From an uncultured delta proteobacterium (GTDB taxonomy: Bacteria; Desulfobacterota; Desulfobacteria; Desulfobacterales; SG8-13), in contig CAWAAN010000024.1 in assembly GCA_963779885.1 (NCBI GenBank), forward strand, positions 78,277 to 142,276: DNA of 64,000 nt. Reading direction: 5' to 3'. Positions within the stretch are counted from its first letter, which is position 1. Each line of letters starts with the position of its first letter. Position numbers and translations under genes: made by a program. The notes beneath the pieces are model-generated. The model was given only the letters and a program-made list of their open reading frames with translations, ran no database searches and was not told where the DNA came from. Below, piece by piece: positions 1 to 64,000 of the stretch.

Positions 1-1
1 C

Positions 2-628
2 CAGAGCCTGGACGGCAGTATCGCCGCCCACGACCGTCGCCAGCTGCGCCTGAGCGGCACGGAGGCGATGGTTCTGACCCACCGTCTGCGGTCCGGCAGC
101 GATGCGATCCTGGTCGGCATCGGCACCGTTCTGAACGACAATCCGGAGTTGACCAATCGCCTGGCCGAAGGCCCCAGCCCCCGGCCGGTCATCCTCGACA
201 CGCGCCTGCGAACGCCGTCGGAGGCGCGTCTGCTGCAGCGAAAGGACTGCGCCTGCTGGATCGTCGGCCGGCCGGACGGCAACGACGGCCGACGCGAAAA
301 CCTGGTGAAAGCCGGGGCGGTTGTCATGGGATGCCGCACGGCCGCCGACGGTCGCATCGACCTGGGGGCGCTGATGCAGCTCCTGGTGGCGCACCGGATC
401 AACGTACTGATGGTGGAAGGCGGGGCCCGGGTCATCACGAGCTTTATCGGCGCCCGCCTGGTGGACCAGCTCATCGTCACCGTAGCCCCCAAGCTGATCG
501 GCGGCCTGAATGCCATCGATGGCCGCGGAACGGGCATGGACCCGTTCGTTCCTCTCGCCCGGGTGGCCTATCAACAAATGGGAAAGGACCTGATCCTGTG
601 GGCGCAACCGGACTGGACGCCAGCGTGA
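2..628 (+). CDS. RibD C-terminal-type (DHFR-fold) pyrimidine/pterin reductase domain protein; 5' end lies outside the window
   Basis: The frame is open from the window edge (QSLDGSIAAHDRR...) into listed ORF 68..628. DAILVGIGTVLNDNPELTNR and LMVEGGARVITSF resemble the RibD reductase domain. Stop TGA 626-628 overlaps the next start (GTGA). Confidence 0.75.
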   Translation, partial: QSLDGSIAAHDRRQLRLSGTEAMVLTHRLRSGSDAILVGIGTVLNDNPELTNRLAEGPSPRPVILDTRLRTPSEARLLQRKDCACWIVGRPDGNDGRRENLVKAGAVVMGCRTAADGRIDLGALMQLLVAHRINVLMVEGGARVITSFIGARLVDQLIVTVAPKLIGGLNAIDGRGTGMDPFVPLARVAYQQMGKDLILWAQPDWTPA

Positions 629-1677
629 AACGCACGGCGGTCATTTTCGATAAGCCCTTTGCCATATCCGTGGCCACCGAAGCGGTCCCGGAAGGCCCAC
701 CGGGCCAGGTTCTCGTCGAAACGGGGATGAGCGCCATCAGTCCGGGAACCGAACTTTTGATTTACCGGGGCCGGGTGCCCGCGGGGTGGCCGGTCGACAG
801 CACCCTTTCGTCACTTTCGGGCGCTTTCGGCTACCCGTTGCGCTATGGCTACGCCGCCGTCGGCCGGGTGGTGGGCGCCGGGCCGGACGCCGATCCGGGC
901 CTGATCGGGCACCGGGTGTTTTCGTTCCAGCCTCACCAGAGTCACTTCCACGCCGATCCCGCGGAGCTGATTCCCATTCCGGCGGATATCGATTCGGAGG
1001 ACGCGCTGTTCGTCCCCACCATGGAGACCGCCGTTAATTTTATGATGGACGGTCGACCGATGATCGGCGAACGGGTGGTGGTGATCGGACAGGGCATCGT
1101 GGGTCTGCTGACCACGGCCCTGCTCGCGCGCTTTCCCCTGTCCGAACTGGTGGCCATCGAGCCCTGTGCCTTCCGGCGTCAAAAGTCCCTGGAAGCCGGC
1201 GCGCAAAAAGCGCTCGCCCCCGCCAGCCCTCGAGATGGCGGCACTCCGGACCGCAACCAGGCTGCCGATGCCCTTCGTGACCCCGCCGATCTGGTTTACG
1301 AGGTCTCCGGCGACCCGGCCGCCCTTGACCAGGCCATCTCGGCCTGCGGCTTCGACGGGCGGGTCATCGTCGGTTCCTGGTACGGAACGCGCCGCGCGGC
1401 CCTGAATCTCGGGCAAGAGTTTCATCGCAACCGAATCCGGTTGCTCAGCAGCCAGGTCAGCACCATCGCCCCCGAGTTAACCGGACGCTGGTCCAAGCAG
1501 CGCCGGATGGCGGTGGTCTGGGACATGATCCGCACCATCCGTCCGGCCCGCTTCATCACCCACCGCTTTGCGGTTGAACAGGCCGCCCAAGCCTATGACC
1601 TGCTGGACCGTCAATCCGAATCCGCCGTTCAGGTGGTCATCACCTACGGCGGCTCGCCTCCGCGTGAGGAAAAATGA
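625..1677 (+). CDS. MDR/zinc-type alcohol dehydrogenase-like oxidoreductase
   Basis: Listed ORF 331..1677 trimmed to GTG 625, because its upstream part overlaps the reductase gene out of frame. It has a GroES-like N-terminus (GQVLVETGMSAISPGTELLIYRG) and the Rossmann motif VVVIGQGIVGLL. Confidence 0.75.
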   Translation: MKRTAVIFDKPFAISVATEAVPEGPPGQVLVETGMSAISPGTELLIYRGRVPAGWPVDSTLSSLSGAFGYPLRYGYAAVGRVVGAGPDADPGLIGHRVFSFQPHQSHFHADPAELIPIPADIDSEDALFVPTMETAVNFMMDGRPMIGERVVVIGQGIVGLLTTALLARFPLSELVAIEPCAFRRQKSLEAGAQKALAPASPRDGGTPDRNQAADALRDPADLVYEVSGDPAALDQAISACGFDGRVIVGSWYGTRRAALNLGQEFHRNRIRLLSSQVSTIAPELTGRWSKQRRMAVVWDMIRTIRPARFITHRFAVEQAAQAYDLLDRQSESAVQVVITYGGSPPREEK

Positions 1678-2063
1678 ACAGCAAGCAAAGTTACACGGTC
1701 GCCGTTCGGCGCGAATTCACCGCCCGGCATTACCTGATCGGTGGCGACTGGGGCGCGGAAAACGAGCCTCATGAACACCGCTACGCGGCTGAAATCCGTC
1801 TCCAGGGCCCTGAACTGGATCGGCACGGCTATCTGGTCGACATCGATGCCGTGACGGCCGCCCTGGAGGGGCAGGTCGCCCGTTTCCGAAACAAAACGCT
1901 CAATGATTTGCCCGAATTCGAGGGCCTCAACCCCAGCGTGGAACACCTGGCGCGGATCATGGGCGAGTCGCTGACCGCCGTCCGCCCGTCGCATCTGAAG
2001 GTCCTGACGGTCAGGATCTGGGAAAACGATATCGCCTGGGTCGAGTATCGAAAAGAGTTCTGA
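1674..2063 (+). CDS. 6-pyruvoyl-tetrahydropterin synthase / QueD-fold protein (cysteine-free variant)
   Basis: 129 aa with the pattern ARHYL...PHEHRY...HGYLVDIDAV typical of the PTPS/QueD fold, with His residues at the metal-ligand positions. The protein contains no Cys at all. ATGA overlap with the upstream stop. Confidence 0.8.
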   Translation: MNSKQSYTVAVRREFTARHYLIGGDWGAENEPHEHRYAAEIRLQGPELDRHGYLVDIDAVTAALEGQVARFRNKTLNDLPEFEGLNPSVEHLARIMGESLTAVRPSHLKVLTVRIWENDIAWVEYRKEF

Positions 2064-3145
2064 TGCGCGTGGGACTGGTGATCAGCGGCAACCTGCAGAC
2101 CCTGACCGGCGGCACGCTCTACGATCGCATCCTGGTCGATGACCTGCGCCGCCGGGGGCACCGGGTCACTCTTTTCCCGCTGCCGACCGGCCAGGGATAC
2201 GCACGCCAGCTGACCGCCAATTTATCGCGTTCTCTGTTCAGCAAGGTGGCGCACGATGCGCCGGACATCCTGCTCGAGGACGGCCTCTGCCACCCGGCCC
2301 TTTTCCTTCAGAACAAGCGCCTGCGGGCGGTCGTCAAGGGCCCGATTGTGGCGCTCCTCCACCAGGTTTTAAGCCGCCAGCCCCGCCCGAACTGGCAAAA
2401 CACCGCCTATGGCCTGGTTGAAAAGCGCTACCTGCAATCCGTGGATGCCTGTATCTTCAACAGCCGGACCACCCGGGAAGCTGCCGGGGCCGCCGGCGCA
2501 CCCGATGTTCCGGCCATCATCGCCCGGCCCGCCGGGGACCGGCTCGGCACTGTGGCCTCGAGCGCTTCAGTCTCCGTCCGCGCGCGAAAAATAGGCCCCC
2601 TGCGGCTGCTTTTTCTGGCCAATGTCCTGCCGCACAAGGGCCTTCACCGCCTGGTCGATGCCCTGGCGGCCGTCTCTTTGCGCATGTGGCATCTGACGGT
2701 GGTCGGCAGCCTGACCATGGACAGCGCTTATGCCCAACACGTTATGGCCCGCGTCACCGCCCGCGGGCTGTCGCGCAACATCCGCTTCCTGGGGGCACGG
2801 GACGGCCCCGAACTATCCGGCATACTGACCAAAAGCCACCTGCTGGTCCTGCCCTACTCACATGAAGCCTTCGGCATCGTTTTCTTAGAGGGCATGGCCT
2901 TCGCGCTGCCGGCCGTCGGTTCCACGATCGGCGCCGCCCGCGAAATCATCCGGCACGGCGAAAACGGGTTTCTCGTGGAGCCGGGCAATTTGACCGAACC
3001 GGCCAGAATCGTCAAGGACCTGTTCACCGACCGAGACCGGCTTGAAGCCATGAGCCACAAGGCCCTGGAGACGTTCCGCGGGTCTCCCGGATGGCGGGAC
3101 ACCATGGAAAAAATTCATGTTTTTCTGAAAAAACTAATGGAATGA
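2063..3145 (+). CDS. GT-B fold (GT4-like) glycosyltransferase
   Basis: 360 aa. The C-terminal EAFGIVFLEGMAFALPAVGSTIGAAREIIRHGENGFLVEPGN is the classic GT4/GT1 nucleotide-sugar-binding region. The start overlaps the upstream stop (TGATG). Confidence 0.85.
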   Translation: MRVGLVISGNLQTLTGGTLYDRILVDDLRRRGHRVTLFPLPTGQGYARQLTANLSRSLFSKVAHDAPDILLEDGLCHPALFLQNKRLRAVVKGPIVALLHQVLSRQPRPNWQNTAYGLVEKRYLQSVDACIFNSRTTREAAGAAGAPDVPAIIARPAGDRLGTVASSASVSVRARKIGPLRLLFLANVLPHKGLHRLVDALAAVSLRMWHLTVVGSLTMDSAYAQHVMARVTARGLSRNIRFLGARDGPELSGILTKSHLLVLPYSHEAFGIVFLEGMAFALPAVGSTIGAAREIIRHGENGFLVEPGNLTEPARIVKDLFTDRDRLEAMSHKALETFRGSPGWRDTMEKIHVFLKKLME

Positions 3146-4104
3146 ATGATTTTACCGGCTATCTGGCGGCCAAGAAAAAGATCGACGACCGCGCGCTAAA
3201 CCGCGGCGTCTGGGAGCGTCTCGCCGGCGCCCTGCCCGACCGGCGGGCGCCCGAACCACTGCGCGTGCTGGAAATCGGCGCCGGCATCGGCACGATGATC
3301 GAGCGCATGGCCGCAGGGCCATTGCGGCACCGTTCATCGTCGTATACCGCGGTCGATATCGATCCGGAATGCACCGGTACGGCCCGCCGCCGATTGAAAA
3401 GCTGGGCCGAAAATGCGGGCTTCGGTGTCAGCCGGGACAATGGGGGGTACCGCCTCAAGTCGCAGGACACGGCCATCCGGCTGGAGTTTAAAACGGCTGA
3501 CGCATACCGTTTTGCGGCGGCGGCCGGGCACGCTTATGATGCGCTGTTGGCCCACGCCTTCTGGGACCTGGTCGATATCCCCACGCTGCTGCCCGGCGTG
3601 CTGCAACTGCTGTCGGACGGCGGCCTGCTTTTTTTCAGCCTGAACTTCGATGGCGACACCGTCCTGCTGCCGGCCATCTCAGATGATTTCGACGAGCGCG
3701 TGATCCGCTTGTACCACCGTAGCATGGACGAGCGCATCATCTGCGGGCGCCCGTCCGGGCACAGCCGGACCGGGCGCCGTCTGCTTTTGGCCCTCATGGA
3801 CCACGGGACCGACATTCTGGCCGCCGGCGCCTCCGACTGGGTCGTCTATCCCCGCCGCGGCCGCTATGGTGAAAACGAATCCTGTTTCCTGCACCATATC
3901 GTTCACACGATCGATGCCGAACTGACCCGTCATCCCGAAATCGACGCCGATCGCTTCAAGGACTGGATCGCCCGGCGCCAGGGCCAGATCGAAAACGGCG
4001 AGCTGGTTTTCATGGCCCACCATCTCGATATCCTGGCCCGAAAAAAGGCCCTTGATCGCCGTCAGGCATCCCTTATTTTCTCGGGCGTTACTCCTCGACA
4101 ATGA
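3142..4104 (+). CDS. class I SAM-dependent methyltransferase
   Basis: Trimmed to ATG 3142 (MNDFTGYL), which overlaps the glycosyltransferase stop (ATGA). SAM motif I is VLEIGAGIGTMIERM. Confidence 0.75.
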   Translation: MNDFTGYLAAKKKIDDRALNRGVWERLAGALPDRRAPEPLRVLEIGAGIGTMIERMAAGPLRHRSSSYTAVDIDPECTGTARRRLKSWAENAGFGVSRDNGGYRLKSQDTAIRLEFKTADAYRFAAAAGHAYDALLAHAFWDLVDIPTLLPGVLQLLSDGGLLFFSLNFDGDTVLLPAISDDFDERVIRLYHRSMDERIICGRPSGHSRTGRRLLLALMDHGTDILAAGASDWVVYPRRGRYGENESCFLHHIVHTIDAELTRHPEIDADRFKDWIARRQGQIENGELVFMAHHLDILARKKALDRRQASLIFSGVTPRQ

Positions 4105-4282
4105 TGGCGCCGGGCGCACACTCCCGGGCGGCCTGGCTGACGGCGTCTTCCAGATGGGTCGGAACAACGTCGACGAGGACCTTCGCGATCAGCTTATCCT
4201 GATCGTAGGCGAATACTTCCGGGCATACCTTGTGGCAGTTCCGGTCGCCCATGCACAAATCATAATCGATCTTGACTTTCAT
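4088..4282 (-). CDS. small single-cluster ferredoxin (Cys-x2-Asp-x2-Cys-x3-Cys-Pro type)
   Basis: 64 aa with CMGDRNCHKVCP...ECAPGAI, resembling Pyrococcus/Desulfovibrio-type 3Fe/4Fe ferredoxins. Confidence 0.8.
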   Translation of the reverse strand: MKVKIDYDLCMGDRNCHKVCPEVFAYDQDKLIAKVLVDVVPTHLEDAVSQAARECAPGAIIVEE

Positions 4283-4420
4283 GCCGTCTCCTCCCTAATT
4301 TTGGATAGGGCCGCTGGCCCGTTTAATCCCGCCTATCGTAGCCGGATTGATGTATTTCATCGATTTTGGGTTTCCGCCTGAAAGACGTTCACCCAATTCG
4401 AATCAAGAGGACAGAAAAAA

Positions 4421-5137
4421 ATGGACATCGTCAAAGGCATATCCTACCAACTGCGCGGGTTGATGCTGGCCTTGAAAACCCCCAAGCTTCTGATGCTGGG
4501 CCTGATTCGTCTCATCTTGGTGGTGGCGTTGACCGCGCTGGCGGCCGGCGTCATCCTGTACCACCACGATGAAATAATGAGCCTCATCTGGGTCAAACCG
4601 GCCAGCGCCTGGCTGGTATGGCTCTGGCATGTCGTCTCCTGGCTGCTGGCCGCACTGTTGACACTGGTGGCGGTCATTGTCGCCTACCTGCTCTCGCAGC
4701 TGCTGTTCGCCGTTATCATCATGGATGCCATGTCACGGATCACCGAACGGCTCCTGACCGGTGGCGAGCTATCCCCTCAGACCCGGCCCCTCGTGCAGCA
4801 GTACTTTTTTTTGTTCAAACAGGAAATCCCGCGCACGACCCTGCCGGTGCTGATCACTCTGGTGCTGATGGCGCTGGGATGGCTGACGCCTTTAGGACCG
4901 GTGCTGACGCTGATAACCTCCGCGGCGGCCGCCATTTTTCTGTCCTGGGACAACACCGACCTGGTTCCGGCCCGCCGGATGCGCCCCTTCCCGGAGCGAT
5001 TCCGATTCCTCAAAAAGACGCTGGGGTTTCATTTGGGGTTCGGACTGCTGTTTCTGGTGCCGTTTCTGAACATTTTAGTGCTCTCTTTCGCCCCGGTCGG
5101 CGCCACGCTCTATTACATCGAAAATCACGACCGTTAA
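4421..5137 (+). CDS. EI24/CysZ-like multi-pass membrane protein
   Basis: 238 aa with several hydrophobic helices. The segment LSWDNTDLVPARRMRPFPERFRFLKK...FLVPFLNILV resembles the CysZ/EI24 family. Confidence 0.55.
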   Translation: MDIVKGISYQLRGLMLALKTPKLLMLGLIRLILVVALTALAAGVILYHHDEIMSLIWVKPASAWLVWLWHVVSWLLAALLTLVAVIVAYLLSQLLFAVIIMDAMSRITERLLTGGELSPQTRPLVQQYFFLFKQEIPRTTLPVLITLVLMALGWLTPLGPVLTLITSAAAAIFLSWDNTDLVPARRMRPFPERFRFLKKTLGFHLGFGLLFLVPFLNILVLSFAPVGATLYYIENHDR

Positions 5138-5248
5138 CCGGCCGGCATGCTTGACCGGCTTCGGCCACGGTATTAGCTTGCGAAACCAACGATTTTTGAG
5201 AGGTCTCTGAAATTCACACCACCACCGGTTCAGAAAAAGGAAAAGGCG

Positions 5249-5431
5249 ATGACGGATTCGACCAAAGACAAAGAGCCCGAAGACGACCTCAAATGTCCCG
5301 ACTGCCGCTACCCGTTGAAGCGACGCCGGGGGCGTCAGGCGGATGACTGTGAAATGCTCTGCGGCGGCTGCGGGCGAACGTTCGACGTGTGTGATCTCGA
5401 CACGCTGGACACCATAAAAAAACAGTCGTGA
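5249..5431 (+). CDS. small zinc-ribbon protein (hypothetical)
   Basis: 60 aa with CPDCRY...CGGCGRTF (two CxxC pairs). A purine-rich stretch (aaaaaggaaaagg) precedes the ATG. Confidence 0.4.
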   Translation: MTDSTKDKEPEDDLKCPDCRYPLKRRRGRQADDCEMLCGGCGRTFDVCDLDTLDTIKKQS

Positions 5432-5440
5432 CGTCGTCGA

Positions 5441-6178
5441 TCAGAGGATTTCAAGGTTCAGGATGTCGCTGATTTTCGCCGCCAGGTCTTGCGCGGCCGC
5501 CGCGGCGATTCGTTGGCCCCATTCGGCGGTCGCCAGCCACGGCGCGGATTCCATCCGGCCGTCCGGAAAAAACGTTCTCATCTCGGTGGCCGTCAAGGGC
5601 CAGTAATATTTCGGTTTTTCAACCGTAAGCGCCTGGGTGGCCTTGCCGTCGAAGGCCGATGGCCGCAGGTCCTTGGTAATCGACACCTCGCTCGGCGTGG
5701 CGTGCTGCCCGTCGTGATCGCCAAAGGCTTCCCGGCAGGCCTTTTTCACGCCGGCTCCCGCATACCAAGATATCACATCGAAGTAACCGGCCAGGCCCTC
5801 GTCTTTGAGCTGGCCGAATGCCGTCTTCAGTGGCACGATATTGCCCCCGTGCCCGTTGATGAAGAGGATGCGACGGAAACCGTGGGCCACCAGTGACCGG
5901 ACGATATCGGCGGCCATCGCCATCAGCGTGGCGGGGCTCAGTGCAATGGTGCCCTTGAACGCCATGTGATGCGGTGAGACGCCGTAGCAGACTGTCGGCG
6001 CTACCAGGAGTTCCAGGTCGTCCCCGACCGTGCGGGCGATGGCCTCGGCCGCGATAAAATCGGTCCCGATCAAGCCATAGGGGCTGTGCTGTTCCACCGA
6101 ACCGACCGGCACCAGAACAACATCCTTTTTCGCCAGATACGACGCCACCTCGGTGTAGGCCATGTTTTCGAGCAGCAT
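5441..6178 (-). CDS. creatininase-family amidohydrolase
   Basis: 245 aa with VVLVPVGSVEQHSP...GTD...FINGHGGN, the creatinine amidohydrolase / ArfB / MftE family signature. Confidence 0.85.
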   Translation of the reverse strand: MLLENMAYTEVASYLAKKDVVLVPVGSVEQHSPYGLIGTDFIAAEAIARTVGDDLELLVAPTVCYGVSPHHMAFKGTIALSPATLMAMAADIVRSLVAHGFRRILFINGHGGNIVPLKTAFGQLKDEGLAGYFDVISWYAGAGVKKACREAFGDHDGQHATPSEVSITKDLRPSAFDGKATQALTVEKPKYYWPLTATEMRTFFPDGRMESAPWLATAEWGQRIAAAAAQDLAAKISDILNLEIL

Positions 6179-6666
6179 CAGTTGGCCTGCATGATTTTTT
6201 GTCGCGCGCTGGTAAACTCTTCGGCCGAGATCAGGTCGTCCGCCAGCAGATGCGCCAGTTCGGCCAACTCCCGCTTGCGGATGGCCTCCATGTCTTCGAG
6301 TTGTGCGATCGGCCGGCCGACGCGGTGTTCCAGGGCTGCGGGGGCATTGGCGTCCCCTACTTTGAAAGACATCATTCCCCCGAGAAAACTGATTTCGAAA
6401 GGCCGCCCTTTCAGCGCGGACACATCCAGGTTACTGATCAGTTCGCGTCCGCCGGACCGGGCGCGGCGATACAACACATACCCCAGGACCAGCAGGGCTG
6501 CGCCGCCACCCAGCAGGACCCACAGCAGATACTTGGCCACGCCGCCGATGAACACCACCGTAAGCCCGATGGTGGCGACCACCACAAGCTGCAACAATAT
6601 GATGAGGTGCGCCAGCAAGAGGCCCTTGATTGTCTCGCTGCTTTTAATTTTATCTATTAGCTTCAT
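6178..6666 (-). CDS. membrane protein with C-terminal SHOCT domain
   Basis: Trimmed to ATG 6666 (MKLIDKIK). It has two or three TM helices. The C-terminal ELAHLLADDLISAEEFTSARQKIM is SHOCT-like. The stop overlaps the creatininase start (TGATG). Confidence 0.6.
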   Translation of the reverse strand: MKLIDKIKSSETIKGLLLAHLIILLQLVVVATIGLTVVFIGGVAKYLLWVLLGGGAALLVLGYVLYRRARSGGRELISNLDVSALKGRPFEISFLGGMMSFKVGDANAPAALEHRVGRPIAQLEDMEAIRKRELAELAHLLADDLISAEEFTSARQKIMQAN

Positions 6667-6901
6667 CGATGGTGTACTTTTTTTACCGTCAGCGGGAAGC
6701 GCCTGTGGCGCTTTTCCGCCGGTTCGTTGAAGAAACGGTGACGATGACAACCATAAAACAATCGGCACCAATGGGCAAGTACCAACTGCCCGCTTGCGGA
6801 AGACGGCAGCCACGGCCAGCGAGGCGGACGGCGGTGCGGCCGTGCTGCCCGAAACGGTAGACCCGAGCCCGATATCGCCTGAGGGCGCAGGGTGGCGGCC
6901 G

Positions 6902-6910
6902 CCCCCCCCC
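6902..6910. repeat. C9 homopolymer in a divergent intergenic region
   Basis: gCCCCCCCCCg read directly, inside the 475-bp spacer between the divergent genes starting at 6666 (-) and 7142 (+). Confidence 0.9.
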
Positions 6911-7141
6911 GGGCGGCAGAGTCCTGCACAGCGCCGCTATCGGTCATGCTTGAACTCGCCGTCCGAATCCTGTATGGTGCCTCTGTTGTCCAAGCAGTAT
7001 TGGCCGATCCGGAGCAGCGGCCGAGTCGGAGCGGACGCTGCCATTGAACCCGGACGGCGCCGCGTGTCAAATTACGGTGACCCCCGGCCGAACCGATGCT
7101 CCCCTTTTCATCCGGTCGCCGAAAAAGATATCACGGAGGTG

Positions 7142-7627
7142 ATGGTGTTTTCAGCACATGAAATCCTGGACATGGCCATCCGTTTGGAAAAAAATGGCGA
7201 AACCATTTATCGCGATGCGTCTAAAAAAGTCCGCGATCCGAACCTGTCCTTGCTTTTGGAATGGATGGCCGACGAAGAAGCCCGGCACGCCCGCTGGTTT
7301 TCGAAAATGCGGTCCAGGTTGATCCTGGAATCGCCCGACCCGCAAACGGCAAAAATGGGCCGTGATATGCTCGATAACCTGCTGGCCGGCCAAAGTTTTT
7401 CACTGGAGGAGATCGACTTCGGCCGCATCGACCACATCAATTCCATGCTCGCGACATTTATCGAGTTTGAAAAGGATACCATTTTGTTTTATCAGATGCT
7501 CGAAGCCTTTATTCAGGAAGAGCCGGTTCTGGCGGAGCTGAAGAAGATCGTCGCCGAAGAAGAGCGTCACATCGAAAAATTAAAGACCCTCAGGCACCGG
7601 GAAGCCCCGGCGACCCCCGCCGGCTGA
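7142..7627 (+). CDS. ferritin-like / rubrerythrin-family diiron protein (no rubredoxin domain)
   Basis: Trimmed to ATG 7142. It has paired E...ExxH helices (RLEKNGETIY..., EEARHARWF, EFEKDTILFY, EEERHIEKL). Confidence 0.7.
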   Translation: MVFSAHEILDMAIRLEKNGETIYRDASKKVRDPNLSLLLEWMADEEARHARWFSKMRSRLILESPDPQTAKMGRDMLDNLLAGQSFSLEEIDFGRIDHINSMLATFIEFEKDTILFYQMLEAFIQEEPVLAELKKIVAEEERHIEKLKTLRHREAPATPAG

Positions 7628-7649
7628 CCTGCTGCCCCGGTGATCCGGG

Positions 7650-7868
7650 CTATTGCCGAAAGCTCCGGAACAGTTTCAGGGCCAGCAGAATGGTTGGCAG
7701 GAGGTGGTAGAAAAGATCGAAAATATCGATCGGCCGGACCAGGGTCCCGTTTTTCAGCATGATCAGTTTTTCCAGCACGTGCGGCATGGGGCGAAACGGT
7801 GCCAGCAGCAGGAAAATGGCCATCGCGATCAACAACGGGTAGGGAATCCGGTCGAGCAGCGCCCACAT
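7650..7868 (-). CDS. small two-TM membrane protein (hypothetical)
   Basis: Trimmed to ATG 7868 (MWALLDRIPYPLLIAMAIFLLLAPF...). 72 aa, hydrophobic. Confidence 0.4.
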   Translation of the reverse strand: MWALLDRIPYPLLIAMAIFLLLAPFRPMPHVLEKLIMLKNGTLVRPIDIFDLFYHLLPTILLALKLFRSFRQ

Positions 7869-8020
7869 GTTTATACCCTCCTGCGGTGTTAAGGTCCTGC
7901 ATAAGATGCTATCCGGTGGCATGTCAAAAAAATCGTTGCGCCGACCGGGTATCAAACAGAATCAGCAGGGCCATGATGCCGCAGTTGACCCCTTACAGCA
8001 GCAATTGAAAGGAGTTGGAA

Positions 8021-8554
8021 ATGATCGGTGAAAGATTGAACAAGGCCATCAACGACCAGATTAAAAACGAACTCGAAAGCTATTACATCTACCTCTCCAT
8101 GGCTGCCTACTTTCATTCCGTCAGTCTGGACGGGATGGGGCATTGGATGCGCTGCCAGGCCCACGAGGAAACGATTCATGCCATGAAATTCTTCCAGCAC
8201 GTCCTCGATCGGGGCGGCAGGATCGAGCTGCAGGATCTCAAACAGCTGAAGACCAAGTGGTCGTCGCCATCGGAGGCTTTCAAGGATGCCTATGAACACG
8301 AAAAGTTCATCACCGGCAAGATCAACGACCTGACGACCATCGCCAGGGAGGAAAAGGACTATTCGGCCGAACCCATGCTGGCCTGGTTTTCCGACGAACA
8401 GGTCGAGGAGGAAGCCAATGCGTCAAAAATAGCCGATCAGCTGGAAATGGTCGGCCAGGACAAGTCGGGCCTCTTGATGCTGGACCGCGAATTGGCCCTA
8501 CGGGCGTATCCCCCGGGGACCCCGTTTGATCCGGCCACTGCGGTCGCGGCCTAA
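8021..8554 (+). CDS. ftn: non-haem ferritin
   Basis: MIGERLNKAINDQIKNELESYYIYLSMAAYF...HEETIHAMKF...EHEKFITGKIN is the canonical Ftn four-helix ferroxidase pattern. AAGGAG lies upstream of ATG 8021. Confidence 0.9.
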   Translation: MIGERLNKAINDQIKNELESYYIYLSMAAYFHSVSLDGMGHWMRCQAHEETIHAMKFFQHVLDRGGRIELQDLKQLKTKWSSPSEAFKDAYEHEKFITGKINDLTTIAREEKDYSAEPMLAWFSDEQVEEEANASKIADQLEMVGQDKSGLLMLDRELALRAYPPGTPFDPATAVAA

Positions 8555-8570
8555 CGTCCTGGCGCCCCTT

Positions 8571-9053
8571 TCAACGTTTTTCGATCCGGTGCCGTCGCCC
8601 TGCCAGCCGGATCACATACGCATCGCCTTCGAAGCTCAGGAGGTCCGATACCGCCAGCAGGCTGCGGTCGGTAAACTTCACCCGCTGATCGCCGCGGATC
8701 ACGTAGAGGCTGTCGTTTTGGACGCACAGCTCGGCCGGTTCGAGCGGGAAGCGTGCGCCGGTGTTGAGTACCACCGTGACGGGTTCGCTCAAGATCACGT
8801 CAAAAACGAACAGGGCCGTGTCCGCGTAAGAAAAATAAACCTTTTCCGTGCAGATGCCCCTGTCCTGAAACAAAAAATATCCGTCGGCATCGTGACGGAT
8901 GGACGCATGGAAATAGTCGATGATTTTTTTATTTTCGAACCGGCCGCCGTCGTTGTGCCAGCAGCCGTTGGCATCCAGCCGGAAGACGGCTTTCTCCTTG
9001 GGGATGACGATTTGCGCCGGGCCGGATCCGGCCGCATCTGAATCCGTTTTCAT
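8571..9053 (-). CDS. hypothetical protein (possibly DUF1285-like)
   Basis: 160 aa. FRLDANGCWHNDGGRFENKKIIDYFHASIRHDADGYFLF loosely recalls DUF1285. The family assignment is uncertain. Confidence 0.5.
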   Translation of the reverse strand: MKTDSDAAGSGPAQIVIPKEKAVFRLDANGCWHNDGGRFENKKIIDYFHASIRHDADGYFLFQDRGICTEKVYFSYADTALFVFDVILSEPVTVVLNTGARFPLEPAELCVQNDSLYVIRGDQRVKFTDRSLLAVSDLLSFEGDAYVIRLAGRRHRIEKR

Positions 9054-9071
9054 GGGGCCCCTTGTCCCGTC

Positions 9072-10193
9072 TCAGTGAAAATTCTCCCGGTAGGCCGCCC
9101 GTTTTTCTTTTGGCCATTGGGGACATATGGCCGGCCGACCTTTCATGACCAATTGGAAACAGGCGTCACACCGGGGGTTGCAGTTCAGGATCTTGTCATC
9201 GTCGCCGCGGCGGGCTTTTTGCGGCCAGTGGGGATCAACCCACAGCATGCGCGCCAGACCAACAAGGTCGGCCTGACCCTTTTGAAGGATGGCCTCGGCC
9301 TGGGCCGGGCTCGCTATCCGGCCGGCGGCGATGACCGGCACCTTGACTACCGCCTTGACCGCCTGGGCCAACGGCACCATGTAGCCGGGGTGACGCGATT
9401 TTTCGACCACCTCCGGCAGGAAAAAAGATTCGTAAGTCCCGCCCATGACCGACAGGTAAGCCGCACCGTTTTCCGCCAGAGCTTTTGCCAGCACGCCGGC
9501 GTCTTCGGGCGTCAGGCCGCCCGGCAGCCATTCATCGGCCAGTAGCCGGTATCCGACCGGAAAATCGCCCACCTGGTCCTTGACGCGCTGCAAGGTCTCG
9601 AGTGGAAAGCGGACCCGGTTTTCGATCGGCCCGCCGTAGGCGTCGCCTCGCAGGTTGGTCCGCGGCGAGGCGAATTGGCTCAGCAGGTATCCGGTGCCGC
9701 CGTGCAGTTCGACCCCGTCGTAGCCGGCTTTCTGCACCCTGGCGGCCGCGCGCGCGAACTGTTTTTGTATCACCTTGATATCATTTGACGACAATTCCCG
9801 CGGAGAACGGCCGAATGCCGCCACGTCGGAGGCCGACACCGGTTCGGCGGCCGCGGCATAGCGCCCGGCATGGTTGATTTGCAGGACCGCCCGGCAGCGC
9901 TGCTCCTTAATAGTTTCGGCAATTTGCGCCAGGCCGCCCAGGTAGCGGTCATGGTCGCAGCGCAGGGTCCGCGGCGACCCGCTTCCGGCCGGCGTGATGC
10001 TGGAGTTCTCTACCACGATCATGGCCGCCCCGCTTTGGGCCATCGTGCGGTAATGCGCCAGCAACAGGGGTGAGACCCTGCCGCCCGCGGCGGCGTAGCC
10101 CAGGTAGAGCGGAGCCATGGTGATCCGGTTCTTCAACCGCAGCCCGTCGATGCTCTTGGTTTTGAACAGTGTTGGATACGCCGGTTTCTTCAT
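9072..10193 (-). CDS. Old Yellow Enzyme-family NADH:flavin oxidoreductase
   Basis: Trimmed to ATG 10193 (AGGAG upstream). Motifs LKNRITMAPL, LQINHAGR and GYDGVELHGGTGYLLSQF are present, plus a C-terminal Cys cluster CNPRCDAC...CPQW. Confidence 0.85.
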   Translation of the reverse strand: MKKPAYPTLFKTKSIDGLRLKNRITMAPLYLGYAAAGGRVSPLLLAHYRTMAQSGAAMIVVENSSITPAGSGSPRTLRCDHDRYLGGLAQIAETIKEQRCRAVLQINHAGRYAAAAEPVSASDVAAFGRSPRELSSNDIKVIQKQFARAAARVQKAGYDGVELHGGTGYLLSQFASPRTNLRGDAYGGPIENRVRFPLETLQRVKDQVGDFPVGYRLLADEWLPGGLTPEDAGVLAKALAENGAAYLSVMGGTYESFFLPEVVEKSRHPGYMVPLAQAVKAVVKVPVIAAGRIASPAQAEAILQKGQADLVGLARMLWVDPHWPQKARRGDDDKILNCNPRCDACFQLVMKGRPAICPQWPKEKRAAYRENFH

Positions 10194-10255
10194 CGCCTCT
10201 CCTTTCTTTTGCGTAGGGGCCGTCGCCACCCGATCTGCCCGGCCAACAACCGCGC

Positions 10256-10681
10256 TCAATCATGGTCTCCCGCAACGATTTGCCGCATTTTCTTGAGACG
10301 CCCGCGACGTTTTTTTTCCGCCAGATGGCGCTCCTTGGACGCCCGGCTCGGACGCGTCTTCACCCGGTGTTTCGGCTTTTGTGCGGCGCGCCTGACCAGC
10401 TGGACGAGACGCTCGACGGCATCCTGGCGGTTGCGCTCCTGGGTTCTGAACCGAGCGGCCTGGATGATCAGCACGCCCTCTGTCGTCACCCGTTTTCCGG
10501 CCAGGCGAATCAGGCGTTCGCGAACCGCCGGGGGAAGCGCTGCGCTGTGGCGCACGTCGAAACGCAGCTGGACGGCTGAAGAGACCTTGTTGACATTCTG
10601 GCCTCCGGGACCCGAAGCCCGGACAAAGTCCATGTGAAGTTCAGCCTCGTCGATGGCAATGGCGGCTGTGACGGGAATCAT
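10256..10681 (-). CDS. arfB: alternative ribosome-rescue factor / peptidyl-tRNA hydrolase ArfB (YaeJ)
   Basis: 141 aa with the GGQ motif in SGPGGQNVNKVSSAV and a basic C-terminal tail (KKRRGRLKKMR). Confidence 0.9.
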   Translation of the reverse strand: MIPVTAAIAIDEAELHMDFVRASGPGGQNVNKVSSAVQLRFDVRHSAALPPAVRERLIRLAGKRVTTEGVLIIQAARFRTQERNRQDAVERLVQLVRRAAQKPKHRVKTRPSRASKERHLAEKKRRGRLKKMRQIVAGDHD

Positions 10682-10816
10682 GGCAGTGGCATTTCTTTTG
10701 GTCGGGCCCCCCGCCCCCGGCCTTCTTGGCCACCAAGCGGCCGGTACGACCGGTGGTGGCAGCTGGCATCCGGCAAATGGCCAACGGGTTTTAGCGCCGC
10801 GAGCCGTGTCGCCGTC

Positions 10817-11121
10817 TCATCCGCGGCGGCCGATTTCGCCCAACCGGCGCCGCTCGATCTCCTTTGCCGCCCGCTGAGGGTCCTGCCGGCGCCGGCCTTC
10901 GCCGTGCAGCGCCAGCATGGTTTCGGCATTCCGGCGGGTGGTGCGGTAGCCGGCATGGGCCGCTTCGTCAATCAGACGCCAGTCGCCGGAGCCGGTAAAA
11001 AGCTGAAAGGCGACCATCAGTTCCCGGAAGAACTCTTTTACCAGACCGTCGAAAAAAGCCGGGCATCTGAAATGTCGCAGTTGCGCCGCACCTGCCGGGT
11101 GATGTCGTCGATATCTATCAT
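10817..11121 (-). pseudogene. possible frameshifted small ORF (unknown function)
   Basis: ATG 11121 gives MIDIDDITRQVRRNCDISDARLF, then a stop. A second frame continues FFDGLVKEFFRELMVAFQLFTGSGDWRLIDEAAH... to 10817. The frames switch at an A6/T6 run (11052-11057). No SD was seen. Confidence 0.25.
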
Positions 11122-11328
11122 GCGATCCGCAACAGGTGACAGGCGGTCATTCTCGCGGTGTCAACCTTTCCGTAAGAAAATTCTCGGCGGCCTTCCGATC
11201 CGCGGCCGGTTCCTCAGATATTGAAAGGGCCATGTGTGTCAGCGCCCGAAAATTGACGGGTGCAGACAAGGGAAAGGACCAAAAAATAAACTGTCACATG
11301 CAGGCGTTACGATACGTCAAGAGAAGTT

Positions 11329-12366
11329 TCATTCGAGCGCGGCTCGCTGCAGCAGTTGTTCATCGGCGAGCAGCCGCGCGGCACCGACCACCCCCGCGCA
11401 GAGAGGATCCGGTGCGATTTTCACATTGAGGCACAGTTCCTGGCCCAGATAGCGGCTGAGATTTCCGAGCAGGGCCACGCCGCCGGTCAACGTGATGCCC
11501 CGGTCGATGACATCCGCCGAGAGCTCCGGGGGGATTTTCTCGAGGACGATTTTTATCAGCCGGGCAATGGCGTCGATCTGGCCGGCGATCGCCTGCGAGA
11601 TATCCCGCGCGGCGATGGTCATGGTCTTGGGAATGCCCGTGTGCGGGTCGCGCCCCCGGATCTCGATTTGTTGATCCATCCGGTTCGACTCGCTGCGGCA
11701 GCTGAGCTGCTGCTTGATGATTTCGGCCGTGCTGTCACCCACCAGAAGCTCGTAGGTGTTTTTGACGTGCTGGCTGATGGCAAAATCCATGTGGTTGCCC
11801 GAGGATTGGATCGCCTGGCAGTAGACGATTCCCAGCAGTGATATGGCCGCCGCCTCGGTCTTGCCGGCGCCGATATCGACAATCATGCTGCAGGTGGCAT
11901 CGGCCACCGGCATGCCCGCGCCAATGGCGGCGGCGACCGGTCCGTTGACCAGCATGGCGGCCCGGGCCCCCACCATTTCCGCCGTTTCCCGGATGGCGCG
12001 TTTTTCGACCTCGGTGATGGCGTTCGGCACGGCGAAGACGATCCTGGGTTTGACAAATTGATGCCGGCCGTGGATCTTGCGGATCAAGAACTTCAGCAGG
12101 GCGGCAATCGCCTCGAAATCGGCGATGACGCCGTCGCGAATGGGATGCACCAGCGTGATGTCGGCCGGCGTCTTGCCCTGCATATCCTTGGCTTCGGTGC
12201 CGAAAGCGATCGCCTTGCTGTGCGACCCGTTCATTTTTCGCACGGCCACGATCGACGGTTCGTTCAACACGACGCCGTGGCCCTTGGCATGGATGCGGGT
12301 ATTGGCGGTGCCCAGGTCAACGGCCAAATCACTCGAAAACGCGCTTAAGATCCCATTGAATTTCAT
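11329..12366 (-). CDS. mreB: MreB/Mbl-family actin-like protein (divergent, no mreCD nearby)
   Basis: 345 aa with DLAVDLGTANTRIH, VLNEPSIVAV, HPIRDGVIADF, VDIGAGKTEAAAIS, ITLTGGVALLGNL. Confidence 0.85.
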   Translation of the reverse strand: MKFNGILSAFSSDLAVDLGTANTRIHAKGHGVVLNEPSIVAVRKMNGSHSKAIAFGTEAKDMQGKTPADITLVHPIRDGVIADFEAIAALLKFLIRKIHGRHQFVKPRIVFAVPNAITEVEKRAIRETAEMVGARAAMLVNGPVAAAIGAGMPVADATCSMIVDIGAGKTEAAAISLLGIVYCQAIQSSGNHMDFAISQHVKNTYELLVGDSTAEIIKQQLSCRSESNRMDQQIEIRGRDPHTGIPKTMTIAARDISQAIAGQIDAIARLIKIVLEKIPPELSADVIDRGITLTGGVALLGNLSRYLGQELCLNVKIAPDPLCAGVVGAARLLADEQLLQRAALE

Positions 12367-12468
12367 GCTTGCCCACGGGCATCCTTTCTGAGCTGTCTGG
12401 TTTCAGGTCGCTTATTTTCCCACAATTCCCGTAAAAAGGAAATCGGAAAAAGCCTTGCGACCGGCCGT

Positions 12469-13179
12469 CTATATGCCCAGATACGCGGTCTTGATGTGCG
12501 GGTCCTCGAGCAGCTCACGGGCCGTTCCTTCCATCGCGGTCCGCCCGTGCTCGAGCACGTAGCCCCGGTCGCTCAAGCCAAGCGAATTTTTCACGTCCTG
12601 TTCCACCAGCAGCACCGTGGTTCCCTGATCCGCAATCTGGCGCACGGTGTCGAATATGCTGCGGATCAATATCGGCGCCAGGCCGAGTGAGGGCTCGTCG
12701 AGCATCAGCAGTTTGGGCCGGGCCATCAAGCCCCTGCCGATCGCCACCATCTGCTGCTCGCCACCCGATAGCGTCATGGCCAGCTGAGACTCTCTTTCCT
12801 TGAGCCGCGGCAGCAGGCTGTAGACTTCCGCCAGGGTCTGGCCCCGCCGCTGGTCGGCGCGGCGGTTGTAAGCGCCGACGATCAAATTGTCCCTCACGCT
12901 CATGAGCGTGAAAAGCCGGCGGCCCTCGGGCACCTGGACGATGCCGCGCTCGACGATCTTTTCGGGCGGCTGGCCGTGGATGGCAAGCCCCTCGAAGAGG
13001 ATGTCACCGCGGGCGGGCGCCATCAGGCCGGAAATGGTCTTGAGCAGGGTCGATTTGCCGGCGCCGTTGCTGCCGATGATGCTGACCACCTCACCTTCCT
13101 CGATGGTGAGGGACAAATCGTAAATCACCTGCACATCGCCATAAAAGACGTCGATGCTTTGCAGCTCAAGAAATGGCAT
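12469..13179 (-). CDS. livF: branched-chain amino acid ABC transporter ATP-binding protein LivF
   Basis: Trimmed to ATG 13179 (MPFLELQSIDVFYG). Walker A is GSNGAGKST, the signature is LSGGEQQM, and Walker B is LLMLDEPS. Confidence 0.9.
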   Translation of the reverse strand: MPFLELQSIDVFYGDVQVIYDLSLTIEEGEVVSIIGSNGAGKSTLLKTISGLMAPARGDILFEGLAIHGQPPEKIVERGIVQVPEGRRLFTLMSVRDNLIVGAYNRRADQRRGQTLAEVYSLLPRLKERESQLAMTLSGGEQQMVAIGRGLMARPKLLMLDEPSLGLAPILIRSIFDTVRQIADQGTTVLLVEQDVKNSLGLSDRGYVLEHGRTAMEGTARELLEDPHIKTAYLGI

Positions 13180-13891
13180 ACTCTTCTCCCAGATAGGCCT
13201 TGACGACGTTCTCGTCGGCCGCGACCCGTTGGGGCGGCCCCTCGGCGATCTTGCGGCCGAACTGGATGACGACCACCCGATCGGAAAGAGCCATGATGGC
13301 GCGCATGATGTGCTCGATGACAAAGATGGTGACCCCCTGGTCGCGCAGCCGGCGGATGATGGCCACCATGTCATCCACTTCGGCCGGCCGCAGTCCGGCC
13401 ATCACCTCGTCGAGCAGCAGCAGTCGGGGTTCGGTCGCCAGGGCGCGGGCGATCTCCAGCCGTTTGCGGTCGGCGATGGTCAGATTGCCGGCGCGGATGT
13501 CCTTGCGGTCCGTAAAATTCAAATAGTCCAGCACCTCCAGCGCCTTCTCGCGGGCCGTTCTCGTTTGGGCGGTGACGGCGAACGCCCCCACCATCACGTT
13601 GTAAAGGACGCTCTTTGTAGCAAAGGGTTTGACGATCTGAAACGTGCGGGCCAACCCGTACCGGCAGAGGTCCCACGGCCGGCGTCCGCTGATCTCCTCG
13701 CTGCGAAAGTAGATGTGGCCCTGCGACGGCGCAAAGACCCCGGCCACGCAATTGAACACCGTCGATTTACCGGCGCCGTTGGGGCCGATCAACCCGAGGA
13801 TCTCGCCTTCTTCGATATCCAGGTTTAGGCCGTCCACGGCGCGTAACCCGCCGAAGTCCTTGGTCAACTGCTGTACTTCGAGAATCTTCAT
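13166..13891 (-). CDS. livG: branched-chain amino acid ABC transporter ATP-binding protein LivG
   Basis: MKILEVQQLTKDFGGLRAV; Walker A GPNGAGKST; LLLLDEVMAGL. It overlaps the livF start by 14 nt. Confidence 0.9.
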   Translation of the reverse strand: MKILEVQQLTKDFGGLRAVDGLNLDIEEGEILGLIGPNGAGKSTVFNCVAGVFAPSQGHIYFRSEEISGRRPWDLCRYGLARTFQIVKPFATKSVLYNVMVGAFAVTAQTRTAREKALEVLDYLNFTDRKDIRAGNLTIADRKRLEIARALATEPRLLLLDEVMAGLRPAEVDDMVAIIRRLRDQGVTIFVIEHIMRAIMALSDRVVVIQFGRKIAEGPPQRVAADENVVKAYLGEEYAIS

Positions 13892-13894
13892 TAG

Positions 13895-14902
13895 TCAGGT
13901 TTCCATGGCTTTCGGCGTCAAGACCCGCGCCTGCACCTTGCGATAGATGCGCGTCAACGGTTCCTGGAGTCCCCGCGGCTGAAACAGCATCACCAGGATC
14001 AGCACCGCCCCGAATATGACCAGGTGCAGCCCGGGCAGGGTGGCACCGAAATAAATCCGTGAAAAATCGCTCACCGGACGCAGCAATAAAGCGCCGAGCA
14101 CCGGCCCCGCGATCGATCCACGACCGCCGATCAGGGCGATGAAGGCAATTTCGAAGGACAGGTCCAGGGAGATGATGCTCTTGGGATGGATGAAGAGGGT
14201 GAACTGAGCGTAAAAGGTACCGGCCAGCGCCGTGAGAAAGGAACTCAGCGCCATGGCCACGAGTTTGACCCGCGCCACGTTGATCCCCAGCGCCATGGCG
14301 GCCTCGGGCTCCTCTCCGCCGGCCGTGAGAAGGTAGCCGAGCTTGGAGCGCGAAATGAACCACGTGATGGCCAGCACCCCCGCCAGCATCACCAGGATGA
14401 TGTAGTAATACGGCACCTTGCTGATGAACATGAAATTGACAAACCCGGTCTCGAGCGGCGGAATCTGCAGGCCGCGCGGACCGTTGAGGGTAAACGGGCC
14501 CAGGTGGTCGATGTTTTCCACCATCACCCGCAGGCCTTCGGCAAAGGCGATGGTCGCCAGGGCGAAATAGGCCCCGCGCATTTTCAACGTCGGAAACCCG
14601 ATGATGATGCCCGCGATCGTCGCCAGCACCCCACCGATCAGCATGCCGATCCAGGGGCTGAGGCCGTATTGCAGCCACAGGATGGTCGAGGTGTAGGCAC
14701 CGATGCCGACGAAGGCGGCATGACCCAGGGGCAGAACGCCGGCAAAGCCGCCGACCAGGTTCCAGCTCGTGGTCAGGTAGGCATACAGCCAGAGCAGAAC
14801 CAGGATGTGAAGATACGTCGCGCTGCGCACCACCAGCGGCAGGCCGAAAGCGATAATGGTCACCCCTGCCAAAGCCATGGCGTCGAATTTTTCTCTCGTC
14901 AT
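13895..14902 (-). CDS. livM: branched-chain amino acid ABC transporter permease LivM
   Basis: Listed 591-aa ORF trimmed to ATG 14902 (MTREKFDAMALAG...), because its upstream part is an out-of-frame overlap with livH. Multi-pass membrane protein with GHAAFVGIGAYT. Confidence 0.85.
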   Translation of the reverse strand: MTREKFDAMALAGVTIIAFGLPLVVRSATYLHILVLLWLYAYLTTSWNLVGGFAGVLPLGHAAFVGIGAYTSTILWLQYGLSPWIGMLIGGVLATIAGIIIGFPTLKMRGAYFALATIAFAEGLRVMVENIDHLGPFTLNGPRGLQIPPLETGFVNFMFISKVPYYYIILVMLAGVLAITWFISRSKLGYLLTAGGEEPEAAMALGINVARVKLVAMALSSFLTALAGTFYAQFTLFIHPKSIISLDLSFEIAFIALIGGRGSIAGPVLGALLLRPVSDFSRIYFGATLPGLHLVIFGAVLILVMLFQPRGLQEPLTRIYRKVQARVLTPKAMET

Positions 14903-14934
14903 GCCGCACGCCTTTTTTTGTTGAAACGGCCGGT

Positions 14935-15822
14935 TTACCAGTCGTATTTCACGCCGAACAACCCGGACGGCCTGACGAACAGAAACAGCAGAAAGAGGCC
15001 GTAGACGATGGCCTCGGTCCAGGTGGCCGTCATGAACTGGGGCGCCACCGACTCGATCAGCCCGATGATGATGCCGCCCAGAATCGCGCCGCCGATACTG
15101 CCCAAACCGCCCAGCACCACGATGATGAACCCCTTGATGTCGAAAAGGACCCCGACGGAGGGAAATATGTTGTAAAACGGCACCAGCGTGACCGCGGCGA
15201 TGCCGGCCGTGGCCGTGCCGATGCCGAAGGCCACGTTGTATATCCGGTACTGGTTGATGCCCATCAGGCTGGCCGCTTCCCGGTCCAGGCTGGTGGCCCG
15301 GATGGCCCGCCCCGTGCGGGTTTTCTGAAAAAACAGATAGATGACGGCGGCCGTGAGCATGGCGGTCGTAAAGCCCCACAACTTCGGCACCGAAATCAGT
15401 ATCTGGCCGAACTCCAGCATTTGGCCTTGCAGGGGATTGGCCTGGATGCTGCGGTACTGCGGGCCGAATATCAGCAGGGCCAGGTTGTCCAGAACGTACC
15501 ACAGCCCGGTGGTGACAATAATGACCGTGATCGGCTCGCGGACGTTCTTTTCGGCCTTGAAGATCGGCTTGATGAGGATGTCCTGCAGGTAGTACCCAAA
15601 CAGAAACATGACCGGAATGACGAACACCAGCGCCAGGTACGGGTGCAAACCGCTCAACCTGACCGCCCAATAGGCCACGTACATGCCGACCATCAGCAGC
15701 GATCCGTGGGCAAAGTTGATCACTTTAAGCACCCCGAAAATGATGGTCAGCCCCAGGGCGGTCAATCCGTAAATGGAGCCCATCAAAATGCCGTTGATGG
15801 CATCTTCCAGTATGTACATCAT
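14935..15822 (-). CDS. livH: branched-chain amino acid ABC transporter permease LivH
   Basis: Trimmed to ATG 15822 (MMYILEDAINGILMGSIYGL), with GGAG upstream. INFAHGS motif present. Confidence 0.9.
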   Translation of the reverse strand: MMYILEDAINGILMGSIYGLTALGLTIIFGVLKVINFAHGSLLMVGMYVAYWAVRLSGLHPYLALVFVIPVMFLFGYYLQDILIKPIFKAEKNVREPITVIIVTTGLWYVLDNLALLIFGPQYRSIQANPLQGQMLEFGQILISVPKLWGFTTAMLTAAVIYLFFQKTRTGRAIRATSLDREAASLMGINQYRIYNVAFGIGTATAGIAAVTLVPFYNIFPSVGVLFDIKGFIIVVLGGLGSIGGAILGGIIIGLIESVAPQFMTATWTEAIVYGLFLLFLFVRPSGLFGVKYDW

Positions 15823-15850
15823 GATCGTCTCCTGAACCAGCGAACCGCGC

Positions 15851-17104
15851 TTACGGCATGGGAAAGACCGGGGTGTATTCCGCGCGCCGAGCCGCTTTGG
15901 GCCACACCGTAATGCGTTCCAGTCCGTTGCCCAGATCGTTGACCTGGACGATCGACAGGGCCGCATGTTTGTTCTGGCCGCTGGCGTCGAATTCGATCGC
16001 ATCGTAGGAGGCGATCATGGCCGGGCCGCTGCGCAGATCGGTTTGGGCCAGGGCGGCACGGATTTTTTCCGGATCGAGCGACCCGGCACGCTCCAAGGCA
16101 TCCCTGATGACATACATGGCGATGTACGCATCCACCGATTCGCCCGCCAGGTTGTACCCGTAGCGCGACTTGAACTTGGCGTTGATCTCCTTGACGCCCG
16201 GTTTGTTGACGTCGGTCTCCCATTCGACGATGTCAAAGAGGTAGCGGGCGTTGTCGCCGGTCGCCTTCAGGAAGGACGGGTCGGCATGGCCGCCGCCGCT
16301 GGCAATGATGGCCTTGGGCTTGACCTTGTAGTCGGCCAGGGTGTTGGTGAGAAGGATGGCGTCGGCGGCGTTGGACACCAGCATCAGCACATCGGGCCGG
16401 GCGCGCCGGATCTTCTGCACCACCGGGCTCAGGTCCGTGGCCGTCGATGGATAGGGCTCGTCCAGCACGATCTTGTAGCCGTTTTTCTCGGCCAGTGCGC
16501 GCCACTGGCCGGCAAAACCCTGCCCCCAGTCACCGTTCTCATAAACAAACGCCAACGTTTTGATCTCGGTCTTGAATTCCTGCTGGATATCCTTCAGGAA
16601 GGCGAACTGGTCACGGGTCCACCAGCTGTCCTTGGCGGCGATCCGGAAGATGGTCTTGAAGCCCTGCTCGGTGATCTTGTCGGCCACCGACACCGGCACC
16701 ACGAATGGGATCCCGTAGCGCTCGGCCACGGCGCTGGTCGGATAGGTGACGGCCGAATTCCAGCAGCCGGTCAGGAGGTGAACATTTTCGGTGTTGATCA
16801 TGCGCTCGGCTTCCGCCACCCCTTTTTCCGGCTTGGACTCGGAATCGGCATACAGCATCTCCAGCTTGGCGCCGCCCAGGGATTTGATGCCCCCGGCCGC
16901 ATTGATCTCTTCGACCGCCATGTCGCGTGCATTTTTCCCCTGCTGCCCCACCGATGCCGAGGGGCCCGATAGCGGGATGATATTGCCGACCCTGACCACC
17001 TTCTCCGCGGCCTGCAGGCCGGTGCCACCCGCGAATACCAGCATGGCCACCGCGACCGTCAAGCACAGCCCCACGTGATACGACTCGCTTTGACTACTTT
17101 TCAT
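15851..17104 (-). CDS. ABC transporter periplasmic substrate-binding protein (LivJ/K family)
   Basis: Trimmed to ATG 17104 (AAGGAGG upstream). It has a signal peptide and then VRVGNIIPLSGPSASVGQQGKNARDMAVEEINAAGG, typical of type-I amino-acid binding proteins. Confidence 0.85.
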   Translation of the reverse strand: MKSSQSESYHVGLCLTVAVAMLVFAGGTGLQAAEKVVRVGNIIPLSGPSASVGQQGKNARDMAVEEINAAGGIKSLGGAKLEMLYADSESKPEKGVAEAERMINTENVHLLTGCWNSAVTYPTSAVAERYGIPFVVPVSVADKITEQGFKTIFRIAAKDSWWTRDQFAFLKDIQQEFKTEIKTLAFVYENGDWGQGFAGQWRALAEKNGYKIVLDEPYPSTATDLSPVVQKIRRARPDVLMLVSNAADAILLTNTLADYKVKPKAIIASGGGHADPSFLKATGDNARYLFDIVEWETDVNKPGVKEINAKFKSRYGYNLAGESVDAYIAMYVIRDALERAGSLDPEKIRAALAQTDLRSGPAMIASYDAIEFDASGQNKHAALSIVQVNDLGNGLERITVWPKAARRAEYTPVFPMP

Positions 17105-17134
17105 GATGACGCCTCCTTGTTGACTGTTAACCAT

Positions 17135-17665
17135 TCACGGTCCCTCGGACCGCCATGACGTTAAAAAAACCATTTTATTTTTTTTATACTTGTAGGGTTT
17201 GACCTTGCTGGTCAGCGTCATCCCCAGGTAGGTGCGCCCGTGAAAGGCATTCTCGAAGGCGATGATGGCTTGCCGCCCGGTCTGGTAGCGGGCGATCTTG
17301 ACGGCATTTTCAACGGCCTCGGCACCGCTGTTGGCCAGCATGGCCGATTTCTCGAAATCGCCGGGGACCAGCTCGCAGAGCCTCTGCGCCAGCCGCACCG
17401 CCGGCTCGTAAGGCAGAACCATGAAACAGGTGTGCGTGAATTTTTCGGCCTGCTCCTTGATCGCCGCCACTATGCGCGGATGCGAGTGGCCGACGTTCAT
17501 CACGGCGATACCACCGGTGAAATCGATGTATTCGCGTCCCGTCATGTCATAGATCATGGCGCCCTCGGCCCGGGCGACATAACAGTCGGTGGCGCTCGCA
17601 AACCCTTTGGCCATCACCTTGTCCCGCAGCGCGGTCAACGACTCGGCAGTGGGGATTGTTTTCAT
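17135..17665 (-). pseudogene. truncated class-III (GABA/omega-type) aminotransferase, N-terminal ~165 aa only
   Basis: YIDFTGGIAVMNVGHSHPRIV, ANSGAEAVENAVKIAR and FHGRTYLGMTLTSKVKPYK match the first third of ~430-aa class-III aminotransferases. Homology ends at an AT-rich tract (17164-17192) and the frame stops at 17135. The PLP-lysine region is absent. Confidence 0.75.
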
Positions 17666-17741
17666 CGGCTCTCCTCCGGCATGTTTTTATTAAACAGACT
17701 ACAGGGGTCAACCCTTCAGTCAACTGCCTCCGGCTAAAGGC

Positions 17742-17843
17742 CCAAGGTTTGGGGTTCAAGGATTCGAGGATCCGAGGGGCCAAGTGAAAAAGACCCTTTC
17801 CGAACCTTTCCTTGAACCCTTGGACCCTGGACCCCTCGGATCC
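17742..17843. repeat. cluster of short inverted repeats with ~7-nt periodicity
   Basis: GGATCCGAGGGG (17768-17779) is perfectly complementary to CCCCTCGGATCC (17832-17843). CCAAGG..GGTTCAAGG (17742-17760) is complementary to CCTTGAACCCTTGG (17810-17824). The arrangement is interleaved rather than a simple hairpin. Confidence 0.6.
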
Positions 17844-18421
17844 TTATGGCGACATCATCCATTAAACTGAAGTCTTAGTATGGAAAGCAAAGGCTTTTTT
17901 CCCATTCTCCGAAGTGGGACAATAAAAACGCAGGTGGCCACAGCGCTGGACAGGTTATATCCCATGCGCAACACCGAAAGCAAGGGGCGGCACTGCCGAC
18001 CATTGGCAGTGTTATTGCATAAACTGGCACCACAGTGGGTATGGCGCAAACACCCCATGACGGTCGGATCGCGGTAAGCGTTCACAGCGCACCGCATCGG
18101 CGGCGTTGTCGGGCAATTGACGTACAACCGTCCGCCTGCGTGCCCGACGCCTGGCCTCTGCGACACTCTGTAACGGCTACAAATAGGTTATTTGAAGCGC
18201 ATCGAACTGTGCAATCCAGCGAACAGTTACGGATCGCGGCGCCTTTGACGGACCGCGCCATCGGGCCTTGATTGCCAGCTGTCCGGAAAAAGGTCACCGG
18301 ACGTTAGAGGCCCGTGAAAAAAATAGTGTGAGAGTGTGGTGTTAACTGCATACTTCCTGTGGAAATTGGGATAGAGTAATTGGGAAATATTTTACCGTCG
18401 GCTGCCCAACACACTGAATAA

Positions 18422-20578
18422 GTGAAAAATCCGCCCAAGATATTCAACAAGATCAACACAGCCATTCCGCTGCCGTGTCATCCCCGGGTTTTAATTGCGC
18501 TCAACCGCCTGTGCACCAGCGGGACAGCGAACTTGCGGGATATGGCCCGTTTGGCGACCATGGATCCCGCCCTGACGATTAAGCTCATGCGGCTGCCGCG
18601 GGCCGGCGACCTCATGACCTCCAGCCTCGAGGCGATCGAGCGGTGCATGGCCCGACTGGGCCCGGCAACCATCAAAAACGTTGCCCTCCTGGGCCTGAGC
18701 ACTCCGCTGTCGAATCCCTTGTTGTGGAAAACCGACGCTTATTTCAATCAGTTCTGGCTGCATTCGCTGCGCTGTGCGGTTCTCGCCCGATCGATCGGCG
18801 CGCACCTGTTGCCCGCGCTGGCCGATGAGGCCTACACCGCCGGATTGCTCCACGATGTCGGCAAGCTGCTGCTCTGGTCAAATTTTAAAAAGGACTACGA
18901 ACCGCTTTTCAAGAAGTCGGTTCAGGCCGACGGCGCTCTTCCAGCGGAAAACGACCGCATCGGCACCAACCACTGCGAAGCCGGATGGAGCGTGATCCGG
19001 GCGCTCAATACCCATCCGTTCGTGGCCGATGCGGTGTTGTATCATCACTGCCCTCTTGCGGCGGTCGTGAATGCCCTGCCGCTCGTTAAAATCGTTTTCC
19101 TCGCCAATATCCTCTGTCACCGGGAGCGCCGTACAGACCCGGTCGAACTCGCACGGACCCTCGGCCTCGATCTGCCGGTCGATCGGCTCGATCACATTTT
19201 AGCGCAGGCGCAGACCCAAACCGGGGCCCTTCTGGAAGAGGCGGGGGTGACCGCGGAAGCGCTCGAAAAAGGTCCTTCTCCCGCGGGCGATACCCGCGAC
19301 GCCGCCGTGCACGGCATCATCGGCGAATTCCGTGAGTTGTGCGTCCGGCACCTCACCTTCGAACATGCGCCCGGCGGCAGCGGGCCGGTGGCCATCCAAA
19401 AGAACCTGTGCCAAGTGTTTAACATCCTCTTCGATGTCACCGCCGCCCTGTTGTTTATCTACGATCCGCTGCGCGGCGTCCTGGTGAGCCGGCCCGCCGA
19501 AACGGCCGCCGGTCACCAGTCCGTCGAGCGGATCGAACTGCCGACGACCGCCGGCCGGAGCCTTCCCGCCCTCGCACTCGGCCATCGCCAGATTTACGAT
19601 TCTTTCGGGTACCTGACCCAAGAGGTGATCACGATCGCAGACGAACAGGTGATCCGCCTGCTGGATGCCGAGGGCATGCTGTGCCTGCCGCTGGTTCATG
19701 ACGGGCGCCCGATCGCTGTCATCTGTGCCGGCATCGACGAGCCGCGGTTCCCGCTCTTGTGGGAACAGCTGAATCTACTGACCACTTTTACCGACCAGGC
19801 TGCGGCGCTCCTCGATCCAACGCTTGCCGACGACACGCGGCCGTCCTCCGCCCGCCCAACGGGCGCGCCCCTGGATGACGAGGCCATTGGCCGCGTCCTG
19901 CACGAGGTCAACAACCCGCTGGGCATCGTCAAGAATTACCTGGCCGTGATCGGTGAAAAGATCGCCGGCCGCACCGACGTCAAGGCGGAGATCTCGCTGA
20001 TCCAGCAGGAGATCGAAAGAATCCCCGGCCTGATCGCCCAGTTGTCGGCCGCCCGCGCCAAACCCGCTGCCGGCGATGAACTCCTGGATATTAACGGCGT
20101 CATTTCCGATCTGTCGAAATTGCTGTCCGCCGCCATCCTCGAACCCGCGCACATCGCCCTGACATTCGTCCCCGAACCCAACCTGCCGCCCTGGCCCGGG
20201 AAGAAAAGCCACCTGAGCCAGGTGCTCATCAACCTGTTGATAAATTCCGCGGAAGCCATGCCCTCCGGCGGCCGCATTTTTATGACGACCGCCAGCGAGC
20301 CGGGCGCGGGAGGGACGGACGAAAGCCAGATCATCATCTCCATCCGCGACGATGGCCCCGGCATTCCCGCCCCAACCCTTGCCCGGCTCTTCGAACCCGG
20401 CGTCAGTGACAAGGGCGGCACTCATTTAGGCTTGGGCCTGTCGATCAGCAAGGAGCTTATCGACAGCTTCGGGGGGGCCATCAACTGCCGGAGCCGCGCG
20501 GGCCGCGGGACAACTTTTCGGATCAGCCTGCCGGTTTCGGTTCGCCGCCGCCGGTATCCGGACGCGAGGGACATATGA
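18422..20578 (+). CDS. HDOD-domain sensor histidine kinase
   Basis: GTG start. HDOD motifs are MARLATMDPALTIKLMRL and GLLHDVGKLLL. The H-box is HEVNNPLGIVKNY. The HATPase motifs are DDGPGIP and GLGLSISKELI. Confidence 0.85.
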   Translation: MKNPPKIFNKINTAIPLPCHPRVLIALNRLCTSGTANLRDMARLATMDPALTIKLMRLPRAGDLMTSSLEAIERCMARLGPATIKNVALLGLSTPLSNPLLWKTDAYFNQFWLHSLRCAVLARSIGAHLLPALADEAYTAGLLHDVGKLLLWSNFKKDYEPLFKKSVQADGALPAENDRIGTNHCEAGWSVIRALNTHPFVADAVLYHHCPLAAVVNALPLVKIVFLANILCHRERRTDPVELARTLGLDLPVDRLDHILAQAQTQTGALLEEAGVTAEALEKGPSPAGDTRDAAVHGIIGEFRELCVRHLTFEHAPGGSGPVAIQKNLCQVFNILFDVTAALLFIYDPLRGVLVSRPAETAAGHQSVERIELPTTAGRSLPALALGHRQIYDSFGYLTQEVITIADEQVIRLLDAEGMLCLPLVHDGRPIAVICAGIDEPRFPLLWEQLNLLTTFTDQAAALLDPTLADDTRPSSARPTGAPLDDEAIGRVLHEVNNPLGIVKNYLAVIGEKIAGRTDVKAEISLIQQEIERIPGLIAQLSAARAKPAAGDELLDINGVISDLSKLLSAAILEPAHIALTFVPEPNLPPWPGKKSHLSQVLINLLINSAEAMPSGGRIFMTTASEPGAGGTDESQIIISIRDDGPGIPAPTLARLFEPGVSDKGGTHLGLGLSISKELIDSFGGAINCRSRAGRGTTFRISLPVSVRRRRYPDARDI

Positions 20579-22527
20579 GCGAACGCGCGGCCGTCTTCGT
20601 CGTCGATGACGAACCGAGGATGTGCGAGAGTCTGAAGGCCTTGTTACAGCCGCGGGGCTACGACGTAACGGCGGCCACCTCCGGCGAAGAAGCCTTTCAG
20701 GTCATCGGGCGGCAAAACTTCGACCTTTTCCTGCTTGACATCTGCATTCCCGATCACGACGGGTTCAGGTTGATGGAGCACATTCTCAACCGGCTGCCCG
20801 ATACCCCGGTCATCATGATGACCGGCGAAGCATCGGTTGATTCCGCCGTCAAGGCCTTGCGTGAAGGCGCCTATGACTACCTGAAAAAACCGTTCGAAAC
20901 CGAAGAGCTGGTCAAAACGATCGACAATGCCCTGCGGCAGAAAATGCTCCAGGAGATCAACCAGGAAATGGAAGATCGGTTGCGGGCCTCCGAAAAGCGC
21001 TTTCGCTTCATGGTGCAACATTCTCCGGACATGATCTACACCCTGGATGCGCACGGCCGTTTTACCTTTATCAACAGCGCCGTCGAGAAACTCTTCGGCT
21101 ACCGCGCCATCGATCTTGTGGGTAAATCCTACCAGACGATGCTCTACGAAACCGACATCGACAAGGCCTGCTGGAAATTCAACGAAAGGCGCACCGGCAA
21201 ACGGGCGACCTCCGCCTTCGAACTGCGACTGAAGCCCGGACCCCGCAAGGAACCGCAGGCCGGCCGACCGAGCGACTTCGCCGTCGTCGAGTTGAATGCC
21301 ACGGGAGTATACCGCCGCGCCGGCGCCCGCCGGCAGCTGATCGGGACTTACGGCGTGGCGCGCGACAAAACGTTTCGCAAGATCCTGGAAACCCAGCTGT
21401 TGCAGGCCAAGAAAATCGAGGCGCTCGGCAATCTGGCCGGTGGTATCGCCCACGATTTCAACAACCTGCTCATGGGCATCCAGGGAATTGTCTCGTTGAT
21501 CCTGTTTAAAATGGAGGCCGGCAGCCCTTTCAGGAACCAGCTCGAAATGGTCGAACAGTATGTCCAGGACGGCGCCGGTCTGACGCGGCAGCTGCTGACA
21601 TTCGCGCGGGGCGGAGCGCTCGAAATCCAGCCCACCGATGTCAACGCCCTGCTCCAGAAGCAAAACCAGTTGTTCGGTCGCACCCGCAAGGCCATTCGGA
21701 TCACCGAGAAGCTGGCCTCCAAGGTTTTCGTGATCGAAGCCGACCCCTCCCAGATCGAACAGGTCTTCCTGAACATCTACGTCAACGCCGGACATGCCAT
21801 GCCCGCCGGGGGAGAGTTGCACGTTCAAACCGAAAACGTCCGGCTGACGGAAAAAAGTCTTCTCACCCGCGCCAGGAATCTGAAACCGGGACGCTACGTC
21901 AAGATCACAATTTCCGATACCGGCATCGGCATGGACGAATCGATCCTGCAACGGATTTTCGATCCTTTTTTTACGACCAAGAAGCTCGGCAAAGGATCGG
22001 GGCTCGGTTTGTACAGCGCTTACGGCATCATCAAGAATCACGGCGGCCATATCCAGGTGGCCAGCAAGGAAGGACGCGGCACCATCTTCACGATCTTTCT
22101 TCCGGCCACCAAGAGAAAGCTCGAGCCGTCGGCGGCCTCGTCACCGCGTCGGGTCCTGGGCCGCGAAACCGTTCTGCTGGTCGACGATGAAGACAAGATC
22201 CGCGAGGTGTGCCGCGAAGGCCTGAAGCTGCTCGGCTATTCGGTTGTGGCGGCGGAAAGCGGCGAGCGTGCCGTTGAACTCTACAAGAAGATGGGCGACG
22301 ACATCGATATCGTTGTCCTTGATATGATCATGCCCGGCCTGAGCGGCAGGGAGACATACCTGCACCTGAAGCAGATAAATCCAGAGGTCCGGGTGTTGAT
22401 TGCCAGTGGGTATTCGGTCGACATGCACAATGAGGACATCACGGGCAGCGAAAAACAGTCCATAATTCAAAAACCGTTCAAGATCGAAGACCTGTCGTTG
22501 AAAATTCAGGAAGTCATATCCAACTAA
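20575..22527 (+). CDS. hybrid sensor kinase (REC-PAS-HisKA-HATPase-REC)
   Basis: ATGA overlap with the upstream kinase. N-terminal REC (VFVVDDEP...DLFLLDICIPDHDG), PAS (MVQHSPDMIYTLDAHGRFTFIN), H-box GGIAHDFNNLL, HATPase (DTGIGMD, GSGLGL), and C-terminal REC (VLLVDDED...VVLDMIMPGLSG). Confidence 0.9.
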   Translation: MSERAAVFVVDDEPRMCESLKALLQPRGYDVTAATSGEEAFQVIGRQNFDLFLLDICIPDHDGFRLMEHILNRLPDTPVIMMTGEASVDSAVKALREGAYDYLKKPFETEELVKTIDNALRQKMLQEINQEMEDRLRASEKRFRFMVQHSPDMIYTLDAHGRFTFINSAVEKLFGYRAIDLVGKSYQTMLYETDIDKACWKFNERRTGKRATSAFELRLKPGPRKEPQAGRPSDFAVVELNATGVYRRAGARRQLIGTYGVARDKTFRKILETQLLQAKKIEALGNLAGGIAHDFNNLLMGIQGIVSLILFKMEAGSPFRNQLEMVEQYVQDGAGLTRQLLTFARGGALEIQPTDVNALLQKQNQLFGRTRKAIRITEKLASKVFVIEADPSQIEQVFLNIYVNAGHAMPAGGELHVQTENVRLTEKSLLTRARNLKPGRYVKITISDTGIGMDESILQRIFDPFFTTKKLGKGSGLGLYSAYGIIKNHGGHIQVASKEGRGTIFTIFLPATKRKLEPSAASSPRRVLGRETVLLVDDEDKIREVCREGLKLLGYSVVAAESGERAVELYKKMGDDIDIVVLDMIMPGLSGRETYLHLKQINPEVRVLIASGYSVDMHNEDITGSEKQSIIQKPFKIEDLSLKIQEVISN

Positions 22528-22670
22528 CTGCTCACCCCATAATAACGTCAGATGTCGATTGATCCCGTCCGACAGGGTTGTGAAAACTCTTTAAAAGCCC
22601 AGATATTTTCGCGCCTTGCCGGCCGGGCGTCTCAGCGCCAAAAATGGTGAACTTTTTCTTTCGTGACCCC
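22528..22670 (+). mobile_element. MITE-like palindromic repeat, copy C (shorter, gapped)
   Basis: It aligns by eye with copies A and B. The ends are CTGCTCAC...GTGACCCC, and the right half GCCTTGCCGGCCGGGCGTCTCAGCGCCAAAAATGGTGAACTTTTTCTTTCGTGACCCC is nearly identical to copy A. It is flanked by TAA (22525-22527, which is the kinase stop codon) and TAA (22671-22673). Confidence 0.65.
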
Positions 22671-22708
22671 TAAACGTCCTCCTTCTTCTTGGCGGCGGTG
22701 AAGCGGCC

Positions 22709-25700
22709 TCACTTTTCCTTGGTGCTCACAAGCAACTGGCCGGTAAACAGCATGCGGGCCGCCGCGCCGGTGTACCAGCTCCACCCGCCCCGGCCCTCGT
22801 AGCCCGGCCCGCAATAAACATCGGCCGGCTGCTGATGCGGCGGCAGGCCATAGATCGCCAGGTCTGCGAGGGCCAGGTGGCCGAGCGGTGAGATCTTGCG
22901 CCACAGACTCCGCGCTTTGGCCCGGTAATCGGCGGCGACTTTTTCTTCCCCCCGCCCCGTGGCCTCATCCGCCAGAACAAGCAGCGCATCGACCAGCCAG
23001 GACACACCGTGCGCATATTGGCCGCCGTTCTCGCGGACCCCCGGCGGATAATCGGCCAGCCGGCCGGGATAGACGGCGTCATTTTCGGTAAAAGGCGGCG
23101 CAAAGAGTTGGACGAGGGTCTCCTTTTCGAGTTCCCTCAGAGCCGTGGCCATGGCCTGCCGCCCCCTTTCCGGACCCGCGACGCCGGAGAGTATCGACCA
23201 GGCGGCCACCAGGGCGTTGGGGCGGGTCAGCGGCCGTCCACTATCGGTGTAATAGTTGACATACCGGTCTCCCAGCCACGTCGCGTCGAGGCGGTTTCTC
23301 AATGCCGCGGCTTTCGCCAGCAGCTCCTTCTGGCGGCCTTGCCCTTCTTTTTTCGCCGCCAGGTCGGCGAAGTGGGTCAAAACATCGTGAAAGAAGAATC
23401 CGAGCCAGACACTCTCGCCCCTGTTTCTGATCCCGGCCGCATCGAGGCCGTCGTTCCAGTCGCCGGCCCCCAGCAGCGGCAACCCGTGCGACCCGGTTTT
23501 CTGAAACGTGAGGTCGATCGCTTTGAGACAATGCTCATAGAGGCGCGCCGTGTCGCGGGAAGCACGCTGTGCCGCCACCTGCGTGGCGGCCTTTTTCCCC
23601 AGTGATCCGCCTTCCAGGTAAGGCGTTTTTTCGTCCAGAATTGGCCAGTCTCCCGTGGTGTTCACGTAATGGTAAACCATGTAAGGCAGCCACAGGTGAG
23701 GGTCCGAAGCCCGTCCACGGGCGCCTATGCCCGTTTTTTCCTCCCAGGATCGATGCCACCACTGCAAGACCTCCCCGCCGCGAAACTGCTGGGCGGCGTG
23801 ACGTAGAATCTGCCGGCGGGCCAGCTGGGGTTTGAGGTGAAGGAGCGGCAGGATATCCTGGAGCTGGTCGCGGAAGCCAAAGGCCCCGCTGCGCTGGTAC
23901 GGCCCCAGCCGGCCCCAGAGACGGGCCACCAGCACCTGATACGGCAGCCAGCAATTGACCAGCCGATCGAAGGCATGATCGCCGGAGCGGGCCGACGGCT
24001 CTCCGAGATATTGCCGCCACCACTGCCGGGTGTCGACAAAGGCCTGTTGAGCGGCGGAGACATCCCGAAACCTATGGATGATCTGAGCGGCGTGTTCCCG
24101 GCTGGGGGTCTGGCCGAATATAAAACTCACCGTCACTTCGCCTGAGGCGGGAACCTGCACCTCGCCGGCGAAAGCCGCGCAGCGAAAGCCGTCATCGGGC
24201 CGGCTCGCATCGGAGGTGCCGTATTGCAGCATGAAGGGATTGGTGAGGTCACGCCCGCTGCCGCCGAGGACTCTGGCCCGCACCGTCTCGAATGCGGCCG
24301 CCGTCAGACTCGTGGCGGCAAAGGCCCAGCCGCGCCAGTAGTCATTGTGAGGATTGGAGAAGAAAAGCGCGGCCAGGTCTTGGTCGTGTTCCGTGACAAT
24401 GCGGCCGCGCGTATCCACCGGCATCTCTCCCAACATGATCTGCCAATACGGTAGCACGCGATACACCAGGGGCTCTGCGGTGCGATTGCGAATCGTGAGC
24501 AGTCGGATCTCGGCCGGCTGGTCGGGTAAAACGAAATGACACATGTCAAGTTCGAGCGCCGCGCTGCGGTTTCGGGAAATCGAATAGCCCGGGCCCCAGC
24601 GCACATCGAAAAACCGGTCCTTTCTCCGCAAGGGAATGAAGGTGGGCGTATCCGCCTGGCCGGTCGTCCGGTTCAGCAGGTAGAAAACCTGCCCGGGCAG
24701 CTGCGAGGGAACCGAGTCGGTGTCAAACGGCGTCAGACCGTTTTGCTGCGAATTTTTCATGAAGGAATAGCCGGCGCCCTGGTTCGATACCACGCAGCCG
24801 TAGCCGAGGGGATTGGCCATCACATGACTCCAGGGACGGGGGGTGTGGCAGCCGACGGTCAGTTCGCCGCCGTCGGGTGCAAACCGGTAGCAAAGAGACG
24901 CGGGGTCGGCGCTGCCGGCTTTTTCCGCGGCGATGGGCCGGTTCAGGCGGCGCGTCCGGGTAAAGGCGGGCCAATCACGGGCATCCGCCGGCAGGCGCCG
25001 GCCCAGGTGTTTCGCGATGCGCGTCAAGGCCTGGTGCTCATCAACCCCATAACCGTCGACGAAGGTCACCGTGGCCGCGCCGAGCGGCGGCAGTTCGACC
25101 CGCAGGCACAGGCTGGCCACCGGGTCGAAGGTGTAGCACAGGCCTTCGTCCGCGGGGTCGCGCCGGCCGGCCGTCAGCCCCGCGGGCGCCGACAGCGTCG
25201 CGCGGCCGATGAAAAGCGAGCGGGAGTCCTGGTATCCGATGAGGGTGACCCCGTTCACGGCATCCTCTTTCACTGCGTGAAAGGCCGTCTCGGTCGAAGC
25301 CTGGCGCCCGGCCGTGTCCTTATGCGCCCGCTTGAGCCGGCGGTTGCCGGCCAGCAGGGCGCCCAGCGGACGAACGAAACGCGTGCCGATATGCAGGTGG
25401 TTGAAAAAAGGGTGGCGCTGGTAGGCGTCGGTGTTGTTCAGAGCGAACTCCTGATAACTGGTCAGCTCGATGATTCGGGGCCTGGGTTCGAGATTTCTCA
25501 ACTGCACGTGCCGGACTTCCACCGGTTCGGTCGCCCCCACGCGCAGAGTCACTGCGGCGCTAATGCCCCTTTGTTCGGTCGTCATTTCCAGGGCCAGCGG
25601 ATCGGGTTGCTCCATTCGGTAGTCGCCTTCCCGGCGCCGCACGGGGGCAAAACCAATCGACCAGAACCCAGCGGGATCCTCCGGCGCACCGGACCACTCC

Positions 25701-28150
25701 CGCAGATAAAAAAATTTGCCTCGCATCTGGAGCGGGTCATCCGGCCGGCGGGTGATATCGATCTCAAAGCCCTTTCGCAGGGCGCTGAAAACCCGGCTGT
25801 GCCCCCGGCCGTCGCCGGTGATCTCGGCCGTGTACGTGCCGTTGGACAGGACGAATTTTTCGTGTCCGTCCGGCGAAGGACGCCCCTGCGCCGCCCCTGA
25901 TAGCGGCCGAATGGCCGCCGGCGGCGACCGGCGTTTTTGGAGGGCGAAAAAAAGTCCCAGCGCACCGGCGACAAATAGAAATCCGCCCACGACATAGGTG
26001 ACCGGCGGCCAGGCGGTGGCGGCCCGCTGCGCGGCGCGTTCGGCCGAGGTTTGCCAGACGTAATTCCATTCCGCACCGCGTGGCAGGTAGAAGGGAATCA
26101 GCAGGGGCGCCCAGGTGGCAAACCGCCTCAAGCCCAGGGGCATGCAGCGGGTGCGGGCCGAATAACCGATGGCCCGGGCCGCCTTTTCGTCCAGGATGTC
26201 GACGCCGACAAAAGACAGATTGACGAGGGTGGCCACCCGCAGCCCCATGTGGTCGACCCAGATCAGAATGCGGAACCAGTCGTAGACCAGCAGGTTGAGG
26301 AAAACGTTCAGGCTCCACGCACGAAAGCTCTCGGGATCGAGGGTCCAGCTCTTGAACGTGGCCACGAGGGTCCGGATGGCGCCGTCCTGGTTGTACCAGG
26401 TCGGGTCCGGCGACATGCGCAAAAAGGAATAGATAATCGGTGCCATCCACAACCCCCACCGCAGAACGCGCACGGCCTGCTCGACCAGCCCGACCACCCC
26501 CTGGCGCGTCAACAACTCTTTCAAGGGTACGGTGCTGCGCTGGAGCATGGCATTGAGGACGACAAGGTTGATACTGAAAAGCGGCGCCGCCAGTGACCAG
26601 TTGATCACGCCCGAAAGCGCCTCGTTGTAAAGCAACCGGACACCGCCGGGAGTGTGGCCCAGGTTCAGGGCGCCCCATTTGCTGAAAAGCGGGTAAATGA
26701 CGTAATCGGCCACAGCCTTATCGGCCGCGGGATAGTAAAGTGCGGCGTATTTGAAGAACTTGCTGGTCAGCACCCGCAGCTGCAAGGTGTCGGCGTACCA
26801 GGCCAGTCCGCCGCCGGCGACGCCACCCAAAACGATCCCCAGGGCATACACCCGCCAGGCTTGGAGGCGCTGCCGTCTGCCGGTCAGCACATCGACGGCG
26901 TCCCTTAGAAAATCGACGCCCCCGTAACCCGCGGCACCGGCCAGAAACCCGAAAAAAAACCGTTCGTCGCCGCCGATCATCGGCAGGCCGTTGGCGAGGG
27001 CATCCCCGCCAAAGCCGCCCAGCACGGCCCCGCGCAGTAAATCGACGGTCTGGCGGTAATTTTGGCCGGCTCTCTGAAAAAACCGGCCGCTGCCGTCGAA
27101 GGTTTCGATGATGGTCTTTAGAAATGGGAAGACCAGGGCCCCCGCACAGGCGGAGAATATCACGGGGGCGGCCCTGGCCACTGAGACGACGGCGTCTACC
27201 CGCATCAGCACGGCCAGGAGTTGGACCATCGAAATGAACACCAGGCTGTAGACGGCCCCTTTGGAAAAACCGGACCGGAAGTGGTCGGAGCCCCAGTACC
27301 AGGTCGGCGGCTTGCCATGAAAGGCGTCCATGATCAGGCCGGTGATCAGGAAGGTCTGGCTCCAGAGACCCGCCTGGGAGAGCATGGCAAAAAAAAGGGC
27401 GGCCGGCACGGCAACGATCCAGGGCCGGCCGGCCAGGTAGGCGGCCGATCCCCAGTCGGCGAATTCCGGCGTGACGGCGGCCATCAGGGCGCTGCCCAAC
27501 AGCAGGGCGTGCACCCTCGCATCTGCGACCAAGCGCCTGACCACCAGCAGGCCGATCAGGTTGGCGACCGCCTCGTTGAACAGCCCCAAAATGACGCTGC
27601 GCCCCAGGAAAACCGGCAGCAGGGAACTGGCGGTCGCGCCGGACAGGGCCGCACCGCCGATCAGTCGCACGAGATCCGTGTTTCCGATGAGAAGCACCCC
27701 ATTGAAAAGGGAGGGAATCACCAGAATCGTGCCGGCCAGCAGCGGCGGAGGATGCCGGCCGGCAACCAACAGACGTTGCACCACGGCCAGGCTGTAGATC
27801 ATGGTAAAGAGGCTCGCGGCCAGGCCGGTCATGACGAAAGGGTCATTAAGCGTCCTGGGCACCTGCCATAGGTCGAGGCCGGCCCGCACCCAGAGCGCAA
27901 AGAGGGCCGACACGAGAAAGTCCTGAAAAGCTTCGACCCCTGTGAGCCACTTCCCGGTGAATTGCCACTTAAAGAATCCGGCCGCCAGCAGTCCGAAAAC
28001 GCCCGCCGGCAGGGCGCTCACCCACCCTTGCCCCCGAGCGGTGGCATAAATGGAGGCCGCCGCGGCCAGGGTGCCACACCAGAAAAGGGGCCCGCCGGGC
28101 ATCAGACGGTCTTTGGCAACTGCGCCTTTTTCGTGCACCTTCTCTGTCAT
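22709..28150 (-). CDS. multi-pass membrane domain fused to a GH94-family glucan phosphorylase (1,2-beta-oligoglucan phosphorylase / cyclic-glucan-synthase C-domain like)
   Basis: 1813 aa. The N-terminal ~740 aa is almost entirely hydrophobic segments. The C-terminal ~1070 aa carries GFRDQLQD, EVLQWWH, SDPHLWLP and LLGAGDWNDGLD, typical of GH94. Confidence 0.85.
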   Translation of the reverse strand: MTEKVHEKGAVAKDRLMPGGPLFWCGTLAAAASIYATARGQGWVSALPAGVFGLLAAGFFKWQFTGKWLTGVEAFQDFLVSALFALWVRAGLDLWQVPRTLNDPFVMTGLAASLFTMIYSLAVVQRLLVAGRHPPPLLAGTILVIPSLFNGVLLIGNTDLVRLIGGAALSGATASSLLPVFLGRSVILGLFNEAVANLIGLLVVRRLVADARVHALLLGSALMAAVTPEFADWGSAAYLAGRPWIVAVPAALFFAMLSQAGLWSQTFLITGLIMDAFHGKPPTWYWGSDHFRSGFSKGAVYSLVFISMVQLLAVLMRVDAVVSVARAAPVIFSACAGALVFPFLKTIIETFDGSGRFFQRAGQNYRQTVDLLRGAVLGGFGGDALANGLPMIGGDERFFFGFLAGAAGYGGVDFLRDAVDVLTGRRQRLQAWRVYALGIVLGGVAGGGLAWYADTLQLRVLTSKFFKYAALYYPAADKAVADYVIYPLFSKWGALNLGHTPGGVRLLYNEALSGVINWSLAAPLFSINLVVLNAMLQRSTVPLKELLTRQGVVGLVEQAVRVLRWGLWMAPIIYSFLRMSPDPTWYNQDGAIRTLVATFKSWTLDPESFRAWSLNVFLNLLVYDWFRILIWVDHMGLRVATLVNLSFVGVDILDEKAARAIGYSARTRCMPLGLRRFATWAPLLIPFYLPRGAEWNYVWQTSAERAAQRAATAWPPVTYVVGGFLFVAGALGLFFALQKRRSPPAAIRPLSGAAQGRPSPDGHEKFVLSNGTYTAEITGDGRGHSRVFSALRKGFEIDITRRPDDPLQMRGKFFYLREWSGAPEDPAGFWSIGFAPVRRREGDYRMEQPDPLALEMTTEQRGISAAVTLRVGATEPVEVRHVQLRNLEPRPRIIELTSYQEFALNNTDAYQRHPFFNHLHIGTRFVRPLGALLAGNRRLKRAHKDTAGRQASTETAFHAVKEDAVNGVTLIGYQDSRSLFIGRATLSAPAGLTAGRRDPADEGLCYTFDPVASLCLRVELPPLGAATVTFVDGYGVDEHQALTRIAKHLGRRLPADARDWPAFTRTRRLNRPIAAEKAGSADPASLCYRFAPDGGELTVGCHTPRPWSHVMANPLGYGCVVSNQGAGYSFMKNSQQNGLTPFDTDSVPSQLPGQVFYLLNRTTGQADTPTFIPLRRKDRFFDVRWGPGYSISRNRSAALELDMCHFVLPDQPAEIRLLTIRNRTAEPLVYRVLPYWQIMLGEMPVDTRGRIVTEHDQDLAALFFSNPHNDYWRGWAFAATSLTAAAFETVRARVLGGSGRDLTNPFMLQYGTSDASRPDDGFRCAAFAGEVQVPASGEVTVSFIFGQTPSREHAAQIIHRFRDVSAAQQAFVDTRQWWRQYLGEPSARSGDHAFDRLVNCWLPYQVLVARLWGRLGPYQRSGAFGFRDQLQDILPLLHLKPQLARRQILRHAAQQFRGGEVLQWWHRSWEEKTGIGARGRASDPHLWLPYMVYHYVNTTGDWPILDEKTPYLEGGSLGKKAATQVAAQRASRDTARLYEHCLKAIDLTFQKTGSHGLPLLGAGDWNDGLDAAGIRNRGESVWLGFFFHDVLTHFADLAAKKEGQGRQKELLAKAAALRNRLDATWLGDRYVNYYTDSGRPLTRPNALVAAWSILSGVAGPERGRQAMATALRELEKETLVQLFAPPFTENDAVYPGRLADYPPGVRENGGQYAHGVSWLVDALLVLADEATGRGEEKVAADYRAKARSLWRKISPLGHLALADLAIYGLPPHQQPADVYCGPGYEGRGGWSWYTGAAARMLFTGQLLVSTKEK

Positions 28151-28205
28151 GTCCGTTCCCGGTTCCGTCGCAAAGCATTGCTGAGACAGGAACTAAAGGT
28201 CTTGA

Positions 28206-28361
28206 GGGCTCACTCAAAAAAAGCGTCACATTCAAGACGCCGATAAATTCCGTCCTCCCGCGTTGCGAAAACTCGGAATATACAAATGTTCCTGCGTTTT
28301 CACGCCTTGACGGCCGGGCGACTCAACGCCGAAAATTGTGACCTTAATCTTTCGTGAGCCC
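28206..28361 (+). mobile_element. MITE-like palindromic repeat, copy A (156 bp)
   Basis: Terminal inverted repeats GGGCTCAC...GTGAGCCC, with TGA on both flanks (28203-28205 and 28362-28364). 125 of 156 positions are identical to the reverse complement of copy B in my ungapped manual alignment. Confidence 0.7.
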
Positions 28362-28442
28362 TGAGACCGGCAGGCGGGCGATCACCGGACAAAGCGGCTC
28401 CCGCGCGGAAACCAGCGCTTCGTTTAGTGATCGGCGGTCGCA

Positions 28443-30020
28443 TCAGGGTTGATAGACATAGCTCCAGGTTTCACTGAGCACGTCGGGACCTCTTTTCAAA
28501 AAGGCCCTGATTTCGATCGGGCCCGCCGGTCCGGGTTCGGCCGGCTTTTCAGGGTCGATCTGAAAGACCAGGCGCCAGTGACCGGTTTGCGGTACTTTGG
28601 CGAGCTGCTGTTCGACAAGGGTGGCATTGGGGCTGACATGGACGGCCGCTGCGAGCGGCTGATCGCCGGCCAGCGAGGTGAGGTCGCCGCCGGTGAAATC
28701 GACCACGAACTTACGCAACCCGGGTGCTTTGCCGTCGGCCGTGCGGGAGGCATCCACATACGCGCCCGGCGGGCGATGCCCGTCGGCGAAGTAATGCCAG
28801 CTCATGCGGTAGTCGAAACTGACGGGCTGGCCGACCGGGGGCGGGGTGGCGGGGACCCAGAAGGCCACGATGTTGTCATGGATCTCTTCGTCGGTCGGGA
28901 TCATGATCAACTGCACCCGCCCGTCGCCCCAGTTGCCGACCGGCGCCACCCAGAGGCTGGGCCGATTTTCATAATTGCTTTCGATGTCCTGGTAGTGGTC
29001 ATACGCCTGGTCCCGCTGCAGCAGACCGAAGCCTTTGGGGTTGGTCATCTGAAAGGAGGTCACCAGAAGTTTGGGCGGGTTCACCAGCGGGCGCCAGATC
29101 CATTCGCCGGAGCCGGTCTCCATCATCAAGCCGTCGGTGTCGTGAATTTCGGGCCGAAAGTCGTCTACCGGCCGCGGATACGTGTTTTCACCATAAAAGA
29201 ACATGCTCGTCATCGGCGCAATGCCGAGTTGCTCGATTTTTCGCCGGGGCAAAAGAGTGCTTCTGACATCCATCACCGTCTCTTTTCCAGGATGAATGAC
29301 AAACTGATAGGCACCCACAATGCTGGGGCCATCGAGAATGGCATAGAGGGTGAGCGTCTTCGCGTCGGGGGCCGGTTTTTGAATCCAGAACTTGCGGAAG
29401 TACGGAAATTCTTCACCGCTCGGCAGAGTGGTGTCAACGGCCAGCCCGCGGGCCGAAAGGCCGTAGTTCATGTTTTGGCCGACCGCCCGGAAATAGCTGG
29501 CCCCGAGAAACACGGCCACCTCGTCCTGATATTCCGGTGTGTTGATGGGATAGTGGATGCGAAACCCAGCGAAGCCCAGATCATCGGGCACGAGGTCCGC
29601 GACCCTTTTTTTCTTGTAGTCGAAGAGGTCCTTCGAAAAGCGCACCGGATGGATGGTGCCCGACGGTTCGATCACGTTTATCTTCACCGTCCGATCGAAA
29701 TAAAGGCCCGGATGAAAGAATTGCAGCGTAAAGGGCAAATTTTCGTCGCGCCACAGGGCCTTGGGCGGCTTGAAGCGAATGTCACGCCAGTCGTCATAGT
29801 CGATCTTCATGAGCCGCTCGGGCACTTCGCCCGCGGGATTCATGTAAGGTGATTGGGAAAGCCGGCGGGCTTCATCGACCGCCGTTTCAAATGTAAAGGG
29901 GGTGCTGGCCGCGGCCGCGGAGAGATCGAGCCGGGCACAGCCGCTGAAAAGGGCGAGAGGAAGAAAAAGAAGAAAAATGTGACGGTGGCGGAACCAGTCG
30001 AAAAATTTCAACATCATCAT
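28443..30020 (-). CDS. opgG: periplasmic glucan biosynthesis protein, OpgG/OpgD (MdoG/MdoD) family
   Basis: 525 aa with a signal peptide or lipobox-like FSGC. Motifs YDDWRDIRF, LQFFHPG, FAGFRIHYPIN, YFRAVGQ and EFPYFRKFWI are typical of MdoG. Confidence 0.9.
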   Translation of the reverse strand: MMMLKFFDWFRHRHIFLLFLPLALFSGCARLDLSAAAASTPFTFETAVDEARRLSQSPYMNPAGEVPERLMKIDYDDWRDIRFKPPKALWRDENLPFTLQFFHPGLYFDRTVKINVIEPSGTIHPVRFSKDLFDYKKKRVADLVPDDLGFAGFRIHYPINTPEYQDEVAVFLGASYFRAVGQNMNYGLSARGLAVDTTLPSGEEFPYFRKFWIQKPAPDAKTLTLYAILDGPSIVGAYQFVIHPGKETVMDVRSTLLPRRKIEQLGIAPMTSMFFYGENTYPRPVDDFRPEIHDTDGLMMETGSGEWIWRPLVNPPKLLVTSFQMTNPKGFGLLQRDQAYDHYQDIESNYENRPSLWVAPVGNWGDGRVQLIMIPTDEEIHDNIVAFWVPATPPPVGQPVSFDYRMSWHYFADGHRPPGAYVDASRTADGKAPGLRKFVVDFTGGDLTSLAGDQPLAAAVHVSPNATLVEQQLAKVPQTGHWRLVFQIDPEKPAEPGPAGPIEIRAFLKRGPDVLSETWSYVYQP

Positions 30021-30042
30021 GTGCCTCCATAAATCGGTCTAA

Positions 30043-30198
30043 GGGTTCACGAAAGAATAAATTCACAGTTTTTGGCGTCGCGACGCCCAGCCGTCAAGGC
30101 GCAAAAAGTCAGGAATATCTGGATATTCCGAGTTTTTGCAACACCGACGGACGGGATGTATCGGCGCCTGAAATGTGAATTTATTTTTGAGTGAGCCC
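30043..30198 (-). mobile_element. MITE-like palindromic repeat, copy B (156 bp, inverted relative to A and C)
   Basis: Ends are GGGTTCACGAAAGAATAAATTCACA...TGTGAATTTATTTTTGAGTGAGCCC (~25-bp imperfect TIR). The centre is palindromic (GCAAAAAGTCAGGAATATCTGGATATTCCGAGTTTTTGC). Flanks are TAA (30040-30042) and CAA (30199-30201). Confidence 0.7.
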
Positions 30199-30231
30199 CA
30201 AGTCCGGTCATGCATCGCGTTTTTGCCGACG

Positions 30232-31878
30232 CTACCGGAACTGTTTGCGCAGGGCCCTTTTGTTGAGTTTGCCGACGCTGGTCTTGGCGATGCTCTCGAC
30301 CAGCAGCACCTGGCCGGGCACGCCGAACTTGGGGATCGTCCCGTTCTGCACGAATTTCATGAAAAAGTTCAGCAGGTCCTCTTCCTTGACTTTGCCCGCG
30401 AACTCTTTTTTCAGAACCACCAGGGCCAGGGGGCGTTCCCCCCATTTTTCGTCGGGTACGGCGATGACCGCCGCCTCGCTGACGGCCTCGTGCTGGCTGA
30501 TGATGTCTTCCAGGGTCAGCGAGGAAACCCATTCGCCGCCGGACTTGATGACATCCTTGATCCGATCGGTGATCTTCAGGTAGCCGTCACCGTCGATGAA
30601 CCCCACATCGCCGGTGTGCAGCCAGCCGCCACGCCACAGCTCTTCGCTGCGCTCGGGTTCCTTCAGGTAGCCCTGGGTCAGCCAGGGCGCGCGGGCCACC
30701 ACCTCCCCGGTCGCCTGGCCGTCGTGCGGCAGCGATTTTCCTTCCGGATCGACGATGTCGAGAACGACGTTGGGAATCGGCAATCCGGTGCGGCAGCGGA
30801 TGTCGACCTGCCGGTCCCGGTCCCATTCCAGCATGTGCGGCTTGAGGTTGGCCAGGGTCAGGATCGGGCAGGTCTCGGACATGCCGTAGCCGGTGAAAAC
30901 GTTGATTCCCAGATCGAGCGCCGCCCGGCAGAGACCCTTCGGCAGCGCGGAGCCGCCGATGATCACTTTCCAGTGCGACAAATCGACCTTCTTGACGGCC
31001 GGGCTGGACAGCAGCATGTGCAGGATGGTCGGCACGCAGTGAGAAAACGTGACGTTTTCCGCGGCGACCAGTTTCAGCAGCATTTCCGGTTCGTAGCGGC
31101 CGGGATAGACCTGCTTGGTGCCCAGCAGCGTCATCAGGTAGGGGATGCCCCAGGCGTGGACGTGAAACATCGGCGTCATGGGCATGTAGACGTCGCCGGA
31201 ATCGATGGTGGCCTGGGTCTTGTAGGCGCACAGCCCCGCCAGGATGCCATAGGTGTGCAGCACCAGCTGGCGATGGCTGAAGTAAACCCCCTTGGGCAGG
31301 CCGGTGGTGCCGGTGGTGTAGAAAGTGGTCGCCATCGTGTTTTCATCGAAATCGCCAAACTCGTAGCCCCCGTCGTTCTCACCGAGCAGGGCCTCGTATT
31401 CCCCCGCGATGGCCAGGGCGGTCGGCGGCGCCGCGTCGGCATCATTGATAAGGATAATCTTTTTAACCGTTTCGAACTGGTCTTTGACCCCCTCGAGCAA
31501 TGGTAAAAACTCGGCGTTAACCAGGATGATGTCGTCCTCGGCGTGGTTGATGGTGTAAATGAGCTGCTCGGGCGACAGGCGCACGTTGATGGTGTGCAGC
31601 ACGGCGCCCATCATCGGCACCGCAAAAAAACACTCCAGGTAGCGGTGGCTGTCCCAGTCCATCATCGCCACGGTATCACCCGGCTGAACGCCCTGCCGCT
31701 GCAGCATGCCGGCCAACCGTGTCACGCGGTTGAAAAACATGTCATAGTCGTAGCGCACCCGGTCGCGGTAGACGATTTCCTGTTGCGGAGCATGGATTAG
31801 GGGGGTCGACAGCATGTTCTTGATCAGGAGCTGATGCGGATAGGCTGACGGAGTTCGGTGGATCTGTTTGGCCGGCAT
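30232..31878 (-). CDS. AMP-dependent acyl-CoA synthetase/ligase (FadD-like)
   Basis: Trimmed to ATG 31878 (AAGGAG upstream). Motifs YTTGTTGLPKGV, TGYGMSET, GWLHTGD and IKSGGEWVS are present. Confidence 0.9.
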   Translation of the reverse strand: MPAKQIHRTPSAYPHQLLIKNMLSTPLIHAPQQEIVYRDRVRYDYDMFFNRVTRLAGMLQRQGVQPGDTVAMMDWDSHRYLECFFAVPMMGAVLHTINVRLSPEQLIYTINHAEDDIILVNAEFLPLLEGVKDQFETVKKIILINDADAAPPTALAIAGEYEALLGENDGGYEFGDFDENTMATTFYTTGTTGLPKGVYFSHRQLVLHTYGILAGLCAYKTQATIDSGDVYMPMTPMFHVHAWGIPYLMTLLGTKQVYPGRYEPEMLLKLVAAENVTFSHCVPTILHMLLSSPAVKKVDLSHWKVIIGGSALPKGLCRAALDLGINVFTGYGMSETCPILTLANLKPHMLEWDRDRQVDIRCRTGLPIPNVVLDIVDPEGKSLPHDGQATGEVVARAPWLTQGYLKEPERSEELWRGGWLHTGDVGFIDGDGYLKITDRIKDVIKSGGEWVSSLTLEDIISQHEAVSEAAVIAVPDEKWGERPLALVVLKKEFAGKVKEEDLLNFFMKFVQNGTIPKFGVPGQVLLVESIAKTSVGKLNKRALRKQFR

Positions 31879-32008
31879 GGTGGACTCCTTTCTGCGATCG
31901 GTTGAATCACGTGAAACCCGTGTCATCTGGGGCTGGTTTATCTCAAATTTCGGCCCATTCATCAAGAGCGTAATCTCTTCAAGGCCCGCCGCCCGGTGCC
32001 TTCTCACG

Positions 32009-32086
32009 CACAAATTGTCTCAATGGCCGCCACCCGAAAGATGGTATCGCTGTCATCCGCCACCCCCGAACCGTGAACCCTGAACC
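32009..32086 (+). repeat. 78-bp dispersed intergenic repeat, copy 1
   Basis: CACAAATTGTCTCAATGGCCGCCACCCGAAA...TCATCCGCCACCCCCGAACCGTGAACCCTGAACC. 67 of 78 positions are identical to 46511..46588 by manual alignment. It lies 16 nt beyond the stop of the minus-strand gene at 32102. Confidence 0.7.
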
Positions 32087-32101
32087 TCCAACCTGAGGTC
32101 T

Positions 32102-34525
32102 TTACGACCAGTCCGGCACCAACCGCCCGTCAGGCTGCCGGCGGTAGGGCAGCCACAGTAAGCCGAAAACCTCGAGCGCCATGTCGGTGCTCCGGGGGGT
32201 TACCCGCACTTCGTCCAGCGGCTCGCTCACGGGATCGTGGTCGGCGGTCAGCGCGTCGATATCTTTTTGCAGGCGCTCTTCGAGTCCGGCAAGTTTGCGG
32301 TCCACCGCGGTGATCGTTTCCTGGGCGCGGGTGACATCCATCTGTTCCTTGCCCAGCCGCCCGGCCGACTTTATGGCCGCGCCCACCCGCGTCACGTTGC
32401 GCGAGCTGACGGCCTTGCGGCCCAGAAAAGACCCCAGGATGGCCGTGCCGAAGGAAATCACGCTCTCTATTTTTCGACTCTGGACCTGTTCCTGCTCCCG
32501 CGCCAGGATTTGTTCGGCCCGCAAGCGGCGGTCCTTGAGAGCGGCGAACTTTTCCCCATACTTACGGCGCAGGTTGTCGGCCGCAAGATCCCGCTGTTCG
32601 CGGGCGGTCAGAGTGAGCCGCGCCCGGAAGGCCCCTTCGGTCTCACCGGGAGAACTGGTCATTTTAAACTGTTTGGACTGGTAAAGGAGCAGGGGACGGT
32701 TCTGCCGGACCCAGCGCAACATGTCCTTGGACCATTTTTTGTAGTCCCCGGCCCGGTTGGCGGCCGCCGGCAGATCCTTAAAGGCGGCCCCGGCCAGCGG
32801 GGACCCGGCCAGGCCGCCGGCAGCGCCCACCAACTCCAGGGCCTGGTCCCAATCGACCGGCAGAGGCCCGTCTTCGAGGGGTGCCGCCAGGGCGACGGTT
32901 TTACCGACATCGACACCGTAGCCGCTGTGGCTGTAATGAACATTCAGCCAGCCCCCGGCCGCCGGGACATAATAAAGGCCCTGGCCCGCGCCCGAGGCCG
33001 GCAGAAAAAACACCGCGACACCGGTCGGGGGAAGGGGCGGATACCCGCTGCCGGCAGTCGGCGGTGGCACCCAAGACGCGCCGGGCGGCGGTGGTGCGGC
33101 CGGCGCAGGGTCACCGGCGAGCGCACCGGCGCCAAGCATCTTGATCTGCTCGCGGGTCATCGGCCCCGCCAGATAAGACAAGGTCCAGCGGGTTTCGAAA
33201 ACCACCGGTTCACTGTCGTGCACGTTATTCATCAGAAACACCCGTTGACCGAGACCGGCCAGGATTTCACCCATCTTCTGCCGGTTGAACCGCGCACCGG
33301 CCGCGGCGCCTTCGAGCCCGGCCATCACGCGCTCTTTATCGTTCGCGGTCTGCAGCCGCCCGATAAACCAGGTGCCGGTGTTGGCCAGGCCCTTGTAATC
33401 GAGATCGACCGGGTTCTGGGTCGCCAGCACCACCCCCAGACCGAAAGCCCGGGCCTGTTTCAACAACGTCAACAGCGGCGGTTTGGACGGCGGGTTTTTC
33501 ACCGGCGGAAAGAACCCGAATATTTCGTCCATGTACAGGAGCGCCCGCAGGCTGGCAGTCCCCGGCTGGGTCCGCACCCAGCCGAGGATTTCATTGAGCA
33601 GCAGGGCGGTGAAGAACATGCGCTCGGCCTCGGACAGGTGGCCGATGGCAAAGATCGCGGCGCGGGGCTTACCGGCGGGGGTGTGCAGCATCCGGCCGAT
33701 GTCCAGTGGATCTCCGGCAAGCCAGGCGTCGAAGCCGGGGGCCGCCAGCAGGTTGTTCAAGCGCAGAGCCAGCTGGAAACGCTCCTTGGCGGGATAAAAC
33801 GACTCCAGATCCATCACCCCGATACGTTCCAGCGGCGGTTGCTGAATGAGCCGGATGAGTCCGGCGAGGTCCATGCCGCGGCCGGCGCTCCAGGCCTGCT
33901 CGAAAATGTTGGAGATCAGAATGTGCTCGCGGCTGTTGAGGGCTTCGGCCTCGATGCCCATCAGGGTCAACAGCGCGGTGACCGTCGTTTGGATCCGTTC
34001 CCGGAACACGTCGCTGTCCGCGCGAACCTCCGGCGACGGCGCGGCGAAGTTGCGCAGAACGTTGACCGGCAAACCGGCGCTGCTGCCCGGCGTGTAGACG
34101 GCAAAATCGGCGGCGGCGCGCAGCCGGGCAATTCGCTCGGGCTCCTGGTCCCACGTTGCCAACCCGTCGCGCCACTGGGCGGCGGTTTTTTCGGCCAACT
34201 GCTCGGCGTCCATTCCTTGGCGCGCCGCGTCACCGGGTTGGATCCAGGGCCGGAAGTCCTGCGGCTGCAGATCGGGAAAACCGAGCAGCAGGTTGGCGAG
34301 ATCGCCCTTGGGATCGATGGCGATCACCGGGATGTTGTCGATCAGCGCTTCCTCCAGCATCCCGATCCCCAAGCCGGTCTTGCCGCTGCCGGTCATGCCG
34401 ATGATGACGGCATGCGTGAGAAGGTCCCTGGAATCATAGAGAAGCGGTTCATCCCGCCGTTTGCGGGCGGCGAGGTCGAAAAATTTCCCCAGATAAAACA
34501 CCCCCAGTCTTTCGTAAGCCTTCAT
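32102..34525 (-). CDS. HerA/FtsK-like P-loop ATPase with Pro-rich linker and coiled-coil tail (function unknown)
   Basis: 807 aa. Walker A is GMTGSGKTGLG, Walker B is LLYMDEIFGF, and ATQNPVDLD is present. A Pro-rich tract follows (AAPPPPGASWVPPPTAGSGYPPLPPTG), then heptad-like charged C-terminal segments. Confidence 0.7.
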   Translation of the reverse strand: MKAYERLGVFYLGKFFDLAARKRRDEPLLYDSRDLLTHAVIIGMTGSGKTGLGIGMLEEALIDNIPVIAIDPKGDLANLLLGFPDLQPQDFRPWIQPGDAARQGMDAEQLAEKTAAQWRDGLATWDQEPERIARLRAAADFAVYTPGSSAGLPVNVLRNFAAPSPEVRADSDVFRERIQTTVTALLTLMGIEAEALNSREHILISNIFEQAWSAGRGMDLAGLIRLIQQPPLERIGVMDLESFYPAKERFQLALRLNNLLAAPGFDAWLAGDPLDIGRMLHTPAGKPRAAIFAIGHLSEAERMFFTALLLNEILGWVRTQPGTASLRALLYMDEIFGFFPPVKNPPSKPPLLTLLKQARAFGLGVVLATQNPVDLDYKGLANTGTWFIGRLQTANDKERVMAGLEGAAAGARFNRQKMGEILAGLGQRVFLMNNVHDSEPVVFETRWTLSYLAGPMTREQIKMLGAGALAGDPAPAAPPPPGASWVPPPTAGSGYPPLPPTGVAVFFLPASGAGQGLYYVPAAGGWLNVHYSHSGYGVDVGKTVALAAPLEDGPLPVDWDQALELVGAAGGLAGSPLAGAAFKDLPAAANRAGDYKKWSKDMLRWVRQNRPLLLYQSKQFKMTSSPGETEGAFRARLTLTAREQRDLAADNLRRKYGEKFAALKDRRLRAEQILAREQEQVQSRKIESVISFGTAILGSFLGRKAVSSRNVTRVGAAIKSAGRLGKEQMDVTRAQETITAVDRKLAGLEERLQKDIDALTADHDPVSEPLDEVRVTPRSTDMALEVFGLLWLPYRRQPDGRLVPDWS

Positions 34526-34635
34526 CGCAACCCTCCTTTAGACGCTGGCGCCGTTCACGGAACTAAAGACCGCCGGAAGGCGAACGCCGGCAATTAAGCC
34601 GACGGCGTCTTTTTCAATGACAGGATCGAATTGAC

Positions 34636-34759
34636 CCTTATATTAAAGCCTATACAAAAGGTAAAGGTTTTGGCTGTGTTATCGGTCGGCGGCGTATGAC
34701 CTATACAGCCGGCCTCCTTCTGGCCTCGCCAATACCTTTATCTTAAAGCCTATAGAGAA
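34636..34759. repeat. direct repeats in a divergent promoter region
   Basis: CCTTATATTAAAGCCTATACAAAAGG (34636-34661) and CCTTTATCTTAAAGCCTATAGAGAAT (34734-34759) are direct repeats. A third CCTATACA lies at about 34699. Confidence 0.45.
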
Positions 34760-34782
34760 TTGAAACTCGATACTCAATCGAA

Positions 34783-35646
34783 ATGGTGACTTCAAGAGAA
34801 AGCATGAGACCCATGCGGAAGAAGATACTGGCGGCCCTGTCCGGGGTGATCTTTCTGTATTGCGCCGCTTTGGCGGCGGCGGCGCCCGGCGCGGACCTCT
34901 GGGAGCGCTGGACGGCCAACGACCCCGGTTCCGCCATGCGGGTAGACCACTCGGCCTGGGACCGGTTCTTAAAAACATACCTGACAACCGGTCCCGCGGG
35001 GGTGACGCTGGTGCGCTACGGCCGGGTTTCGGCAGCCGATCGCGCGGCCCTGGGCGACTACCTGCGGCAGTTGGCGCAGACACCGGTGAGCCGCCTCGAC
35101 CGCAAGGAGCAGAAGGCCTTCTGGCTCAATCTCTACAACGCCGCGACGGTCAAGATCATTATCGACCACTATCCGGTCAAAAGCATCCGTGACATCGACA
35201 TTTCACCGGGATTTTTCTCCAACGGACCGTGGGGCAAGAAGCTGGTCCGCGTGGAGGGAGAAGACCTCAGCCTGGACGATATCGAACACCGCATTCTGCG
35301 CCCGATCTGGCAGGACCCCCGCATCCATTACGGCGTCAATTGCGCTTCAATGGGGTGTCCGAATCTGCCCCCGGCGGCATTTACCGCCGAAAACACCGAC
35401 GAGTTACTAGAAAAAGGGGCCCGGGAGTTCGTCAACAGTCCGCGCGGCACCCGGATCGACAACGGCAAACTGATCGTCTCGAGCATTTATGTCTGGTTCC
35501 AGTCCGATTTCGGCAACTCTGAGGCCGGCGTCATCGCCCACTTGAAAAAATACGCGGAAGTCGACCTGCGGACACGGATAGAAGGGATCGACCGGATTTC
35601 GGACGACCGCTACGATTGGCGGTTGAATGAGCCCCCCGGTCAATAA
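34783..35646 (+). CDS. DUF547-domain protein (secreted or periplasmic)
   Basis: FWLNLYNAATVKIIIDHYPVKSIRDI and HYGVNCASMGCPNL match the DUF547 pattern. The signal peptide is MRKKILAALSGVIFLYCAALAAA. The true start may be ATG 34804 or 34813. Confidence 0.75.
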   Translation: MVTSRESMRPMRKKILAALSGVIFLYCAALAAAAPGADLWERWTANDPGSAMRVDHSAWDRFLKTYLTTGPAGVTLVRYGRVSAADRAALGDYLRQLAQTPVSRLDRKEQKAFWLNLYNAATVKIIIDHYPVKSIRDIDISPGFFSNGPWGKKLVRVEGEDLSLDDIEHRILRPIWQDPRIHYGVNCASMGCPNLPPAAFTAENTDELLEKGAREFVNSPRGTRIDNGKLIVSSIYVWFQSDFGNSEAGVIAHLKKYAEVDLRTRIEGIDRISDDRYDWRLNEPPGQ

Positions 35647-35691
35647 GTGCGCCCGAGAGCTGCGCCGGCCCGATGATAGAAGGGTTTTTGC

Positions 35692-36180
35692 TCAGGCCCA
35701 GGCAATCAACCCCGAAAGATTCTTCATGGCCCCATCGCCCCTGGGCCGCACCCGAACCGTAAAGCCGTAACGACCGGAAATCAGACAGGGCCCCTGGCCC
35801 TCATACCGATAGCGGCCGCTGCCCAGATACTCCGCAGCCGACATCGGCGCCGTCCAGACGCCTTCCAGCGCAATCACCGATTTCATGTGGCCGCTGTAAA
35901 GCTCCACGTCCACGTCTTCGGGTTTCAACTCGCCCAGGCTGACCTCCACCGTGACATCGAACTGCTCGCCGACCCGAAAAGGACCCTTGCTGCTTTGCAC
36001 CGGCGGTCCGATCACAATGTCCTTCCAGGAGCCGACCAATTGTTTTTCCTGGATCGCCAGATTGCGGGCTTCCAGCCCGCCTTTTTCAAGCAAGGCCTCG
36101 AGACGCCGAACGATCGGCTGGTAGAAGCGTTCCTCATACTCTCCCACCATCCGCAGGCTGCAATAGTCCGTATATCCGAT
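35692..36180 (-). pseudogene. C-terminal remnant of an alpha-glucan-family (GlgP-type, GT35) phosphorylase
   Basis: RMVGEYEERFYQP is followed by the ~110-aa tail WKDIVIG...VTVEVSLGELKPEDVDVELY...GRYGFTVRVRP seen at the extreme C-terminus of ~850-aa alpha-glucan phosphorylases. The ~700 upstream residues are missing, and homology ends in an AT-rich tract at about 36180-36200. Confidence 0.65.
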
Positions 36181-36463
36181 TAGATTTAAATGATGTTTTT
36201 ATTCAGGACGCTGACCGATACGATCTTTTTGCGTCGGGTTTTTTTTCATCTCGTAAAATAGATTAGGCCCCCTCGTGATGGTTTGGGTTGCGATTGGTCC
36301 GTCGTTGGCCTATATTGGCTGACATCAGCCGCCGGACCCAGCCATTTATCCGGCCTCCGGCCTGAGTTAATGGATGCGCCGGCTCATGTCGGCGCATGAC
36401 GTCACGCCGGTCGCCCCTGACTGCGGGTCGGCAATTCACTGTAATGACGCAAGGAGGTCACAC

Positions 36464-38341
36464 TTGGCAGGTTCTCAATACTGGGCCGATAATTACATCG
36501 AAAAAAAGAAAAGCCTCGCCGAGGCCATCGGACTGATCCGGCCGGGGCGACGCGTTTTTATCGGCTCGGCCTGCGGGGAGCCGCAGGCACTGGTCCGGAT
36601 GCTTGCCGAGGCGGCGCCCCGGTCCTCGGGCCTGGAGATCGTGCGCCTGATGAGCATGGAAACCTCATCGCTTACAGCCATCGCCAACCGGACCCAGGAT
36701 CACAGCCTGAGCGTTCGCACCATCTATCTCGGCTCGGCCCACAAGGACGAGGTCATCACGCGCAACCGGCGCTTTATCACCCCCATGAACATGTCGGATG
36801 TCCCCGGGTTGTTCAAAACGCATAAACTGCCGATCAATGTCGCCCTGATCCAGGTGTCCCCCCCGGATGATTTCGGCTGGATGAGCCTGGGCATTTCGGT
36901 GGATGTCACCCTGGCGGCGGCCGTTTCGGCAGACCTGGTCATCGCGCAGGTCAACTCGAAAATGCCGCGGGTGCTGGGCCAGAGCTTCATCCACGTCAAC
37001 GATGTGGACGTTATCGTCGAGCACGACGAGGACCTGCTGGCGGTCGGTCCCCGGGCATCATCGCCGGCAGCCGTCCATATCGGACAGCACATCGCCCGGC
37101 TCATCGAGGACGGCTCCACCCTGCAAATCGGGCTGGATGCCGCCTCTCAGGCGACCCTGCAGGCCCTTTCCAACAAAAACGACCTGGGGATCCATTCCCA
37201 GTACCTGATCGACGACATCATGCACCTTTACGCCAAAGGCGTCATAACCAACCGCAAGAAAGGGTTCAACGACGGCAAGCTGGTCGCCTCGGCCGCCATC
37301 GGCTCCCGCAGCCTTTACGATTTCATCGACGACAACCCGGCGGTCGATTTTCGCCCATCGGACTATGTCAACGATCCGTTCGTCATCTCGCGCCACAACC
37401 GGATGGTATCGATCAATGTCGCCAAGTCCATCGACCTCACCGGCCAGGTGGCGGCCGAGGCCTCGGCCCAGACCTTTTATGCCGGCGTCTCCGGGATCGC
37501 CGATTTCGTCCGCGGGGCGCGGCGGGCGCCGGGCGGCAAGTCGATTCTCATGCTGTTTGCCACCACGGAGGACGGGAAAACCAGCAACATCGTTCCGACG
37601 CTCGGTGAAACGGCGGTGGTGGTGCCGCGCGGTGACGTGCACTATGTGGTCACGGAATACGGCGTGGTCAACCTGTTCGGCAAGAGTTACCAGGAGCGGG
37701 TGATCGCCATGATCGAAATCGCCCACCCGGATTTCAGGAAGGAACTCTTCGAGCAGGCCAAACACGCCGGCATTATCGGGCCCGAACGCTCCCTGGGAGA
37801 GGCCGTGCGCGGAATCTACCCCGTGCGCCTCGAGGAAACCTTTGAAATCGACGGCGAAGAAGTCACTATCCGCCCCGCCAAGCCGGTGGACGAACGCCGC
37901 ATCCAGGAACATTATTACAACCTCGACAAGGACGACATCTTCTCCCGTTTCTTTCACGAAAAAACCAGTTTCGCGCGCAAGGAAGTCGAGAGCAAGTCTC
38001 AGATCGATTATGTCAAAGACCTGACGCTGGTCGGGGTGGTCGGGGAGTTCGGGTTCGGCCGGGTGGTGGCCGTGGGCGAGAGCATGCTGCTGGTGGACAA
38101 CAACATGGCCGAGGTGGCGTTTTCGGTGAACGCAAAGTACCAGAACAAGGGGCTCAGCCGCCGCATCATGCGCAAACTGGCGGACGCCGCGCGCGAACAT
38201 GGCATTGCCGGCCTGATCGCCTACACCGCCCCGCACAATCAGGCGATGATCCGGCTGTTTAAAACCCTGCCTTACAAAGTCAAAACATCATACGACGGCG
38301 AGGGCGTTTATCTGACATGCCGGTTCGACGAACTGGCGTGA
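36464..38341 (+). CDS. acetyl-CoA hydrolase/transferase-family domain fused to a C-terminal GNAT acetyltransferase
   Basis: Start set at TTG 36464, 6 nt after AAGGAGG. The N-terminal ~440 aa (FIGSACGEPQALV, LQIGLDAASQA, GVSGIADF) resembles acetyl-CoA hydrolase/transferase. The C-terminus has the GNAT motif YQNKGLSRRIMRKL. Confidence 0.8.
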   Translation: MAGSQYWADNYIEKKKSLAEAIGLIRPGRRVFIGSACGEPQALVRMLAEAAPRSSGLEIVRLMSMETSSLTAIANRTQDHSLSVRTIYLGSAHKDEVITRNRRFITPMNMSDVPGLFKTHKLPINVALIQVSPPDDFGWMSLGISVDVTLAAAVSADLVIAQVNSKMPRVLGQSFIHVNDVDVIVEHDEDLLAVGPRASSPAAVHIGQHIARLIEDGSTLQIGLDAASQATLQALSNKNDLGIHSQYLIDDIMHLYAKGVITNRKKGFNDGKLVASAAIGSRSLYDFIDDNPAVDFRPSDYVNDPFVISRHNRMVSINVAKSIDLTGQVAAEASAQTFYAGVSGIADFVRGARRAPGGKSILMLFATTEDGKTSNIVPTLGETAVVVPRGDVHYVVTEYGVVNLFGKSYQERVIAMIEIAHPDFRKELFEQAKHAGIIGPERSLGEAVRGIYPVRLEETFEIDGEEVTIRPAKPVDERRIQEHYYNLDKDDIFSRFFHEKTSFARKEVESKSQIDYVKDLTLVGVVGEFGFGRVVAVGESMLLVDNNMAEVAFSVNAKYQNKGLSRRIMRKLADAAREHGIAGLIAYTAPHNQAMIRLFKTLPYKVKTSYDGEGVYLTCRFDELA

Positions 38342-38566
38342 ACCGAAAGCGGATACTCCGGCAATCGGCGCCGTGTGAAAACGCCGATCGCCCGGCTTCG
38401 CGCCTGAAGCCCGGCGGCACCGCCGCAGCCAACACGTATGCCACGTTTGCCGGGGCGAGCCGAGTCAACCGGTTATGGGACGAAACATCTAAAGGAGGTC
38501 AAGCAGCCCGATCGAGGGTATACCGAAGCAGCGGGGGGATTGGCAGTCGAAGAGGCAGGATGGGCG

Positions 38567-38776
38567 TCAATTCGGCTTTACCTGTTCTTCGTGCAAATCC
38601 TTGAAAAGCTTTTTAAGGGTTTCGTAGTCGACGGTAAAGGTATCCATCGGGTTGATGTCGAGGTCATCGTCTAAATCGATCGGGCCGTTTTTGAGGTATT
38701 CGTCGCAACGGCCGTCAGCAGTGGGCTTTCGTTTACAGTCTTTTTGGTGGTAGCAGTGTCCACAGATCACCGTCAT
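38567..38776 (-). CDS. small Cys-containing acidic protein (hypothetical)
   Basis: 69 aa; CGHCYHQKDC...GRCDEY followed by an acidic tail. Confidence 0.45.
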   Translation of the reverse strand: MTVICGHCYHQKDCKRKPTADGRCDEYLKNGPIDLDDDLDINPMDTFTVDYETLKKLFKDLHEEQVKPN

Positions 38777-38999
38777 CCTCCTTCGGTTGTCGATTAAATC
38801 GATATTAATCTCCGAGACGGAGTGAAAGAATGATATCGTCTCGAAGCATATTGCAAAAAACGTGCCCGAATAACAGAAAGTGGCATTACCTTTTATCTCG
38901 ATGTGTTAGAGGATATCCGCTTGTCTTTTTGCGTGCGGATGCCAATAAATGGTGTGCTGTAGGCCGATTTTTGCCACATCATTTTGGTGGAGACGTTTT

Positions 39000-39188
39000 A
39001 TGCCTTTCGTAGAATTTAAGTGCAGTGCCTGCGCTTACGCCTTCAGCCGACTGGTATTCAAGGGCGACGAGTCCCCACAGACGGTGTGTCCCCGTTGCGG
39101 CAGCGACCGCCTCGAGACCGCACCGACCTCGGAGAGCCTGTTTGGCGGAATAGCTTCCTTCAGCGGCCTCGCGACGGATGTCAACTGA
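39000..39188 (+). CDS. FmdB-family zinc-ribbon protein
   Basis: Trimmed to ATG 39000. MPFVEFKCSACAYAF...CPRCGSDRLE is the FmdB/CxxC-CxxC-SSSS ribbon pattern. Confidence 0.7.
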   Translation: MPFVEFKCSACAYAFSRLVFKGDESPQTVCPRCGSDRLETAPTSESLFGGIASFSGLATDVN

Positions 39189-39454
39189 ACACGCTGAGCT
39201 TGCCGCGGCGGTCGCCGCGGACAGTGGCCTAGAGCGTACCATTGGCGCGAGGCGACTTTGAGAGTCCTGCCGGAGTTCGTAAGGTTTCAGCAAATCGACG
39301 AAAATTGACGACGCCTCAATCCCGTCGACCGTTCGACGTATCGCCATAAGCCGAATCGCTTGCCCGCGGCGGCTGTGCACTTGGGGCCCGTTTACGAAGG
39401 GGATTTTATTTTTAATCCGGAAGGCCGAAAAAGTCAGCGCAGAAATAAGGGACG

Positions 39455-39592
39455 ATGAAAAAACTGGCTTTCATCGGGATGATGACGATGATTTTGGCGG
39501 GCTGTGGACACATGGCCCGGAAGTCCGAACCTTATGACGCCAACACGCCGTACCGCGACTATGTCCATGCCGCCTTCAGCATGGAGGAATAA
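39455..39592 (+). CDS. 45-aa putative lipoprotein (not in the ORF track)
   Basis: My translation is MKKLAFIGMMTMILAGCGHMARKSEPYDANTPYRDYVHAAFSMEE, with the lipobox LAGC. The ORF is short, so confidence is limited. Confidence 0.45.
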   Translation: MKKLAFIGMMTMILAGCGHMARKSEPYDANTPYRDYVHAAFSMEE

Positions 39593-39727
39593 AAGAAACC
39601 TCGGCAATCAGTGTAACGCAGTCAACCCGCGATGATTGGTGGGGCATCCCGATCCCCTATGTGCCGGTCGAATAGCGTTCCCTGACCGGCGCAGTCGTTT
39701 ACAGCGATGCCCGAAACCAGAGCGCCG

Positions 39728-39988
39728 TCAGTGGCCCATGCCCGCCTTTCCGCAACAGCTTCCGGGACCGGCGCAACCGGCATGCGACGGCGTGGAACCG
39801 CAGCAGGACGTGTCGCCGCGGCCGGGAAGACTGCGGGTCTGGACGCCGGAAAGGGACGAGGTGGCCGACAGCATTTTTTTCAGGCGGGTGCTCGCGCAGC
39901 TTTGACACTGCGGGGTTTCCGCCTGATTCAATGAAAAAATTTCGCTCACCTGGCCGCAGTCGAGGCAAAGGTAGTCAAAAAGTGGCAT
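39728..39988 (-). CDS. FmdB-family zinc-ribbon protein with Cys-rich tail
   Basis: MPLFDYLCLDCGQVSE...CQSCASTRLKK, then the tail SCCGSTPSHAGCAGPGSCCG. Confidence 0.75.
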   Translation of the reverse strand: MPLFDYLCLDCGQVSEIFSLNQAETPQCQSCASTRLKKMLSATSSLSGVQTRSLPGRGDTSCCGSTPSHAGCAGPGSCCGKAGMGH

Positions 39989-40069
39989 GACGTGCTCCCT
40001 TCAGCGAATAATGAACCCCCGCTGGTTTAAAAGCAAAAACACCTTCCGTCCATTCAATAATGTCATCGT

Positions 40070-40450
40070 TCAATGCGCGCAACCGCCGTGGGCCCCGTGA
40101 CCGGCACAGGTCATATTGAAAGAAAACTCCGGCAGCCGGTTGTCTCGAATCAGGCCCAGGTTCTGATTCAGGGTCCCCTCTATCGCCCGGTAGACCTTTA
40201 TGCCGGATGACAAAAGTTTCTGCAGAGCGCCGCCGCCGATGCCGCCGACCACCACGGCATCGACTTGAACACCGCCCAGGGCCGCCAGCGGCTGGCAGTG
40301 GCCGTGAAGATGATCGCGATCGGCATTGACAATGGTTTCAAGCGATCCCGACGCCTCGTCGACGACCAGAAAGTAGTCGGCTGAACCGAAATGGGCGAAA
40401 ACCGGGCTCTCCAGCCCTTGATCGACTTGAGTGGGAAATGCGATTTTCAT
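40070..40450 (-). CDS. NifB/NifX-family (dinitrogenase FeMo-cofactor-binding domain) protein
   Basis: MKIAFPT...VFAHFGSADYFLVVD...VDAVVVGGIGGGALQKL is the typical Nitro_FeMo-Co domain. It has a Cys/His-rich C-terminus. Confidence 0.85.
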   Translation of the reverse strand: MKIAFPTQVDQGLESPVFAHFGSADYFLVVDEASGSLETIVNADRDHLHGHCQPLAALGGVQVDAVVVGGIGGGALQKLLSSGIKVYRAIEGTLNQNLGLIRDNRLPEFSFNMTCAGHGAHGGCAH

Positions 40451-40767
40451 TTGGTTTAATCTCCTGTTGATAAGACCTGACCATATTAGGCCGGCCGGAT
40501 GGCGGTGTCAAGGCACGCTGAAGATTCTCATATTGCAATTCTGCAATGCATGCTTAGGATTAAAACTGAGTCATTATCAGTGAATTGTGGGCTTACTTGG
40601 GTTGACCTTTGGTTCCGCGAAGCTTCCTTTCTCAAGCAAGCTGTATTTGCCCCGTTACATTAAAATAGGTGCAAGTGCGTCAGCTTCGAAACCGATATCG
40701 GCACATCGAGCCGGCCACCTGGCCCGTTTTCATGTTACCTTTTGATAGGCAAGTATGGTGATCTAAA

Positions 40768-41088
40768 ATGCTTAAACGAACCTGCCGGGTTTGCGGAAAA
40801 GAGTTTCATGTCCCCCCCAAACAGGCGACGCGTGCGTATTGCGAGCGGAAGGCCTGCCAGGAGGAAAGACGTCGCAAGCAGTTGGCTCAGGAAAGGCGAA
40901 AATACCGTCTGATTCAAAATGGCGTCAAGAAAATCAAAGCGCGGCAAAAGCCTGACGAGGGGCGCAAGTGTCGGCGATGCGGGGAAAACTGCTTTCCGAA
41001 TTATTTTTATTGCCCGGAATGCCATCACTACGTGTCCTGCAATGACTGGCGATCGGAAAGCGATGAAGAAAACTGTGCCTGCAGCTGA
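40768..41088 (+). CDS. Cys-rich, basic zinc-ribbon-like protein (hypothetical)
   Basis: 106 aa; CRVCGKEF...C...C, then CRRCGENC...CPECHHYVSC and an acidic tail. Confidence 0.45.
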   Translation: MLKRTCRVCGKEFHVPPKQATRAYCERKACQEERRRKQLAQERRKYRLIQNGVKKIKARQKPDEGRKCRRCGENCFPNYFYCPECHHYVSCNDWRSESDEENCACS

Positions 41089-41121
41089 AGGCGGGTCGAG
41101 CCGGGTTTCACGGTATGACTG

Positions 41122-42459
41122 TTACGATCTGAAGTTGAAATCGATGATCGCCCGCGCCATCTCAGTGGCGCGAATGCCGAGTTTTTCGCCGTGCACGGCC
41201 AGAACACCGACACAGATGCCGTCGCTTCCATTGGGCGCCAGCGCAAAGGCGGTGGCCCAGTCATACTTGAATTGGTCGGTGACATCGTTGATGGTGCCGG
41301 TTTTGACGCCGAGGTCGAAATCCTTGAACACTTTGCCGCGGCGCAGTTTGCGAAAGGTTCTGTGCCCGGTGCCGTAATCGACGGCATCCTCCATCATCAG
41401 TTTCAGGCCGGCGGCCGTTTGCTTGCTGACCGTCGTTTCGAGCAGCTGGCGTTTAGCCTGGTAGCGAACGTTGTCCGCGGCATCGGTAACGGTCTCGATC
41501 AGCCAGGGCGCCGCCATCTGGCCTTGGTTGACGACCGTGCAGGCCAGCAAGGCGGCATGCAGCGGGGAAACGCGGGTGCGCTTGTTGAAACCGGAGGCAA
41601 TTTCGGCCAGCCCGTATTCATCTTGGGGCACCTCGGCCGCGCTGACTTCCACCGGCAGATCGAACGGTATGGGCCGGTTGAAGTAGAACTTTTGCGCATA
41701 TTCGGCCATGACCTGCGGACCGAGGGCGTAAATGCCGAGTTTCCCGAAGATCGAATTGTTGGAGACCGCAAAAGCTTTGCGAAGCTGGGTTTCGGAAGTG
41801 TAGCGTCCCCGCTGCTGCTTCAGCTGGTTTTTATAAAGGGTGTGGCGGTTGCCGTCAAAATAGAGCGTTTTTTCCGGCGTGTAGCCGGCCGCCTCCAGGG
41901 CCGCCGCGGCCGACACGATTTTAAACAGGCTTGCGGCCGGGTACTCCGCCTTGAGGCAAATACCGGGGTCGGCACCGTTCTCGTCATGACCCGCTATGAC
42001 GAGAACGCGTCCGTCACGGGGGTCCATCACCACCACCGCCGCCTGCAACGTGTGTGACCGTTCGAGCAACTTGTCGACGTAGGACTGCAGCTTGGGATTC
42101 ACGGTGGTTTTAAACATGTAGCGGACGCCCTTGTTTTCAAAAGCCATCTCATCGGTCAGCTGAACGCTCTCGCTCGACAAGGGCGTAAACAAGGTGGCGA
42201 GCATCGGACGTGAAAAACCGCCCGGGGTGGTCTCCACAATCGGCGCCGGGGCCGGGAGCTTTTTTAGAGGCGGCGTCGCCGCCACCGGTGGGCCTAACCG
42301 GCTGCTCATCCAGGCGCCGGAAAAAACAATGGCCAGCACGCAGCCGATCACCCCGCCGATGAGGACGAGTTTTTTCTTCCAGAGCCTGGCGCGCGAATCG
42401 CGCCGGAGGCTTGCCTGGTAGGTTCGCCAACCGGCGCCCCTGAACTCACTTTGCCGCAT
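41122..42459 (-). CDS. penicillin-binding transpeptidase-domain protein (membrane anchored)
   Basis: Contains SxxK (ASLFK), SxN (SNN) and KTG (GVKTGT), plus an N-terminal TM helix. The start is set at ATG 42459, but ATG 42522 is also possible. Confidence 0.8.
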   Translation of the reverse strand: MRQSEFRGAGWRTYQASLRRDSRARLWKKKLVLIGGVIGCVLAIVFSGAWMSSRLGPPVAATPPLKKLPAPAPIVETTPGGFSRPMLATLFTPLSSESVQLTDEMAFENKGVRYMFKTTVNPKLQSYVDKLLERSHTLQAAVVVMDPRDGRVLVIAGHDENGADPGICLKAEYPAASLFKIVSAAAALEAAGYTPEKTLYFDGNRHTLYKNQLKQQRGRYTSETQLRKAFAVSNNSIFGKLGIYALGPQVMAEYAQKFYFNRPIPFDLPVEVSAAEVPQDEYGLAEIASGFNKRTRVSPLHAALLACTVVNQGQMAAPWLIETVTDAADNVRYQAKRQLLETTVSKQTAAGLKLMMEDAVDYGTGHRTFRKLRRGKVFKDFDLGVKTGTINDVTDQFKYDWATAFALAPNGSDGICVGVLAVHGEKLGIRATEMARAIIDFNFRS

Positions 42460-42692
42460 AGTCGATGCCACTCTCGGGGTTACATCCGGAGTCGGATAGC
42501 AGGTAAGTTTATTACTTACCATTTTTTGCGCCGTTTTTCAAGGCGGCGTCACGCTCCGATACCATTAAAACCATCTTTTGAAAACCGCGGCGGCTTGTGC
42601 TATAAATTCTCTGCTTACGGCCGGCACCACGGTCAGTCCGGCCTGGTCTTTTCTGTTGTCTCAACAAAAAAAGCGAGATGGAGGTTGCGCCC

Positions 42693-43256
42693 ATGCGAAA
42701 AGTTAACAGTGTCTTGATTGCCGCAAGTGTCGTGTTGTTCCTGTTGGCCTGTTCCAAGCCGATTGTCAGGTCGGGACCGTCGGGTTCCTCGGGAGCCGAT
42801 GCCCAGTTAAGCGAGACGGGCGGCGCGGGACAGCCGGGCGCGATCACCGAAGAGAGCCTCGGGGCGGGCGGGGCGGCCGGATCGTCCCTGGCCCCCGGGC
42901 AGGCCGCCGAGGCCCGCAAGGCGTTTGAAAACCAAGACATCCGTTTCGACTATGACAGCGCCCTGCTCACCCCTCAGGCCCAGGACATACTGCGCGAAAA
43001 AGCCCGTTACATGCAGGAAAACCAGGCGACCAAGGTCATCATCGAAGGTCACTGCGACGAACGCGGCACTAACGAGTACAACCTGGCCCTCGGGGAGCAG
43101 CGGGCGAAGATGACCGCCGAGTTTCTGACCGCCCTGGGCGTTTCGGCCACACGCATCAAGACGGTCAGCTACGGCGAGGAGCGTCCGCTGGTCCGCTCGA
43201 ACAGCGAGGAGGCCTGGGCCGCGAACCGACGCGCCCACTTCGTCGTTACCAACTGA
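42693..43256 (+). CDS. pal: peptidoglycan-associated lipoprotein (Pal / OmpA family)
   Basis: Start at ATG 42693 (GGAGG upstream). Lipobox LLAC, then FDYDSALLTP...IEGHCDERGTNEYNLALGEQRA...VSYGEERP. Confidence 0.9.
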   Translation: MRKVNSVLIAASVVLFLLACSKPIVRSGPSGSSGADAQLSETGGAGQPGAITEESLGAGGAAGSSLAPGQAAEARKAFENQDIRFDYDSALLTPQAQDILREKARYMQENQATKVIIEGHCDERGTNEYNLALGEQRAKMTAEFLTALGVSATRIKTVSYGEERPLVRSNSEEAWAANRRAHFVVTN

Positions 43257-43260
43257 CAAC

Positions 43261-44367
43261 TCATCCGGCCGGCGCCATCTGTTCGCGAGGTGCTCCCGAA
43301 CCTTCACCCGGCAAGGTTTCGGGCACCTCGCCATAGGTACCCAGGATTTTCAGGAAATCCGTCTTTTGCTCCAGCTGCTCTCGCACGGGCTTCAAGGCTT
43401 CGGCACCGAGGTCCGCCTGGATATCCATGTAGAACATGTAGCGCCAAGGTTCTCCCGGCAGCGGTCGGGACTCGAGCTTGATCAGGTTGATGCGGTTTTC
43501 GGCAAAAATCTTCAAGGTTTCGTAGAGGGCTCCGGGCTCGTTGCTGGTCGAGCAGATCAGCGAGGTCTTGTCGACAAAACCCTTGCAGAGAGGGCTCTTG
43601 GCGATGATGACAAACCGGGTGTAATTGCGCGGGTTGGCTTCGATGTTCTCCGCCAGCACTTCCAGATGGTATTCCTGGGCGGCCACCAGGCCGGCAATGG
43701 CGGCGTCGGCGGTCGTGTCGCCGGCCGCCACGCGCTGTGCGGCCGCGCGGTATCGCTGACCGCCACCAGTTCCCAGTCGTGCTGTTCGAGAAACTGGCGG
43801 CATTGGCCGAACACCTGCGGATGCGATAGGACGCGCCGGATCCCGCCGATGGCCGCACCGGGCAGCGCCATCAGATGATGCATGATCCGCAGTTTGATCT
43901 CACCAATGATTTTCAAATCGTAGTCCTTTAAGAAATCATAGTTTTCATGAATAAAAGAATAGGGCGAGGTCCGCGGTTTGAAGGCCCCGCCGCGAAACAA
44001 GACCGCACCGGCCTTCTTGACCCAGCGGGCGATAATCAGCGCCTGCTCGCGGCTTTCGACGGCGCACGGGCCGGCAATGACCGTCAGGCGGTCTCCACCG
44101 ATCAGCGCATCGCCCACGCTGAACCAGTGTATCTTGCGGGTGCATCTGGCGGCCGACAAGCTTGTAGGGCGTGCCAACGGCGACCGTCCGGGCCACCCCC
44201 GGCAATTTCCTGAAGAATTCCGCGGGGTGTCGTTTCGGGTTCATGACACCGATGCGCTGGACATCGGTGTCCGGCAGCTCCCGCAAATCGCAGCCCCGAG
44301 CCTGCAGCATCGCCACGAGCGCGGTTTTATCGACTTCTGTCATGTCGGACGTCAGTTCGAGTATCAT
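43261..44367 (-). pseudogene. chimeric, frameshifted remnant: type I-beta DAHP synthase N-terminus fused to prephenate dehydratase C-terminal part
   Basis: Three overlapping ORFs are involved. 44367->~44120 encodes the DAHPS regulatory N-domain (...[14 protein letters not shown]). ~44120->43953 continues DAHPS in another frame ([25 protein letters not shown]...[15 protein letters not shown]). From 43952 the same frame reads prephenate dehydratase ([23 protein letters not shown]...[13 protein letters not shown]). A second shift near 43748 returns to the first frame ([10 protein letters not shown]...NYTRFVII...ACT domain). Confidence 0.7.
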
Positions 44368-44490
44368 CGCTCTTCCTTCCTTTCACGGGGTGATTGAACC
44401 GATGGTCGCCCCGGCCGGGCCACTGGATCCGATTCACCCGGTCCGCGGCCAGGAAGACCGCCATGGGGGTAGCGCCCGGCCGGGCGCCCA

Positions 44491-44531
44491 TAAAAAAATA
44501 TAAAAAAAGCCCCGGAAAAAAATTCCAGGGC
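44491..44531 (-). terminator. rho-independent terminator (second of a tandem pair)
   Basis: On the minus strand, the stem GCCCTGG/CCGGGGC (one mismatch) is followed by TTTTTTTATATTTTTTTA. Confidence 0.55.
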
Positions 44532-44533
44532 TT

Positions 44534-44576
44534 AAGAAAAAGCCCCGGATAGACCGGTTCACGATCCATCCGGGGC
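44534..44576 (-). terminator. rho-independent terminator downstream of the sulfite-reductase-like gene
   Basis: A perfect 9-bp stem GCCCCGGAT/ATCCGGGGC (44568-44576 with 44542-44550) is followed on the minus strand by TTTTTCTT. Confidence 0.7.
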
Positions 44577-44760
44577 GTTTCAGCTGTTTACGTCATGGCG
44601 CCGGATGGACGCTTCTAAAGTAAAAAAAGAAGCGCCCGAAGCCGTTAAAGTCCGCTGTGAATGATGTTATGTCCACGATGGTCCATCCCTGTTTAAAGCC
44701 CGATGATCGGCCAATTGGCAGCGCCTGTCAAGCATTATTTCGTGTCCATCCATCTCATCT

Positions 44761-45429
44761 TCATCGAGACGCGTTCGCGGCCACCTGCTGAAATACTTCC
44801 AGGCCGAGGCGGTCGATCATCTTTCCCAGGCGCTCGCCTTTCTTGGCGTTCTCCTGATAGAACCCGACCACCGCTTCGATAACCGCCAGGGCCTGGTCGT
44901 CATCCAGGCCGTCGGCGCACTCCTGGGCGATCCGTGGGGCCGCGCCCACGTTGCCCCCGATCACCAGCACCCAGCCGTCTTTTTTCCCGATCAGGCCGAC
45001 GTCACGCACCCAGGACTCGGCGCAACTCAAATGGCAGCCGGATACGGCCATCTTGAATTTTCCCGGCAACTGCTTGCCGTGATAGACCTCATCCAGTGTC
45101 AACCCTAATTTAATGGCATCCTGCTGGCCCAGCTTGCAATACGTGTTGCCGGGACAGGCTCTGATGCTGCGAACGCACAATCCAACGGCGGCGCCCTTTC
45201 CCAGGCGCAGCGTCTCCCAGGCCCCGTCGATATCCTCTTCTTTGAGGCCCACGATCGCGATGCGGGTCGCGCCGGTGATCTTGATCGCCTGCGCCTCATA
45301 CTTTTCGGCCACATCCGCGATCCGTCGCAACAGTTCCGGAGTGACCAGCCCGCAGGGTATGTGCGGCGCAATGGCGTAGGTTTCATTGTCGCGCTGGGGA
45401 ATGGCGCCCTTTTCGCCCAATTTCAACAT
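44761..45429 (-). CDS. small siroheme/[4Fe-4S] sulfite/nitrite-reductase-like protein (low-molecular-weight assimilatory type)
   Basis: Trimmed to ATG 45429 (AAGGAGG upstream); 222 aa. The NiR/SiR cluster signature is CPGNTYC...SGCHLSCAES (C-x5-C ... C-x3-C). Confidence 0.8.
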   Translation of the reverse strand: MLKLGEKGAIPQRDNETYAIAPHIPCGLVTPELLRRIADVAEKYEAQAIKITGATRIAIVGLKEEDIDGAWETLRLGKGAAVGLCVRSIRACPGNTYCKLGQQDAIKLGLTLDEVYHGKQLPGKFKMAVSGCHLSCAESWVRDVGLIGKKDGWVLVIGGNVGAAPRIAQECADGLDDDQALAVIEAVVGFYQENAKKGERLGKMIDRLGLEVFQQVAANASR

Positions 45430-45926
45430 CACTGTCCTCCTTGTCGCCGCTCGCCCCCCGATCGTTCGTCGCCGGTGTGAGTCAATCGGCCTGTTCAGTG
45501 GATTAATAATTAGCGGGTCTTGTCGGCCGTGCCGCCCGATGCGCGACAGGGCGTCCTTCGACTTTTTCAGGGCCACCCTGTCCTCGATGCCGGCGGCACT
45601 ATAGAAAAAAGGAACCGGGCCTGTCAAGAAAGGCGCGCGCGGGGTGAATTGGGGCCGGCATCTGACTCGTTCGAATCGGTATCGCCCTGCGGCCGGGGTT
45701 CGGCAGCGGCGCAGGCAGGAGAAAAAGGAATTTCGAATTCCGATACCCCCTAATTAAGTCCCGGGAGTTCTCATCCCGGCTCTATGGCGTTTATCCTGCC
45801 AAGTCAACCGGTTATTGCGGTCGCCAGCGCCGGGAGACCCTTTTGGGGGTGAAAAATTAGAATGGCGCGTTCGGTGCATCGAGCTTCCAATTAATTATAT
45901 TCATTATTATCTGGTAGTTAAACTGT

Positions 45927-45942
45927 TGGCACCCGTTTTGCT
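45927..45942 (+). promoter_or_regulatory. sigma-54 (-24/-12) promoter candidate
   Basis: TGGCACccgttTTGCT matches TGGCAC-N5-TTGCW exactly. It lies ~150 nt upstream of ATG 46094, with an AT-rich tract just upstream. Confidence 0.65.
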
Positions 45943-46093
45943 TGAATAGGCCGTCACGAGAATTCCGGAAGAAAGCGGTGAGGCTTGGCGAGGGAGGCGC
46001 CGGTCGCGTTGGCGGTCGGAGGAAACCTTTCTCGAACAAGTTTAATCTGACTTCCGGAAAAATCAAACCCAACGAACAGATCAGGAGGCGAGG

Positions 46094-46393
46094 ATGAAAG
46101 TTTTCAAGACAGCGGTTTGCACGGTGATGGTGGCGTTATTTCTGTTTGCCGGCACGTTAATCCCGGCAAACCAGGTGATGGCCAGTGACAAGGAAGCCAA
46201 ACAGGTCGAAATTTTCGGCACGGTTCAGAATTCCCCCAACGGTTTTATCATCATGTCCGAAGGCAAGCAATATCGATTAGAAGGGCAGGACCTTTCCAGC
46301 ATGAAAGGCAAAATGGTAACCATCAAGGGAACCGTCACCGAGGAAGGCGGCAAACACGTCTTGCATGTCACCTCGGCCGCCAAGAAGGAATAA
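46094..46393 (+). CDS. small secreted protein (hypothetical)
   Basis: 99 aa with AGGAGG upstream. A signal peptide (MKVFKTAVCTVMVALFLFAGTLIPANQVMA) is followed by a beta-rich, Lys/Gly-rich mature part. Confidence 0.6.
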   Translation: MKVFKTAVCTVMVALFLFAGTLIPANQVMASDKEAKQVEIFGTVQNSPNGFIIMSEGKQYRLEGQDLSSMKGKMVTIKGTVTEEGGKHVLHVTSAAKKE

Positions 46394-46432
46394 GTCGAAA
46401 AGGGATTTTTTTAACCCTGAATCGATGAGAGA

Positions 46433-46472
46433 CCGAAGAAGGCCGGCCCGCCAGCCGGCCTTCTTCGGTTTG
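46433..46472 (+). terminator. intrinsic terminator hairpin
   Basis: A perfect 14-bp stem CCGAAGAAGGCCGG/CCGGCCTTCTTCGG with an 8-nt loop is followed by TTTG. The U-tract is short. Confidence 0.6.
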
Positions 46473-46510
46473 AATTATCGATCTTATTTGCGAGATAGTG
46501 CCTTGCCACC

Positions 46511-46588
46511 CATAAATTGTCTAAATGGCCGCCACCCGAAACCTCGAAATGCTTTCATCCGCCAACCCCAAACCGTGAACCCTGAACC
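46511..46588 (+). repeat. 78-bp dispersed intergenic repeat, copy 2
   Basis: CATAAATTGTCTAAATGGCCGCCACCCGAAA...TCATCCGCCAACCCCAAACCGTGAACCCTGAACC, followed by an extra GTGAACCC unit. It lies just 3' of the minus-strand gene ending at 46657. Confidence 0.7.
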
Positions 46589-46656
46589 GTGAACCCTTTC
46601 CGTGCCTGCTCTTGCCTCGCTCAAGGCCGCTGCGACACGTCAAAGATGACACGGCG

Positions 46657-48909
46657 CTAGATCAAAGACTTGCAGTAAACCACCTTGCCGTCACCCGGCG
46701 CGTAAAAATCCGCCAGCACACTCTCCAGGCGATAGCCGACGCTTTCGTAAAACGCCCGCGTACTCGCGTATTGCACCCGCTGGGAGGTTTCGACGTAAAT
46801 GCGCGTCCCGCCGCGCTGCCGTATCAGGCGCTCGGCCTCCTTTAGAATCCTGCGCCCCAACCCTTTGCCCTGATAATCCGGATGGACCGCTATCCAGTAA
46901 ACATCGTAGCTCGACACCGTGCAGGCAATCGGCCCATAGCAGGCGTAGCCGGCCAGGCGTCCGTAGTGCTCGGCCATGACATAGTGGTATCCGCTGGCCT
47001 CCCCCTTGACCAGGCGTTCGTCGACAAGCTCGACCGCCACCTTTACTTCGTCGGTGGTGAAAAAACCGGTGATGTCCGTTAAGCGAGAGATCCTTTCGGG
47101 ATCCTGAGGCTGCAGCTCATAGCGAAAGACGATGCCGTGCAGCCGGATCTTGGGCTCCGGGCGCCGGCCGACCGCTTTCATGTGCGCCTCCGCCAGACCC
47201 TTGAAGAAATGGCGGGCGTTCTGCCCGAGGGTCCGGGTGCGGTAGCCGCCTTCCTGAACCACCACCGTCGGCACGGCCATCGCGCCGATCAGGCGTCCGT
47301 TTTCCTCGAAATCTTTGGCCATCAACGACCAGGAGCCGGTCGGATCGCCCTTGGCGGTATCCAGGCCCAGGGCCACCACCATAAATTGAGGGCCGTATTC
47401 TTCTATTCTCTGAAGCGCCTTGACCAGCGCGCGGCGGTATTTTTCACCGTCCAGATGCTCCTGCAGCGGAAAGTTCAGGTTGAACCCCTCGCCCTCACCG
47501 TCGCCGCGTTCGTCTTCGAAACCACTGAAATAGGGGTAGGCAAACCGGGGGCTGCCGTGGATCGAAACGGTCAGCACATCTGACCGGCGGTAGAAAATAT
47601 CCTGTTGACCGTTGCCGTGGTGATAGTCGATGTCGAGGATGGCGACTTTTCCGTAGGCGCAAAGGTACTGGGCCGCGATGGCGTTGTTGTTAAAATAGCA
47701 GAAGCCGCCGAAGGCCCGGCGTTCGGCGTGATGGCCCGGCGGTCGCACCAGGGCGTAGGCCATGCGCCGGCCGTCCAGGATTTCACGGGCGGCGGTCAGC
47801 GCGCAGTCCACCCCGCGCCGCGCCGCCGGATACGCATTGCGGTTGATGGGGGTGAAAGTGTCGATGCAGTAGTAGCCTGACAGGACCGACGGCTCTTTCG
47901 GGGGGCGGGTCTTGTTGCGAACCGGAAACACGTACGGATAGAGGGATTTGCCCTCGGGCACATCCTCGGAGGCGTGATGGAGATAGCTGACGAAATCGGC
48001 ATCGTGAACGGCGTGGATGGTTTTGTCCGGAAACGGCCGTGGTTTGAGCCGGGCAAACAAACCGCTCTTGTCGAGTTCCGTCAGGATGCTGCGCACCCTG
48101 ACGGGTGACTCCACGTATCCGCGCTCGTGCACGTGATGGATGTGGTGACGGTCATTGACGATCAGGGCGATCTGCTCGATGGAGCGGTCATCGACCGTCG
48201 TCTTCGCGGCCTGCGGTTTGACATACCGGAACTCGCGCAGAGCCACCGGATCTTCCCGAAAAGAGGCCACCACCTTCTCGACATATTCGGCCGGGCAATA
48301 CCCGCTGTACTTTCTTTCCAGGATGGCCCGCACCACTTTGCGCGCCAATGCGCGGCGCAACGGGTTGACGGCATCCAGGGCATCGTAGACCAGATGGGGC
48401 ATACAGCTGTCGCCCGGATTGACGGGCAGCTCGTAGCCGGTGTGAACGATCGGCCGGGCGCCATAGCGCTCGTAAAATCGCAGGCGCGCCCGGTTTTCCT
48501 TCAGCAGGGTTTCATCGGGGCAGTTGTCGGCGTCGTCCGGCAGACACTCGAAAAAAAGCCCGCCGGCGCCCAGGGCGACCGATTCCCGGCGCACCCGGTC
48601 ATACAGGGCGCCGCCCAATCCACCGCCGGTTTTGCCGCTAACCGTGGCGATCCAGTCCAGATAACAGAAGCCGATTTCGGGCTCGTGCAACAGCATGGCA
48701 AAGCCCTTGACACGGCTGCGCAGCGTCTTGGCCACAAAGAGGATGGGACGAAACCGCTGTTTGAACGGGTTGCGCAGCTTGGCGCCGATCTGCTCGATTT
48801 CCTCTTCGGGGACTTGGCTGAAGCGGTCGCGCAGGATGGCCTTGACCTGTTCCAGGGTCTCCTTGTTGACCGGCAGGACGTCATCGAAAATGCGGCGAAT
48901 GCGCAACAT
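46657..48909 (-). CDS. tri-domain GNAT / histone-deacetylase-family amidohydrolase / GNAT fusion protein
   Basis: Trimmed to ATG 48909 (AAGGAG upstream); 750 aa. The N-terminal part is GNAT-like (GKTGGGLGGALYDRV). The central part is HDAC/acetylpolyamine-amidohydrolase-like (RPPGHHAERR, GFCYFNN, LDIDYHHGNGQQDIF). The C-terminal GNAT has IAVHPDYQGKGLGRRIL. Confidence 0.85.
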   Translation of the reverse strand: MLRIRRIFDDVLPVNKETLEQVKAILRDRFSQVPEEEIEQIGAKLRNPFKQRFRPILFVAKTLRSRVKGFAMLLHEPEIGFCYLDWIATVSGKTGGGLGGALYDRVRRESVALGAGGLFFECLPDDADNCPDETLLKENRARLRFYERYGARPIVHTGYELPVNPGDSCMPHLVYDALDAVNPLRRALARKVVRAILERKYSGYCPAEYVEKVVASFREDPVALREFRYVKPQAAKTTVDDRSIEQIALIVNDRHHIHHVHERGYVESPVRVRSILTELDKSGLFARLKPRPFPDKTIHAVHDADFVSYLHHASEDVPEGKSLYPYVFPVRNKTRPPKEPSVLSGYYCIDTFTPINRNAYPAARRGVDCALTAAREILDGRRMAYALVRPPGHHAERRAFGGFCYFNNNAIAAQYLCAYGKVAILDIDYHHGNGQQDIFYRRSDVLTVSIHGSPRFAYPYFSGFEDERGDGEGEGFNLNFPLQEHLDGEKYRRALVKALQRIEEYGPQFMVVALGLDTAKGDPTGSWSLMAKDFEENGRLIGAMAVPTVVVQEGGYRTRTLGQNARHFFKGLAEAHMKAVGRRPEPKIRLHGIVFRYELQPQDPERISRLTDITGFFTTDEVKVAVELVDERLVKGEASGYHYVMAEHYGRLAGYACYGPIACTVSSYDVYWIAVHPDYQGKGLGRRILKEAERLIRQRGGTRIYVETSQRVQYASTRAFYESVGYRLESVLADFYAPGDGKVVYCKSLI

Positions 48910-48914
48910 CGTGG

Positions 48915-49973
48915 TCAAGCTCCTTGGTGGCGGGTGCCCGGCGCGCCCTGCCGTCGGCCGCATCCGAGCGCATCTTCCAAAATTTGTTGAACGGCCTCCG
49001 AAAAGGATAACCCGGCTTCTTTTAGAGCGGCAGCGAAACCGGCATCGGGCGACAGACACGGGTTGGTGTTGACTTCCAAAATCCAGGGGGCGCCCTGCGG
49101 ATCTACTCGAAAATCGACGCGCGCGTAGCCGCCGAGCCCGAAGATACGCCAGCACTCGAGGGCATCGGCCTTCAGGCGGCGCAGCAGCCCGTCATCGGCG
49201 GCTGGAAAATCAAATCGTCGCGGGGTGTGGTGGTATTCGTAGGAATCCGGCGCCCATTTGGCCCGGTATCCGACAATCCGCGGTTTGTGGTCGTCGTAGC
49301 CCTCGAAGATTATCTCGGCCGGCGGCAGGACCAGGGGCCCGCTCGCACAGGCCAGCACAGCCAGGTTGAACTCGCGACCGTCTACATAACCTTCCGCGAA
49401 GCAGGATCCGCCGAGGCGCGGGGCGCGGTCGCGCAGGACCGCTTCGATCTGCTCTTGGCTGAGATCGGCGATGAGCGCATCTTCTTCCATACCAAACGAG
49501 GCGTGCTCCCAGACCGATTTGACGATCCAGCGATCGCCAGGCGTGTTGGCGGGGCGCGGGGCCGCGGCGGGCAGCAGCGACAGCGGCTCTGCCGGATACG
49601 GTCCCCGCCAGGCCGGCGTGCGCAGGCCGAAGGCCACCAAAAGCTCCTTGGCCATGATCTTGTGGGTGGTCAGCTGCAGCGTCACCGCCGGTGAACCGGT
49701 GTAGGGCAGCGCCATTGCCTCCAGCAGTGCGGGAAACAGGTGGGCCAGGCGCCCGTGGTCTTCGAGCGCCTCCACCAGGTTGAAAACGAGATCCGGCTGC
49801 ACCCGGTCCAGCCGATCCCGGGCGCCTGCCAGGTCAAGGGAGCAGGGGACGGTGAGCGCCTCGTGCCCGAGCACGGCCAGCGCTTTTTCGACGGCGTCCG
49901 CCTGCGCCAGCACGTCTATCGCATCGGGGGCGCTGTCCCGGGTCACGGCGTTGTGCACGACGGCCACGCGCAT
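48915..49973 (-). CDS. D-alanine--D-alanine-ligase-like ATP-grasp enzyme (paralog 2)
   Basis: 352 aa. MRVAVVHN, then the ATP-grasp C-domain EGYVDGREFNLAVL and GGYARVDFRVDPQGAPWILEVNTNPCL. It ends 5 nt before the next start. Confidence 0.85.
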   Translation of the reverse strand: MRVAVVHNAVTRDSAPDAIDVLAQADAVEKALAVLGHEALTVPCSLDLAGARDRLDRVQPDLVFNLVEALEDHGRLAHLFPALLEAMALPYTGSPAVTLQLTTHKIMAKELLVAFGLRTPAWRGPYPAEPLSLLPAAAPRPANTPGDRWIVKSVWEHASFGMEEDALIADLSQEQIEAVLRDRAPRLGGSCFAEGYVDGREFNLAVLACASGPLVLPPAEIIFEGYDDHKPRIVGYRAKWAPDSYEYHHTPRRFDFPAADDGLLRRLKADALECWRIFGLGGYARVDFRVDPQGAPWILEVNTNPCLSPDAGFAAALKEAGLSFSEAVQQILEDALGCGRRQGAPGTRHQGA

Positions 49974-49974
49974 G

Positions 49975-50988
49975 TCAGGTAACGGCTCCTTTGCAGTCGG
50001 CCGCCGGGCCGACCCGCCGGGCCGCGGACGCCACGATGTCCCGGATCAGGTCCTCGTAGGGCATCCCGATGTGGCTGCAGATGATCGGCAGGTCCGAATG
50101 GAAGGGGTGCAAACCGGCCAGGGGATTGACCTCCATGAAATGCGGCCGGCCGTTTTCATCGCAGCGCAGATCGATCCGGCCGGCATCCCGGCAATCGAGC
50201 ACTCGCCAGGCCCGCAGCGCGACCTCTTCGGCCTCTTTCACCGGCCAATCGTCCTCCGGGCGGCCGAGCCGGTATTCGACCAGCTCTTCGCAGCGTTCCT
50301 TGTTGACATAGGAGTAGACCTCGGGTTCGGCCGCCGCCAGCAGGTGCACTTCGATGGTACCGAGCACCCGGGCCCGCCCGCCGGTTCCCACGATGCCGAC
50401 GGTAAACTCCCTGCCCGGCAGATAGCGCTCGACCAGAACGGGCTGGTGAAAGGCGGCGATCAGAGACTCGCAGGCGGCGGCCAGATCTTTCGGCCGCCGT
50501 ACGATCGATTGCGGCGTAATCCCCTTGCCGGTGCCTTCCGCCACCGGTTTGACAAAGTACGGCAGGGGAAAGGGAATCGGCCCGGGAGCCTCACCCGATC
50601 GCACCACCGCAAAATCAGGCGTGGGGATGCCGGCATCGCGCACCACCCGCTTGGTCACCGCCTTGTGCAGGGTCAGGGCCATAACCAGGGGATCCGAAAA
50701 AGTGTAGGGAATACCGTAGACATCCAGCGCCGAGGGGACCTGCGCTTCCCGACCGATGCCCTTGAGCCCCTCGGCAATATTGAAAACAAGGTCCCAGCGG
50801 TCGCCGAGGGTCAGGCGCCCGAACAGGCTGCGGACACTGCCGATGCGATCGGTGGCATGCCCCAGTCCCTGGAGGGCTTTTTCGATCGCCTCCACGGTGT
50901 CGTCACGGTCGAACTCGGCGGTTTCCTCTTCACCGAATCCGGCCGCCAAGTATTCCGAACGCAGGTCATACGTCAGACCGATTTTCAT
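49975..50988 (-). CDS. D-alanine--D-alanine-ligase-like ATP-grasp enzyme (paralog 1)
   Basis: 337 aa with MKIGLTYDLRSEYL, FVKPVAEGTGKGI, ERYLPGREFTVGIV and DAGRIDLRCDENGRPHFMEVNPLAGL. There is a 1-nt gap to the next gene. Confidence 0.85.
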   Translation of the reverse strand: MKIGLTYDLRSEYLAAGFGEEETAEFDRDDTVEAIEKALQGLGHATDRIGSVRSLFGRLTLGDRWDLVFNIAEGLKGIGREAQVPSALDVYGIPYTFSDPLVMALTLHKAVTKRVVRDAGIPTPDFAVVRSGEAPGPIPFPLPYFVKPVAEGTGKGITPQSIVRRPKDLAAACESLIAAFHQPVLVERYLPGREFTVGIVGTGGRARVLGTIEVHLLAAAEPEVYSYVNKERCEELVEYRLGRPEDDWPVKEAEEVALRAWRVLDCRDAGRIDLRCDENGRPHFMEVNPLAGLHPFHSDLPIICSHIGMPYEDLIRDIVASAARRVGPAADCKGAVT

Positions 50989-51052
50989 GGCATGATCCTT
51001 CGAAAAGTTCTCCGGCGGATGCTCACCCCTACCTCACCGGCGAAACCTGGGC

Positions 51053-51105
51053 AAGCAAAAACCCGAGCCGGGTTTCGAAAACCGTTTCCGTTTCCGAAAC
51101 CCGGC
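51053..51105 (-). terminator. intra-operon hairpin (possible attenuator or partial terminator)
   Basis: A perfect 11-bp stem GCCGGGTTTCG/CGAAACCCGGC (51067-51077 with 51095-51105) has a 17-nt loop. On the minus strand it is followed by TCGGGTTTTTGC. Confidence 0.4.
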
Positions 51106-51152
51106 AACTTCAGCGGGCAAAGAAATATAATCTATGGAGAGGCTTCCGGCAG

Positions 51153-52502
51153 TCAGACTGAAGCGCCGGGGTCGATATCCGCGCCCCGACCATCGGGATA
51201 GCGGTACAGCCGATTTTCGTAGTTGCGCAGCAGCAGATCGGATCCCTGCCGGCCGGCCATGTAATCGGGCATCAGCGGGACCTTGCCGCCGCCGCCGGGG
51301 GCATCCACGACATAGGTCGGCACGGCGTATCCGCTGGTAAACCCCCGCATGCCCCGGATGATCTCCAGGCCTTGGGCGATCGAGGTCCGGAAATGGCCCG
51401 AACCGGTTATCGGGTCACACTGGTAGAGATAGTACGGCCGCACCCGCATCCGCAGCAAGCCGTGAGACAGGGCGGTCATCGTCGCCACCGAATCGTTCAC
51501 ACCTTTGAGCAAAACCGTTTGCGAGCCCAGCGGTATGCCGGCATCGGCCAGCATGCCACAGGCGCGGGTGGTCTCCGGCGTGCACTCATCCGGATGGGTG
51601 AAATGCAGGCTCATCCACAGGGGGTGATACTTGCGCAGCATCCGCACCAATCGCCCGGTGACCCGTTGCGGCAGGACGGCCGGGATCTTGGTCCCGATCC
51701 GTACGACCTCCACGTGGGGTATCCGCCGCAGACGCGCCAGAATCCACTCCAGCCGGTCGTCGCTGAGGGTCAGCGGGTCACCGCCGGACAGCAGCACGTC
51801 GCGCACGGACGGCGTCGCACGGATATACTCGATCGCCTGTTCGAGACGCGAGCGGCTCGGCAAAATGGCGCCGTGCCCGACCACCCGGGACCGCGTGCAG
51901 TAGCGGCAATACGTGGAACAGAAATCGTGCACCAGCAGAAGAACCCGGTCGGGGTACCGATGGACGAGGCCCGGCACCGGACTCTGGTTTTCTTCTCCGA
52001 GCGGATCGTCCGCCTCTCCGGACGCGCTGACAAACTCGTTTGTCGTCGGCACGACCGTGCGCCGCAAAGGCTGGTCGGCGTCATCAGCGGACAGCAGGCT
52101 CATGTAATACGGCGTTATGCCCATCGGCAGCCTGGGACCGGACTGCTCGCCGACGGCTTTTTCCACAGCGGAGAGATTCAGCAGCGACTGAAGCTGCCCG
52201 TAGTGCCGGATCCGGTTGCGGATCTGCCATTGCCAATCATTCCAGGATTTGTCGGGTATGCCGGGGAAAAACTTGCGCCGGAAGGCGCGCGTGGTGACAG
52301 ACGTGCGGGCGACACGCTCGGGGGGGAATCTAAGGACGACGGCCGCGTCATTGCAGCGAGAGGATCGCCGAAGTTTGCAGCTGGCAGTCGGCTCGGAAGC
52401 CGCTGCCTGTCTACCCGGAGGCTCTTCGTCTTCCCTCCCCTGCAAGGCGTCCTGGGGGCCGTTGGCAACGGTCGGTTGAAAAATTGACGGGTTTGGATGC
52501 AT
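51153..52502 (-). CDS. kamA: lysine 2,3-aminomutase-family radical SAM enzyme (KamA/AblA-like)
   Basis: Trimmed to ATG 52502 (GGAG 8 nt upstream). Motifs WNDWQWQIRNRI, ITPYY, PVPGLVHRYPDRVLL, CSTYCRYCTR, SGGDPL, YYLYQCD and VVDAPGGGGK are present. Confidence 0.9.
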   Translation of the reverse strand: MHPNPSIFQPTVANGPQDALQGREDEEPPGRQAAASEPTASCKLRRSSRCNDAAVVLRFPPERVARTSVTTRAFRRKFFPGIPDKSWNDWQWQIRNRIRHYGQLQSLLNLSAVEKAVGEQSGPRLPMGITPYYMSLLSADDADQPLRRTVVPTTNEFVSASGEADDPLGEENQSPVPGLVHRYPDRVLLLVHDFCSTYCRYCTRSRVVGHGAILPSRSRLEQAIEYIRATPSVRDVLLSGGDPLTLSDDRLEWILARLRRIPHVEVVRIGTKIPAVLPQRVTGRLVRMLRKYHPLWMSLHFTHPDECTPETTRACGMLADAGIPLGSQTVLLKGVNDSVATMTALSHGLLRMRVRPYYLYQCDPITGSGHFRTSIAQGLEIIRGMRGFTSGYAVPTYVVDAPGGGGKVPLMPDYMAGRQGSDLLLRNYENRLYRYPDGRGADIDPGASV

Positions 52503-52602
52503 TACCGGTTCTCCTTTTCTTTTGGGCTCGAAGTCGACCCTGAAGAGTGTCATCCTAACTGCCGGACGCCAGCCGGTCAGTCCGGTTTTTGCCCTTCGCT
52601 TA

Positions 52603-52617
52603 GCAAAAAGAGTGCCA
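52603..52617 (-). promoter_or_regulatory. sigma-54 (-24/-12) promoter candidate for the aminomutase operon
   Basis: The minus strand reads TGGCACtctttTTGCT, an exact match to TGGCAC-N5-TTGCW. It lies ~100 nt upstream of ATG 52502. Confidence 0.65.
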
Positions 52618-53131
52618 AATAAATCGAACGCCTGAAAAAAATAACCGGCGCCACATGCACACCGCTGAAAGTCGCCAGCCCTTGATTTCAGACGGTTCGG
52701 CCGCATCGTCCAACCGCATGCAGGCAGGCGGTCCCGTGGACGCACCACCGGCCGGGTGATAGTGAAGAACTCACGGTTCCTTTTTTGTCCTCTAAGGGAA
52801 TTATGTGTTCGCGTCGGGCAGCCGGGGAACCCGGCAGCGGATGTCACGAACTCCGCCAGTGACAAACAGGTCCGCCGATTTTATTTATATCTTTATTTTC
52901 AGCAGGTTGAATTTACGGGTTCCAGGACCCGCGGATCGGCCCGTGACCCGCGCGCCGGCCCGACCGGAACATTCAGTTCCACCCGGCTGCCGGCCGGCAA
53001 AAAATCAACCGGGGTGATAACCGGGTGTTACGCGCACGGCACGGTAATTGCTTTTTGAAATGGCTTTAAGCACGCGCGGCGCCCGTCGATCGGCGTCGTC
53101 ATCACCTTCACCAGCAAGGGGAATACGTCAG

Positions 53132-53410
53132 ATGAAACGACATAAAGATACCCTGCAGGAAGTCACACTCATCGGTTTCGTCGATCCACTGGACGACGAT
53201 GATGACAACACCGGCGTCAAGATTTCGACCGATGAGGACGAATATATCGTCGAGATGAACTGGACGGGAAAAAAGCTTTTAAACATGATTGACGAAGAGA
53301 TCGAGGCGACCGGAAATGTGTCGCTCGATTCAAATGGATCGAAAATATTCAGCGTTATCTCCTATGACTATGCGGCGTATGACGAAAACGAAGAAGATGC
53401 CGCCCAGTGA
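53132..53410 (+). CDS. small acidic protein (hypothetical)
   Basis: Trimmed to ATG 53132; 92 aa, Asp/Glu-rich (DPLDDDDDNTG..., YDENEEDAAQ). Confidence 0.45.
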   Translation: MKRHKDTLQEVTLIGFVDPLDDDDDNTGVKISTDEDEYIVEMNWTGKKLLNMIDEEIEATGNVSLDSNGSKIFSVISYDYAAYDENEEDAAQ

Positions 53411-53460
53411 AAAAAACCGGTCGCGGCCAAATCGACATCAGAACGCGGATCCTGGCAGCG

Positions 53461-54123
53461 TCAAAGCAATGATGGGCGCCGCCGCTGGCGCTTGAGACTG
53501 AACCCGACAATGAAGCCGAAAAGGAGAACCCCCGAACCGGCCAGAAACCATTTGATGGCATAACTGCGCTCGAGTTTCGCCACTTGTTCTTCGAGTTGGC
53601 TGGCCTTGCGGGCTTCGGCATCGAGATGGGTCGCCGTTTTCTCGTATTTAGTTTTCATTGCCAGGAACTCACCCGATTCCGATTTGAGCGTTTCGTATTC
53701 GGTGCGGACCTGGTTCAGGCCTTTGTCCGTGGTTGACAGCGCGGTGGACAGTTTCTTGTTTTCGGCCTTGAGCTGCTGGTTTTCCTGGAGCAGGGTGGCA
53801 TTCTGCTCCATCACGCTTTTTTGCTTCTCCTCCAACAGTTCCAGTTTGATTTTGCTGGTCGGCTCAGGCGTCAGGTAACGGGTCAGGACCCACCCGTCTT
53901 TTCCATTGGCCGTGCGCACATGCGCCCACTGGTCATTCATCTGGAGAACCTCGAGGCGTTGACCGGACTGCAGGAAGCTCAATATTTTATGGTCGAGACT
54001 CTGGCCGGTACGCAGGGTTATTTCCACCACATCGTTCACGTACATTGTGGTCGCGTGAACCGGAACGGCGAACAACACCAGGAAAATTCCGCAAAAAACA
54101 AGGCGTTTCATCAGCATCATCAT
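53461..54123 (-). CDS. bacterial SH3-domain protein with coiled coil and C-terminal TM anchor (YgiM/TIGR04211-like)
   Basis: A signal peptide is followed by an SH3-like segment (VEITLRTGQSLDHKILSFLQSGQRLEVLQMNDQWAHVRTANGKDGWV), a long coiled coil, and the anchor WFLAGSGVLLFGFIVGF. The start among the ATG cluster 54111-54141 is uncertain. Confidence 0.75.
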   Translation of the reverse strand: MMMLMKRLVFCGIFLVLFAVPVHATTMYVNDVVEITLRTGQSLDHKILSFLQSGQRLEVLQMNDQWAHVRTANGKDGWVLTRYLTPEPTSKIKLELLEEKQKSVMEQNATLLQENQQLKAENKKLSTALSTTDKGLNQVRTEYETLKSESGEFLAMKTKYEKTATHLDAEARKASQLEEQVAKLERSYAIKWFLAGSGVLLFGFIVGFSLKRQRRRPSLL

Positions 54124-54382
54124 GGTCAATACTTTCCTCATTTGGTTACTGTAGCGTCGATTTTTGGAATCTCGCAGAAGGGAGCCGTCCATTTAATACC
54201 CTTTTATATCGACTTTTGAGCACTTTAGCAATACCTGCAACGGCCCCGCTGCGTGAAAATCCTGAACCGGCACCCGGATGATCGGTGCCGCTTAGCGGCG
54301 ATTCGGCATTGAATGTTGACGGAGTTTTTGCCTATAATGGCCCGCCATGAGATGTGCCTTTCCCCTTTGCCGAGGAGATCCG

Positions 54383-56713
54383 ATGGACCAGCAGATTTAT
54401 CAATACCTATCGGGCATGCCCCATTTTTCTTTCCTGCCCAGGGAAGAACGCCAAAATATTGCGGCCGCCGCCGTCGAGGAAGGCCACGCCAAGGGCACGC
54501 CGTATGCCATGCAGGGACAGACCAAGGTCGATAGCATTTTCATTGTGAGAAAGGGCTCGCTGGCGCTTTTCGACGAGAGAATAGACGATGAGAAACCGAC
54601 CGGCCACATCAAACAGGGTGAAGTTTTCGGCGGGATCACGATCCTGCTCAATGCCGGGATATCGTTGCGGACCGCCATTGTGGCGGAGGACTGCACCGGA
54701 TACAGGGTCCCGCAGGAAAATTTTCTGGACCTCTGCACGCGGTATAAAGCTTTTTACGAATATTTCCTGGAAAATTTCAGTCGCAACATCTTCGACACCT
54801 CGCTGGCATCTATCATCGAATCCGGCCAGGCCAAGCACTTTTTGTCGCGCCTGCCGCCTTTCTCGGTTTTACCAGCGGCGGAACTCGATAACATCGTGAC
54901 CGATCTGACGATGGTCCACTATCCCAAGGACACTGTTTTATTCGTGCAGGGCCGCACCCGCGTCGGGTACCTCTACATTCTTCAGAAAGGTTTCGCGGAA
55001 CGTTACTATGAGGAACAAAACAAAAAAACGATGGTGGAACGGCTGGGCGAAGGCGACATTTACGGCGGCATTTCGATTCTGTTGAACGACGGCATTGCGG
55101 TGCGCACGATGCGGGTGATCGAAAAGTCCTTTTTTTACCTGCTGCCCAAGCAAACGTTTCTCGAGGTCTGCAGGCGATTTGAATCCTTCACCGAGCACTT
55201 CACGGACATTTTCGGCCGCCGCATGCTCGAAAAATCATATGCGAGCATCATCGCCAAGGCCTTGCAGCCCCAGCAGGAGAGCCTGCAATTTTTCAATCAA
55301 CCGGTGGCCAGCATTTACACGCGCCAACCGGTTTTCGGCAGCGTCGACATGACGGTTCAACACGCCGCGCAATTGATGGACCAGAAAAAAATCAGCTCGA
55401 TTTTTCTCAAGACACCCGCTGGCCAGTGTGTGGGCGTCATCACGGAGAAGGACCTGGCCCTGAAGGTGATCGCCCCGGGCCTGGATATCCGGCGGCCGGC
55501 AAAGGACATCATGTCCTCGCCGGTCCGCACGGTTGCCGACCAGGCGCTGATTTTTGAAGCCCTGATGCTGATGATGAAGGAGGACATCCGCCATCTGGCC
55601 GTCATCGATGCCGCCGATGAGGTGGTGGGAATTCTGTCGAGCCGTGATCTCCTGTCGGCTCAAGGGCAGTCGCCGCTGTTTCTGCTGCGGGAAATCACCG
55701 AGGCGGACAGCATGACCCAAATCATCGAGCGCAACCGCCGGATGCCGCAACTGCTCCGCAGCCTGATCACCAGCGGCGCGCGGGCCCAGAACCTGACGCG
55801 CTTCATCACCGCCGTCTCCGACGCCGTTCTCAAAAAGGTCATGGCGTTTACCCTGAAGGAGTTGGGACAGCCGCCGGTTCCATTTGTGTTCATGATCATG
55901 GGCAGCGAAGGCCGGCACGAGCAGACCCTGAAAACCGATCAGGACAATGCCATCGTTTACCAGGACGTCGACAAACAGGGCGAGCCGGCCGTCAGGGAGT
56001 ATTTTTTGAAATTCGGGGAAAAAGCGTGCTCGCTGCTGGACCAGGCCGGTTTTGAATACTGCACCGGTGGTGTGATGGCTCAAAATCCCAAATGGTGCCA
56101 GCCGCTCTCGACCTGGAAGTCTTATTTTTCAGCCTGGATTCATGCGGCCGAACCGGAAGATTTACTCCAGGCCAGCATCTTTTTCGATTTTCGCCATGGC
56201 TATGGAGACGCGTCACTGATCGAGTCCCTGCGAAAACACCTGTTTGCGTCCCTCGAAGGCTGGTCCGGATTTTTTCGGCACCTGACCGAAAATGCCCTGC
56301 ACTTCAAGCCGCCCATTGGCCTTTTTGGCAACTTCGTGGTCGAATCCAAGGGCCAGCACCGCAGCGCCCTGGATATCAAAAGTGCCATGACACCCATCGT
56401 TGATTTCGCCCGTATTTATGCCCTCAAACACAAAATAGAAGAAACGAACACGCTGGAACGCCTGAGTCATCTGCAGTTGAAGAAGGTCATTACGGCCCCC
56501 GAGCACGACGAGATCGAAAAAGCCTATACGTTTTTGATGCAGTTGCGGTTCTTGCGGCAGGTCACGGCGGTTATCGATGAAAAAACCGCGCCCGATAATT
56601 ACATCAATCCGAAAAAACTGACCAACATCGAACAGAAAATGCTGAAGGAAATATTCAAGCGGGTCGAAAATTTTCAGACCAAACTGGAGTTCGAGTTCAC
56701 CGGTTTGGTGTGA
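54383..56713 (+). CDS. signal-transduction protein: two cNMP-binding domains, CBS pair, DUF294 nucleotidyltransferase
   Basis: Trimmed to ATG 54383 (GAGGAG upstream). It has two cNMP-binding-like segments (GEVFGGITILLN, GDIYGGISILLN), a CBS pair, and the nucleotidyltransferase motif IMGSEGRHEQTLKTDQDNAIVY. Confidence 0.85.
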   Translation: MDQQIYQYLSGMPHFSFLPREERQNIAAAAVEEGHAKGTPYAMQGQTKVDSIFIVRKGSLALFDERIDDEKPTGHIKQGEVFGGITILLNAGISLRTAIVAEDCTGYRVPQENFLDLCTRYKAFYEYFLENFSRNIFDTSLASIIESGQAKHFLSRLPPFSVLPAAELDNIVTDLTMVHYPKDTVLFVQGRTRVGYLYILQKGFAERYYEEQNKKTMVERLGEGDIYGGISILLNDGIAVRTMRVIEKSFFYLLPKQTFLEVCRRFESFTEHFTDIFGRRMLEKSYASIIAKALQPQQESLQFFNQPVASIYTRQPVFGSVDMTVQHAAQLMDQKKISSIFLKTPAGQCVGVITEKDLALKVIAPGLDIRRPAKDIMSSPVRTVADQALIFEALMLMMKEDIRHLAVIDAADEVVGILSSRDLLSAQGQSPLFLLREITEADSMTQIIERNRRMPQLLRSLITSGARAQNLTRFITAVSDAVLKKVMAFTLKELGQPPVPFVFMIMGSEGRHEQTLKTDQDNAIVYQDVDKQGEPAVREYFLKFGEKACSLLDQAGFEYCTGGVMAQNPKWCQPLSTWKSYFSAWIHAAEPEDLLQASIFFDFRHGYGDASLIESLRKHLFASLEGWSGFFRHLTENALHFKPPIGLFGNFVVESKGQHRSALDIKSAMTPIVDFARIYALKHKIEETNTLERLSHLQLKKVITAPEHDEIEKAYTFLMQLRFLRQVTAVIDEKTAPDNYINPKKLTNIEQKMLKEIFKRVENFQTKLEFEFTGLV

Positions 56714-56720
56714 GGCGTGC

Positions 56721-56747
56721 GGTCGGCACACCGATCAGGGTTTTTTT
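56721..56747 (+). terminator. possible intrinsic terminator
   Basis: The short stem GGTCGG/CCGATC (with a G-T wobble) is followed by AGGG and T7. Confidence 0.35.
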
Positions 56748-56767
56748 AGGTCGGCAACCATATCGCC

Positions 56768-56968
56768 ATGGAGGTTTTCAAGCAGCTGTCGCTCGAAACC
56801 CAGCTGGCGTGTCTGGAAACCGGCAACACCGTCACCATGTTGCGGTTTATCGAAAACATGGACCCGGATGACCGGGTCGACCCGCTCAAATAAGGCGATG
56901 CCGATATCAGTGAGGCGATCATGCCGCTGATTGCCCAGGCCGCACGCAATGACATCCGGCGCCTGTAA
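56768..56968 (+). pseudogene. possible remnant of an MgtE N-terminal domain with an in-frame stop
   Basis: My translation is [65 protein letters not shown]. The MxPDDxxD..L pattern recalls the MgtE_N domain. No CBS or membrane domains follow. Confidence 0.35.
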
Positions 56969-57060
56969 AGCAGATCTGTTCTGTTTTCGCGTCAGACGGC
57001 GAACGGCCGCCGACGCATTTGCTGACAGGCCGAAACACCCAAGCGCTCAAAGGAGGAAAA

Positions 57061-57219
57061 ATGGATAAGTGGGAATGTCCCTGTGGCTACATCTACGATC
57101 CCGAAGAAGGCGATTTCGAAAACAACATTCAAGCCGGAACGGCGTTCGAGTCCTTGCCCGACGACTGGGTCTGCCCGAAATGCGGGGCCGAAAAGGAGTT
57201 CTTCGAAAAACTGGATTGA
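57061..57219 (+). CDS. rub: rubredoxin (atypical first metal knuckle)
   Basis: Trimmed to ATG 57061 (AAAGGAGG upstream). The sequence is [18 protein letters not shown]...[14 protein letters not shown]. The second knuckle CPKCG is canonical; the first is C-P-C-G rather than C-x-x-C-G. Confidence 0.85.
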
Positions 57220-57251
57220 GCCGTCATGCCCGTTTTAACTCTCATAAGGTC

Positions 57252-58427
57252 ATGATCTCGTGGTTGATCATCGGCGGCGGTATTCACGGGACCTATCTGT
57301 CGCACCTGCTGGTGAATCAGGCCGGTTTAGACCCCGGCGAGGTCCGCGTGCTCGATCCCGACCCGGTGCCGCTGGCGACCTGGCAACGCAATACGACCCG
57401 TTGCGGCATGCGCTACTTGCGCTCGCCGGCCACCCATAACATCGATCTTCCGGTTCTTTCCCTTTACCGGTTCGCCCGGACGGCGGCGGTAAATAAAACG
57501 GCTGTTTTCATCCCGCCTTACAACCGGCCTTCCCTGGCGCTGTTTCAGAAGCATTGCACGCACGTCATCCGGCAGTTCCGGTTGCAGGACTTGCGAATTG
57601 CCGGCCGGGCTTTGGCCCTGCATGACAAGGGGCGCTCGATAACGGCCGAGACCTCGGCCGGTTCGATAAAGACCCGCAATGTTCTTCTGGCGCTCGGACT
57701 GGGTGAACAACCCTATTGGCCGGCTTGGGCGCGCCGGTGGCGGACGGCGGCGCGGATCTGTCATGTGTTCGACCGCGAATTCCAGCTGGCTGATATTTCC
57801 GCGGCCGCTGACGGCGTCATCGTTGTCGGTGCGGGGGTATCGGCCGTTCAGACGGCCCTGATGCTCTCTAAAAGGCTGCCGGGAGCCGTCCGGCTCGTCG
57901 CCCGACACCATCTCAGGGAAAGCCAGTACGATTTCGATCCCTGCTGGATCGGCCCGAAATGCCTGCGCGGCTTCTATCGGCAGGATATTGCCCGGCGACG
58001 CAAAACCATTGACCGCGCCCGGATAGGCGGCAGCCTGCCGGCCGAGGTCTTCGCCGAATTTGACGCCGCTGTCGGCGAAAACCGCCTGAGCTGCCAAAAA
58101 TCCCGCATTCGCCGGGCGGTGGCCGATGGCGGGCGCATTCGACTGGACACCGACCGCAAACCGCTGTGGGCCGACACCGTTGTCCTGGCCACGGGCTTTG
58201 GCTCCCATCGACCGGGAGGGGATTTTATCGATCAGGTTATCGACGAATTTAAATTGAAGTGCGGGCCCTGCGGCTATCCCATCATTGGATGCGACCTGCG
58301 GTGGTCGGCTAACATCTTTGCCACCGGACCCCTGGCCGAACTGCAACTCGGTCCCTGCGCCCGCAATATCATCGGTGCCCGCAATGCCGGCCGGCTCCTG
58401 CTGGGCGCGCTGGAACCCCGGCGTTGA
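57252..58427 (+). CDS. FAD/NAD(P)-binding oxidoreductase (two dinucleotide-binding motifs)
   Basis: Trimmed to ATG 57252; contains LIIGGGIHGTYL and VIVVGAGVSAVQTAL. It starts 32 nt downstream of the rubredoxin gene. Confidence 0.7.
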   Translation: MISWLIIGGGIHGTYLSHLLVNQAGLDPGEVRVLDPDPVPLATWQRNTTRCGMRYLRSPATHNIDLPVLSLYRFARTAAVNKTAVFIPPYNRPSLALFQKHCTHVIRQFRLQDLRIAGRALALHDKGRSITAETSAGSIKTRNVLLALGLGEQPYWPAWARRWRTAARICHVFDREFQLADISAAADGVIVVGAGVSAVQTALMLSKRLPGAVRLVARHHLRESQYDFDPCWIGPKCLRGFYRQDIARRRKTIDRARIGGSLPAEVFAEFDAAVGENRLSCQKSRIRRAVADGGRIRLDTDRKPLWADTVVLATGFGSHRPGGDFIDQVIDEFKLKCGPCGYPIIGCDLRWSANIFATGPLAELQLGPCARNIIGARNAGRLLLGALEPRR

Positions 58428-58659
58428 CCGGACGCTGCTCTGAAACCTCAAAGCGTGACCGCACAGGTTTTCCCTGTCGTTTATCAGGTGGGTAATGTTC
58501 GGGCGGCGTGACGCTCCGTCTTTTTCACCCGTGACTGAAAAAGAGGTTCCACCACCGGCCATTGCCTTATCGACCAAGCGACCTATTTTCCATTCATAAA
58601 CCCACGCGCCGTAACGGCAAAAAGCAACAGGGTACTGGAAACGACACGGGAGGCCTCAA

Positions 58660-58866
58660 ATGACAGAATCCACTAAAGATTGCCCCGAGTGCCGCGGAAC
58701 CGGAAAAATAAGCGCCCAAAACTGCAGCAAGTGCGAGGGCAGCGGCCAAATTATCGTTCATTCCCATAAACATCGCCACGGCGACCGCGAGCATGACCAT
58801 CCTCATCCCCATGGTGAGCCGCACGATCCGAAAGATTTCACCGATCACGAACACGAGCACGGATGA
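58660..58866 (+). CDS. small DnaJ-type zinc-finger protein with His-rich tail
   Basis: CPECRGTGK...CSKCEGSGQ (two CxxCxGxG repeats), then HSHKHRHGDREHDHPHPHGEPHDPKDFTDHEHEHG. Confidence 0.6.
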   Translation: MTESTKDCPECRGTGKISAQNCSKCEGSGQIIVHSHKHRHGDREHDHPHPHGEPHDPKDFTDHEHEHG

Positions 58867-59291
58867 TGCCGGTGCAGGGGCGAAATTTCGGCAAGGGAAA
58901 ACCTCCGGTGGGGAAAAATACAGTTCAGCGGCTGGGCAACCTGGTCACGGTCAAGCTTTTCGACCGCATGATCGACCGCCGAACCCAGGAGTTGAGCCGT
59001 ATGCTGCAGGAGAGCATCGCCGCCGCCGGCGGACGGGTTCGGCTGCTGTTGTCCATCGACACTCCCATGCCGCCGCGCAGTCCCGAAACGCTATTTGAAA
59101 ACCTGCAGTTTCTGCGGCTGCACGCCGAGAGCATCGAACGGATCGCCATTATCGGCAGCAAGTCCTGGGAAAGAACCAGTGTCGGTCTGTTCGGCCTGTT
59201 CGGCGGCATCGATATCGGTTATTTCGATCGCACGGAAGCGGTGGAAGCCGTCCGCTGGCTGCAGGGCCGCGCGCCGGCCCGCGATACCTAA
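58863..59291 (+). CDS. STAS/SpoIIAA-like (DUF3478-type) protein
   Basis: ATGA overlap with the upstream stop. RVRLLLSIDT...FENLQFLRLHAESIERIAIIGSKSWER...AVRWLQ resembles the SpoIIAA-like DUF3478 family. Confidence 0.6.
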   Translation: MMPVQGRNFGKGKPPVGKNTVQRLGNLVTVKLFDRMIDRRTQELSRMLQESIAAAGGRVRLLLSIDTPMPPRSPETLFENLQFLRLHAESIERIAIIGSKSWERTSVGLFGLFGGIDIGYFDRTEAVEAVRWLQGRAPARDT

Positions 59292-59430
59292 CGCTTTTCG
59301 TGACCGTTTTCAGGCCCCATAGACCTTGACATCAAATCCCCGGTTGCCTAAGATCCCCAAAATTTAGATCGGTATCGTCTTTACAGATTCGACATCAACT
59401 TCTTAAATTTGTCTAAACGAGGAGGGGTAA

Positions 59431-60006
59431 ATGGCATCTTTGAAGGGATCGAAAACCGAACACAATCTACTGGCGGCATTTGCCGGCGAGTCCCAGGCGC
59501 GCAACCGCTACGCGATGGCCGCCAAAATCGCCAAGAAAGAGGGATTCGAGCAGATCAGCGGCATTTTTATGGAAACCGCCGACCAGGAACTCGAACACGC
59601 CAAGGTATTTTTCCGTCAGCTGCAGGGCGGTGAAGCCACCATCACGGCCGGATATCCGGCCGGCGTGGTCGGCGGCACGCTCGAGCAATTGAAGGCGGCC
59701 GCCGAAGGGGAGCGCATGGAATGGACGACCCTTTACACCGGCTTTGCCGATGTGGCCGAGCAGGAAAGCTTCAAGGATGCCGCACGACTCTTCAAAGAGG
59801 TCGCCGAAGTCGAACAGTGGCACGAACGCCGCTACAACAAACTGATCGAGGCCGTCCAGGCCGATCGCGTCTTCAAGCGACCGCAGAAGGCGCTCTGGAA
59901 ATGCCGCAACTGCGGCCGCGTCATCGAGGCCGCCGAGGCTCCGGACATCTGCCCGACCTGCAATCATCCACGGGCCTACTTTGAAATCCTGGCTGAAAAC
60001 TATTGA
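59431..60006 (+). CDS. rbr: rubrerythrin
   Basis: LKGSKTEHNLLAAFAGESQARNRY, ELEHAKVF, EGERMEW and EQWHERRY form the diiron four-helix bundle. The C-terminal rubredoxin-like domain is CRNCGRV...CPTCNHP. Confidence 0.92.
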   Translation: MASLKGSKTEHNLLAAFAGESQARNRYAMAAKIAKKEGFEQISGIFMETADQELEHAKVFFRQLQGGEATITAGYPAGVVGGTLEQLKAAAEGERMEWTTLYTGFADVAEQESFKDAARLFKEVAEVEQWHERRYNKLIEAVQADRVFKRPQKALWKCRNCGRVIEAAEAPDICPTCNHPRAYFEILAENY

Positions 60007-60412
60007 GTTTATCGAGCGGCTCGGCCAGTTTCGGACCGGAGATGACGACCGGTTAATCGTTCAGGTCCAGGGTGCACCCGCATTTTGATTCCTCGGCGGC
60101 ATGCATATCCCCAGAACAGCATCCAAAATGGGGTAAATCCGCAACTGAATGTCCCATCCCAAAAGGACATTCATCCGGTCGACGATGTCGTCATGCACGG
60201 CATGACTGGCAGGCAAAGGCATCAACCGTCACGGCTTGCCCTCCAAAAGGGTAAGTGCTCCGGTCAACTCCGGCAAAGGCGATCGAAGTCGCCTATGGCA
60301 CACGGGCCGCGACGGCTCAACGGCCCCGCTGATGACGCTGATGAGAATTGTTGTTTTAGCTGCGGGAACGTCGAACCGGGCAGGTGCGCCGAAACCACCC
60401 GCGTGAACGGCC

Positions 60413-60748
60413 TTATTGAAGCAAGTCGGTATCATCGAACAGCAACTCGACCGAGTCCGGTGCTTTGGAATCGTATAGTTCGATCACCGATTCGGCGATG
60501 GCCTCGGCATAAACGCTGATCGGGTACATATTCCGCGTTCTCAAAACGCCGATCAAAGCCGTCTTGCCTTCCACGATAGCCGAGGTGACATCCTGGCTGT
60601 CGTAGCTTTCTTCGCAAAGCAAAGAATAGTCTTCCTGGTTGATATCCGCAATTTCACTCATCCGCGGAACATTTTCCAATACGGCGAACTCTCGTATATG
60701 AAGTTTTTCAGATGCGTCGTTTTTGGTGATCCGGTATTTTTGCCACAT
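60413..60748 (-). CDS. hypothetical protein
   Basis: Trimmed to ATG 60748 (GGAGG upstream); 111 aa, acidic. No motif recognised. Confidence 0.5.
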   Translation of the reverse strand: MWQKYRITKNDASEKLHIREFAVLENVPRMSEIADINQEDYSLLCEESYDSQDVTSAIVEGKTALIGVLRTRNMYPISVYAEAIAESVIELYDSKAPDSVELLFDDTDLLQ

Positions 60749-61315
60749 GATGACCTCCAGAAGTTGGGGGATTGCGTCTCGAACGAACGAGCGTCCGCGG
60801 GTGCCCACCGAAAAACCGCGGTGCGTGGAATGCGGCGCGAGACGATAACGCCAGCTGAACGCCCGGCATGGTCCTGCCGGCACAAGTCCGTTTTAATCTG
60901 AACGTCTATAGACGAAAAGACAAACCCGGAGGAAAGCACTGCCGGCGACAATCTGGTCGCACAACTGAAACCTGTTTGCGCCGAGACCCACGCCCTTAAC
61001 TGGTCCGCAGAAAGAAAAACCGAGAGAAAAAAATATGCGGATAGACAAATTATCTTTCTGTATTTTCTTACACCATGCGCACCACTCTTGTCAACCCGCT
61101 TACAGTTCGGCGCGCTTGACTTTGCCTTCATTTCTGGTAGTGTAAGCTCTGATAATGGCCGCCCATGGGCATCAATGCCATGCGAAAAACGCTCTTTTTT
61201 CACCCCCTGCTCCTCTTGATTTCTTCTCTTTGCGATCCGTTATTTCCCACTGCTTTGGAAGTTACCGGAAGGGATTGTTTACGGATGGGAAAAGTCACTT
61301 CCACGGAAAGGAGAT

Positions 61316-61741
61316 ATGATGTGCAAGGCCAAGACCGGCGATACCGTGAAGGTTCACTACACCGGACGACTCGCTGACGACACAATTTTCGACACCTCCC
61401 GCGGGAAATCTCCGCTGGAGATTACCATCGGCGCGGGTCGTCTTATCAAGGGATTCGAGGACGGGTTGATTGGAATGACAGTCGGGGAAAAACGACTTCT
61501 CGTCATTCCTCCCGAAGAGGCCTACGGTCCAAGCGACGAGAAGCTTTCTACGACGGTCAGTCGGACCCACCTGCCCGATTCCGTTGAACCGGCGATCGGC
61601 CTGCAGCTTCAGGTCAAGCAAAAAGACGGCTCGACATTCGTGGTGTGGGTCTCCGGGATGGATGCAAAAACGGTTACCCTGGATGCCAACCATCCGCTGG
61701 CGGGCAAGACCCTGCACTTCGAGGTTGAATTGGTCGGCTGA
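61316..61741 (+). CDS. FKBP-type peptidyl-prolyl cis-trans isomerase (SlyD/FkpB-like with insert-in-flap)
   Basis: GDTVKVHYTGRLADDTIFDTS, GFEDGLIGMTVGEKR, VTLDANHPLAGKTLHFEVELV. Confidence 0.85.
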   Translation: MMCKAKTGDTVKVHYTGRLADDTIFDTSRGKSPLEITIGAGRLIKGFEDGLIGMTVGEKRLLVIPPEEAYGPSDEKLSTTVSRTHLPDSVEPAIGLQLQVKQKDGSTFVVWVSGMDAKTVTLDANHPLAGKTLHFEVELVG

Positions 61742-61948
61742 CCCGCACATGCCGTTGATCATTAATTTGCCCACCTATTTCAACCGGGTTAAACCGGGCT
61801 TCTTCCGCAAGCCCCGCCCGGCATCTTAAGTATTGATCTTTCCTTATCTCAATGCTAACGGATGGCATTTATTTTCCGGTTCCCTTTTGGCCTTTTGACG
61901 GTTTTGACGATTTTTTCAAAACTGCGACATCATGGAAGGAGCATAATT

Positions 61949-62506
61949 ATGAAGACGTATGTCGTCAAAGACCTGATGGTCCCGCTGTCGGAATACGCCA
62001 CGGTTTCCGAAGATGCCACGCTCAGCGATGCCATTTCGGCCCTCGAGCAGGCCCAGGAACAATTCGACCAGACCCGCTATCGGCATCGCGCCGTCTTGAT
62101 ATATGACAAAAATCATAAAATCGTGGGTAAAATCAGCCAGCTGGATGCCCTCAAGGCCCTTGAACCGAAATACAACGAGTTGCAGACCGACGGTTCCATT
62201 CGCCATCTGGGGTTCAGCACCAAGTTTATCCAGGGCATGCTGAACCAGTTTTCGCTGTGGGCCTCTCCTCTGAATGACATCTGCAGAAAAGCGGCCGACC
62301 GAAAAATCAAGGATTTTATGTACACCCCCACCGCAGGCGAATACGTTTACGAGGACGCTTCCCTGGATGTGGCCATCCACCAATTGATCATCGGCCACCA
62401 CCAATCGCTGCTGGTAACCGACAAGGCCGGTGAAATCCTCGGCGTCCTGAGGCTTTCCGATGTTTTCGCCGCCGTTTTTCACAAATTGAAGGAGTGTAGA
62501 AGCTAG
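61949..62506 (+). CDS. CBS-pair domain protein
   Basis: Trimmed to ATG 61949 (GGAAGGAG upstream). It has two CBS-like units (VKDLMVPLSEYATV..., IKDFMYTPTAGEYV...HQSLLVTDKAGEILGVLRLSDV). Confidence 0.75.
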   Translation: MKTYVVKDLMVPLSEYATVSEDATLSDAISALEQAQEQFDQTRYRHRAVLIYDKNHKIVGKISQLDALKALEPKYNELQTDGSIRHLGFSTKFIQGMLNQFSLWASPLNDICRKAADRKIKDFMYTPTAGEYVYEDASLDVAIHQLIIGHHQSLLVTDKAGEILGVLRLSDVFAAVFHKLKECRS

Positions 62507-62602
62507 ACGTGTGCGACAAGTGATTGAATCGATCCACGCGATTGATCTGGGCCGGGCGATATCACAACCGCACCGAGCGGCATTGCGGAGGAGGAATACA
62601 GC

Positions 62603-64000
62603 ATGAGCGATGGGGTCAACGGCATATCAAGCCGGATTAACTGGAAAAAACTAATTTTTCTTTTTTTGGGCATCGGCCTATTCTCGCTCGCCTATTACTC
62701 CCCGCCCTGGCCGGACGCCATCGATCCGCTCGGCAAGCATTTTGAACTGACCCGGGAAGGCAAGGGGGCCCTGGCGGTCTTTCTCCTGGCCGGCACGTGG
62801 TGGGTGTTCGAAGTCGTGCCGATCGGCATCACCAGCCTGGCGATCGGCGTGCTGCAAGCCCTGTTTCTGATCCGGCCCGCCAAAGTGGCCTTCAAGGACT
62901 TCATGGACCCGTCGGTCATGTTCATTTTCGCCTCGATCGTCATCGGCCTGGTGTTCACGAAAACCGGCTTGACCCGCCGCCTGGCCTACAAGATGCTGGC
63001 GATCGTGGGCGAACGAACCAGCATGATTTACCTGGGCTGTTTCGTCGTCACCGCCGCCCTGACCCACATCATGGCCCACACCGCCGTGGCGGCCACCATT
63101 TATCCCTTGCTGCTGGCCATCTATTCACTTTATGGCGAGGGCGACCGTCCCACCAAGTTCGGCAAGGGGCTTTTCATCGGCATGGCTTATGTGGCCGGCG
63201 CCGGCAGCATCGTCACCCTGCTAGGGGCCGCGCGCGGAGCCGTGGCCCTCGGCTTCTACACCGACATCGTCGGCAAAACCGTCTCTTTTTTCCAATTGAC
63301 CTATTACATGTTCCCGATCGGCTGGCTGATGACCTTTCTCCTGTGGGGATTTTTCATGATCGTCCTCAAACCGGAAAAGAAAACCATCCCCGGTTTAAGA
63401 GAAAGGGCCAAACATCTTTATTCGGAACTGGGCCCGCTGTCGCGTAACGAAATCCTTGCCAGCGCCATCGTGCTCACCACCATCCTGACCATGGCCCTGC
63501 GCTCTTTCGTACCGGCCCTGCAGCCGATCGACAAGACGGCCATCATCCTGATTTCGACCATTATGTTCTTTGTGACCGGGATCCTGGACATCGACGACCT
63601 GGAGGCCATCCCCTGGAACATCATCCTGCTCTTCGCCGGCGCGATGAGCATCGGCTTTTGCCTCTGGGAGACCGGGGCCGCCAAGTGGCTGGCCGTCAAC
63701 TGGCTGGTGATGTTCAAGGAGGCCAACTGGTTCGTGTTCACCATGAGCATCGCCTTTTTTGTCCTGATCATGACCAATTTCATCATGAACGTGGCCGCCA
63801 TCGCCATTTCGCTGCCGGTGGCGTTCGTCATCGCCCCCTACCTCGGGGTGGCGGCCGAGGTCATTCTTTTCGCCGCGCTGGTGACCGCCGGCATGCCTTT
63901 TTTGCTGCTCGTGGGGGCCGCACCCAATGCGATTGCCTACGATTCGAAACAGTTTACTCCGGGAGAGTTCTTTTTATACGGCATTCCCACCAGCATTCTG
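62603..64000 (+). CDS. DASS/SLC13-family anion:sodium symporter, 3' end outside the window (not in the ORF track)
   Basis: My translation from ATG 62603 (GGAGGAGG upstream) stays open to the window end (466 codons). It is a multi-pass membrane protein with WWVFEVVPIGITSL, GAGSIVTLLGAARG and the C-terminal hairpin motif LLVGAAPNAIAY, typical of DASS transporters. Confidence 0.8.
   Translation, partial: MSDGVNGISSRINWKKLIFLFLGIGLFSLAYYSPPWPDAIDPLGKHFELTREGKGALAVFLLAGTWWVFEVVPIGITSLAIGVLQALFLIRPAKVAFKDFMDPSVMFIFASIVIGLVFTKTGLTRRLAYKMLAIVGERTSMIYLGCFVVTAALTHIMAHTAVAATIYPLLLAIYSLYGEGDRPTKFGKGLFIGMAYVAGAGSIVTLLGAARGAVALGFYTDIVGKTVSFFQLTYYMFPIGWLMTFLLWGFFMIVLKPEKKTIPGLRERAKHLYSELGPLSRNEILASAIVLTTILTMALRSFVPALQPIDKTAIILISTIMFFVTGILDIDDLEAIPWNIILLFAGAMSIGFCLWETGAAKWLAVNWLVMFKEANWFVFTMSIAFFVLIMTNFIMNVAAIAISLPVAFVIAPYLGVAAEVILFAALVTAGMPFLLLVGAAPNAIAYDSKQFTPGEFFLYGIPTSIL

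Follow-up and report, generated by a model that had tools for sequence, protein, structure and literature searches.

What would be made by five overlapping genes that open a 64,000-nucleotide stretch of contig CAWAAN010000024.1 from an uncultured delta proteobacterium (hereafter the window; Table 1)? The original prediction was a soluble cofactor, a reduced, glycosylated and methylated pterin comparable to the biopterin and cyanopterin glycosides of cyanobacteria. With modest confidence, we instead regard the five genes as the core of a pathway, of at least six genes, that converts GTP into a polar head group for a membrane phospholipid. We found no literature assigning a product to the operon.

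Table 1. Genes of the operon and the convergent gene at its end, in window coordinates
Gene	Position	Strand	Remarks
g1, RibD_C reductase, stand-alone	2..628	+	5′ end cut by window start
g2, BchC-like MDR dehydrogenase/reductase	598..1677 (or from GTG 625)	+	Pfam ADH_zinc_N
g3, PTPS/QueD-fold (T-fold) protein, 129 aa	1674..2063	+	Pfam PTPS
g4, GT4 (GT-B, retaining) glycosyltransferase, 360 aa	2063..3145	+	Pfam Glycos_transf_1, Glyco_trans_1_4
g5, class I SAM-dependent methyltransferase, 320 aa	3142..4104	+	Pfam Methyltransf_23/25/12/11
Ferredoxin gene	4088..4282	−	Convergent; overlaps g5 tail to tail

In the sequence and open reading frame list of the window, neighbouring genes overlap at every junction, up to the convergent ferredoxin gene that ends the operon. 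The g2/g3 (ATGA, 1674–1677), g3/g4 (TGATG, 2061–2065) and g4/g5 (ATGA, 3142–3145) junctions are exactly as first described. At g1/g2 the predicted GTGA is present (625–628) and the overlap is real, but in public gene calls the first codon of g2 is GTG 598 (359 aa), which has the better Shine–Dalgarno sequence (AAAGGA, 583–588) and lengthens the overlap to 31 nt; g1 and g2 overlap whichever start is taken. Close relatives of g3 occur in more than 582 GTDB species. The order RibD_C–MDR–PTPS–GT4–methyltransferase is kept in the best 80 g3 loci, and over 80 species, drawn from Desulfobacterota, Chloroflexota, Calditrichota and Gammaproteobacteria, share it. Because dozens of loci, spread over four phyla, repeat this order, the genes are one unit rather than chance neighbours: RibD_C, MDR, T-fold and GT4 genes, with or without the methyltransferase, form one conserved unit across phyla, as the proposal of a single operon implied. 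Pfam matches likewise support all five fold assignments.

The absence of cysteine from g3 and the retention of its metal-binding histidines, both noted at the outset, hold in sequence and alignment. Its signature is H19 ... D-W-G-A-E29-N ... H33-x-H35 ... E117, in which H19 (ARHYL) and H33/H35 (PHEH) are invariant in 13 relatives. g3 (Pfam PTPS, 1.3e-24) shares the T-fold, the three zinc-binding histidines and the pterin-anchoring Glu of classical PTPS and QueD, but lacks their catalytic Cys (motifs CxxxHGH and CxxxxxHGH). Two substitutions had been missed: the invariant E29 aligns with catalytic Cys27 of Escherichia coli QueD, and Arg-Asn (R72-N73) stands where the PTPS triad has Asp-His. E29 lies at −4 from the first His of its motif, in contrast to the −3 position of the PTPS-III Glu (ExxHGH). 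The protein scores far under the QueD and PTPS NCBIfam cut-offs (42 against a cut-off of 89 for the QueD model), and its gene context also differs from that of QueD and PTPS, carrying GTP cyclohydrolase II (GCH II) and no queC, queE or folE.

g3 does not group with a subfamily that has an established role outside pterin chemistry; its nearest relative is SCO6650 of Streptomyces coelicolor (PDB 3D7J), which belongs to PTPS-IV of COG0720 and for which, as for PTPS-IV, we found no published function. SCO6650 is the best match by fold (TM 0.86, followed by QueD at 0.80; AlphaFold model of g3, pLDDT 91) and by sequence (profile E 2e-15, against about 1e-4 for QueD). Neither protein has the Cys-Asp-His triad, both retain the pterin-anchoring Glu, and the Streptomyces locus has MDR, PTPS, GT4 and methyltransferase genes in the order of the window operon; its full set comprises CDP-OH (CDP-alcohol phosphatidyltransferase), MDR, PTPS-IV, GT4, methyltransferase-like, LPG_synthase_TM, creatininase-family and GCH II genes. 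However, the two proteins are only about 25% identical. The WG[AP]EN..H-x-H motif of the window family corresponds to FGPAQ..H-G-A in SCO6650, which retains two metal histidines out of three and has Ala in place of Glu29; RibD_C is missing from its locus, where the Tyr of GCH II is replaced by Met and the creatininase-family gene lies beside GCH II. Because the third His, an equivalent of Glu29 and RibD_C are all missing there, the chemistry may differ between the lineages. The creatininase-family gene of the window is syntenic in close relatives only, and its product resembles that of the Streptomyces cluster only at family level.

The entry point of the pathway is indicated by g1 and the cyclohydrolase that often precedes it. 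g1 (Pfam RibD_C, 3.8e-38; 237 aa in the full-length copies of L001 and L002) has no deaminase domain, and the L002 copy exceeds the NCBIfam TIGR00227 cut-off (160.9 against 150.15). Among solved structures it most resembles RibD reductase domains, fungal-type reductases and archaeal 2,5-diamino-6-ribosylamino-pyrimidinone 5′-phosphate reductases (2AZN, 6P8C), including that of M. jannaschii. The original prediction expected a GTP cyclohydrolase upstream. None lies in the 10 kb upstream of the window, but elsewhere GCH II (PF00925; above the TIGR00505 cut-off) immediately precedes RibD_C in 38 loci, among them 31 of 46 in Chloroflexota and all 6 in Gammaproteobacteria. Every cluster copy with a readable motif has the canonical Tyr (33 scored automatically and 4 by eye; one partial hit stops short of the position). 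In an independent report, too, PTPS-IV genes have PF00925 and PF01872 as neighbours (PMC5445326). GTP cyclohydrolase I, sepiapterin reductase and FolB-type genes occur in no locus. Since the enzyme directly upstream is type II and not type I, the entry substrate would be a riboflavin-type ribosylamino-pyrimidine rather than dihydroneopterin triphosphate; the hedge in the original prediction, a "related pyrimidine-derived cofactor", pointed in the right direction.

GCH II followed by a RibD_C reductase also amounts to the first two steps of riboflavin and FO synthesis, and a stand-alone reductase with a cyclohydrolase is what archaea and fungi use early in riboflavin synthesis (GCH II or III, then ArfC/Rib7 before deamination). 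That the cluster supplies a flavin or deazaflavin (riboflavin or F420) precursor would agree with the statement by Zallot et al. (2016; PMC5041015), citing unpublished work, that PTPS-IV takes part in making F420. We nevertheless consider this very unlikely: neither the deaminase, RibB, RibH and RibE nor FbiC/CofGH, CofC/D/E and FbiA/B are among the families recurrent across the 80 loci, the g3 of the window lacks the FGPAQ motif of PTPS-IV, and such a pathway has no place for GT4, CDP-OH, flippase-like and PEMT genes. Unlike in the archaeal and fungal route, the reductase is here embedded among membrane-lipid enzymes and once fused to one.

g2 (Pfam ADH_zinc_N, 1.5e-7) is an MDR protein that, among NCBIfam models, comes nearest to BchC, though at 87.6 bits it stays below the cut-off. 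In its family motif, S-a-i-S-x-G-T-E, Ser replaces the catalytic Cys of zinc-dependent alcohol dehydrogenases. With the MDR protein adjoining SCO6650 it shares 39% identity (E 7e-39), and it matches any solved MDR structure at 36 bits or less.

Of the decorating enzymes, g4 (Glycos_transf_1, 4.9e-29) reaches the cut-off of no NCBIfam equivalog, and its best NCBIfam and PDB matches are exopolysaccharide glycosyltransferases. The proposed comparison with pteridine glycosyltransferases (BGluT, 5ZE7; 9V0L) reveals a common GT-B/GT4 fold with weak similarity in the nucleotide-sugar half, but g4 lies nearer Alr3699/HepE (64 bits) and BshA (48 bits) than the solved tetrahydrobiopterin glucosyltransferases (35–40 bits), and its gene is not accompanied by the pterin pathway genes for GTP cyclohydrolase I, PTPS-II or sepiapterin reductase. 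The best solved relatives of the g5 family profile are N-terminal N,N-dimethyltransferases of the BpumL/BamL type (a weak match, E 8e-6). The Gammaproteobacteria loci have no g5, and other loci carry a PEMT-family membrane methyltransferase in its place or beside it.

Several neighbours point to the membrane. In this lineage a dedicated 393-aa CDP-alcohol phosphatidyltransferase (CDP-OH_P_transf) is encoded 96 nt upstream of g1, outside the window; the intervening gap is T-rich, and the two genes may be separate transcripts split there. Its clade (about 390 aa) is distinct and falls well short of the PgsA, PIPS and PssA cut-offs. Full-length homologues lie within 8 kb in 17 of 31 Chloroflexota, 3 of 4 Gammaproteobacteria and 1 of 1 Calditrichota loci, while in Desulfobacterota beyond this lineage all 12 assessable loci are without a CDP-OH or flippase-like gene within that distance. 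In the reverse direction, all four distant CDP-OH homologues followed up (35–42% identity) sit directly upstream of RibD_C–MDR–PTPS–GT4, and a metagenomic protein, P0504, fuses CDP-OH (residues 90–259) to RibD_C (331–536). Flippase-like genes (LPG_synthase_TM/HpnL-like) are present in 29 loci, PEMT/ICMT-family membrane methyltransferases in L088, L090, L092 and L010, and orthologous sulfatase-superfamily (LtaS/EptA-like) proteins of about 540 aa downstream in L088, L090, L091 and L092; no flippase-like, PEMT or sulfatase-like homologue was found in the window or L002. HAD phosphatases follow the operon in Desulfobacterota loci.

GT4 and class I methyltransferase genes are found in envelope loci everywhere, and the affinities of g4 would suit a polysaccharide or glycolipid locus whose CDP-OH, flippase-like, GT4 and methyltransferase genes merely adjoin RibD_C, MDR and PTPS by chance. 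The overlap of all four junctions, a gene order kept across four phyla plus Streptomyces, the existence of the fusion protein and the outcome of the reverse search make such a coincidence extremely improbable.

A soluble pterin draws on the conserved zinc histidines and Glu of the g3 PTPS fold, and on the GT4 membership of the tetrahydrobiopterin glucosyltransferases. Reduction by g1 followed by 2′-oxidation by g2 would moreover equal an Amadori rearrangement, permitting ring closure to dihydroneopterin 3′-phosphate, so that a pterin would be reachable from the GCH II product. A pterin route that starts from GCH II reportedly has a precedent in Chlamydia. However, the type II cyclohydrolase without the usual pterin genes, the missing triad of g3 and the closeness of g4 to polysaccharide and thiol GT4 enzymes all tell against it, and the membrane enzymes, above all the fusion, have no role in such a pathway; we judge it unlikely. 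Because of the CDP-OH gene and its fusion to RibD_C, together with the flippase-, PEMT- and LtaS/EptA-like neighbours, none of which the original prediction envisaged, we favour a lipid-linked product over a soluble cofactor.

The operon thus most likely belongs to a widespread, uncharacterised pathway to a sugar-bearing, methylated head group derived from a GTP breakdown product. Judging each step by family membership, GCH II (in this organism presumably the housekeeping enzyme) would yield 2,5-diamino-6-(5-phospho-ribosylamino)pyrimidin-4(3H)-one, whose ribosyl chain g1 would reduce to ribityl, as archaeal and fungal riboflavin reductases do, with no deaminase. The upstream phosphatidyltransferase would then join phosphatidyl from CDP-diacylglycerol to the polyol, and g2 would oxidize a secondary alcohol of the chain. 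g3 could hold the 2-amino-4-oxo-pyrimidine through Glu117 while His3-Zn and Glu29 either close a dihydropterin ring or hydrolyse the pyrimidine off, the most speculative step. g4 would add a sugar, g5 would methylate an amine or hydroxyl and, where present, the flippase-like protein would move the lipid to the outer leaflet. Enzymes of the CDP-alcohol phosphatidyltransferase family also make phosphodiesters that contain no lipid, di-myo-inositol phosphate among them; the reaction here may thus involve no diacylglycerol lipid as acceptor or donor. Spending one GTP per molecule is costly for a bulk lipid, which counts against a lipid product, as do the 12 Desulfobacterota loci with neither CDP-OH nor flippase-like gene nearby, the lack of flippase-like, PEMT and sulfatase-like homologues in the window and L002, and the T-rich gap before g1.

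To our knowledge, no phospholipid head group is made from GTP through a ribitylamino-pyrimidine, and we found no literature report of one. The families and their logic are nonetheless those of known CDP-alcohol head-group pathways (PgsA with PGP phosphatase; PIP synthase with the GT4 PimA; PmtA/PEMT conversion of PE to PC; MprF; EptA/LtaS): a polyol-phosphate acceptor, a HAD phosphatase, a GT4 enzyme, N-methylation, a flippase-like transmembrane protein and a sulfatase-superfamily transferase. The difference is that the alcohol here would derive from GTP by way of the ribitylamino-pyrimidine.

The five plus-strand genes g1–g5 (Table) carry the folds that the original prediction had assigned, and Pfam bears out all five of them. 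The junction strings ATGA (1674), TGATG (2061) and ATGA (3142) stand in the window sequence exactly as described there. At the g1/g2 junction, the GTGA on which an overlap had been proposed exists at 625–628, but in the public annotation of identical contigs g2 begins at GTG 598 instead, a start with a better ribosome-binding site (AAAGGA, 583–588) and a 31-nt overlap with g1; the two genes overlap whichever start applies. The operon ends where the tail of g5 overlaps a convergent ferredoxin gene. Searches in and around it for Rfam families, tRNAs, sigma-70-like promoters and convincing terminators gave nothing.

Table. Features of the window and of related loci (L numbers)
Feature	Location	Position	Strand	Remarks
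g1, RibD_C reductase	Window	2..628	+	5′ end cut by window start
g2, MDR (ADH_zinc_N)	Window	ends 1677	+	Start GTG 598 or GTG 625
g3, PTPS T-fold protein	Window	1674..2063	+	129 aa; Pfam PTPS
g4, GT4 glycosyltransferase	Window	2063..3145	+	Pfam Glycos_transf_1
g5, class I methyltransferase	Window	3142..4104	+	Pfam
Ferredoxin	Window	4088..4282	-	64 aa
Creatininase-family hydrolase	Window	5441..6178	-	1.3 kb downstream of operon
Cyclic beta-1,2-glucan synthase/phosphorylase-like protein	Window	22709..28150	-	1813 aa; GH94 supersandwich and catalytic domains
MdoG periplasmic-glucan biosynthesis gene	Window	28443..30020	-	
ORF	Window	32102..34525	-	807 aa; no Pfam match at E<=1e-5
Acetyl-CoA hydrolase/transferase + GNAT fusion	Window	36374..38341	+	655 aa
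Histone-deacetylase domain + C-terminal GNAT acetyltransferase	Window	46657..49155	-	832 aa
Lysine-2,3-aminomutase-like radical SAM protein	Window	51153..52865	-	570 aa; N-terminal extension ~300 aa
P0504, CDP-OH::RibD_C fusion	L088	1031..2668		545 aa; CDP-OH at 90-259, RibD_C at 331-536
Sulfatase-superfamily protein	L088	6202..6750		Cut by contig end
Sulfatase-superfamily protein	L090	14398..15996		
Sulfatase-superfamily protein	L091	12939..14645		
Sulfatase-superfamily protein	L092	12876..14519		
Conserved protein	L009	4805..5359		~180 aa; no family match
Methyltransferase homologue	L006	3200..4132		One in-frame stop
Methyltransferase homologue	L074	9506..10453		One in-frame stop

None of g1–g5 reaches an NCBIfam equivalog cut-off, except that a full-length copy of g1 on a longer contig (locus L002) scores 160.9 against the TIGR00227 cut-off of 150.15, which identifies a RibD-type pyrimidine reductase; the same copy stays below the archaeal equivalog TIGR01508 (125.8 versus 186.45). 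The best solved relatives of g1 are 2AZN and 6P8C. The g2 family carries the motif S-a-i-S-x-G-T-E, with Ser in place of the catalytic-zinc Cys that Zn-dependent MDR alcohol dehydrogenases hold in GxCxxD/H, and its best model is BchC, at a score below the cut-off (87.6 versus 291). Judged from these features, g2 is a member of a BchC-like MDR branch with Ser for the catalytic-zinc Cys. BchC oxidizes a secondary alcohol adjoining a ring system.

T-fold proteins share a beta(2)-alpha(2)-beta(2) architecture and a Glu or Gln that anchors a 2-amino-4-oxo-pyrimidine. The g3 protein belongs to this superfamily: its AlphaFold model (pLDDT 91) has the element order E-E-H-H-E-E, and E117 is invariant, as are H19, H33 and H35, in an alignment with 13 relatives (56–74% identity). 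We take the three His to be the PTPS/QueD zinc ligands and E117 to be the pterin-ring anchor of PTPS and QueD. The protein contains no cysteine; aligned with E. coli QueD and with SCO6650 (PDB 3D7J), the Streptomyces coelicolor PTPS-IV protein, its invariant E29 occupies the column of the catalytic Cys27 of QueD, and R72-N73 stand at the Asp-His positions of the classical triad. The family signature reads H...D-W-G-[AP]-E-N-x-x-H-x-H...W-E-N.

Assignment of g3 to a known PTPS subfamily, which the original prediction had called for, places it outside PTPS-I, -II and -III by motifs, taken from Zallot 2016 (PMC5041015) and AGeNNT 2017 (PMC5445326), and by scores. PTPS-I/QueD proteins have CxxxHGH and cluster with queC, queE and folE, whereas g3 has Glu for that Cys and a TIGR03367 score of 42.1 against a cut-off of 89.25, and no que genes were found in the 80 loci examined. 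PTPS-II, with Cys in CxxxxxHGH and an Asp-His dyad, is rejected on both residues and on a TIGR00039 score of 28.3 against 125.5. The PTPS-III motif ExxHGH differs in that its Glu stands one position later: g3 has an invariant Asn30 at −3, Glu at −4 and a middle residue other than Gly. Where PTPS-IV has its FGPAQ signature (PMC5445326), the window family has WG[AP]EN; SCO6650 itself reads FGPAQRLHGA, with two of the three zinc-site His kept and Ala at the E29 position, whereas g3 has all three His and Glu29. SCO6650 is the closest solved relative both by superposition of the g3 model (TM 0.86 for 3D7J, then 0.80 for QueD, within a range of 0.80–0.86 to PTPS-family structures) and by a family profile against the PDB (E 2e-15, with QueD and PTPS structures at ~1e-4). 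An exhaustive profile search returned 683 clusters (50% identity) with E <=1e-10; the pattern H / E-x3-H-x-H / E is the rule in the 101 of the best 150 that are full-length, and fusions within these 150 representatives are tandem PTPS repeats only. On sequence grounds, we place g3 in a sister family of the orphan PTPS-IV type; it keeps a predicted zinc site and has Glu instead of the catalytic Cys.

Scanning one genome per GTDB species, we found close relatives of g3 in more than 582 species. The best 80 loci, which we examined, span Desulfobacterota, Chloroflexota (Anaerolineae, Caldilineaceae, Promineifilaceae and Ardenticatenaceae), Calditrichia and Gammaproteobacteria (Methylomonas fluvii, M. 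subterranea, Methylobacter and Cellvibrio); counting a related Streptomyces (Actinobacteria) cluster, the breadth is five phyla. By tblastn with the window proteins, most of these loci keep the order RibD_C–MDR–PTPS–GT4–methyltransferase, and the methyltransferase is absent from all five assessable Gammaproteobacteria loci. Two methyltransferase homologues with in-frame stops (Table) may be pseudogenes or assembly errors. Some Chloroflexota loci have genes inserted between MDR and PTPS (phosphatase-like, SDR epimerase-like, GNAT, extra methyltransferase); these differ from locus to locus and, apart from a PEMT/ICMT type, are uninformative. A HAD phosphatase lies downstream in seven Desulfobacterota loci. 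Six loci encode, downstream of the methyltransferase, a second protein without family match (~198 aa).

A GTP cyclohydrolase had been expected upstream of the window; none of any type was found in the window or, on a longer contig, in the 10 kb upstream. GTP cyclohydrolase II (GCH II) lies directly upstream of RibD_C in 38 of the best 80 loci, including 31 of the 46 from Chloroflexota and all 6 from Gammaproteobacteria. It matches PF00925 (2e-68), exceeds the TIGR00505 cut-off and has the canonical Tyr (E. coli Tyr105 position) in every readable copy, 33 recognized automatically and 4 by eye, with one partial match stopping short of that position. The conserved ~180-aa protein in the Table lies, with its homologues, between a flippase-like gene and GCH II in 12 Chloroflexota loci. 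The occurrence of GCH II (38 loci) and RibD_C (most loci) agrees with the PTPS-IV neighbourhood of PF00925 (mislabelled FolE2 in the source) and PF01872 listed in the AGeNNT paper (PMC5445326), a listing independent of our survey. An unpublished remark on PTPS-IV (PMC5041015) would instead make the cluster a source of flavin or F420 precursors, which we consider very improbable: the families recurring in the 80 loci include no downstream flavin or F420 gene.

Several findings tie the cluster to membrane lipids. First, a CDP-alcohol phosphatidyltransferase gene (CDP-OH; 393 aa) lies on the same strand 96 nt upstream of g1, just beyond the window edge. It carries PF01066 (1.9e-15), which places it among the CDP-alcohol phosphatidyltransferases, with its substrate side predicted, and reaches no cut-off of the equivalogs PgsA, PIPS, PssA or ClsA. 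The T-fold gene has a full-length CDP-OH homologue no more than 8 kb away in 17 of 31 Chloroflexota, 3 of 4 Gammaproteobacteria and 1 of 1 Calditrichota loci, placed upstream in the same orientation or downstream in the opposite one, and in 29 loci an LPG_synthase_TM (flippase-like, HpnL-like) membrane protein is encoded alongside.

Second, a reverse search from CDP-OH led back to the operon. In the contigs of four distant homologues (35–42% identity), all four CDP-OH genes stand directly upstream of RibD_C–MDR–(PEMT)–PTPS–GT4, whose T-fold, MDR, GT4, RibD_C and methyltransferase proteins are 43–60% identical to those of the window. A PEMT/ICMT-family methyltransferase is encoded in L088, L090, L092 and also L010.

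Third, P0504, from the Logan metagenome assembly SRR26090898, joins CDP-OH and RibD_C in a single protein, with MDR, PTPS, PEMT and GT4 genes following. This fusion is strong evidence that the membrane phosphatidyltransferase and the cytoplasmic pyrimidine reductase share one pathway, and the two enzymes probably act on successive intermediates. Together with the gene overlaps and the cross-phylum synteny, it excludes for practical purposes that unrelated genes are adjacent by chance.

Fourth, sulfatase-superfamily genes lie directly downstream of GT4 or the methyltransferase in four loci (Table; ~540 aa, 38–48% mutual identity). The proteins resemble head-group transferases of the LtaS, EptA and OpgB type, which belong to this superfamily, and suggest that the head group may be passed from the lipid to an acceptor in the envelope.

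We slightly favour the view that the operon is part of a phospholipid head-group pathway fed by GTP. GCH II yields a ribosylamino-pyrimidine, which a RibD_C reductase without deaminase turns into its ribitylamino counterpart, a reaction known from archaea and fungi. In the CDP-alcohol phosphatidyltransferase family, a hydroxyl receives a substituted phosphate from a CDP-alcohol that is usually CDP-diacylglycerol; GT4 enzymes transfer sugars from NDP-sugars with retention, their acceptors often being polyol phosphates or membrane lipids; and PEMT-family enzymes methylate lipid head groups. The reduced pyrimidine, a polyol phosphate comparable to glycerol-3-phosphate and inositol-1-phosphate, would become the head-group alcohol of a phospholipid; g2 would then oxidize the head group, the T-fold protein g3 would process it, g4 would add a sugar and g5 a methyl group, and the lipid would be translocated where the flippase-like protein is present. 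For g3, one option would be a zinc-assisted dihydropterin ring closure after 2′-oxidation, where reduction by g1 and subsequent oxidation would together equal the Amadori step that GTP cyclohydrolase I carries out; another would be deaminase-like hydrolysis at C6 with release of ribitylamine. Both roles are chemically reasonable, and we rank neither. The chances are a little better than even that known enzyme families for phospholipid head groups act here on an unprecedented GTP-derived alcohol.

The soluble, glycosylated and methylated pterin of the original prediction would account for the PTPS fold of g3, and the GCH II product could serve as its source, yet it leaves the dedicated membrane enzymes unexplained, and the loci lack genes for GCH I, PTPS-II and sepiapterin reductase. 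Comparison of g4 with characterized pteridine glycosyltransferases (BGluT/PgtA type) speaks against that identity: g4 scores 35–40 bits with the solved tetrahydrobiopterin glucosyltransferases (5ZE7 and 9V0L), no better than with HepE (64) or BshA (48). We regard this product as unlikely.

A further reading would be a lipid with an aminopentanetetrol (APT) head group. APT is 1-amino-1-deoxy-pentitol, or ribitylamine, and APT lipids, as in the Methanospirillum structures, carry the phosphate at one end of the C5 chain and the amine at the other; 5-phospho-ribitylamine has the same arrangement, a point in favour of this route. GCH II and the RibD_C reductase would supply a 6-ribitylamino-pyrimidine, the His3-Zn/Glu T-fold enzyme would release (phospho)ribitylamine by a deaminase-like reaction at C6, the phosphatidyltransferase would join it to diacylglycerol phosphate, and a class I or PEMT-type methyltransferase and GT4 would add N-methyl groups and sugar. 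The cluster holds what such a route needs, including N-methyltransferase candidates: the g5 family profile finds only weak matches in the PDB, the best being plantazolicin-type primary-amine N,N-dimethyltransferases (E 8e-6). Methanomicrobiales are known to contain APT lipids in mono-, di- and tri-N-methyl and O-methyl forms, and APT itself is known from Aquificae and Thermodesulfobacterium (PMC6423904, PMC5572230, PMC4318418); the literature searched names no genes for these lipids. Against this route, each lipid would cost a discarded guanine-derived ring, no obvious role would be left for the dehydrogenase g2, cluster-bearing taxa have yielded no APT reports, and the zinc site is missing from the Streptomyces T-fold protein. 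We give it a low probability; if true, a GTP-derived head group might explain the origin of APT lipids, which serve as biomarkers.

The Streptomyces locus that we examined encodes a PTPS-IV protein of the SCO6650 type (98% identical) and shares MDR, GT4, methyltransferase, CDP-OH and flippase-like genes with the window-type loci. Its MDR protein is 39% identical to g2 (E 7e-39, a far better match than any solved MDR), its GT4 aligns at 27% identity along its whole length and is overlapped by a methyltransferase-like protein that has a SAM motif, and a divergent CDP-OH_P_transf and an LPG_synthase_TM protein are encoded as well. Its GCH II has Met in place of Tyr105 and adjoins a creatininase-family gene. 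Spoonamore and Bandarian (2008) reportedly found that Met in SCO6655 leads to release of a formylated intermediate. A bacterial creatininase-family enzyme, BrbF, is a deformylase (PMC9478397), and by analogy the Streptomyces gene would encode the deformylase for the SCO6655 product; this arrangement and the Tyr-type GCH II would then converge on 2,5-diamino-6-ribosylamino-4(3H)-pyrimidinone 5′-phosphate. In the window, a link between operon and creatininase-family gene stays unproven: that gene is syntenic in close relatives only, and its product shares with the Streptomyces protein a family-level likeness, 40% identity over 96 N-terminal residues only. Neither protein reaches the ArfB, MftE or creatininase cut-offs.

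Earlier work had already recorded the T-fold subfamily and its GCH II/RibD_C neighbourhood (3D7J, released in 2008 as a structure of uncharacterized function; PMC5041015; PMC5445326), with the function unpublished, and literature searches on the gene combination, on SCO6650–6655 and on GCH II with lipid terms found no product assignment. New, in that we found no description in the literature searched, are the zinc-site-retaining Glu-for-Cys sister family, its five-phylum breadth and its link to CDP-OH (including the fusion), flippase-like, PEMT-like and LtaS/EptA-like proteins. Within the well-studied PTPS/QueD family, PTPS-IV is the single branch with no more than an unpublished remark to support its role, and its sister family sits in an operon found in hundreds of species. 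The CDP-OH proteins (once fused to the reductase), flippase-like and PEMT-like proteins yield a testable prediction, a phospholipid with a GTP-derived head group, which if true would be a new route from nucleotide metabolism to membrane lipids; if the lipid model is false, the cluster still marks an uncharacterized use of the GCH II product outside flavin synthesis. Most Streptomyces have a counterpart of SCO6650, and cultivable Methylomonas are among the operon carriers.

Elsewhere in the window, the MdoG gene adjoins the gene for the GH94 protein. The histone-deacetylase/GNAT protein, the acetyl-CoA hydrolase/transferase fusion and the N-terminally extended radical SAM protein are unusual combinations. 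The coding strand of the 807-aa ORF is uncertain because of a long opposite-strand ORF (32237..34597).

Follow-up and report, generated by a model that had tools for sequence, protein, structure and literature searches.

Introduction

Several families of short repeats in other organisms resemble the one described here. Correia elements (NEMIS) are not known from outside Neisseria, where they are about 100-160 bp long, intergenic and multicopy, carry terminal inverted repeats, form long hairpins once transcribed and duplicate TA. The ERIC sequences of enterobacteria are also intergenic and are imperfect palindromes of about 127 bp. REP/BIME units are 20-40 bp long, lack target duplications and are associated with RAYT. 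The MITEs of the IS1031 type of IS5, and the Tourist MITEs of PIF/Harbinger, are short, non-coding sequences that have terminal inverted repeats and produce a 3-bp T-N-A or T-W-A duplication, which in PIF/Harbinger and Tourist elements is TAA/TTA. Correia elements often lie just upstream of genes and have effects as promoters, IHF sites and sites of RNase III cleavage, and ERIC copies are transcribed along with the genes next to them and influence mRNA decay (PMC10969869). Chunjie, a MITE found in Geobacter uraniireducens, is present in one copy inside an operon and in dozens of intergenic copies (PMC10969869). Insertion at a site of three nucleotides is a trait common to the IS1031 group of IS5 (PMC2516522).

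The window investigated here (64,000 nucleotides from an uncultured member of the Desulfobacterales, numbered from its first letter) harbours three repeats around a periplasmic glucan locus. They are, with a probability of about 0.9, copies of a MITE family of approximately 156 bp, that is, a non-autonomous DNA transposon. This family is a miniature transposon of sulfate-reducing Desulfobacterales that had not been described before, and the repeats at the glucan locus are ordinary mobile DNA rather than a control element dedicated to it. The family resembles the Correia elements in all the structural features given above, but duplicates 3-bp TWA and has no sequence similarity to them that we could see. 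It shares with ERIC the imperfect palindrome, the similar length and the intergenic position, but has matched target duplications and empty sites, an unrelated sequence and a different host clade. Chunjie is likewise a MITE from a related group of anaerobic bacteria, but it is 178-235 bp long, unrelated in sequence, and has a known parent IS and a complete-genome copy number. Unlike REP/BIME, the Desulfobacterales unit measures 156 bp and has matched duplications. The IS5 and Tourist MITEs are alike in structure and duplication length, whereas membership of the Desulfobacterales element in this group is argued from the target duplication alone.

Three repeat copies at the glucan locus

The genes and repeats of the locus, with the triplets flanking each repeat, are as follows.

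20575-22527, + strand: hybrid histidine kinase/response regulator gene with Response_reg, PAS, HisKA and HATPase_c domains, convergent with the GH94 gene
22525-22527, + strand: left TAA of the copy C target duplication, which doubles as the stop codon of the hybrid kinase
22528-22670, + strand: copy C, degenerate MITE (143 bp, two internal deletions), 73% identity to the family consensus
22671-22673, + strand: right TAA of the copy C target duplication
22709-28150, - strand: GH94-domain glucan gene, 1813 aa
28203-28205, + strand: left TGA of the copy A duplication
28206-28361, + strand: copy A, a full-length MITE of 156 bp in the opgG-GH94 spacer, 84% identity to the consensus
28362-28364, + strand: right TGA of the copy A duplication
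28443-30020, - strand: opgG/mdoG periplasmic glucan biosynthesis gene, 525 aa
30040-30042, + strand: TAA flank of copy B (TTA in element orientation)
30043-30198, - strand: copy B, a full-length MITE of 156 bp, 86.5% identity to the consensus
30199-30201, + strand: CAA flank of copy B (TTG in element orientation), one base off its partner
30232-32013, - strand: AMP-binding enzyme gene upstream of opgG, 548 aa as called in near-identical MAG contigs

Coordinates and orientations of copies A, B and C had been proposed in an initial annotation made from the sequence, and all were borne out when re-examined, as was an identity of 125 of 156 positions between A and the reverse complement of B in an ungapped alignment. 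The inverted-repeat ends GGGCTCAC...GTGAGCCC and the palindromic core claimed for the element are both present. The flanking triplets also agreed with the earlier description (TGA/TGA for A, TAA/TAA for C and TAA/CAA for B), and copy C does sit on the kinase stop, its left TAA at 22525-22527 being the last codon of the open reading frame 20575-22527. Likewise, the repeats were found to occupy all three consecutive spacers, kinase/GH94, GH94/opgG and opgG/AMP-binding gene. Copy A is situated 81 nt past the opgG stop and 55 nt ahead of the GH94 start. Copy B runs opposite to A and C; read forward, it faces opgG, and 22 nt separate its end from the start codon of that gene. The left end of copy C is mutated and now reads CTGCTCAC.

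The similarity of the three copies is not due to chance, as evident from nhmmer E-values of 2e-49, 2e-48 and 6e-38. A repeat search recovered the A/B pair as 164 nt with 80% complementarity, and a motif built from the three copies had 3 matches in the window against 0.05 expected from shuffles. Among themselves the copies are 70-80% identical, and recent activity is not apparent.

A MITE family in Desulfobacterales

Pattern scans for the repeat identified 2 MAG loci and 55 metagenome loci, and a strict pattern matched two of the species-representative genomes, once in each. With an nhmmer profile, 70 non-overlapping copies or fragments were obtained, 61 of which were essentially full-length with both flanks available; these represented 42 contexts and 35 independent insertion sites. 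These came from MAGs of Desulfobacterales and from contigs of sediment metagenomes. The Desulfosarcina sp. BuS5 plasmid NZ_CP087953.1 bears one more, which is flanked by perfect TAA/TAA, and another lies in the relative L061, directly past the GH94 stop. Copies exist at 35 independent insertion sites and on a plasmid, in contexts that are unrelated.

The consensus, GGGCTCACTCAAAAATAAC...GAACTTATTTTTTCGTGAACCC, is about 156 bp long, has roughly 50% G+C and is an imperfect palindrome from end to end. Its two ends, GGGCTCACTCAAAAATAAC on the left and GAACTTATTTTTTCGTGAACCC on the right, pair with each other, and the terminal helices were paired in 91-94% of cells (37 copies). Full-length copies are 143-158 bp long, which leaves no room for a transposase gene. 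In a rough scan for open reading frames of at least 100 aa, all copies were located between long reading frames, and two frames that span a copy look spurious. Compared to a median identity of 94% to the consensus elsewhere, the window copies reach 86.5% (B), 84% (A) and 73% (C); they are old and the most decayed of the family, copy C being the worst. Copy B forms an almost perfect hairpin when folded (-80 kcal/mol, z = -10.5), and copy A has a z of about -4.7 on both strands. Clusters of copies a few kb across are seen in the window and on five further contigs.

Target site and empty sites

The target of the element is C-TWA-G, of which the central TWA is duplicated. A C was found at position -4 in 24 of the 35 sites, T-W-A at the junction and a G at position +4 in 18 of the 35. 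The 3-bp duplication was perfect at 18 sites and had one mismatch at 14. By permutation, a mean of 9.2 perfect triplet pairs was expected against the 18 seen (p < 1e-4), and control triplets 3-9 nt farther out matched at 0-1 sites only. The pairs TTA/TTA (15) and TAA/TAA (7) dominated over mixed ones (2; Fisher p = 1e-4). TTA and TAA are the usual duplications; TGA, as at copy A, is rare. The 3-bp TNA duplications postulated from the window are therefore real, since the triplets differ among copies and agree across each copy.

Unoccupied sites were found at the ftsQ/ftsA and opgG spacers of relatives. In relatives with 96% identical FtsA, the empty ftsQ-ftsA site reads ccggtTTAAgaggagg, and the occupied site in L003 is ccggtcTATG[156 bp]TAAcaggagg. 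The opgG-GH94 spacer is element-free and 88-144 nt long in relatives, against 292 nt in the window, and TCA is found in relatives at the point corresponding to the copy A insertion. Nor do relatives carry copy B immediately upstream of the ribosome-binding site of opgG, which is conserved. Copies A and B are missing from all relatives examined, whose OpgG is 77-83% identical, and are thus confined to the lineage of the window. Copies in unrelated contexts, matched duplications and empty sites in relatives together sustain the view of the initial annotation that the repeat is a non-autonomous transposable element.

Search for a transposase partner

No transposase was found in the window among the six open reading frames of the locus and 20 of the 51 other greedily called ones, a set that included all of 200-470 aa, the size range expected. 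Isolated matching ends bounding a longer element were absent from approximately 600 kb of fetched loci, the plasmid collection returned only the one MITE copy, and a partner IS with matching ends was not found in viral contigs. The table of the BuS5 plasmid lists transposases of IS4, IS3, Tn3 and IS200/IS605 and zero of the IS5 type. An IS5-type origin had been proposed from the window; the 3-bp TWA duplication fits this proposal, but an IS with shared terminal repeats was not found. As no IS or transposase sharing the ends was detected, the TWA duplication is the sole feature that suggests an IS5-family partner.

The movement of the element might be depicted as follows: A DDE transposase encoded elsewhere in the genome would move the MITE in trans, recognising its terminal inverted repeats and cutting TWA with a 3-nt stagger. 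Such cutting would correspond to the behaviour of the 3-bp IS5 subgroups and of their eukaryotic PIF/Harbinger relatives. The copies in the window are most likely old, inactive passengers. They would form long hairpins in the RNA transcribed from opgG and GH94, and such hairpins may change how the mRNA is processed or terminated, but the glucan module probably does without them.

Alternative explanations

All three window copies adjoin glucan genes and a relative has a fourth just after GH94, which would be in line with a conserved regulatory region or structured RNA that is specific to the glucan locus and not mobile. This is hardly conceivable, as at least 32 other contexts are unrelated (among them ftsQ/ftsA and a plasmid backbone), the flanking triplets are variable yet matched, and the orthologous spacers of relatives are without the element. 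Nor did the repeats match an Rfam family: the whole window gave 0 matches at the gathering score, and the sole match at E <= 1 between 22300 and 30500 was a chance hit of isrB inside opgG. With empty sites in relatives and copies in unrelated contexts, a region restricted to this locus is refuted. That the repeats are palindromes of the REP/BIME or ERIC type, spread by a RAYT-type transposase or by recombination and not by a DDE reaction, is very improbable as well. The element is indeed intergenic, palindromic, multicopy and non-coding, but it has defined ends, a C-TWA-G target and 3-bp duplications that vary between copies and match within each, and at 156 bp it exceeds a REP unit several-fold in length. 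The inverted copies B and C bracket the 7.7-kb glucan module, and the initial annotation suggested that they might permit its inversion or mobilisation. For B and C as arms of a composite transposon or invertible segment that moved or flipped the module, it may be added that the genes flanking the opgG-GH94 pair vary among relatives, and that L061 departs from L060 approximately 20 nt before a MITE copy that has no right-hand duplication. However, variable contexts of the pair were found in MITE-free genomes too, and the gene order AMP-binding, opgG, GH94 is common to element-free relatives. Copy C keeps TAA/TAA and copy B keeps TTG/TTA, whereas an inversion between them would leave TAA/TTA at C. 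With each copy retaining its own duplication, we found no evidence for the suggested rearrangement and consider it most unlikely.

A different possibility adds to the MITE explanation rather than replacing it: as with Correia and ERIC, the copies at the glucan locus could have been co-opted, so that their hairpins, promoters or protein-binding modules govern how strongly opgG and GH94 are expressed relative to each other or how stable their mRNA is. For known precedents, see PMC10969869. The filling of three consecutive spacers has a p of about 0.004 under random placement in approximately 40 spacers and of about 0.04 by length, and copies B and A are close to start codons, 22 nt from opgG and 55 nt from GH94, respectively. 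Copy A contains a weak promoter-like site, TTGACG-18-GAAAAT, and its transcribed strand a terminator-like structure, a hairpin with a T7 run behind it. However, all matches from scans for promoters and terminators were weak, and they are not conserved in the consensus; the roles as promoters, terminators or RNA-processing hairpins suggested in the initial annotation gained no positive support. The better-folding strand is the same in 35 of 35 copies, but this asymmetry amounts to 6 G-U pairs against 1, is not significant and is inherited from the common ancestor. Across the family there is no bias in orientation relative to neighbouring genes. The opgG-GH94 pair is retained in element-free relatives, the window copies are those most decayed, and no evidence was found that the glucan module needs the MITE copies. 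Co-option at this locus is for these reasons unlikely.

The conservation of the family as a whole bears on the same question. All 156 bp are conserved, and the palindrome is kept: both partners had changed in 16 pairs, a number to be set against 7.5 +/- 1.9 in shuffles. For five orthologous insertions, 30 of 780 element positions differed, compared to 287 of approximately 3,860 in the largely coding flanks. Conservation of the whole element and divergence at about half the rate of the flanks are not predicted by pure neutral decay. It is conceivable, although doubtful, that the family persists through a benefit to the host of the transcript or DNA hairpin and that the three copies are an acquired regulatory layer on periplasmic glucan synthesis. 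Hints in this direction are the 156 bp conserved in many genomes, the co-changing pairs, the slower divergence and the clustering. The benefit concerned may be a site for cleavage by RNase III or RNase E in RNA processing, or a hairpin that stabilises or terminates transcripts.

Implications for annotation

As the repeats are insertions and not ancestral control elements, regulatory models for opgG and GH94 should start from element-free relatives. The C-TWA-G target and TWA duplication of the MITE family point to a transposase of the IS5/PIF-Harbinger type that is active in marine sulfate reducers, the ends of which are predictable. Annotators of Desulfobacterales genomes and MAGs can now draw on a repeat family for which the consensus, ends and target motif are defined. 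At present it goes unannotated, and the copy on the BuS5 plasmid, for example, has no listed feature. Presence or absence of the MITE provides markers between closely related lineages. Several contigs start or stop at or near a copy, and the element may contribute to assembly breaks.

A repeated palindromic element at the glucan locus

Three copies (A, B and C) of a palindromic element of about 156 bp lie around the GH94 and opgG genes of the window. As the coordinates of the neighbouring genes show, they occupy three consecutive spacers:

20575-22527, plus strand: hybrid kinase/response regulator
22528-22670, plus strand: copy C, flanked by TAA/TAA
22709-28150, minus strand: GH94-domain protein, 1813 aa
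28206-28361, plus strand: copy A, flanked by TGA/TGA
28443-30020, minus strand: OpgG/MdoG
30043-30198, inverted relative to A and C: copy B, flanked by TAA/CAA
30232-32013, minus strand: AMP-binding enzyme

The initial annotation had described these as related copies, and their placement, their orientation and the identity of A to the reverse complement of B at 125 of 156 positions (ungapped alignment) were all confirmed. A repeat search of the window recovered A and B as a 164-nt inverted pair, 80% complementary. Copy C could be aligned from end to end, with two internal deletions and a left end altered by mutation. With an nhmmer profile built from five copies, the three were detected at E = 2e-49, 2e-48 and 6e-38, and a motif derived from A, B and C occurred 3 times in the window versus 0.05 expected in shuffles. 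The hairpin of copy B was nearly perfect (-80 kcal/mol, z = -10.5) and the fold of copy A was weaker (z about -4.7, both strands). The kinase ORF (20575-22527) does end in the left TAA of copy C, as had been noted. The five bases GACCG past the right-hand triplet are common to A and B (28362-28369 and 30035-30042), either by chance or through an extended target preference.

Distribution of the family

A strict pattern made from the conserved right half of the element retrieved two MAG loci among species-representative genomes, one in a MAG of Desulfobacterales (L003), where ftsQ and ftsA flank the element, and one in an uncultured deltaproteobacterium (L004), and a slightly looser pattern retrieved 55 metagenome contigs. 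In these sequences nhmmer detected 70 non-overlapping copies or fragments. Essentially full-length copies with both flanks available numbered 61, representing 42 contexts and, after merging of orthologous sites, 35 independent insertion sites. A BLAST search of the plasmid collection with the consensus added one unannotated copy, 81.5% identical, on the 108-kb plasmid of Desulfosarcina sp. BuS5 (NZ_CP087953.1 100047-100203; L065 8001-8157), flanked by perfect TAA/TAA. This plasmid also codes for type-F conjugative transfer proteins and is a possible route of spread between genomes.

The family consensus was GGGCTCACTCAAAAATAACTTCACATTTTGGACGCCGATGCATCCCGTCCGGCTGTGTTGCGAAAACTCGGAATATCCAGATATTCCTGCGTTTTCGCGCCTTGCCGGCCGGGCGCCTCAACGCCCAAAATTGCGAACTTATTTTTTCGTGAACCC, with the ends GGGCTCAC... 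(left) and ...GTGAACCC (right). Identity to it was 84% for A, 86.5% for B and 73% for C, and a median of 94% for copies outside the window. In a rough ORF scan every copy lay in a gap between long ORFs, and the two ORFs running across a copy look spurious. At about one in five sites, copy C included, the flanking triplet overlapped a neighbouring ORF's stop codon. Orientation relative to neighbouring genes was not biased, the ORF calls being rough. Several contigs have a terminus at or close to a copy (e.g. L007, L013, L016 and L023), as is expected if the repeat breaks assemblies. Nothing relevant for the element was found in Rfam, at the gathering score or at E <= 1, and no described MITE in Desulfobacterales or strain BuS5 was found in the literature.

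Target-site duplications

The flanks of the 35 sites followed a common pattern, with C at -4 (24/35), T-W-A, the element, T-W-A and G at +4 (18/35), where TWA is TTA or TAA. Left and right triplets were identical at 18 sites and one base apart at 14. When partners were permuted, identical pairs averaged 9.2 (p < 1e-4), and control triplets 3, 6 or 9 nt farther out matched at 0-1 sites. Where TTA or TAA stood on both sides, 15 sites were TTA/TTA, 7 TAA/TAA and 2 mixed (Fisher p = 1e-4). Because partners match beyond permutation and TTA and TAA pair like with like, the triplets are a duplicated target lying outside the element. In copy A the triplet takes a rare form, TGA. The 3-bp duplications proposed from the window alone are thereby borne out, with C-TWA-G as the target.

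Unoccupied sites in relatives

When the flanks of the metagenome loci were joined and used in BLAST searches, no empty sites were found among those loci, and empty sites were therefore sought through homologues of OpgG and FtsA. For ftsQ/ftsA, homologues of the FtsA adjacent to the L003 copy were retrieved with their DNA from seven loci, and the element was absent from all seven (nhmmer, E <= 1). Three aligned contigs, with FtsA 96% identical and a ftsQ-ftsA spacer of 14 nt, read ...ccggcaccggtTTAAgaggaggtcggcaaATG, and the occupied site in L003 reads ...ccgtcgccggtcTATG[156 bp]TAAcaggaggttgggaaATG, the homology extending to both element ends. The left target duplicate in L003 is mutated (TATG). 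The ftsQ ORF of this locus (3531-4653, minus strand) runs through nearly the whole element to a TGA near its right end, giving a product of 372 aa versus 310-311 aa in relatives; unless this is an assembly error, the MITE codes for a C-terminal extension of FtsQ.

At the glucan locus the comparison covered copies A and B. The opgG-GH94 pair was kept in relatives with OpgG 83%, 80% and 77% identical, in which the spacer lacked the element and measured 143, 144 and 88 nt versus 292 nt in the window. These relatives carry TCA at the point where the window reads TCA[element]TCA, and the ribosome-binding region of opgG was conserved and alignable (gaccgatttatggaggcac versus gaccgaccaatggaggcat). 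Nor did they have an element upstream of opgG, at the position of copy B. The absence of A and B from every relative examined fits insertion in the lineage of the window, and empty sites were thus seen at ftsQ/ftsA, in the opgG-GH94 spacer and upstream of opgG. With its many contexts, matched duplications and empty sites, the family of A, B and C is a real and well-defined MITE family, one whose description was not found in the literature, and the initial reading as a non-autonomous transposable element was correct.

In the relatives a 169-aa rubrerythrin gene lies between the AMP-binding gene and opgG (region compared, L060 9393-10001), and at this position the window (30021-30231) has copy B only. 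In two of the relatives' loci the GH94 gene was called as two ORFs (L060 11719-17194 and L061 11719-17209; 1638 + 206 aa and 416 + 1409 aa, versus a single 1813-aa ORF in the window); these splits are frameshifts or assembly errors.

Maintenance of the palindrome

Pairs were counted on the consensus fold, RNAalifold having given only a fragmentary consensus. On this fold 91.6% of cells pair, and changes on both sides were found in 16 pairs versus 7.5 +/- 1.9 in shuffles and 8-13 in slid controls. In the BuS5 copy the two terminal repeats carry matching changes. Across the family the palindrome is preserved, which fits either co-evolution of two symmetrical ends that bind the transposase or selection on the hairpin. 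One strand folds better than the other in 35/35 copies (mean -69 versus -51 kcal/mol), and this was considered as evidence of selection at the RNA level and rejected: the asymmetry reduces to a few inherited G-U pairs (6 versus 1 in the consensus; 6 versus 4 in the ungapped register) and carries little weight. At five pairs of orthologous sites the element differed at 30 of 780 positions and the flanks at 287 of about 3,860, a sixth pair, outside this count, carrying a deletion and showing the opposite trend; a seventh was left out because alignment did not bear out the orthology of its flanks. The slower divergence of the element is a hint, no more, of constraint or homogenisation.

Source of the transposase

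The element is too small to code for a useful protein, and a transposase is therefore needed in trans. Pfam scans found none in 26 ORFs of the window, comprising six at the locus and 20 from the remaining 51 greedily called ORFs, with all those of 200-470 aa included. No isolated matching ends of a longer element were found in about 600 kb of loci (<= 4 mismatches); the search for ends alone returned truncated copies and a different small element in contig L038. Half copies in L050 and L017 were considered as IS ends and rejected, being truncations beside ordinary genes. The plasmid collection yielded one MITE copy and no IS. In viral contigs, scans with either end produced a single hit, a chance one within a phage gene resembling the large terminase subunit.

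Among prokaryotic IS families, the 3-bp subgroups of the IS5 family fit duplication of TWA at C-TWA-G. PIF/Harbinger transposons of eukaryotes, which are related to IS5, duplicate TAA or TTA as well, as do their Tourist MITEs. In the IS1031 group a three-nucleotide insertion site is a shared trait (PMC2516522). From the target alone we infer a putative assignment to the IS5 family. The 3-bp TNA duplication suggested earlier was supported, with TWA as its usual form, and an IS sharing the terminal repeats was not found in the window, the loci, the plasmids or the viral contigs. In L038 (3497-3690) the MITE is truncated to its right end (TTA GGGTTCACGAAAAGATAAGTTCGCGC), and this adjoins the other small element, also a palindrome (GGGCCCTGGAAAAAAATAATTCCACA...TGTGGAATTATTTATTTCCATGACCC, with TAA as flank). 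The other element appears to represent a second MITE family, related to the first and with the same target.

The copies and the glucan locus

That three spacers in a row are occupied is mildly unexpected (p about 0.004 for random placement in about 40 spacers; about 0.04 by length). Two copies or fragments within 0.15-5.5 kb were also found on five other contigs, fitting local transposition or insertion-tolerant regions:

L018 5861-6324
L040 1719-3825
L035 155-2521
L050 2292-6110
L048 3506-9150

It had been suggested that the copies might allow inversion or mobilisation of the 7.7-kb glucan module. The TAA/TAA flanks of C argue against inversion between C and B, which would leave TAA/TTA at C. 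Each copy keeps its own duplication, and the gene order AMP-binding gene, opgG, GH94 is common to the element-free relatives, so that nothing points to an inversion or a move of the module by the elements. Copy B stops 22 nt short of the opgG start and copy A 55 nt short of the GH94 start; any RNA transcribed across these spacers must thus include a long hairpin. A consensus scan of copy A gave a weak promoter-like site (TTGACG-18-GAAAAT) directed away from GH94 and, on the transcribed strand, a hairpin with a T7 run that the family as a whole does not conserve. Other MITEs of bacteria have documented effects through promoters, IHF sites, RNase III and RNase E (PMC10969869). Regulatory and rearrangement roles of the copies at the glucan locus are possible but unsupported.

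Contig L061 has an independent MITE copy that lies 3 nt past the stop of GH94 and is oriented opposite to C. L060 and L061 encode identical OpgG and differ in the genes downstream of GH94, their sequences parting about 20 nt before the L061-only copy (about 17190-17370). This copy lacks a right-hand duplication (TTA/AAG), and the junction suggests a rearrangement or deletion at the element.

An unrelated 98-nt direct repeat, with no Rfam match, was found in the window at 31996-32093 and 46498-46595, its two copies being 83% identical. Each occupies a spacer between genes of the minus strand, one immediately upstream of the AMP-binding gene and the other after a deacetylase/GNAT gene (46657-49155), and each ends in GAACC-type short repeats (CCGTGAACCCTGAACC).

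Follow-up and report, generated by a model that had tools for sequence, protein, structure and literature searches.

In the 64,000-nucleotide stretch of DNA that was analysed (the window), two adjacent minus-strand genes encode a predicted periplasmic OpgG paralogue and a fusion of a previously undescribed membrane domain with a Cgs-type GH94 phosphorylase domain. We propose, with a probability of about 0.5, that glucan salvage or OPG turnover is served here by a periplasmic endo-enzyme together with a phosphorylase whose fused membrane part acts as a conduit. The features of the locus are as follows.

28443–30020, minus strand: opgG paralogue, putative periplasmic GH186/MdoG-family β-1,2-glucan enzyme, 525 aa (Pfam MdoG match)
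29937–30020, minus strand: OpgG signal peptide with possible lipobox LFSG/C, residues 24–28 (read from the translation)
28857–28880, minus strand: HDNIVAFW motif with the putative general-acid Asp of OpgG, equivalent to EcOpgG D361 (alignment to 8ip2)
28151–28442, minus strand: spacer of 292 nt separating the two genes; a weak hairpin resembling a terminator lies at 28222–28241 (consensus scan only)
22709–28150, minus strand: fusion gene, polytopic membrane domain plus Cgs-type GH94 phosphorylase, 1813 aa (Pfam and structure matches)
25916–28150, minus strand: N-terminal domain, residues 1–745, all-helical, ~18 predicted membrane passes (AF2 and hydropathy)
26231–26470, minus strand: most conserved membrane-embedded motifs, RVLRWGLWM (561–569), WYNQDG (585–590) and DHMGLRVA (633–640)
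25067–25873, minus strand: N-terminal sandwich of GH94, residues 760–1028, corresponding to subdomain GP1 of Cgs (aligns to Cgs 8rf9 1536–1782)
22745–24928, minus strand: GH94 supersandwich and catalytic (α/α)6 domain, residues 1075–1802 (Cgs 2019–2737, 412 bits)
23855–23878, minus strand: GFRDQLQD, residues 1425–1432 (motif in the translation)
23441–23470, minus strand: GAGDWNDGLD, residues 1561–1570, with the putative catalytic Asp, equivalent to Cgs D2528 (alignment to Cgs)

Both open reading frames lie as given in the preliminary description, co-directional on the minus strand, and their GC3 of 0.73–0.78 is of the coding type. Since each has hundreds of homologues, they are real genes rather than chance ORFs. 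In related loci with opgG upstream, the spacer measures 32–586 nt. As had also been described, neither GT2 nor GT84 was found in the fusion protein or in the 32 large ORFs scanned across the window (opgG, the fusion gene and 30 others), the sole glycosyltransferase among them being an unrelated GT4 at 2063–3145 on the plus strand.

The Pfam MdoG model covers the 525-aa protein end to end (residues 42–522, E = 1.5e-194, Pfam search), and comparison with known structures gives 453 bits for EcOpgG (8ip2/1txk, E ~1e-134), 388 for XccOpgD and 341 bits for EcOpgD. D361 is the general acid of EcOpgG, and 8ip2 is the structure of its D361N mutant (PMC10514313); the Asp of HDNIVAFW in the window OpgG aligns with this mutated position, and the general-acid Asp is kept in 20 of the 21 OpgG paralogues compared. 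In a neighbour-joining tree, the window OpgG falls within a clade of fusion-linked OpgGs, separate from the OpgH-linked paralogues. On its sequence, gene 1 is assigned as a dedicated periplasmic GH186 OpgG paralogue with an intact general-acid Asp. The SGC motif of its signal peptide is kept in the nearest relatives (loci L002, L005 and L008), and more distant fusion-linked OpgGs carry ordinary signal peptides in place of SGC; the window OpgG is possibly lipid-anchored through the candidate lipobox.

In the fusion protein, Pfam recognises the GH94 supersandwich (PF06165, residues 1104–1346, E = 3e-73) and the GH94 catalytic domain (PF17167, residues 1377–1802, E = 2.2e-68). Its best sequence match is Cgs, with 438–440 bits and ~36–38% identity over residues 760–1028 and 1075–1799, compared with ~150 bits for cellobiose phosphorylase; Cgs outscores any other GH94 enzyme by ~290 bits, and SOGP was not detected by phmmer with the GH94 domain as query. 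The domain is therefore placed on the Cgs side of GH94, a placement left open in the preliminary description, and is assigned to the Cgs clade, not to the cellobiose/chitobiose phosphorylases. The two proteins share a layout of two sandwiches followed by an (α/α)6 domain, and the catalytic Asp of DWND together with the RDQLQD and QYxHG motifs, both of which we take to be phosphate-site motifs of GH94, is kept in the fusion. QWWH stands at residues 1463–1466. The D-W-N-D and R-D-Q-L-Q-D columns are almost invariant across the fusion family, the latter being identical in Cgs, and the Arg of GFRDQLQD is presumably a phosphate binder as in other GH94 enzymes. D2528 is the catalytic residue of Cgs GH94 (PMC11842490), its equivalence to the Asp in GAGDWNDGLD holding if the two numberings differ by 19 residues, as was assumed. 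The GH94 domain of gene 2 is thus predicted to be catalytically intact, as judged by its conserved motifs, and to lie on the cytoplasmic side, tethered to the inner membrane like that of Cgs. Homology and genomic context suggest β-1,2 specificity.

The remainder of the fusion differs from Cgs. With 1813 aa against ~2800–2900 aa, it has no counterpart of the Cgs N-terminal domain, GT84 or cyclase (GH189) and gives no PF10091 or PF13632 match. A 46-aa linker stands where Cgs has its RFL subdomain of 166 aa (PMC10901819), so that RFL is absent from the fusion. In place of the 6 membrane helices of Cgs, there are ~18 predicted ones, in a fold with no PDB match. The hydrophobic residues 1–745 are modelled with ~25 helices and no Rossmann-type sheet (AF2 pLDDT 85, pTM 0.85), in line with the anatomy described earlier, a hydrophobic N-terminal part of ~740 aa followed by the GH94 motifs GFRDQLQD, QWWH and GAGDWNDGLD. 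Both termini of this domain are probably cytoplasmic, as suggested by the hydropathy and charge of its helices and by distant family members, which have an additional signal peptide, a CBM and one more transmembrane helix. No Pfam family was matched even at E ≤ 10, nor was any NCBIfam model; a Foldseek search of the PDB gave no fold match (best E 0.85, TM ≤ 0.16), and hhalign gave no profile similarity to Cgs residues 1–1650 (E 0.64). A glycosyltransferase fold hidden in residues 1–745, raised as a concern before, did not emerge from AF2, Foldseek, Pfam or hhalign against Cgs, and a search of the membrane domain for an internal repeat or a known transporter fold found none. Among 59 homologues, 56 columns of the N-terminal domain are invariant, some of them charged or aromatic positions within predicted transmembrane helices, and invariant Trp, Tyr, Asn, Gln, Asp, His and Arg residues abound in the core; hence the domain is conserved far beyond the needs of an anchor. 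The columns of RVLRWGLWM, WYNQDG and DHMGLRVA, all invariant or almost so, may serve in sugar binding or proton coupling. The membrane part is an ~18-helix domain without known family or fold, and previously undescribed.

Two conserved membrane motifs served as patterns to retrieve the fusion family from GTDB genomes, which yielded more than 546 GTDB species loci. There are ~95 clusters of full-length homologues (each grouped at 90% identity) and 436 representatives of the N-terminal domain. Of 80 GTDB loci, 24 have OpgG next to the fusion, in either gene order; among the 42 loci with full flanks, the number is 16. Depending on the phylum, the neighbour is OpgG (GH186), a PF10091 enzyme or a ~700-aa protein, Y. 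The secreted PF10091 enzyme of an Omnitrophota locus (L074) has its best PDB match in the GH189 cyclase domain 8wy1 (E 7e-43; 3e-41 for the Cgs cyclase region) and also matches the β-1,2-glucanases 8xuj and 5gzh; its counterpart in Elusimicrobiota (L091) is 48% identical to it. Y adjoins the fusion in five loci, four of them from Planctomycetota (L001, L087, L088 and L089), while the sulfatase-rich context of the fifth (L092) suggests Kiritimatiellota or a relative. It weakly resembles EeSGL1 (E 8e-5), a β-1,2-glucanase (PMC12102758), and its link to SGL remains weak overall (E 1e-3 to 1e-4). The fusion is thus recurrently linked to three kinds of extracytoplasmic β-1,2-glucan enzyme.

Distant family members carry a signal peptide and 1–4 periplasmic β-sandwich modules, for which CBM11 is the best structural match (E 5e-6, TM 0.57), and their clusters look catabolic. 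L091 is flanked by secreted CBM_11 and CBM9 proteins and a Peripla_BP gene, L092 has four sulfatases, the fusion, Y, a PF10091 enzyme and an SSF symporter in this order, and a PF10091/SGL-clan gene lies ~6.8 kb downstream of the fusion in L090. The CBM-less subfamily of the window has housekeeping-like neighbourhoods, in which no sugar-catabolic genes are present.

The pair had been described as standing in for OpgH, in an OpgH-independent route to periplasmic glucans. This part of the description does not hold on the description's own terms. OpgH is encoded in MAGs with an identical OpgG or with a fusion from the window's cluster of at least 90% identity, a direct case being the locus tags WAL90_02250 and WAL90_17610 for the fusion and WAL90_10045 for OpgH. 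In same-species MAGs it belongs to a canonical opgG-orf181-opgH operon elsewhere in the genome, with its own OpgG paralogue. Moreover, bona fide opgH adjoins the fusion and opgG in L014, L016 and L028 (NCBIfam MdoH, 907–918 bits; cut-off 419 bits), and a C-terminal OpgH fragment does so in L045; in most fusion loci opgH is not nearby. In our interpretation, the pair operates beside canonical OpgG/OpgH synthesis, not in its place, and with OpgH present a second synthase is not needed. The likeness to E. coli OpgG–OpgH (MdoGH) consists in a periplasmic OpgG with its general-acid Asp beside a large inner-membrane β-1,2-glucan protein; in contrast, the fusion lacks GT2 and is not homologous to OpgH, and the region of EcOpgG Loop A is ~8 residues shorter in the window OpgG.

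The recycling or length-control module that the preliminary description gave as its alternative fits the added evidence better than the synthesis route. In the salvage or turnover that we propose, OpgG would cut or remodel β-1,2-glucan in the periplasm, be it the backbone of OPGs that the cell itself has made or material from other bacteria; the membrane domain would then let the product, a chain or an oligosaccharide, through to the cytoplasmic side, where the fused GH94 would use phosphate to strip glucose from the non-reducing end as α-glucose-1-phosphate (Glc-1-P). The outcome would be ATP-sparing salvage and control of the level or length of periplasmic glucan. Both the transport role and the inward, degradative direction of flow are our inference. 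Phosphate far exceeds Glc-1-P in the cytoplasm, so GH94 enzymes run phosphorolytically in vivo, and the GH94 domain of Cgs itself acts in this direction (PMC10901819). Salvage is likewise favoured by the CBM11-like modules and catabolic-looking clusters of distant members, by the coexistence with OpgH and by the strong conservation of the membrane domain. An endo-glucanase outside and a phosphorylase inside is also the known logic of β-1,2-glucan catabolism, in which an endo-β-1,2-glucanase (GH144/SGL clan), a sugar transporter and a soluble SOGP (GH94) are clustered (PMC3960220, PMC11842490), and PF10091/SGL-clan neighbours of the fusion occur in L074, L091 and L092. Unlike these clusters, the fusion joins the phosphorylase to its membrane part, which is not an ABC, MFS or SSF transporter, the endo-enzyme of the window is OpgG (GH186), and no β-glucosidase or regulator was found near the pair among the window ORFs scanned. 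Against salvage stands the phylogeny of the fusion GH94, which is closer to Cgs, a biosynthetic protein, than to SOGP, a catabolic one. Further points against it are that no ATPase partner, energy-coupling module, internal repeat or known transporter fold was found for the membrane domain, that the neighbourhoods in the window's subfamily look like housekeeping ones, and that Y resembles SGL only weakly. Some members of GH186 and GH189 are transglycosylases that complete the making of glucan (PMC11842490), so that the direction of flow does not follow from the identity of the partner.

The reverse direction is a possible but rather unlikely interpretation. GH94 would polymerise β-1,2-glucan from Glc-1-P, which would give the cell a second route alongside OpgH that needs no GT, the membrane domain would export the chain reducing end first, and OpgG or a GH189-like or SGL-like partner would cut or cyclise it into periplasmic glucans. 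The parts equal Cgs minus GT84, since the Cgs-type GH94 is joined, in the Omnitrophota and Elusimicrobiota loci, by a secreted protein homologous to the domain that cyclises glucan in Cgs; the dedicated OpgG lineage of Desulfobacterota mirrors the opgG–opgH pairing, and the contexts of the window subfamily are housekeeping rather than PUL-like. Analogues exist for this interpretation only. In BcsA, the catalytic domain and its membrane channel form one protein, and carbohydrate-binding domains lie in the periplasm where the chain emerges; the periplasmic sugar-binding modules of the fusion family recall BcsB at this exit of cellulose synthase. GlgE is a GH-type enzyme that polymerises from a sugar-1-phosphate. 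However, neither is related to the fusion in sequence or fold, BcsA has a GT2 domain and uses UDP-glucose, and GlgE is soluble. SOGP-type GH94 enzymes readily make β-1,2-glucan from Glc-1-P in vitro (PMC3960220), yet the cytoplasmic ratio of phosphate to Glc-1-P is unfavourable to synthesis. Export might draw on the proton gradient through Asp, His and Arg of the membrane core, but no energy-coupling module was found and primer-forming activity is not evident. The presence of OpgH in the same genomes, at times in the same cluster, the phosphorolytic GH94 of Cgs, and the company of the CBM-bearing members, whose neighbours include sulfatases, CBM proteins, glucanases and a symporter, all argue against synthesis.

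Still less probable is length control in trans, with GH94 trimming cytoplasmic or nascent OpgH-made β-1,2-glucan as within Cgs, and the membrane domain only docking to the synthase or sensing the membrane or osmotic state, without passage of glucan. Its attraction is that, among characterised proteins, the closest one is the GH94 domain with which Cgs controls chain length (PMC10901819), and that opgH clusters with the fusion in the four loci above. But 745 residues with so many invariant columns, many polar or aromatic within helices, are excessive for docking, most fusion loci have no opgH nearby, and both the extracytoplasmic partners and the CBM-like modules on the periplasmic side suit a substrate in the periplasm. 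Furthermore, in GT2 synthases the non-reducing end, at which the chain grows, stays within the active site of the synthase (BcsA model, cited in PMC10901819), so a separate GH94 would lack access to it. That the fusion acts on another β-glucan or glycoside, or as a sensor or regulator linked to β-1,2-glucan only indirectly, is the least probable, for although GH94 holds several specificities, that of the fusion is deduced, and CBM11 binds β-1,3-1,4 and β-1,4 glucans, three independent neighbour families (GH186, the PF10091/GH189–GH144 clan and SGL-like Y) and the lead of Cgs over other GH94 enzymes speak for β-1,2-glucan.

The fusion proteins form a large, widespread and previously uncharacterised family that is directly testable.

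The locus consists of two co-directional minus-strand genes, which were found where the preliminary description had placed them, both with a coding-type GC3 of 0.73–0.78. The 525-aa product of the first gene belongs to the MdoG/OpgG family, as had been proposed, and its alignment to Pfam MdoG spans the entire profile (positions 1–477/478, E 1.5e-194). The 1813-aa product of the second gene, called the fusion here, carries the GH94 motifs that had been quoted for it and both GH94 Pfam domains. An acyl-CoA synthetase lies upstream of the pair and two convergent sensor kinases lie downstream, and therefore the opgG–fusion pair stands alone. None of the 32 large ORFs scanned across the window (30 besides opgG and the fusion gene) encodes a GT2 or GT84 domain, in agreement with the first reading of the sequence; OpgH (GT2, NCBIfam MdoH) was not found beside opgG within the 64-kb window, and the large-ORF scan gave one GT4, unrelated and 20 kb away from the pair. 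The search for regulatory RNAs returned a single sub-threshold fluoride-riboswitch match, which lies outside the genes. The features of the window are listed below.

22709–28150, minus strand: fusion gene, N-terminal membrane domain (residues 1–745) and GH94 phosphorylase
28443–30020, minus strand: opgG, GH186/MdoG family
29937–29951: lipobox-like LFSGC, residues 24–28 of OpgG, the Cys being kept only in the closest relatives (loci L002, L005 and L008)
28222–28241, minus strand: weak terminator-like hairpin inside the 292-nt opgG–fusion spacer, possibly by chance
30451–30516, plus strand: the fluoride-riboswitch match, upstream of the locus, scoring 19.5 bits where the gathering threshold is 34, possibly by chance
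32102–34525, minus strand: 807-aa protein encoded two genes upstream, whose sole match, a weak one, is to the HerA/DUF87 P-loop, syntenic in the close relatives L002–L004
17135–17665, minus strand: 176-aa ORF that looks like a truncated gene remnant, since its match to a class-III aminotransferase profile of 403 positions stops after the first ~150 and it abuts the next gene
2063–4104, plus strand: GT4 glycosyltransferase and methyltransferase pair at the left end of the window

Among solved structures, OpgG of the window is nearest to E. coli OpgG (453 bits), followed by Xanthomonas OpgD (388) and E. coli OpgD (341). It has an N-terminal export signal with a possible lipobox; because of this lipobox-like signal, the fusion-linked OpgG may be a membrane-tethered lipoprotein, unlike the soluble OpgG of E. 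coli. The general-acid Asp, equivalent to D361 of EcOpgG and D388 of EcOpgD, is kept within HDNIVAFW and aligns with the position mutated in 8ip2 (PMC10514313). Loop A as known from EcOpgG and EcOpgD, which tunes hydrolytic activity, is ~8 residues shorter than in EcOpgG (PMC10514313), and is equally short in the fusion-linked and the OpgH-linked paralogues of Desulfobacterota.

The GH94 half of the fusion far exceeds the curated cut-offs of PF06165 (E 3e-73) and of PF17167 (E 2.2e-68). Between the clades of soluble 1,2-beta-oligoglucan phosphorylase (SOGP) and the synthase of cyclic beta-1,2-glucan (Cgs), both of which the preliminary description had considered, it falls on the Cgs side. In a search of PDB sequences the Agrobacterium Cgs structures were by far the best (438–440 bits), cellobiose, chitobiose, laminaribiose and cellodextrin phosphorylases reached at most 150 bits, and phmmer retrieved no SOGP chain even at E ≤ 10; the fusion differs from SOGP also in being membrane-integral. 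Residues 760–1028 align to GP1 of Cgs (1536–1782) and residues 1075–1799 to Cgs 2019–2737. The Rossmann-like RFL subdomain inside the GH94 region of Cgs (residues 1847–2012; PMC10901819) is missing, with a 46-aa linker (residues 1029–1074) in its place. The Asp of GDWNDG aligns with D2528, the catalytic Asp of Cgs (PMC11842490), and the motifs RDQLQD and QYxHG (ENGGQYAHG) are kept and nearly invariant across the family. Judged by its sequence, the GH94 half is an intact phosphorylase domain of the Cgs clade. The segment after the last membrane helix is positively charged, which predicts a cytoplasmic location for this domain; beta-1,2 specificity, suggested by the similarity to Cgs and the gene context, and phosphorolytic action are its probable properties.

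Outside the GH94 region the fusion departs from Cgs. Cgs possesses a GT84 (GT2-like) glucosyltransferase domain, whereas the fusion has none (no GT Pfam hit, residues 1–760 all-helical, hhalign E 0.64), and the central cyclisation domain of Cgs (GH189, PF10091) is absent from the fusion but is a separate secreted neighbour in some phyla.

Residues 1–745 gave no Pfam match at E ≤ 10 and no NCBIfam match. An AF2 model built with 59 homologues (pLDDT 85, pTM 0.85) consists entirely of helices save for one small hairpin, and contains no GT-A or GT-B sheet. Residues 1–760 showed no structural similarity to solved GT-C, GT2 channel, MFS, ABC, SEDS or MOP members, the absence of a known fold being judged solely by Foldseek against the PDB, and profile comparison with Cgs residues 1–1650 by hhalign was negative (E 0.64). 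A hidden glycosyltransferase, for which the preliminary description had singled out residues 1–740, was rejected for this half on the results of these searches. An internal duplication or inverted repeat, as in secondary transporters, was likewise rejected, since hhalign comparisons among six segments and between the halves all gave E > 0.04. The membrane half has 56 invariant columns, including E349/D352, R564/W565/W568, W585–G590 and D633–R638, and several of the invariant residues lie inside predicted membrane helices. The 745-aa domain is a new family of membrane proteins and probably a new fold.

When 1.84 billion representative proteins were searched exhaustively with HMMER, 436 relatives of the membrane domain were retrieved; among the best 150, all those long enough appear to have the same architecture, to be fragments of it or to be N-terminally extended versions. 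Public data hold ~95 full-length clusters (~1800 aa, grouped at 90% identity), which only automated pipelines have named, as 'cyclic beta-1,2-glucan synthetase', 'GT36' or 'hypothetical'. The domain is encoded at more than 546 loci of GTDB species representatives in at least seven phyla, with hosts including Desulfobacterales, Desulfovibrionaceae, Desulfomicrobium, Geminicoccaceae, Nevskiaceae, Methylocystis, Anaeromyxobacter and Omnitrophota. In cultured Isosphaeraceae the fusion is plasmid-borne, together with a ~700-aa neighbour called Y, both being annotated as hypothetical only.

L087, 11380–19472: fusion (WP_076351704.1) and Y, Paludisphaera borealis PX4 plasmid PALBO1
L088, 8116–16450: fusion (WP_148599143.1) and Y, Aquisphaera giovannonii pOJF2_1

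At another planctomycete locus (L001, ERZ25039474 contig_1413, 10001–18385), the fusion and Y are split into many short called genes, which looks less like genuine pseudogenisation than like frameshift errors of an assembly from long reads.

The members from Planctomycetota, Omnitrophota, Elusimicrobiota and their kin begin with a signal peptide, followed by one to four repeats of ~150 aa and one extra membrane helix, and therefore the N-terminus of the core domain should lie in the cytoplasm. The ~150-aa module is a beta-sandwich in AF2 (pLDDT > 90) with CBM11, CBM4, CBM22 and CBM61 as its best PDB matches (E 5e-6, TM 0.57). Such CBM-like periplasmic modules suggest that the machine faces a periplasmic glycan.

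What is this glycan? Among 80 GTDB loci, OpgG is the sole recurrent neighbour of functional relevance, adjoining the fusion in 24 of them and in 16 of the 42 loci whose flanks are complete; one set of loci has it upstream and another has it downstream, and a single locus has it on the opposite strand. In the Omnitrophota locus L074, a secreted protein is encoded directly downstream of the fusion. In the PDB it best matches TiCGSTg, a GH189 cyclisation domain (E 7e-43), the cyclase region of Cgs (3e-41), the beta-1,2-glucanase EeSGL1 and GH144 enzymes, and hmmsearch did not detect the CBM-like repeat of the fusion in its N-terminal region. A PF10091/DUF3131 gene whose product is 48% identical to this partner lies ~900 bp from the fusion in Elusimicrobiota (L091), where secreted CBM_11- and CBM9-domain proteins and a Peripla_BP gene are also near. 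Locus L092, with the gene order four sulfatases, fusion, Y, PF10091 enzyme and SSF symporter, has its PF10091 gene in one co-directional cluster with the fusion; to judge by the wealth of sulfatases, the host may belong to Kiritimatiellota or a relative. In L090 (Kiritimatiellae) a PF10091 gene is found ~6.8 kb downstream, at the edge of the locus. Y follows the fusion directly in five loci (L001, L087, L088, L089 and L092), four of them from Planctomycetota. It matches EeSGL1 (8XUJ; PMC12102758) weakly (phmmer E 8e-5, profile 1e-3), and its motifs run colinear with those of the cyclase domain of Cgs. The link of Y to SGL enzymes is a weak one.

The presence of three unrelated or distantly related families acting on beta-1,2-glucan at one neighbour position argues, with good confidence, for beta-1,2-glucan as the predicted substrate of the module. 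We define the functional unit as an extracytoplasmic endo-enzyme together with a membrane-integral GH94 protein. Other neighbours were set aside: the ABC-F ATPase beside the fusion in Geminicoccaceae and others is of the translation-factor type and was judged to be lineage synteny, and FtsK, adenylate cyclase, CbiG and the HEAT-repeat protein of L090 were judged incidental. Some further genes near the fusion are recorded here.

L076 (Omnitrophota), 5729–7801, plus strand: GlgX/isoamylase-like GH13, judged by sequence, just upstream of a fusion with three CBM-like modules
L024, 2438–4510, minus strand: copy 42% identical to the L076 GH13, ~5.5 kb upstream of the fusion
L090, 16931–18905: MsbA/NdvA-type half ABC exporter (ABC_membrane and ABC_tran, 580 aa), then the PF10091 enzyme, ~5 kb downstream of the fusion; it recalls the cyclic-glucan exporter NdvA/ChvA

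The proposal that the fusion stands instead of OpgH does not hold, because a true OpgH is found beside the module in related loci and elsewhere in MAGs of the same species. The OpgH genes were assigned by the NCBIfam MdoH equivalog (907–918 bits against a cut-off of 419), and a GT2 screen of 70 large neighbours gave three matches, the OpgH of L014, L016 and L028 (two directly, L014 by inference).

L014 and L016: opgG2 followed by opgH, divergent from opgG1 followed by the fusion
L028: fusion, opgG and opgH in this order
L045: the contig opens with a C-terminal fragment of OpgH (by tblastn only), which is followed by fusion and opgG

The cluster of the window fusion at ≥90% identity includes the fragments WAL90_02250 and WAL90_17610, the exact OpgG sequence of the window is MFZ0240439.1, next in number to WAL90_02250, and OpgH cluster P0386 contains WAL90_10045. 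Copies of P0386 appear to be present in three further fusion-carrying MAGs (WAO07, WCD88 and WAM61), as indicated by sequential accession numbering; co-occurrence in one genome, assigned from locus-tag prefixes and accession runs, is thus direct for one MAG and by number runs for three. In these same-species lineages OpgH belongs to a canonical opgG(545 aa)–orf181–opgH operon, with an OpgG paralogue other than that of the window. In a neighbour-joining tree, indicative only as it carries no support values, the fusion-linked OpgGs of Desulfobacterota form a clade apart from the OpgH-linked paralogues. The OpgH-linked OpgG of L014 (2836–4500, minus strand; 'Desulfobacterium sp. TRIP AH-1') has Asn for the general-acid Asp (ENNNNIV) and may be catalytically inactive; its orthologue in L016 retains the Asp. 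An ORF of 181–205 aa that overlaps the opgH start is conserved between opgG and opgH in the canonical operons of Desulfobacterales. It has no Pfam hit, and its counterpart may be OpgI, encoded in the opgGIH operon of Rhodobacter (PMC10514313).

L082, 7466–8011: ORF between opgG and opgH
L083, 820–1365: the same
L084, 614–1159: the same
L085, 7387–8004: the same

How might the unit work? A periplasmic enzyme would cut or remodel beta-1,2-glucan, the conserved polytopic domain, with sugar-binding modules added in distant members, would face the periplasm, and the fused cytoplasmic phosphorylase would act on non-reducing ends. Since a fusion usually joins consecutive steps, the membrane domain would most simply be a conduit that leads periplasmic glucan to the GH94 site. 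We favour inward flow with phosphorolysis over outward flow, at a probability of about one half, direction and specificity both being inferred. Cytoplasmic phosphate is far above Glc-1-P and GH94 domains run phosphorolytically, both of which favour this direction; the GH94 domain of Cgs itself does so (PMC10901819). Moreover, OpgH is already there to make the polymer, and the established logic of beta-1,2-glucan catabolism pairs an endo-glucanase with a phosphorylase (PMC3960220, PMC11842490). The CBM-bearing members L091 and L092 also sit in catabolic-looking clusters. For the CBM-less subfamily of the window, linked to opgG and sometimes to opgH, the likely role is to turn over and salvage periplasmic glucan of the cell itself. 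A parallel is glgP, which sits in glycogen operons.

A rather doubtful alternative is a synthase and exporter without a glycosyltransferase, in which GH94 would polymerise beta-1,2-glucan from Glc-1-P, the ~18-helix domain would export the chain, perhaps by the proton gradient, and OpgG, a GH189-like or an SGL-like partner (a transglycosylase) would then cut or cyclise it in the periplasm. The inventory is indeed that of Cgs without GT84 and the window's subfamily occurs in housekeeping contexts, but such a synthase would be without a thermodynamic driver and a primer source. Control of glucan length in trans is quite improbable, as a membrane domain so large and so conserved fits it poorly.

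No paper on a membrane-integral GH94 with such an architecture, or on a link between it and OpgG, came up in full-text literature searches. The enzymatic halves are members of known families; the novelty lies in their combination, in the membrane domain and in the partnership, which is conserved. Beta-1,2-glucans, both the osmoregulated periplasmic and the cyclic ones, govern osmoadaptation, signalling at the envelope, symbiosis and virulence, and their enzymology has been opened up only recently with GH144, GH162, GH186 and GH189. To this is now added a large undescribed family, with experiments feasible in the cultured hosts P. borealis and A. giovannonii. If the synthase reading is true, the fusion would be a polysaccharide synthase that uses no nucleotide sugar, and a second route to periplasmic glucans. 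If glucan flows inward, the fusion would be the first case of a glycan phosphorylase that forms one protein with its membrane conduit, a vectorial phosphorolysis, and periplasmic glucans would be shown to be actively recycled. Whichever reading is true, the 745-aa domain has a clear candidate substrate.
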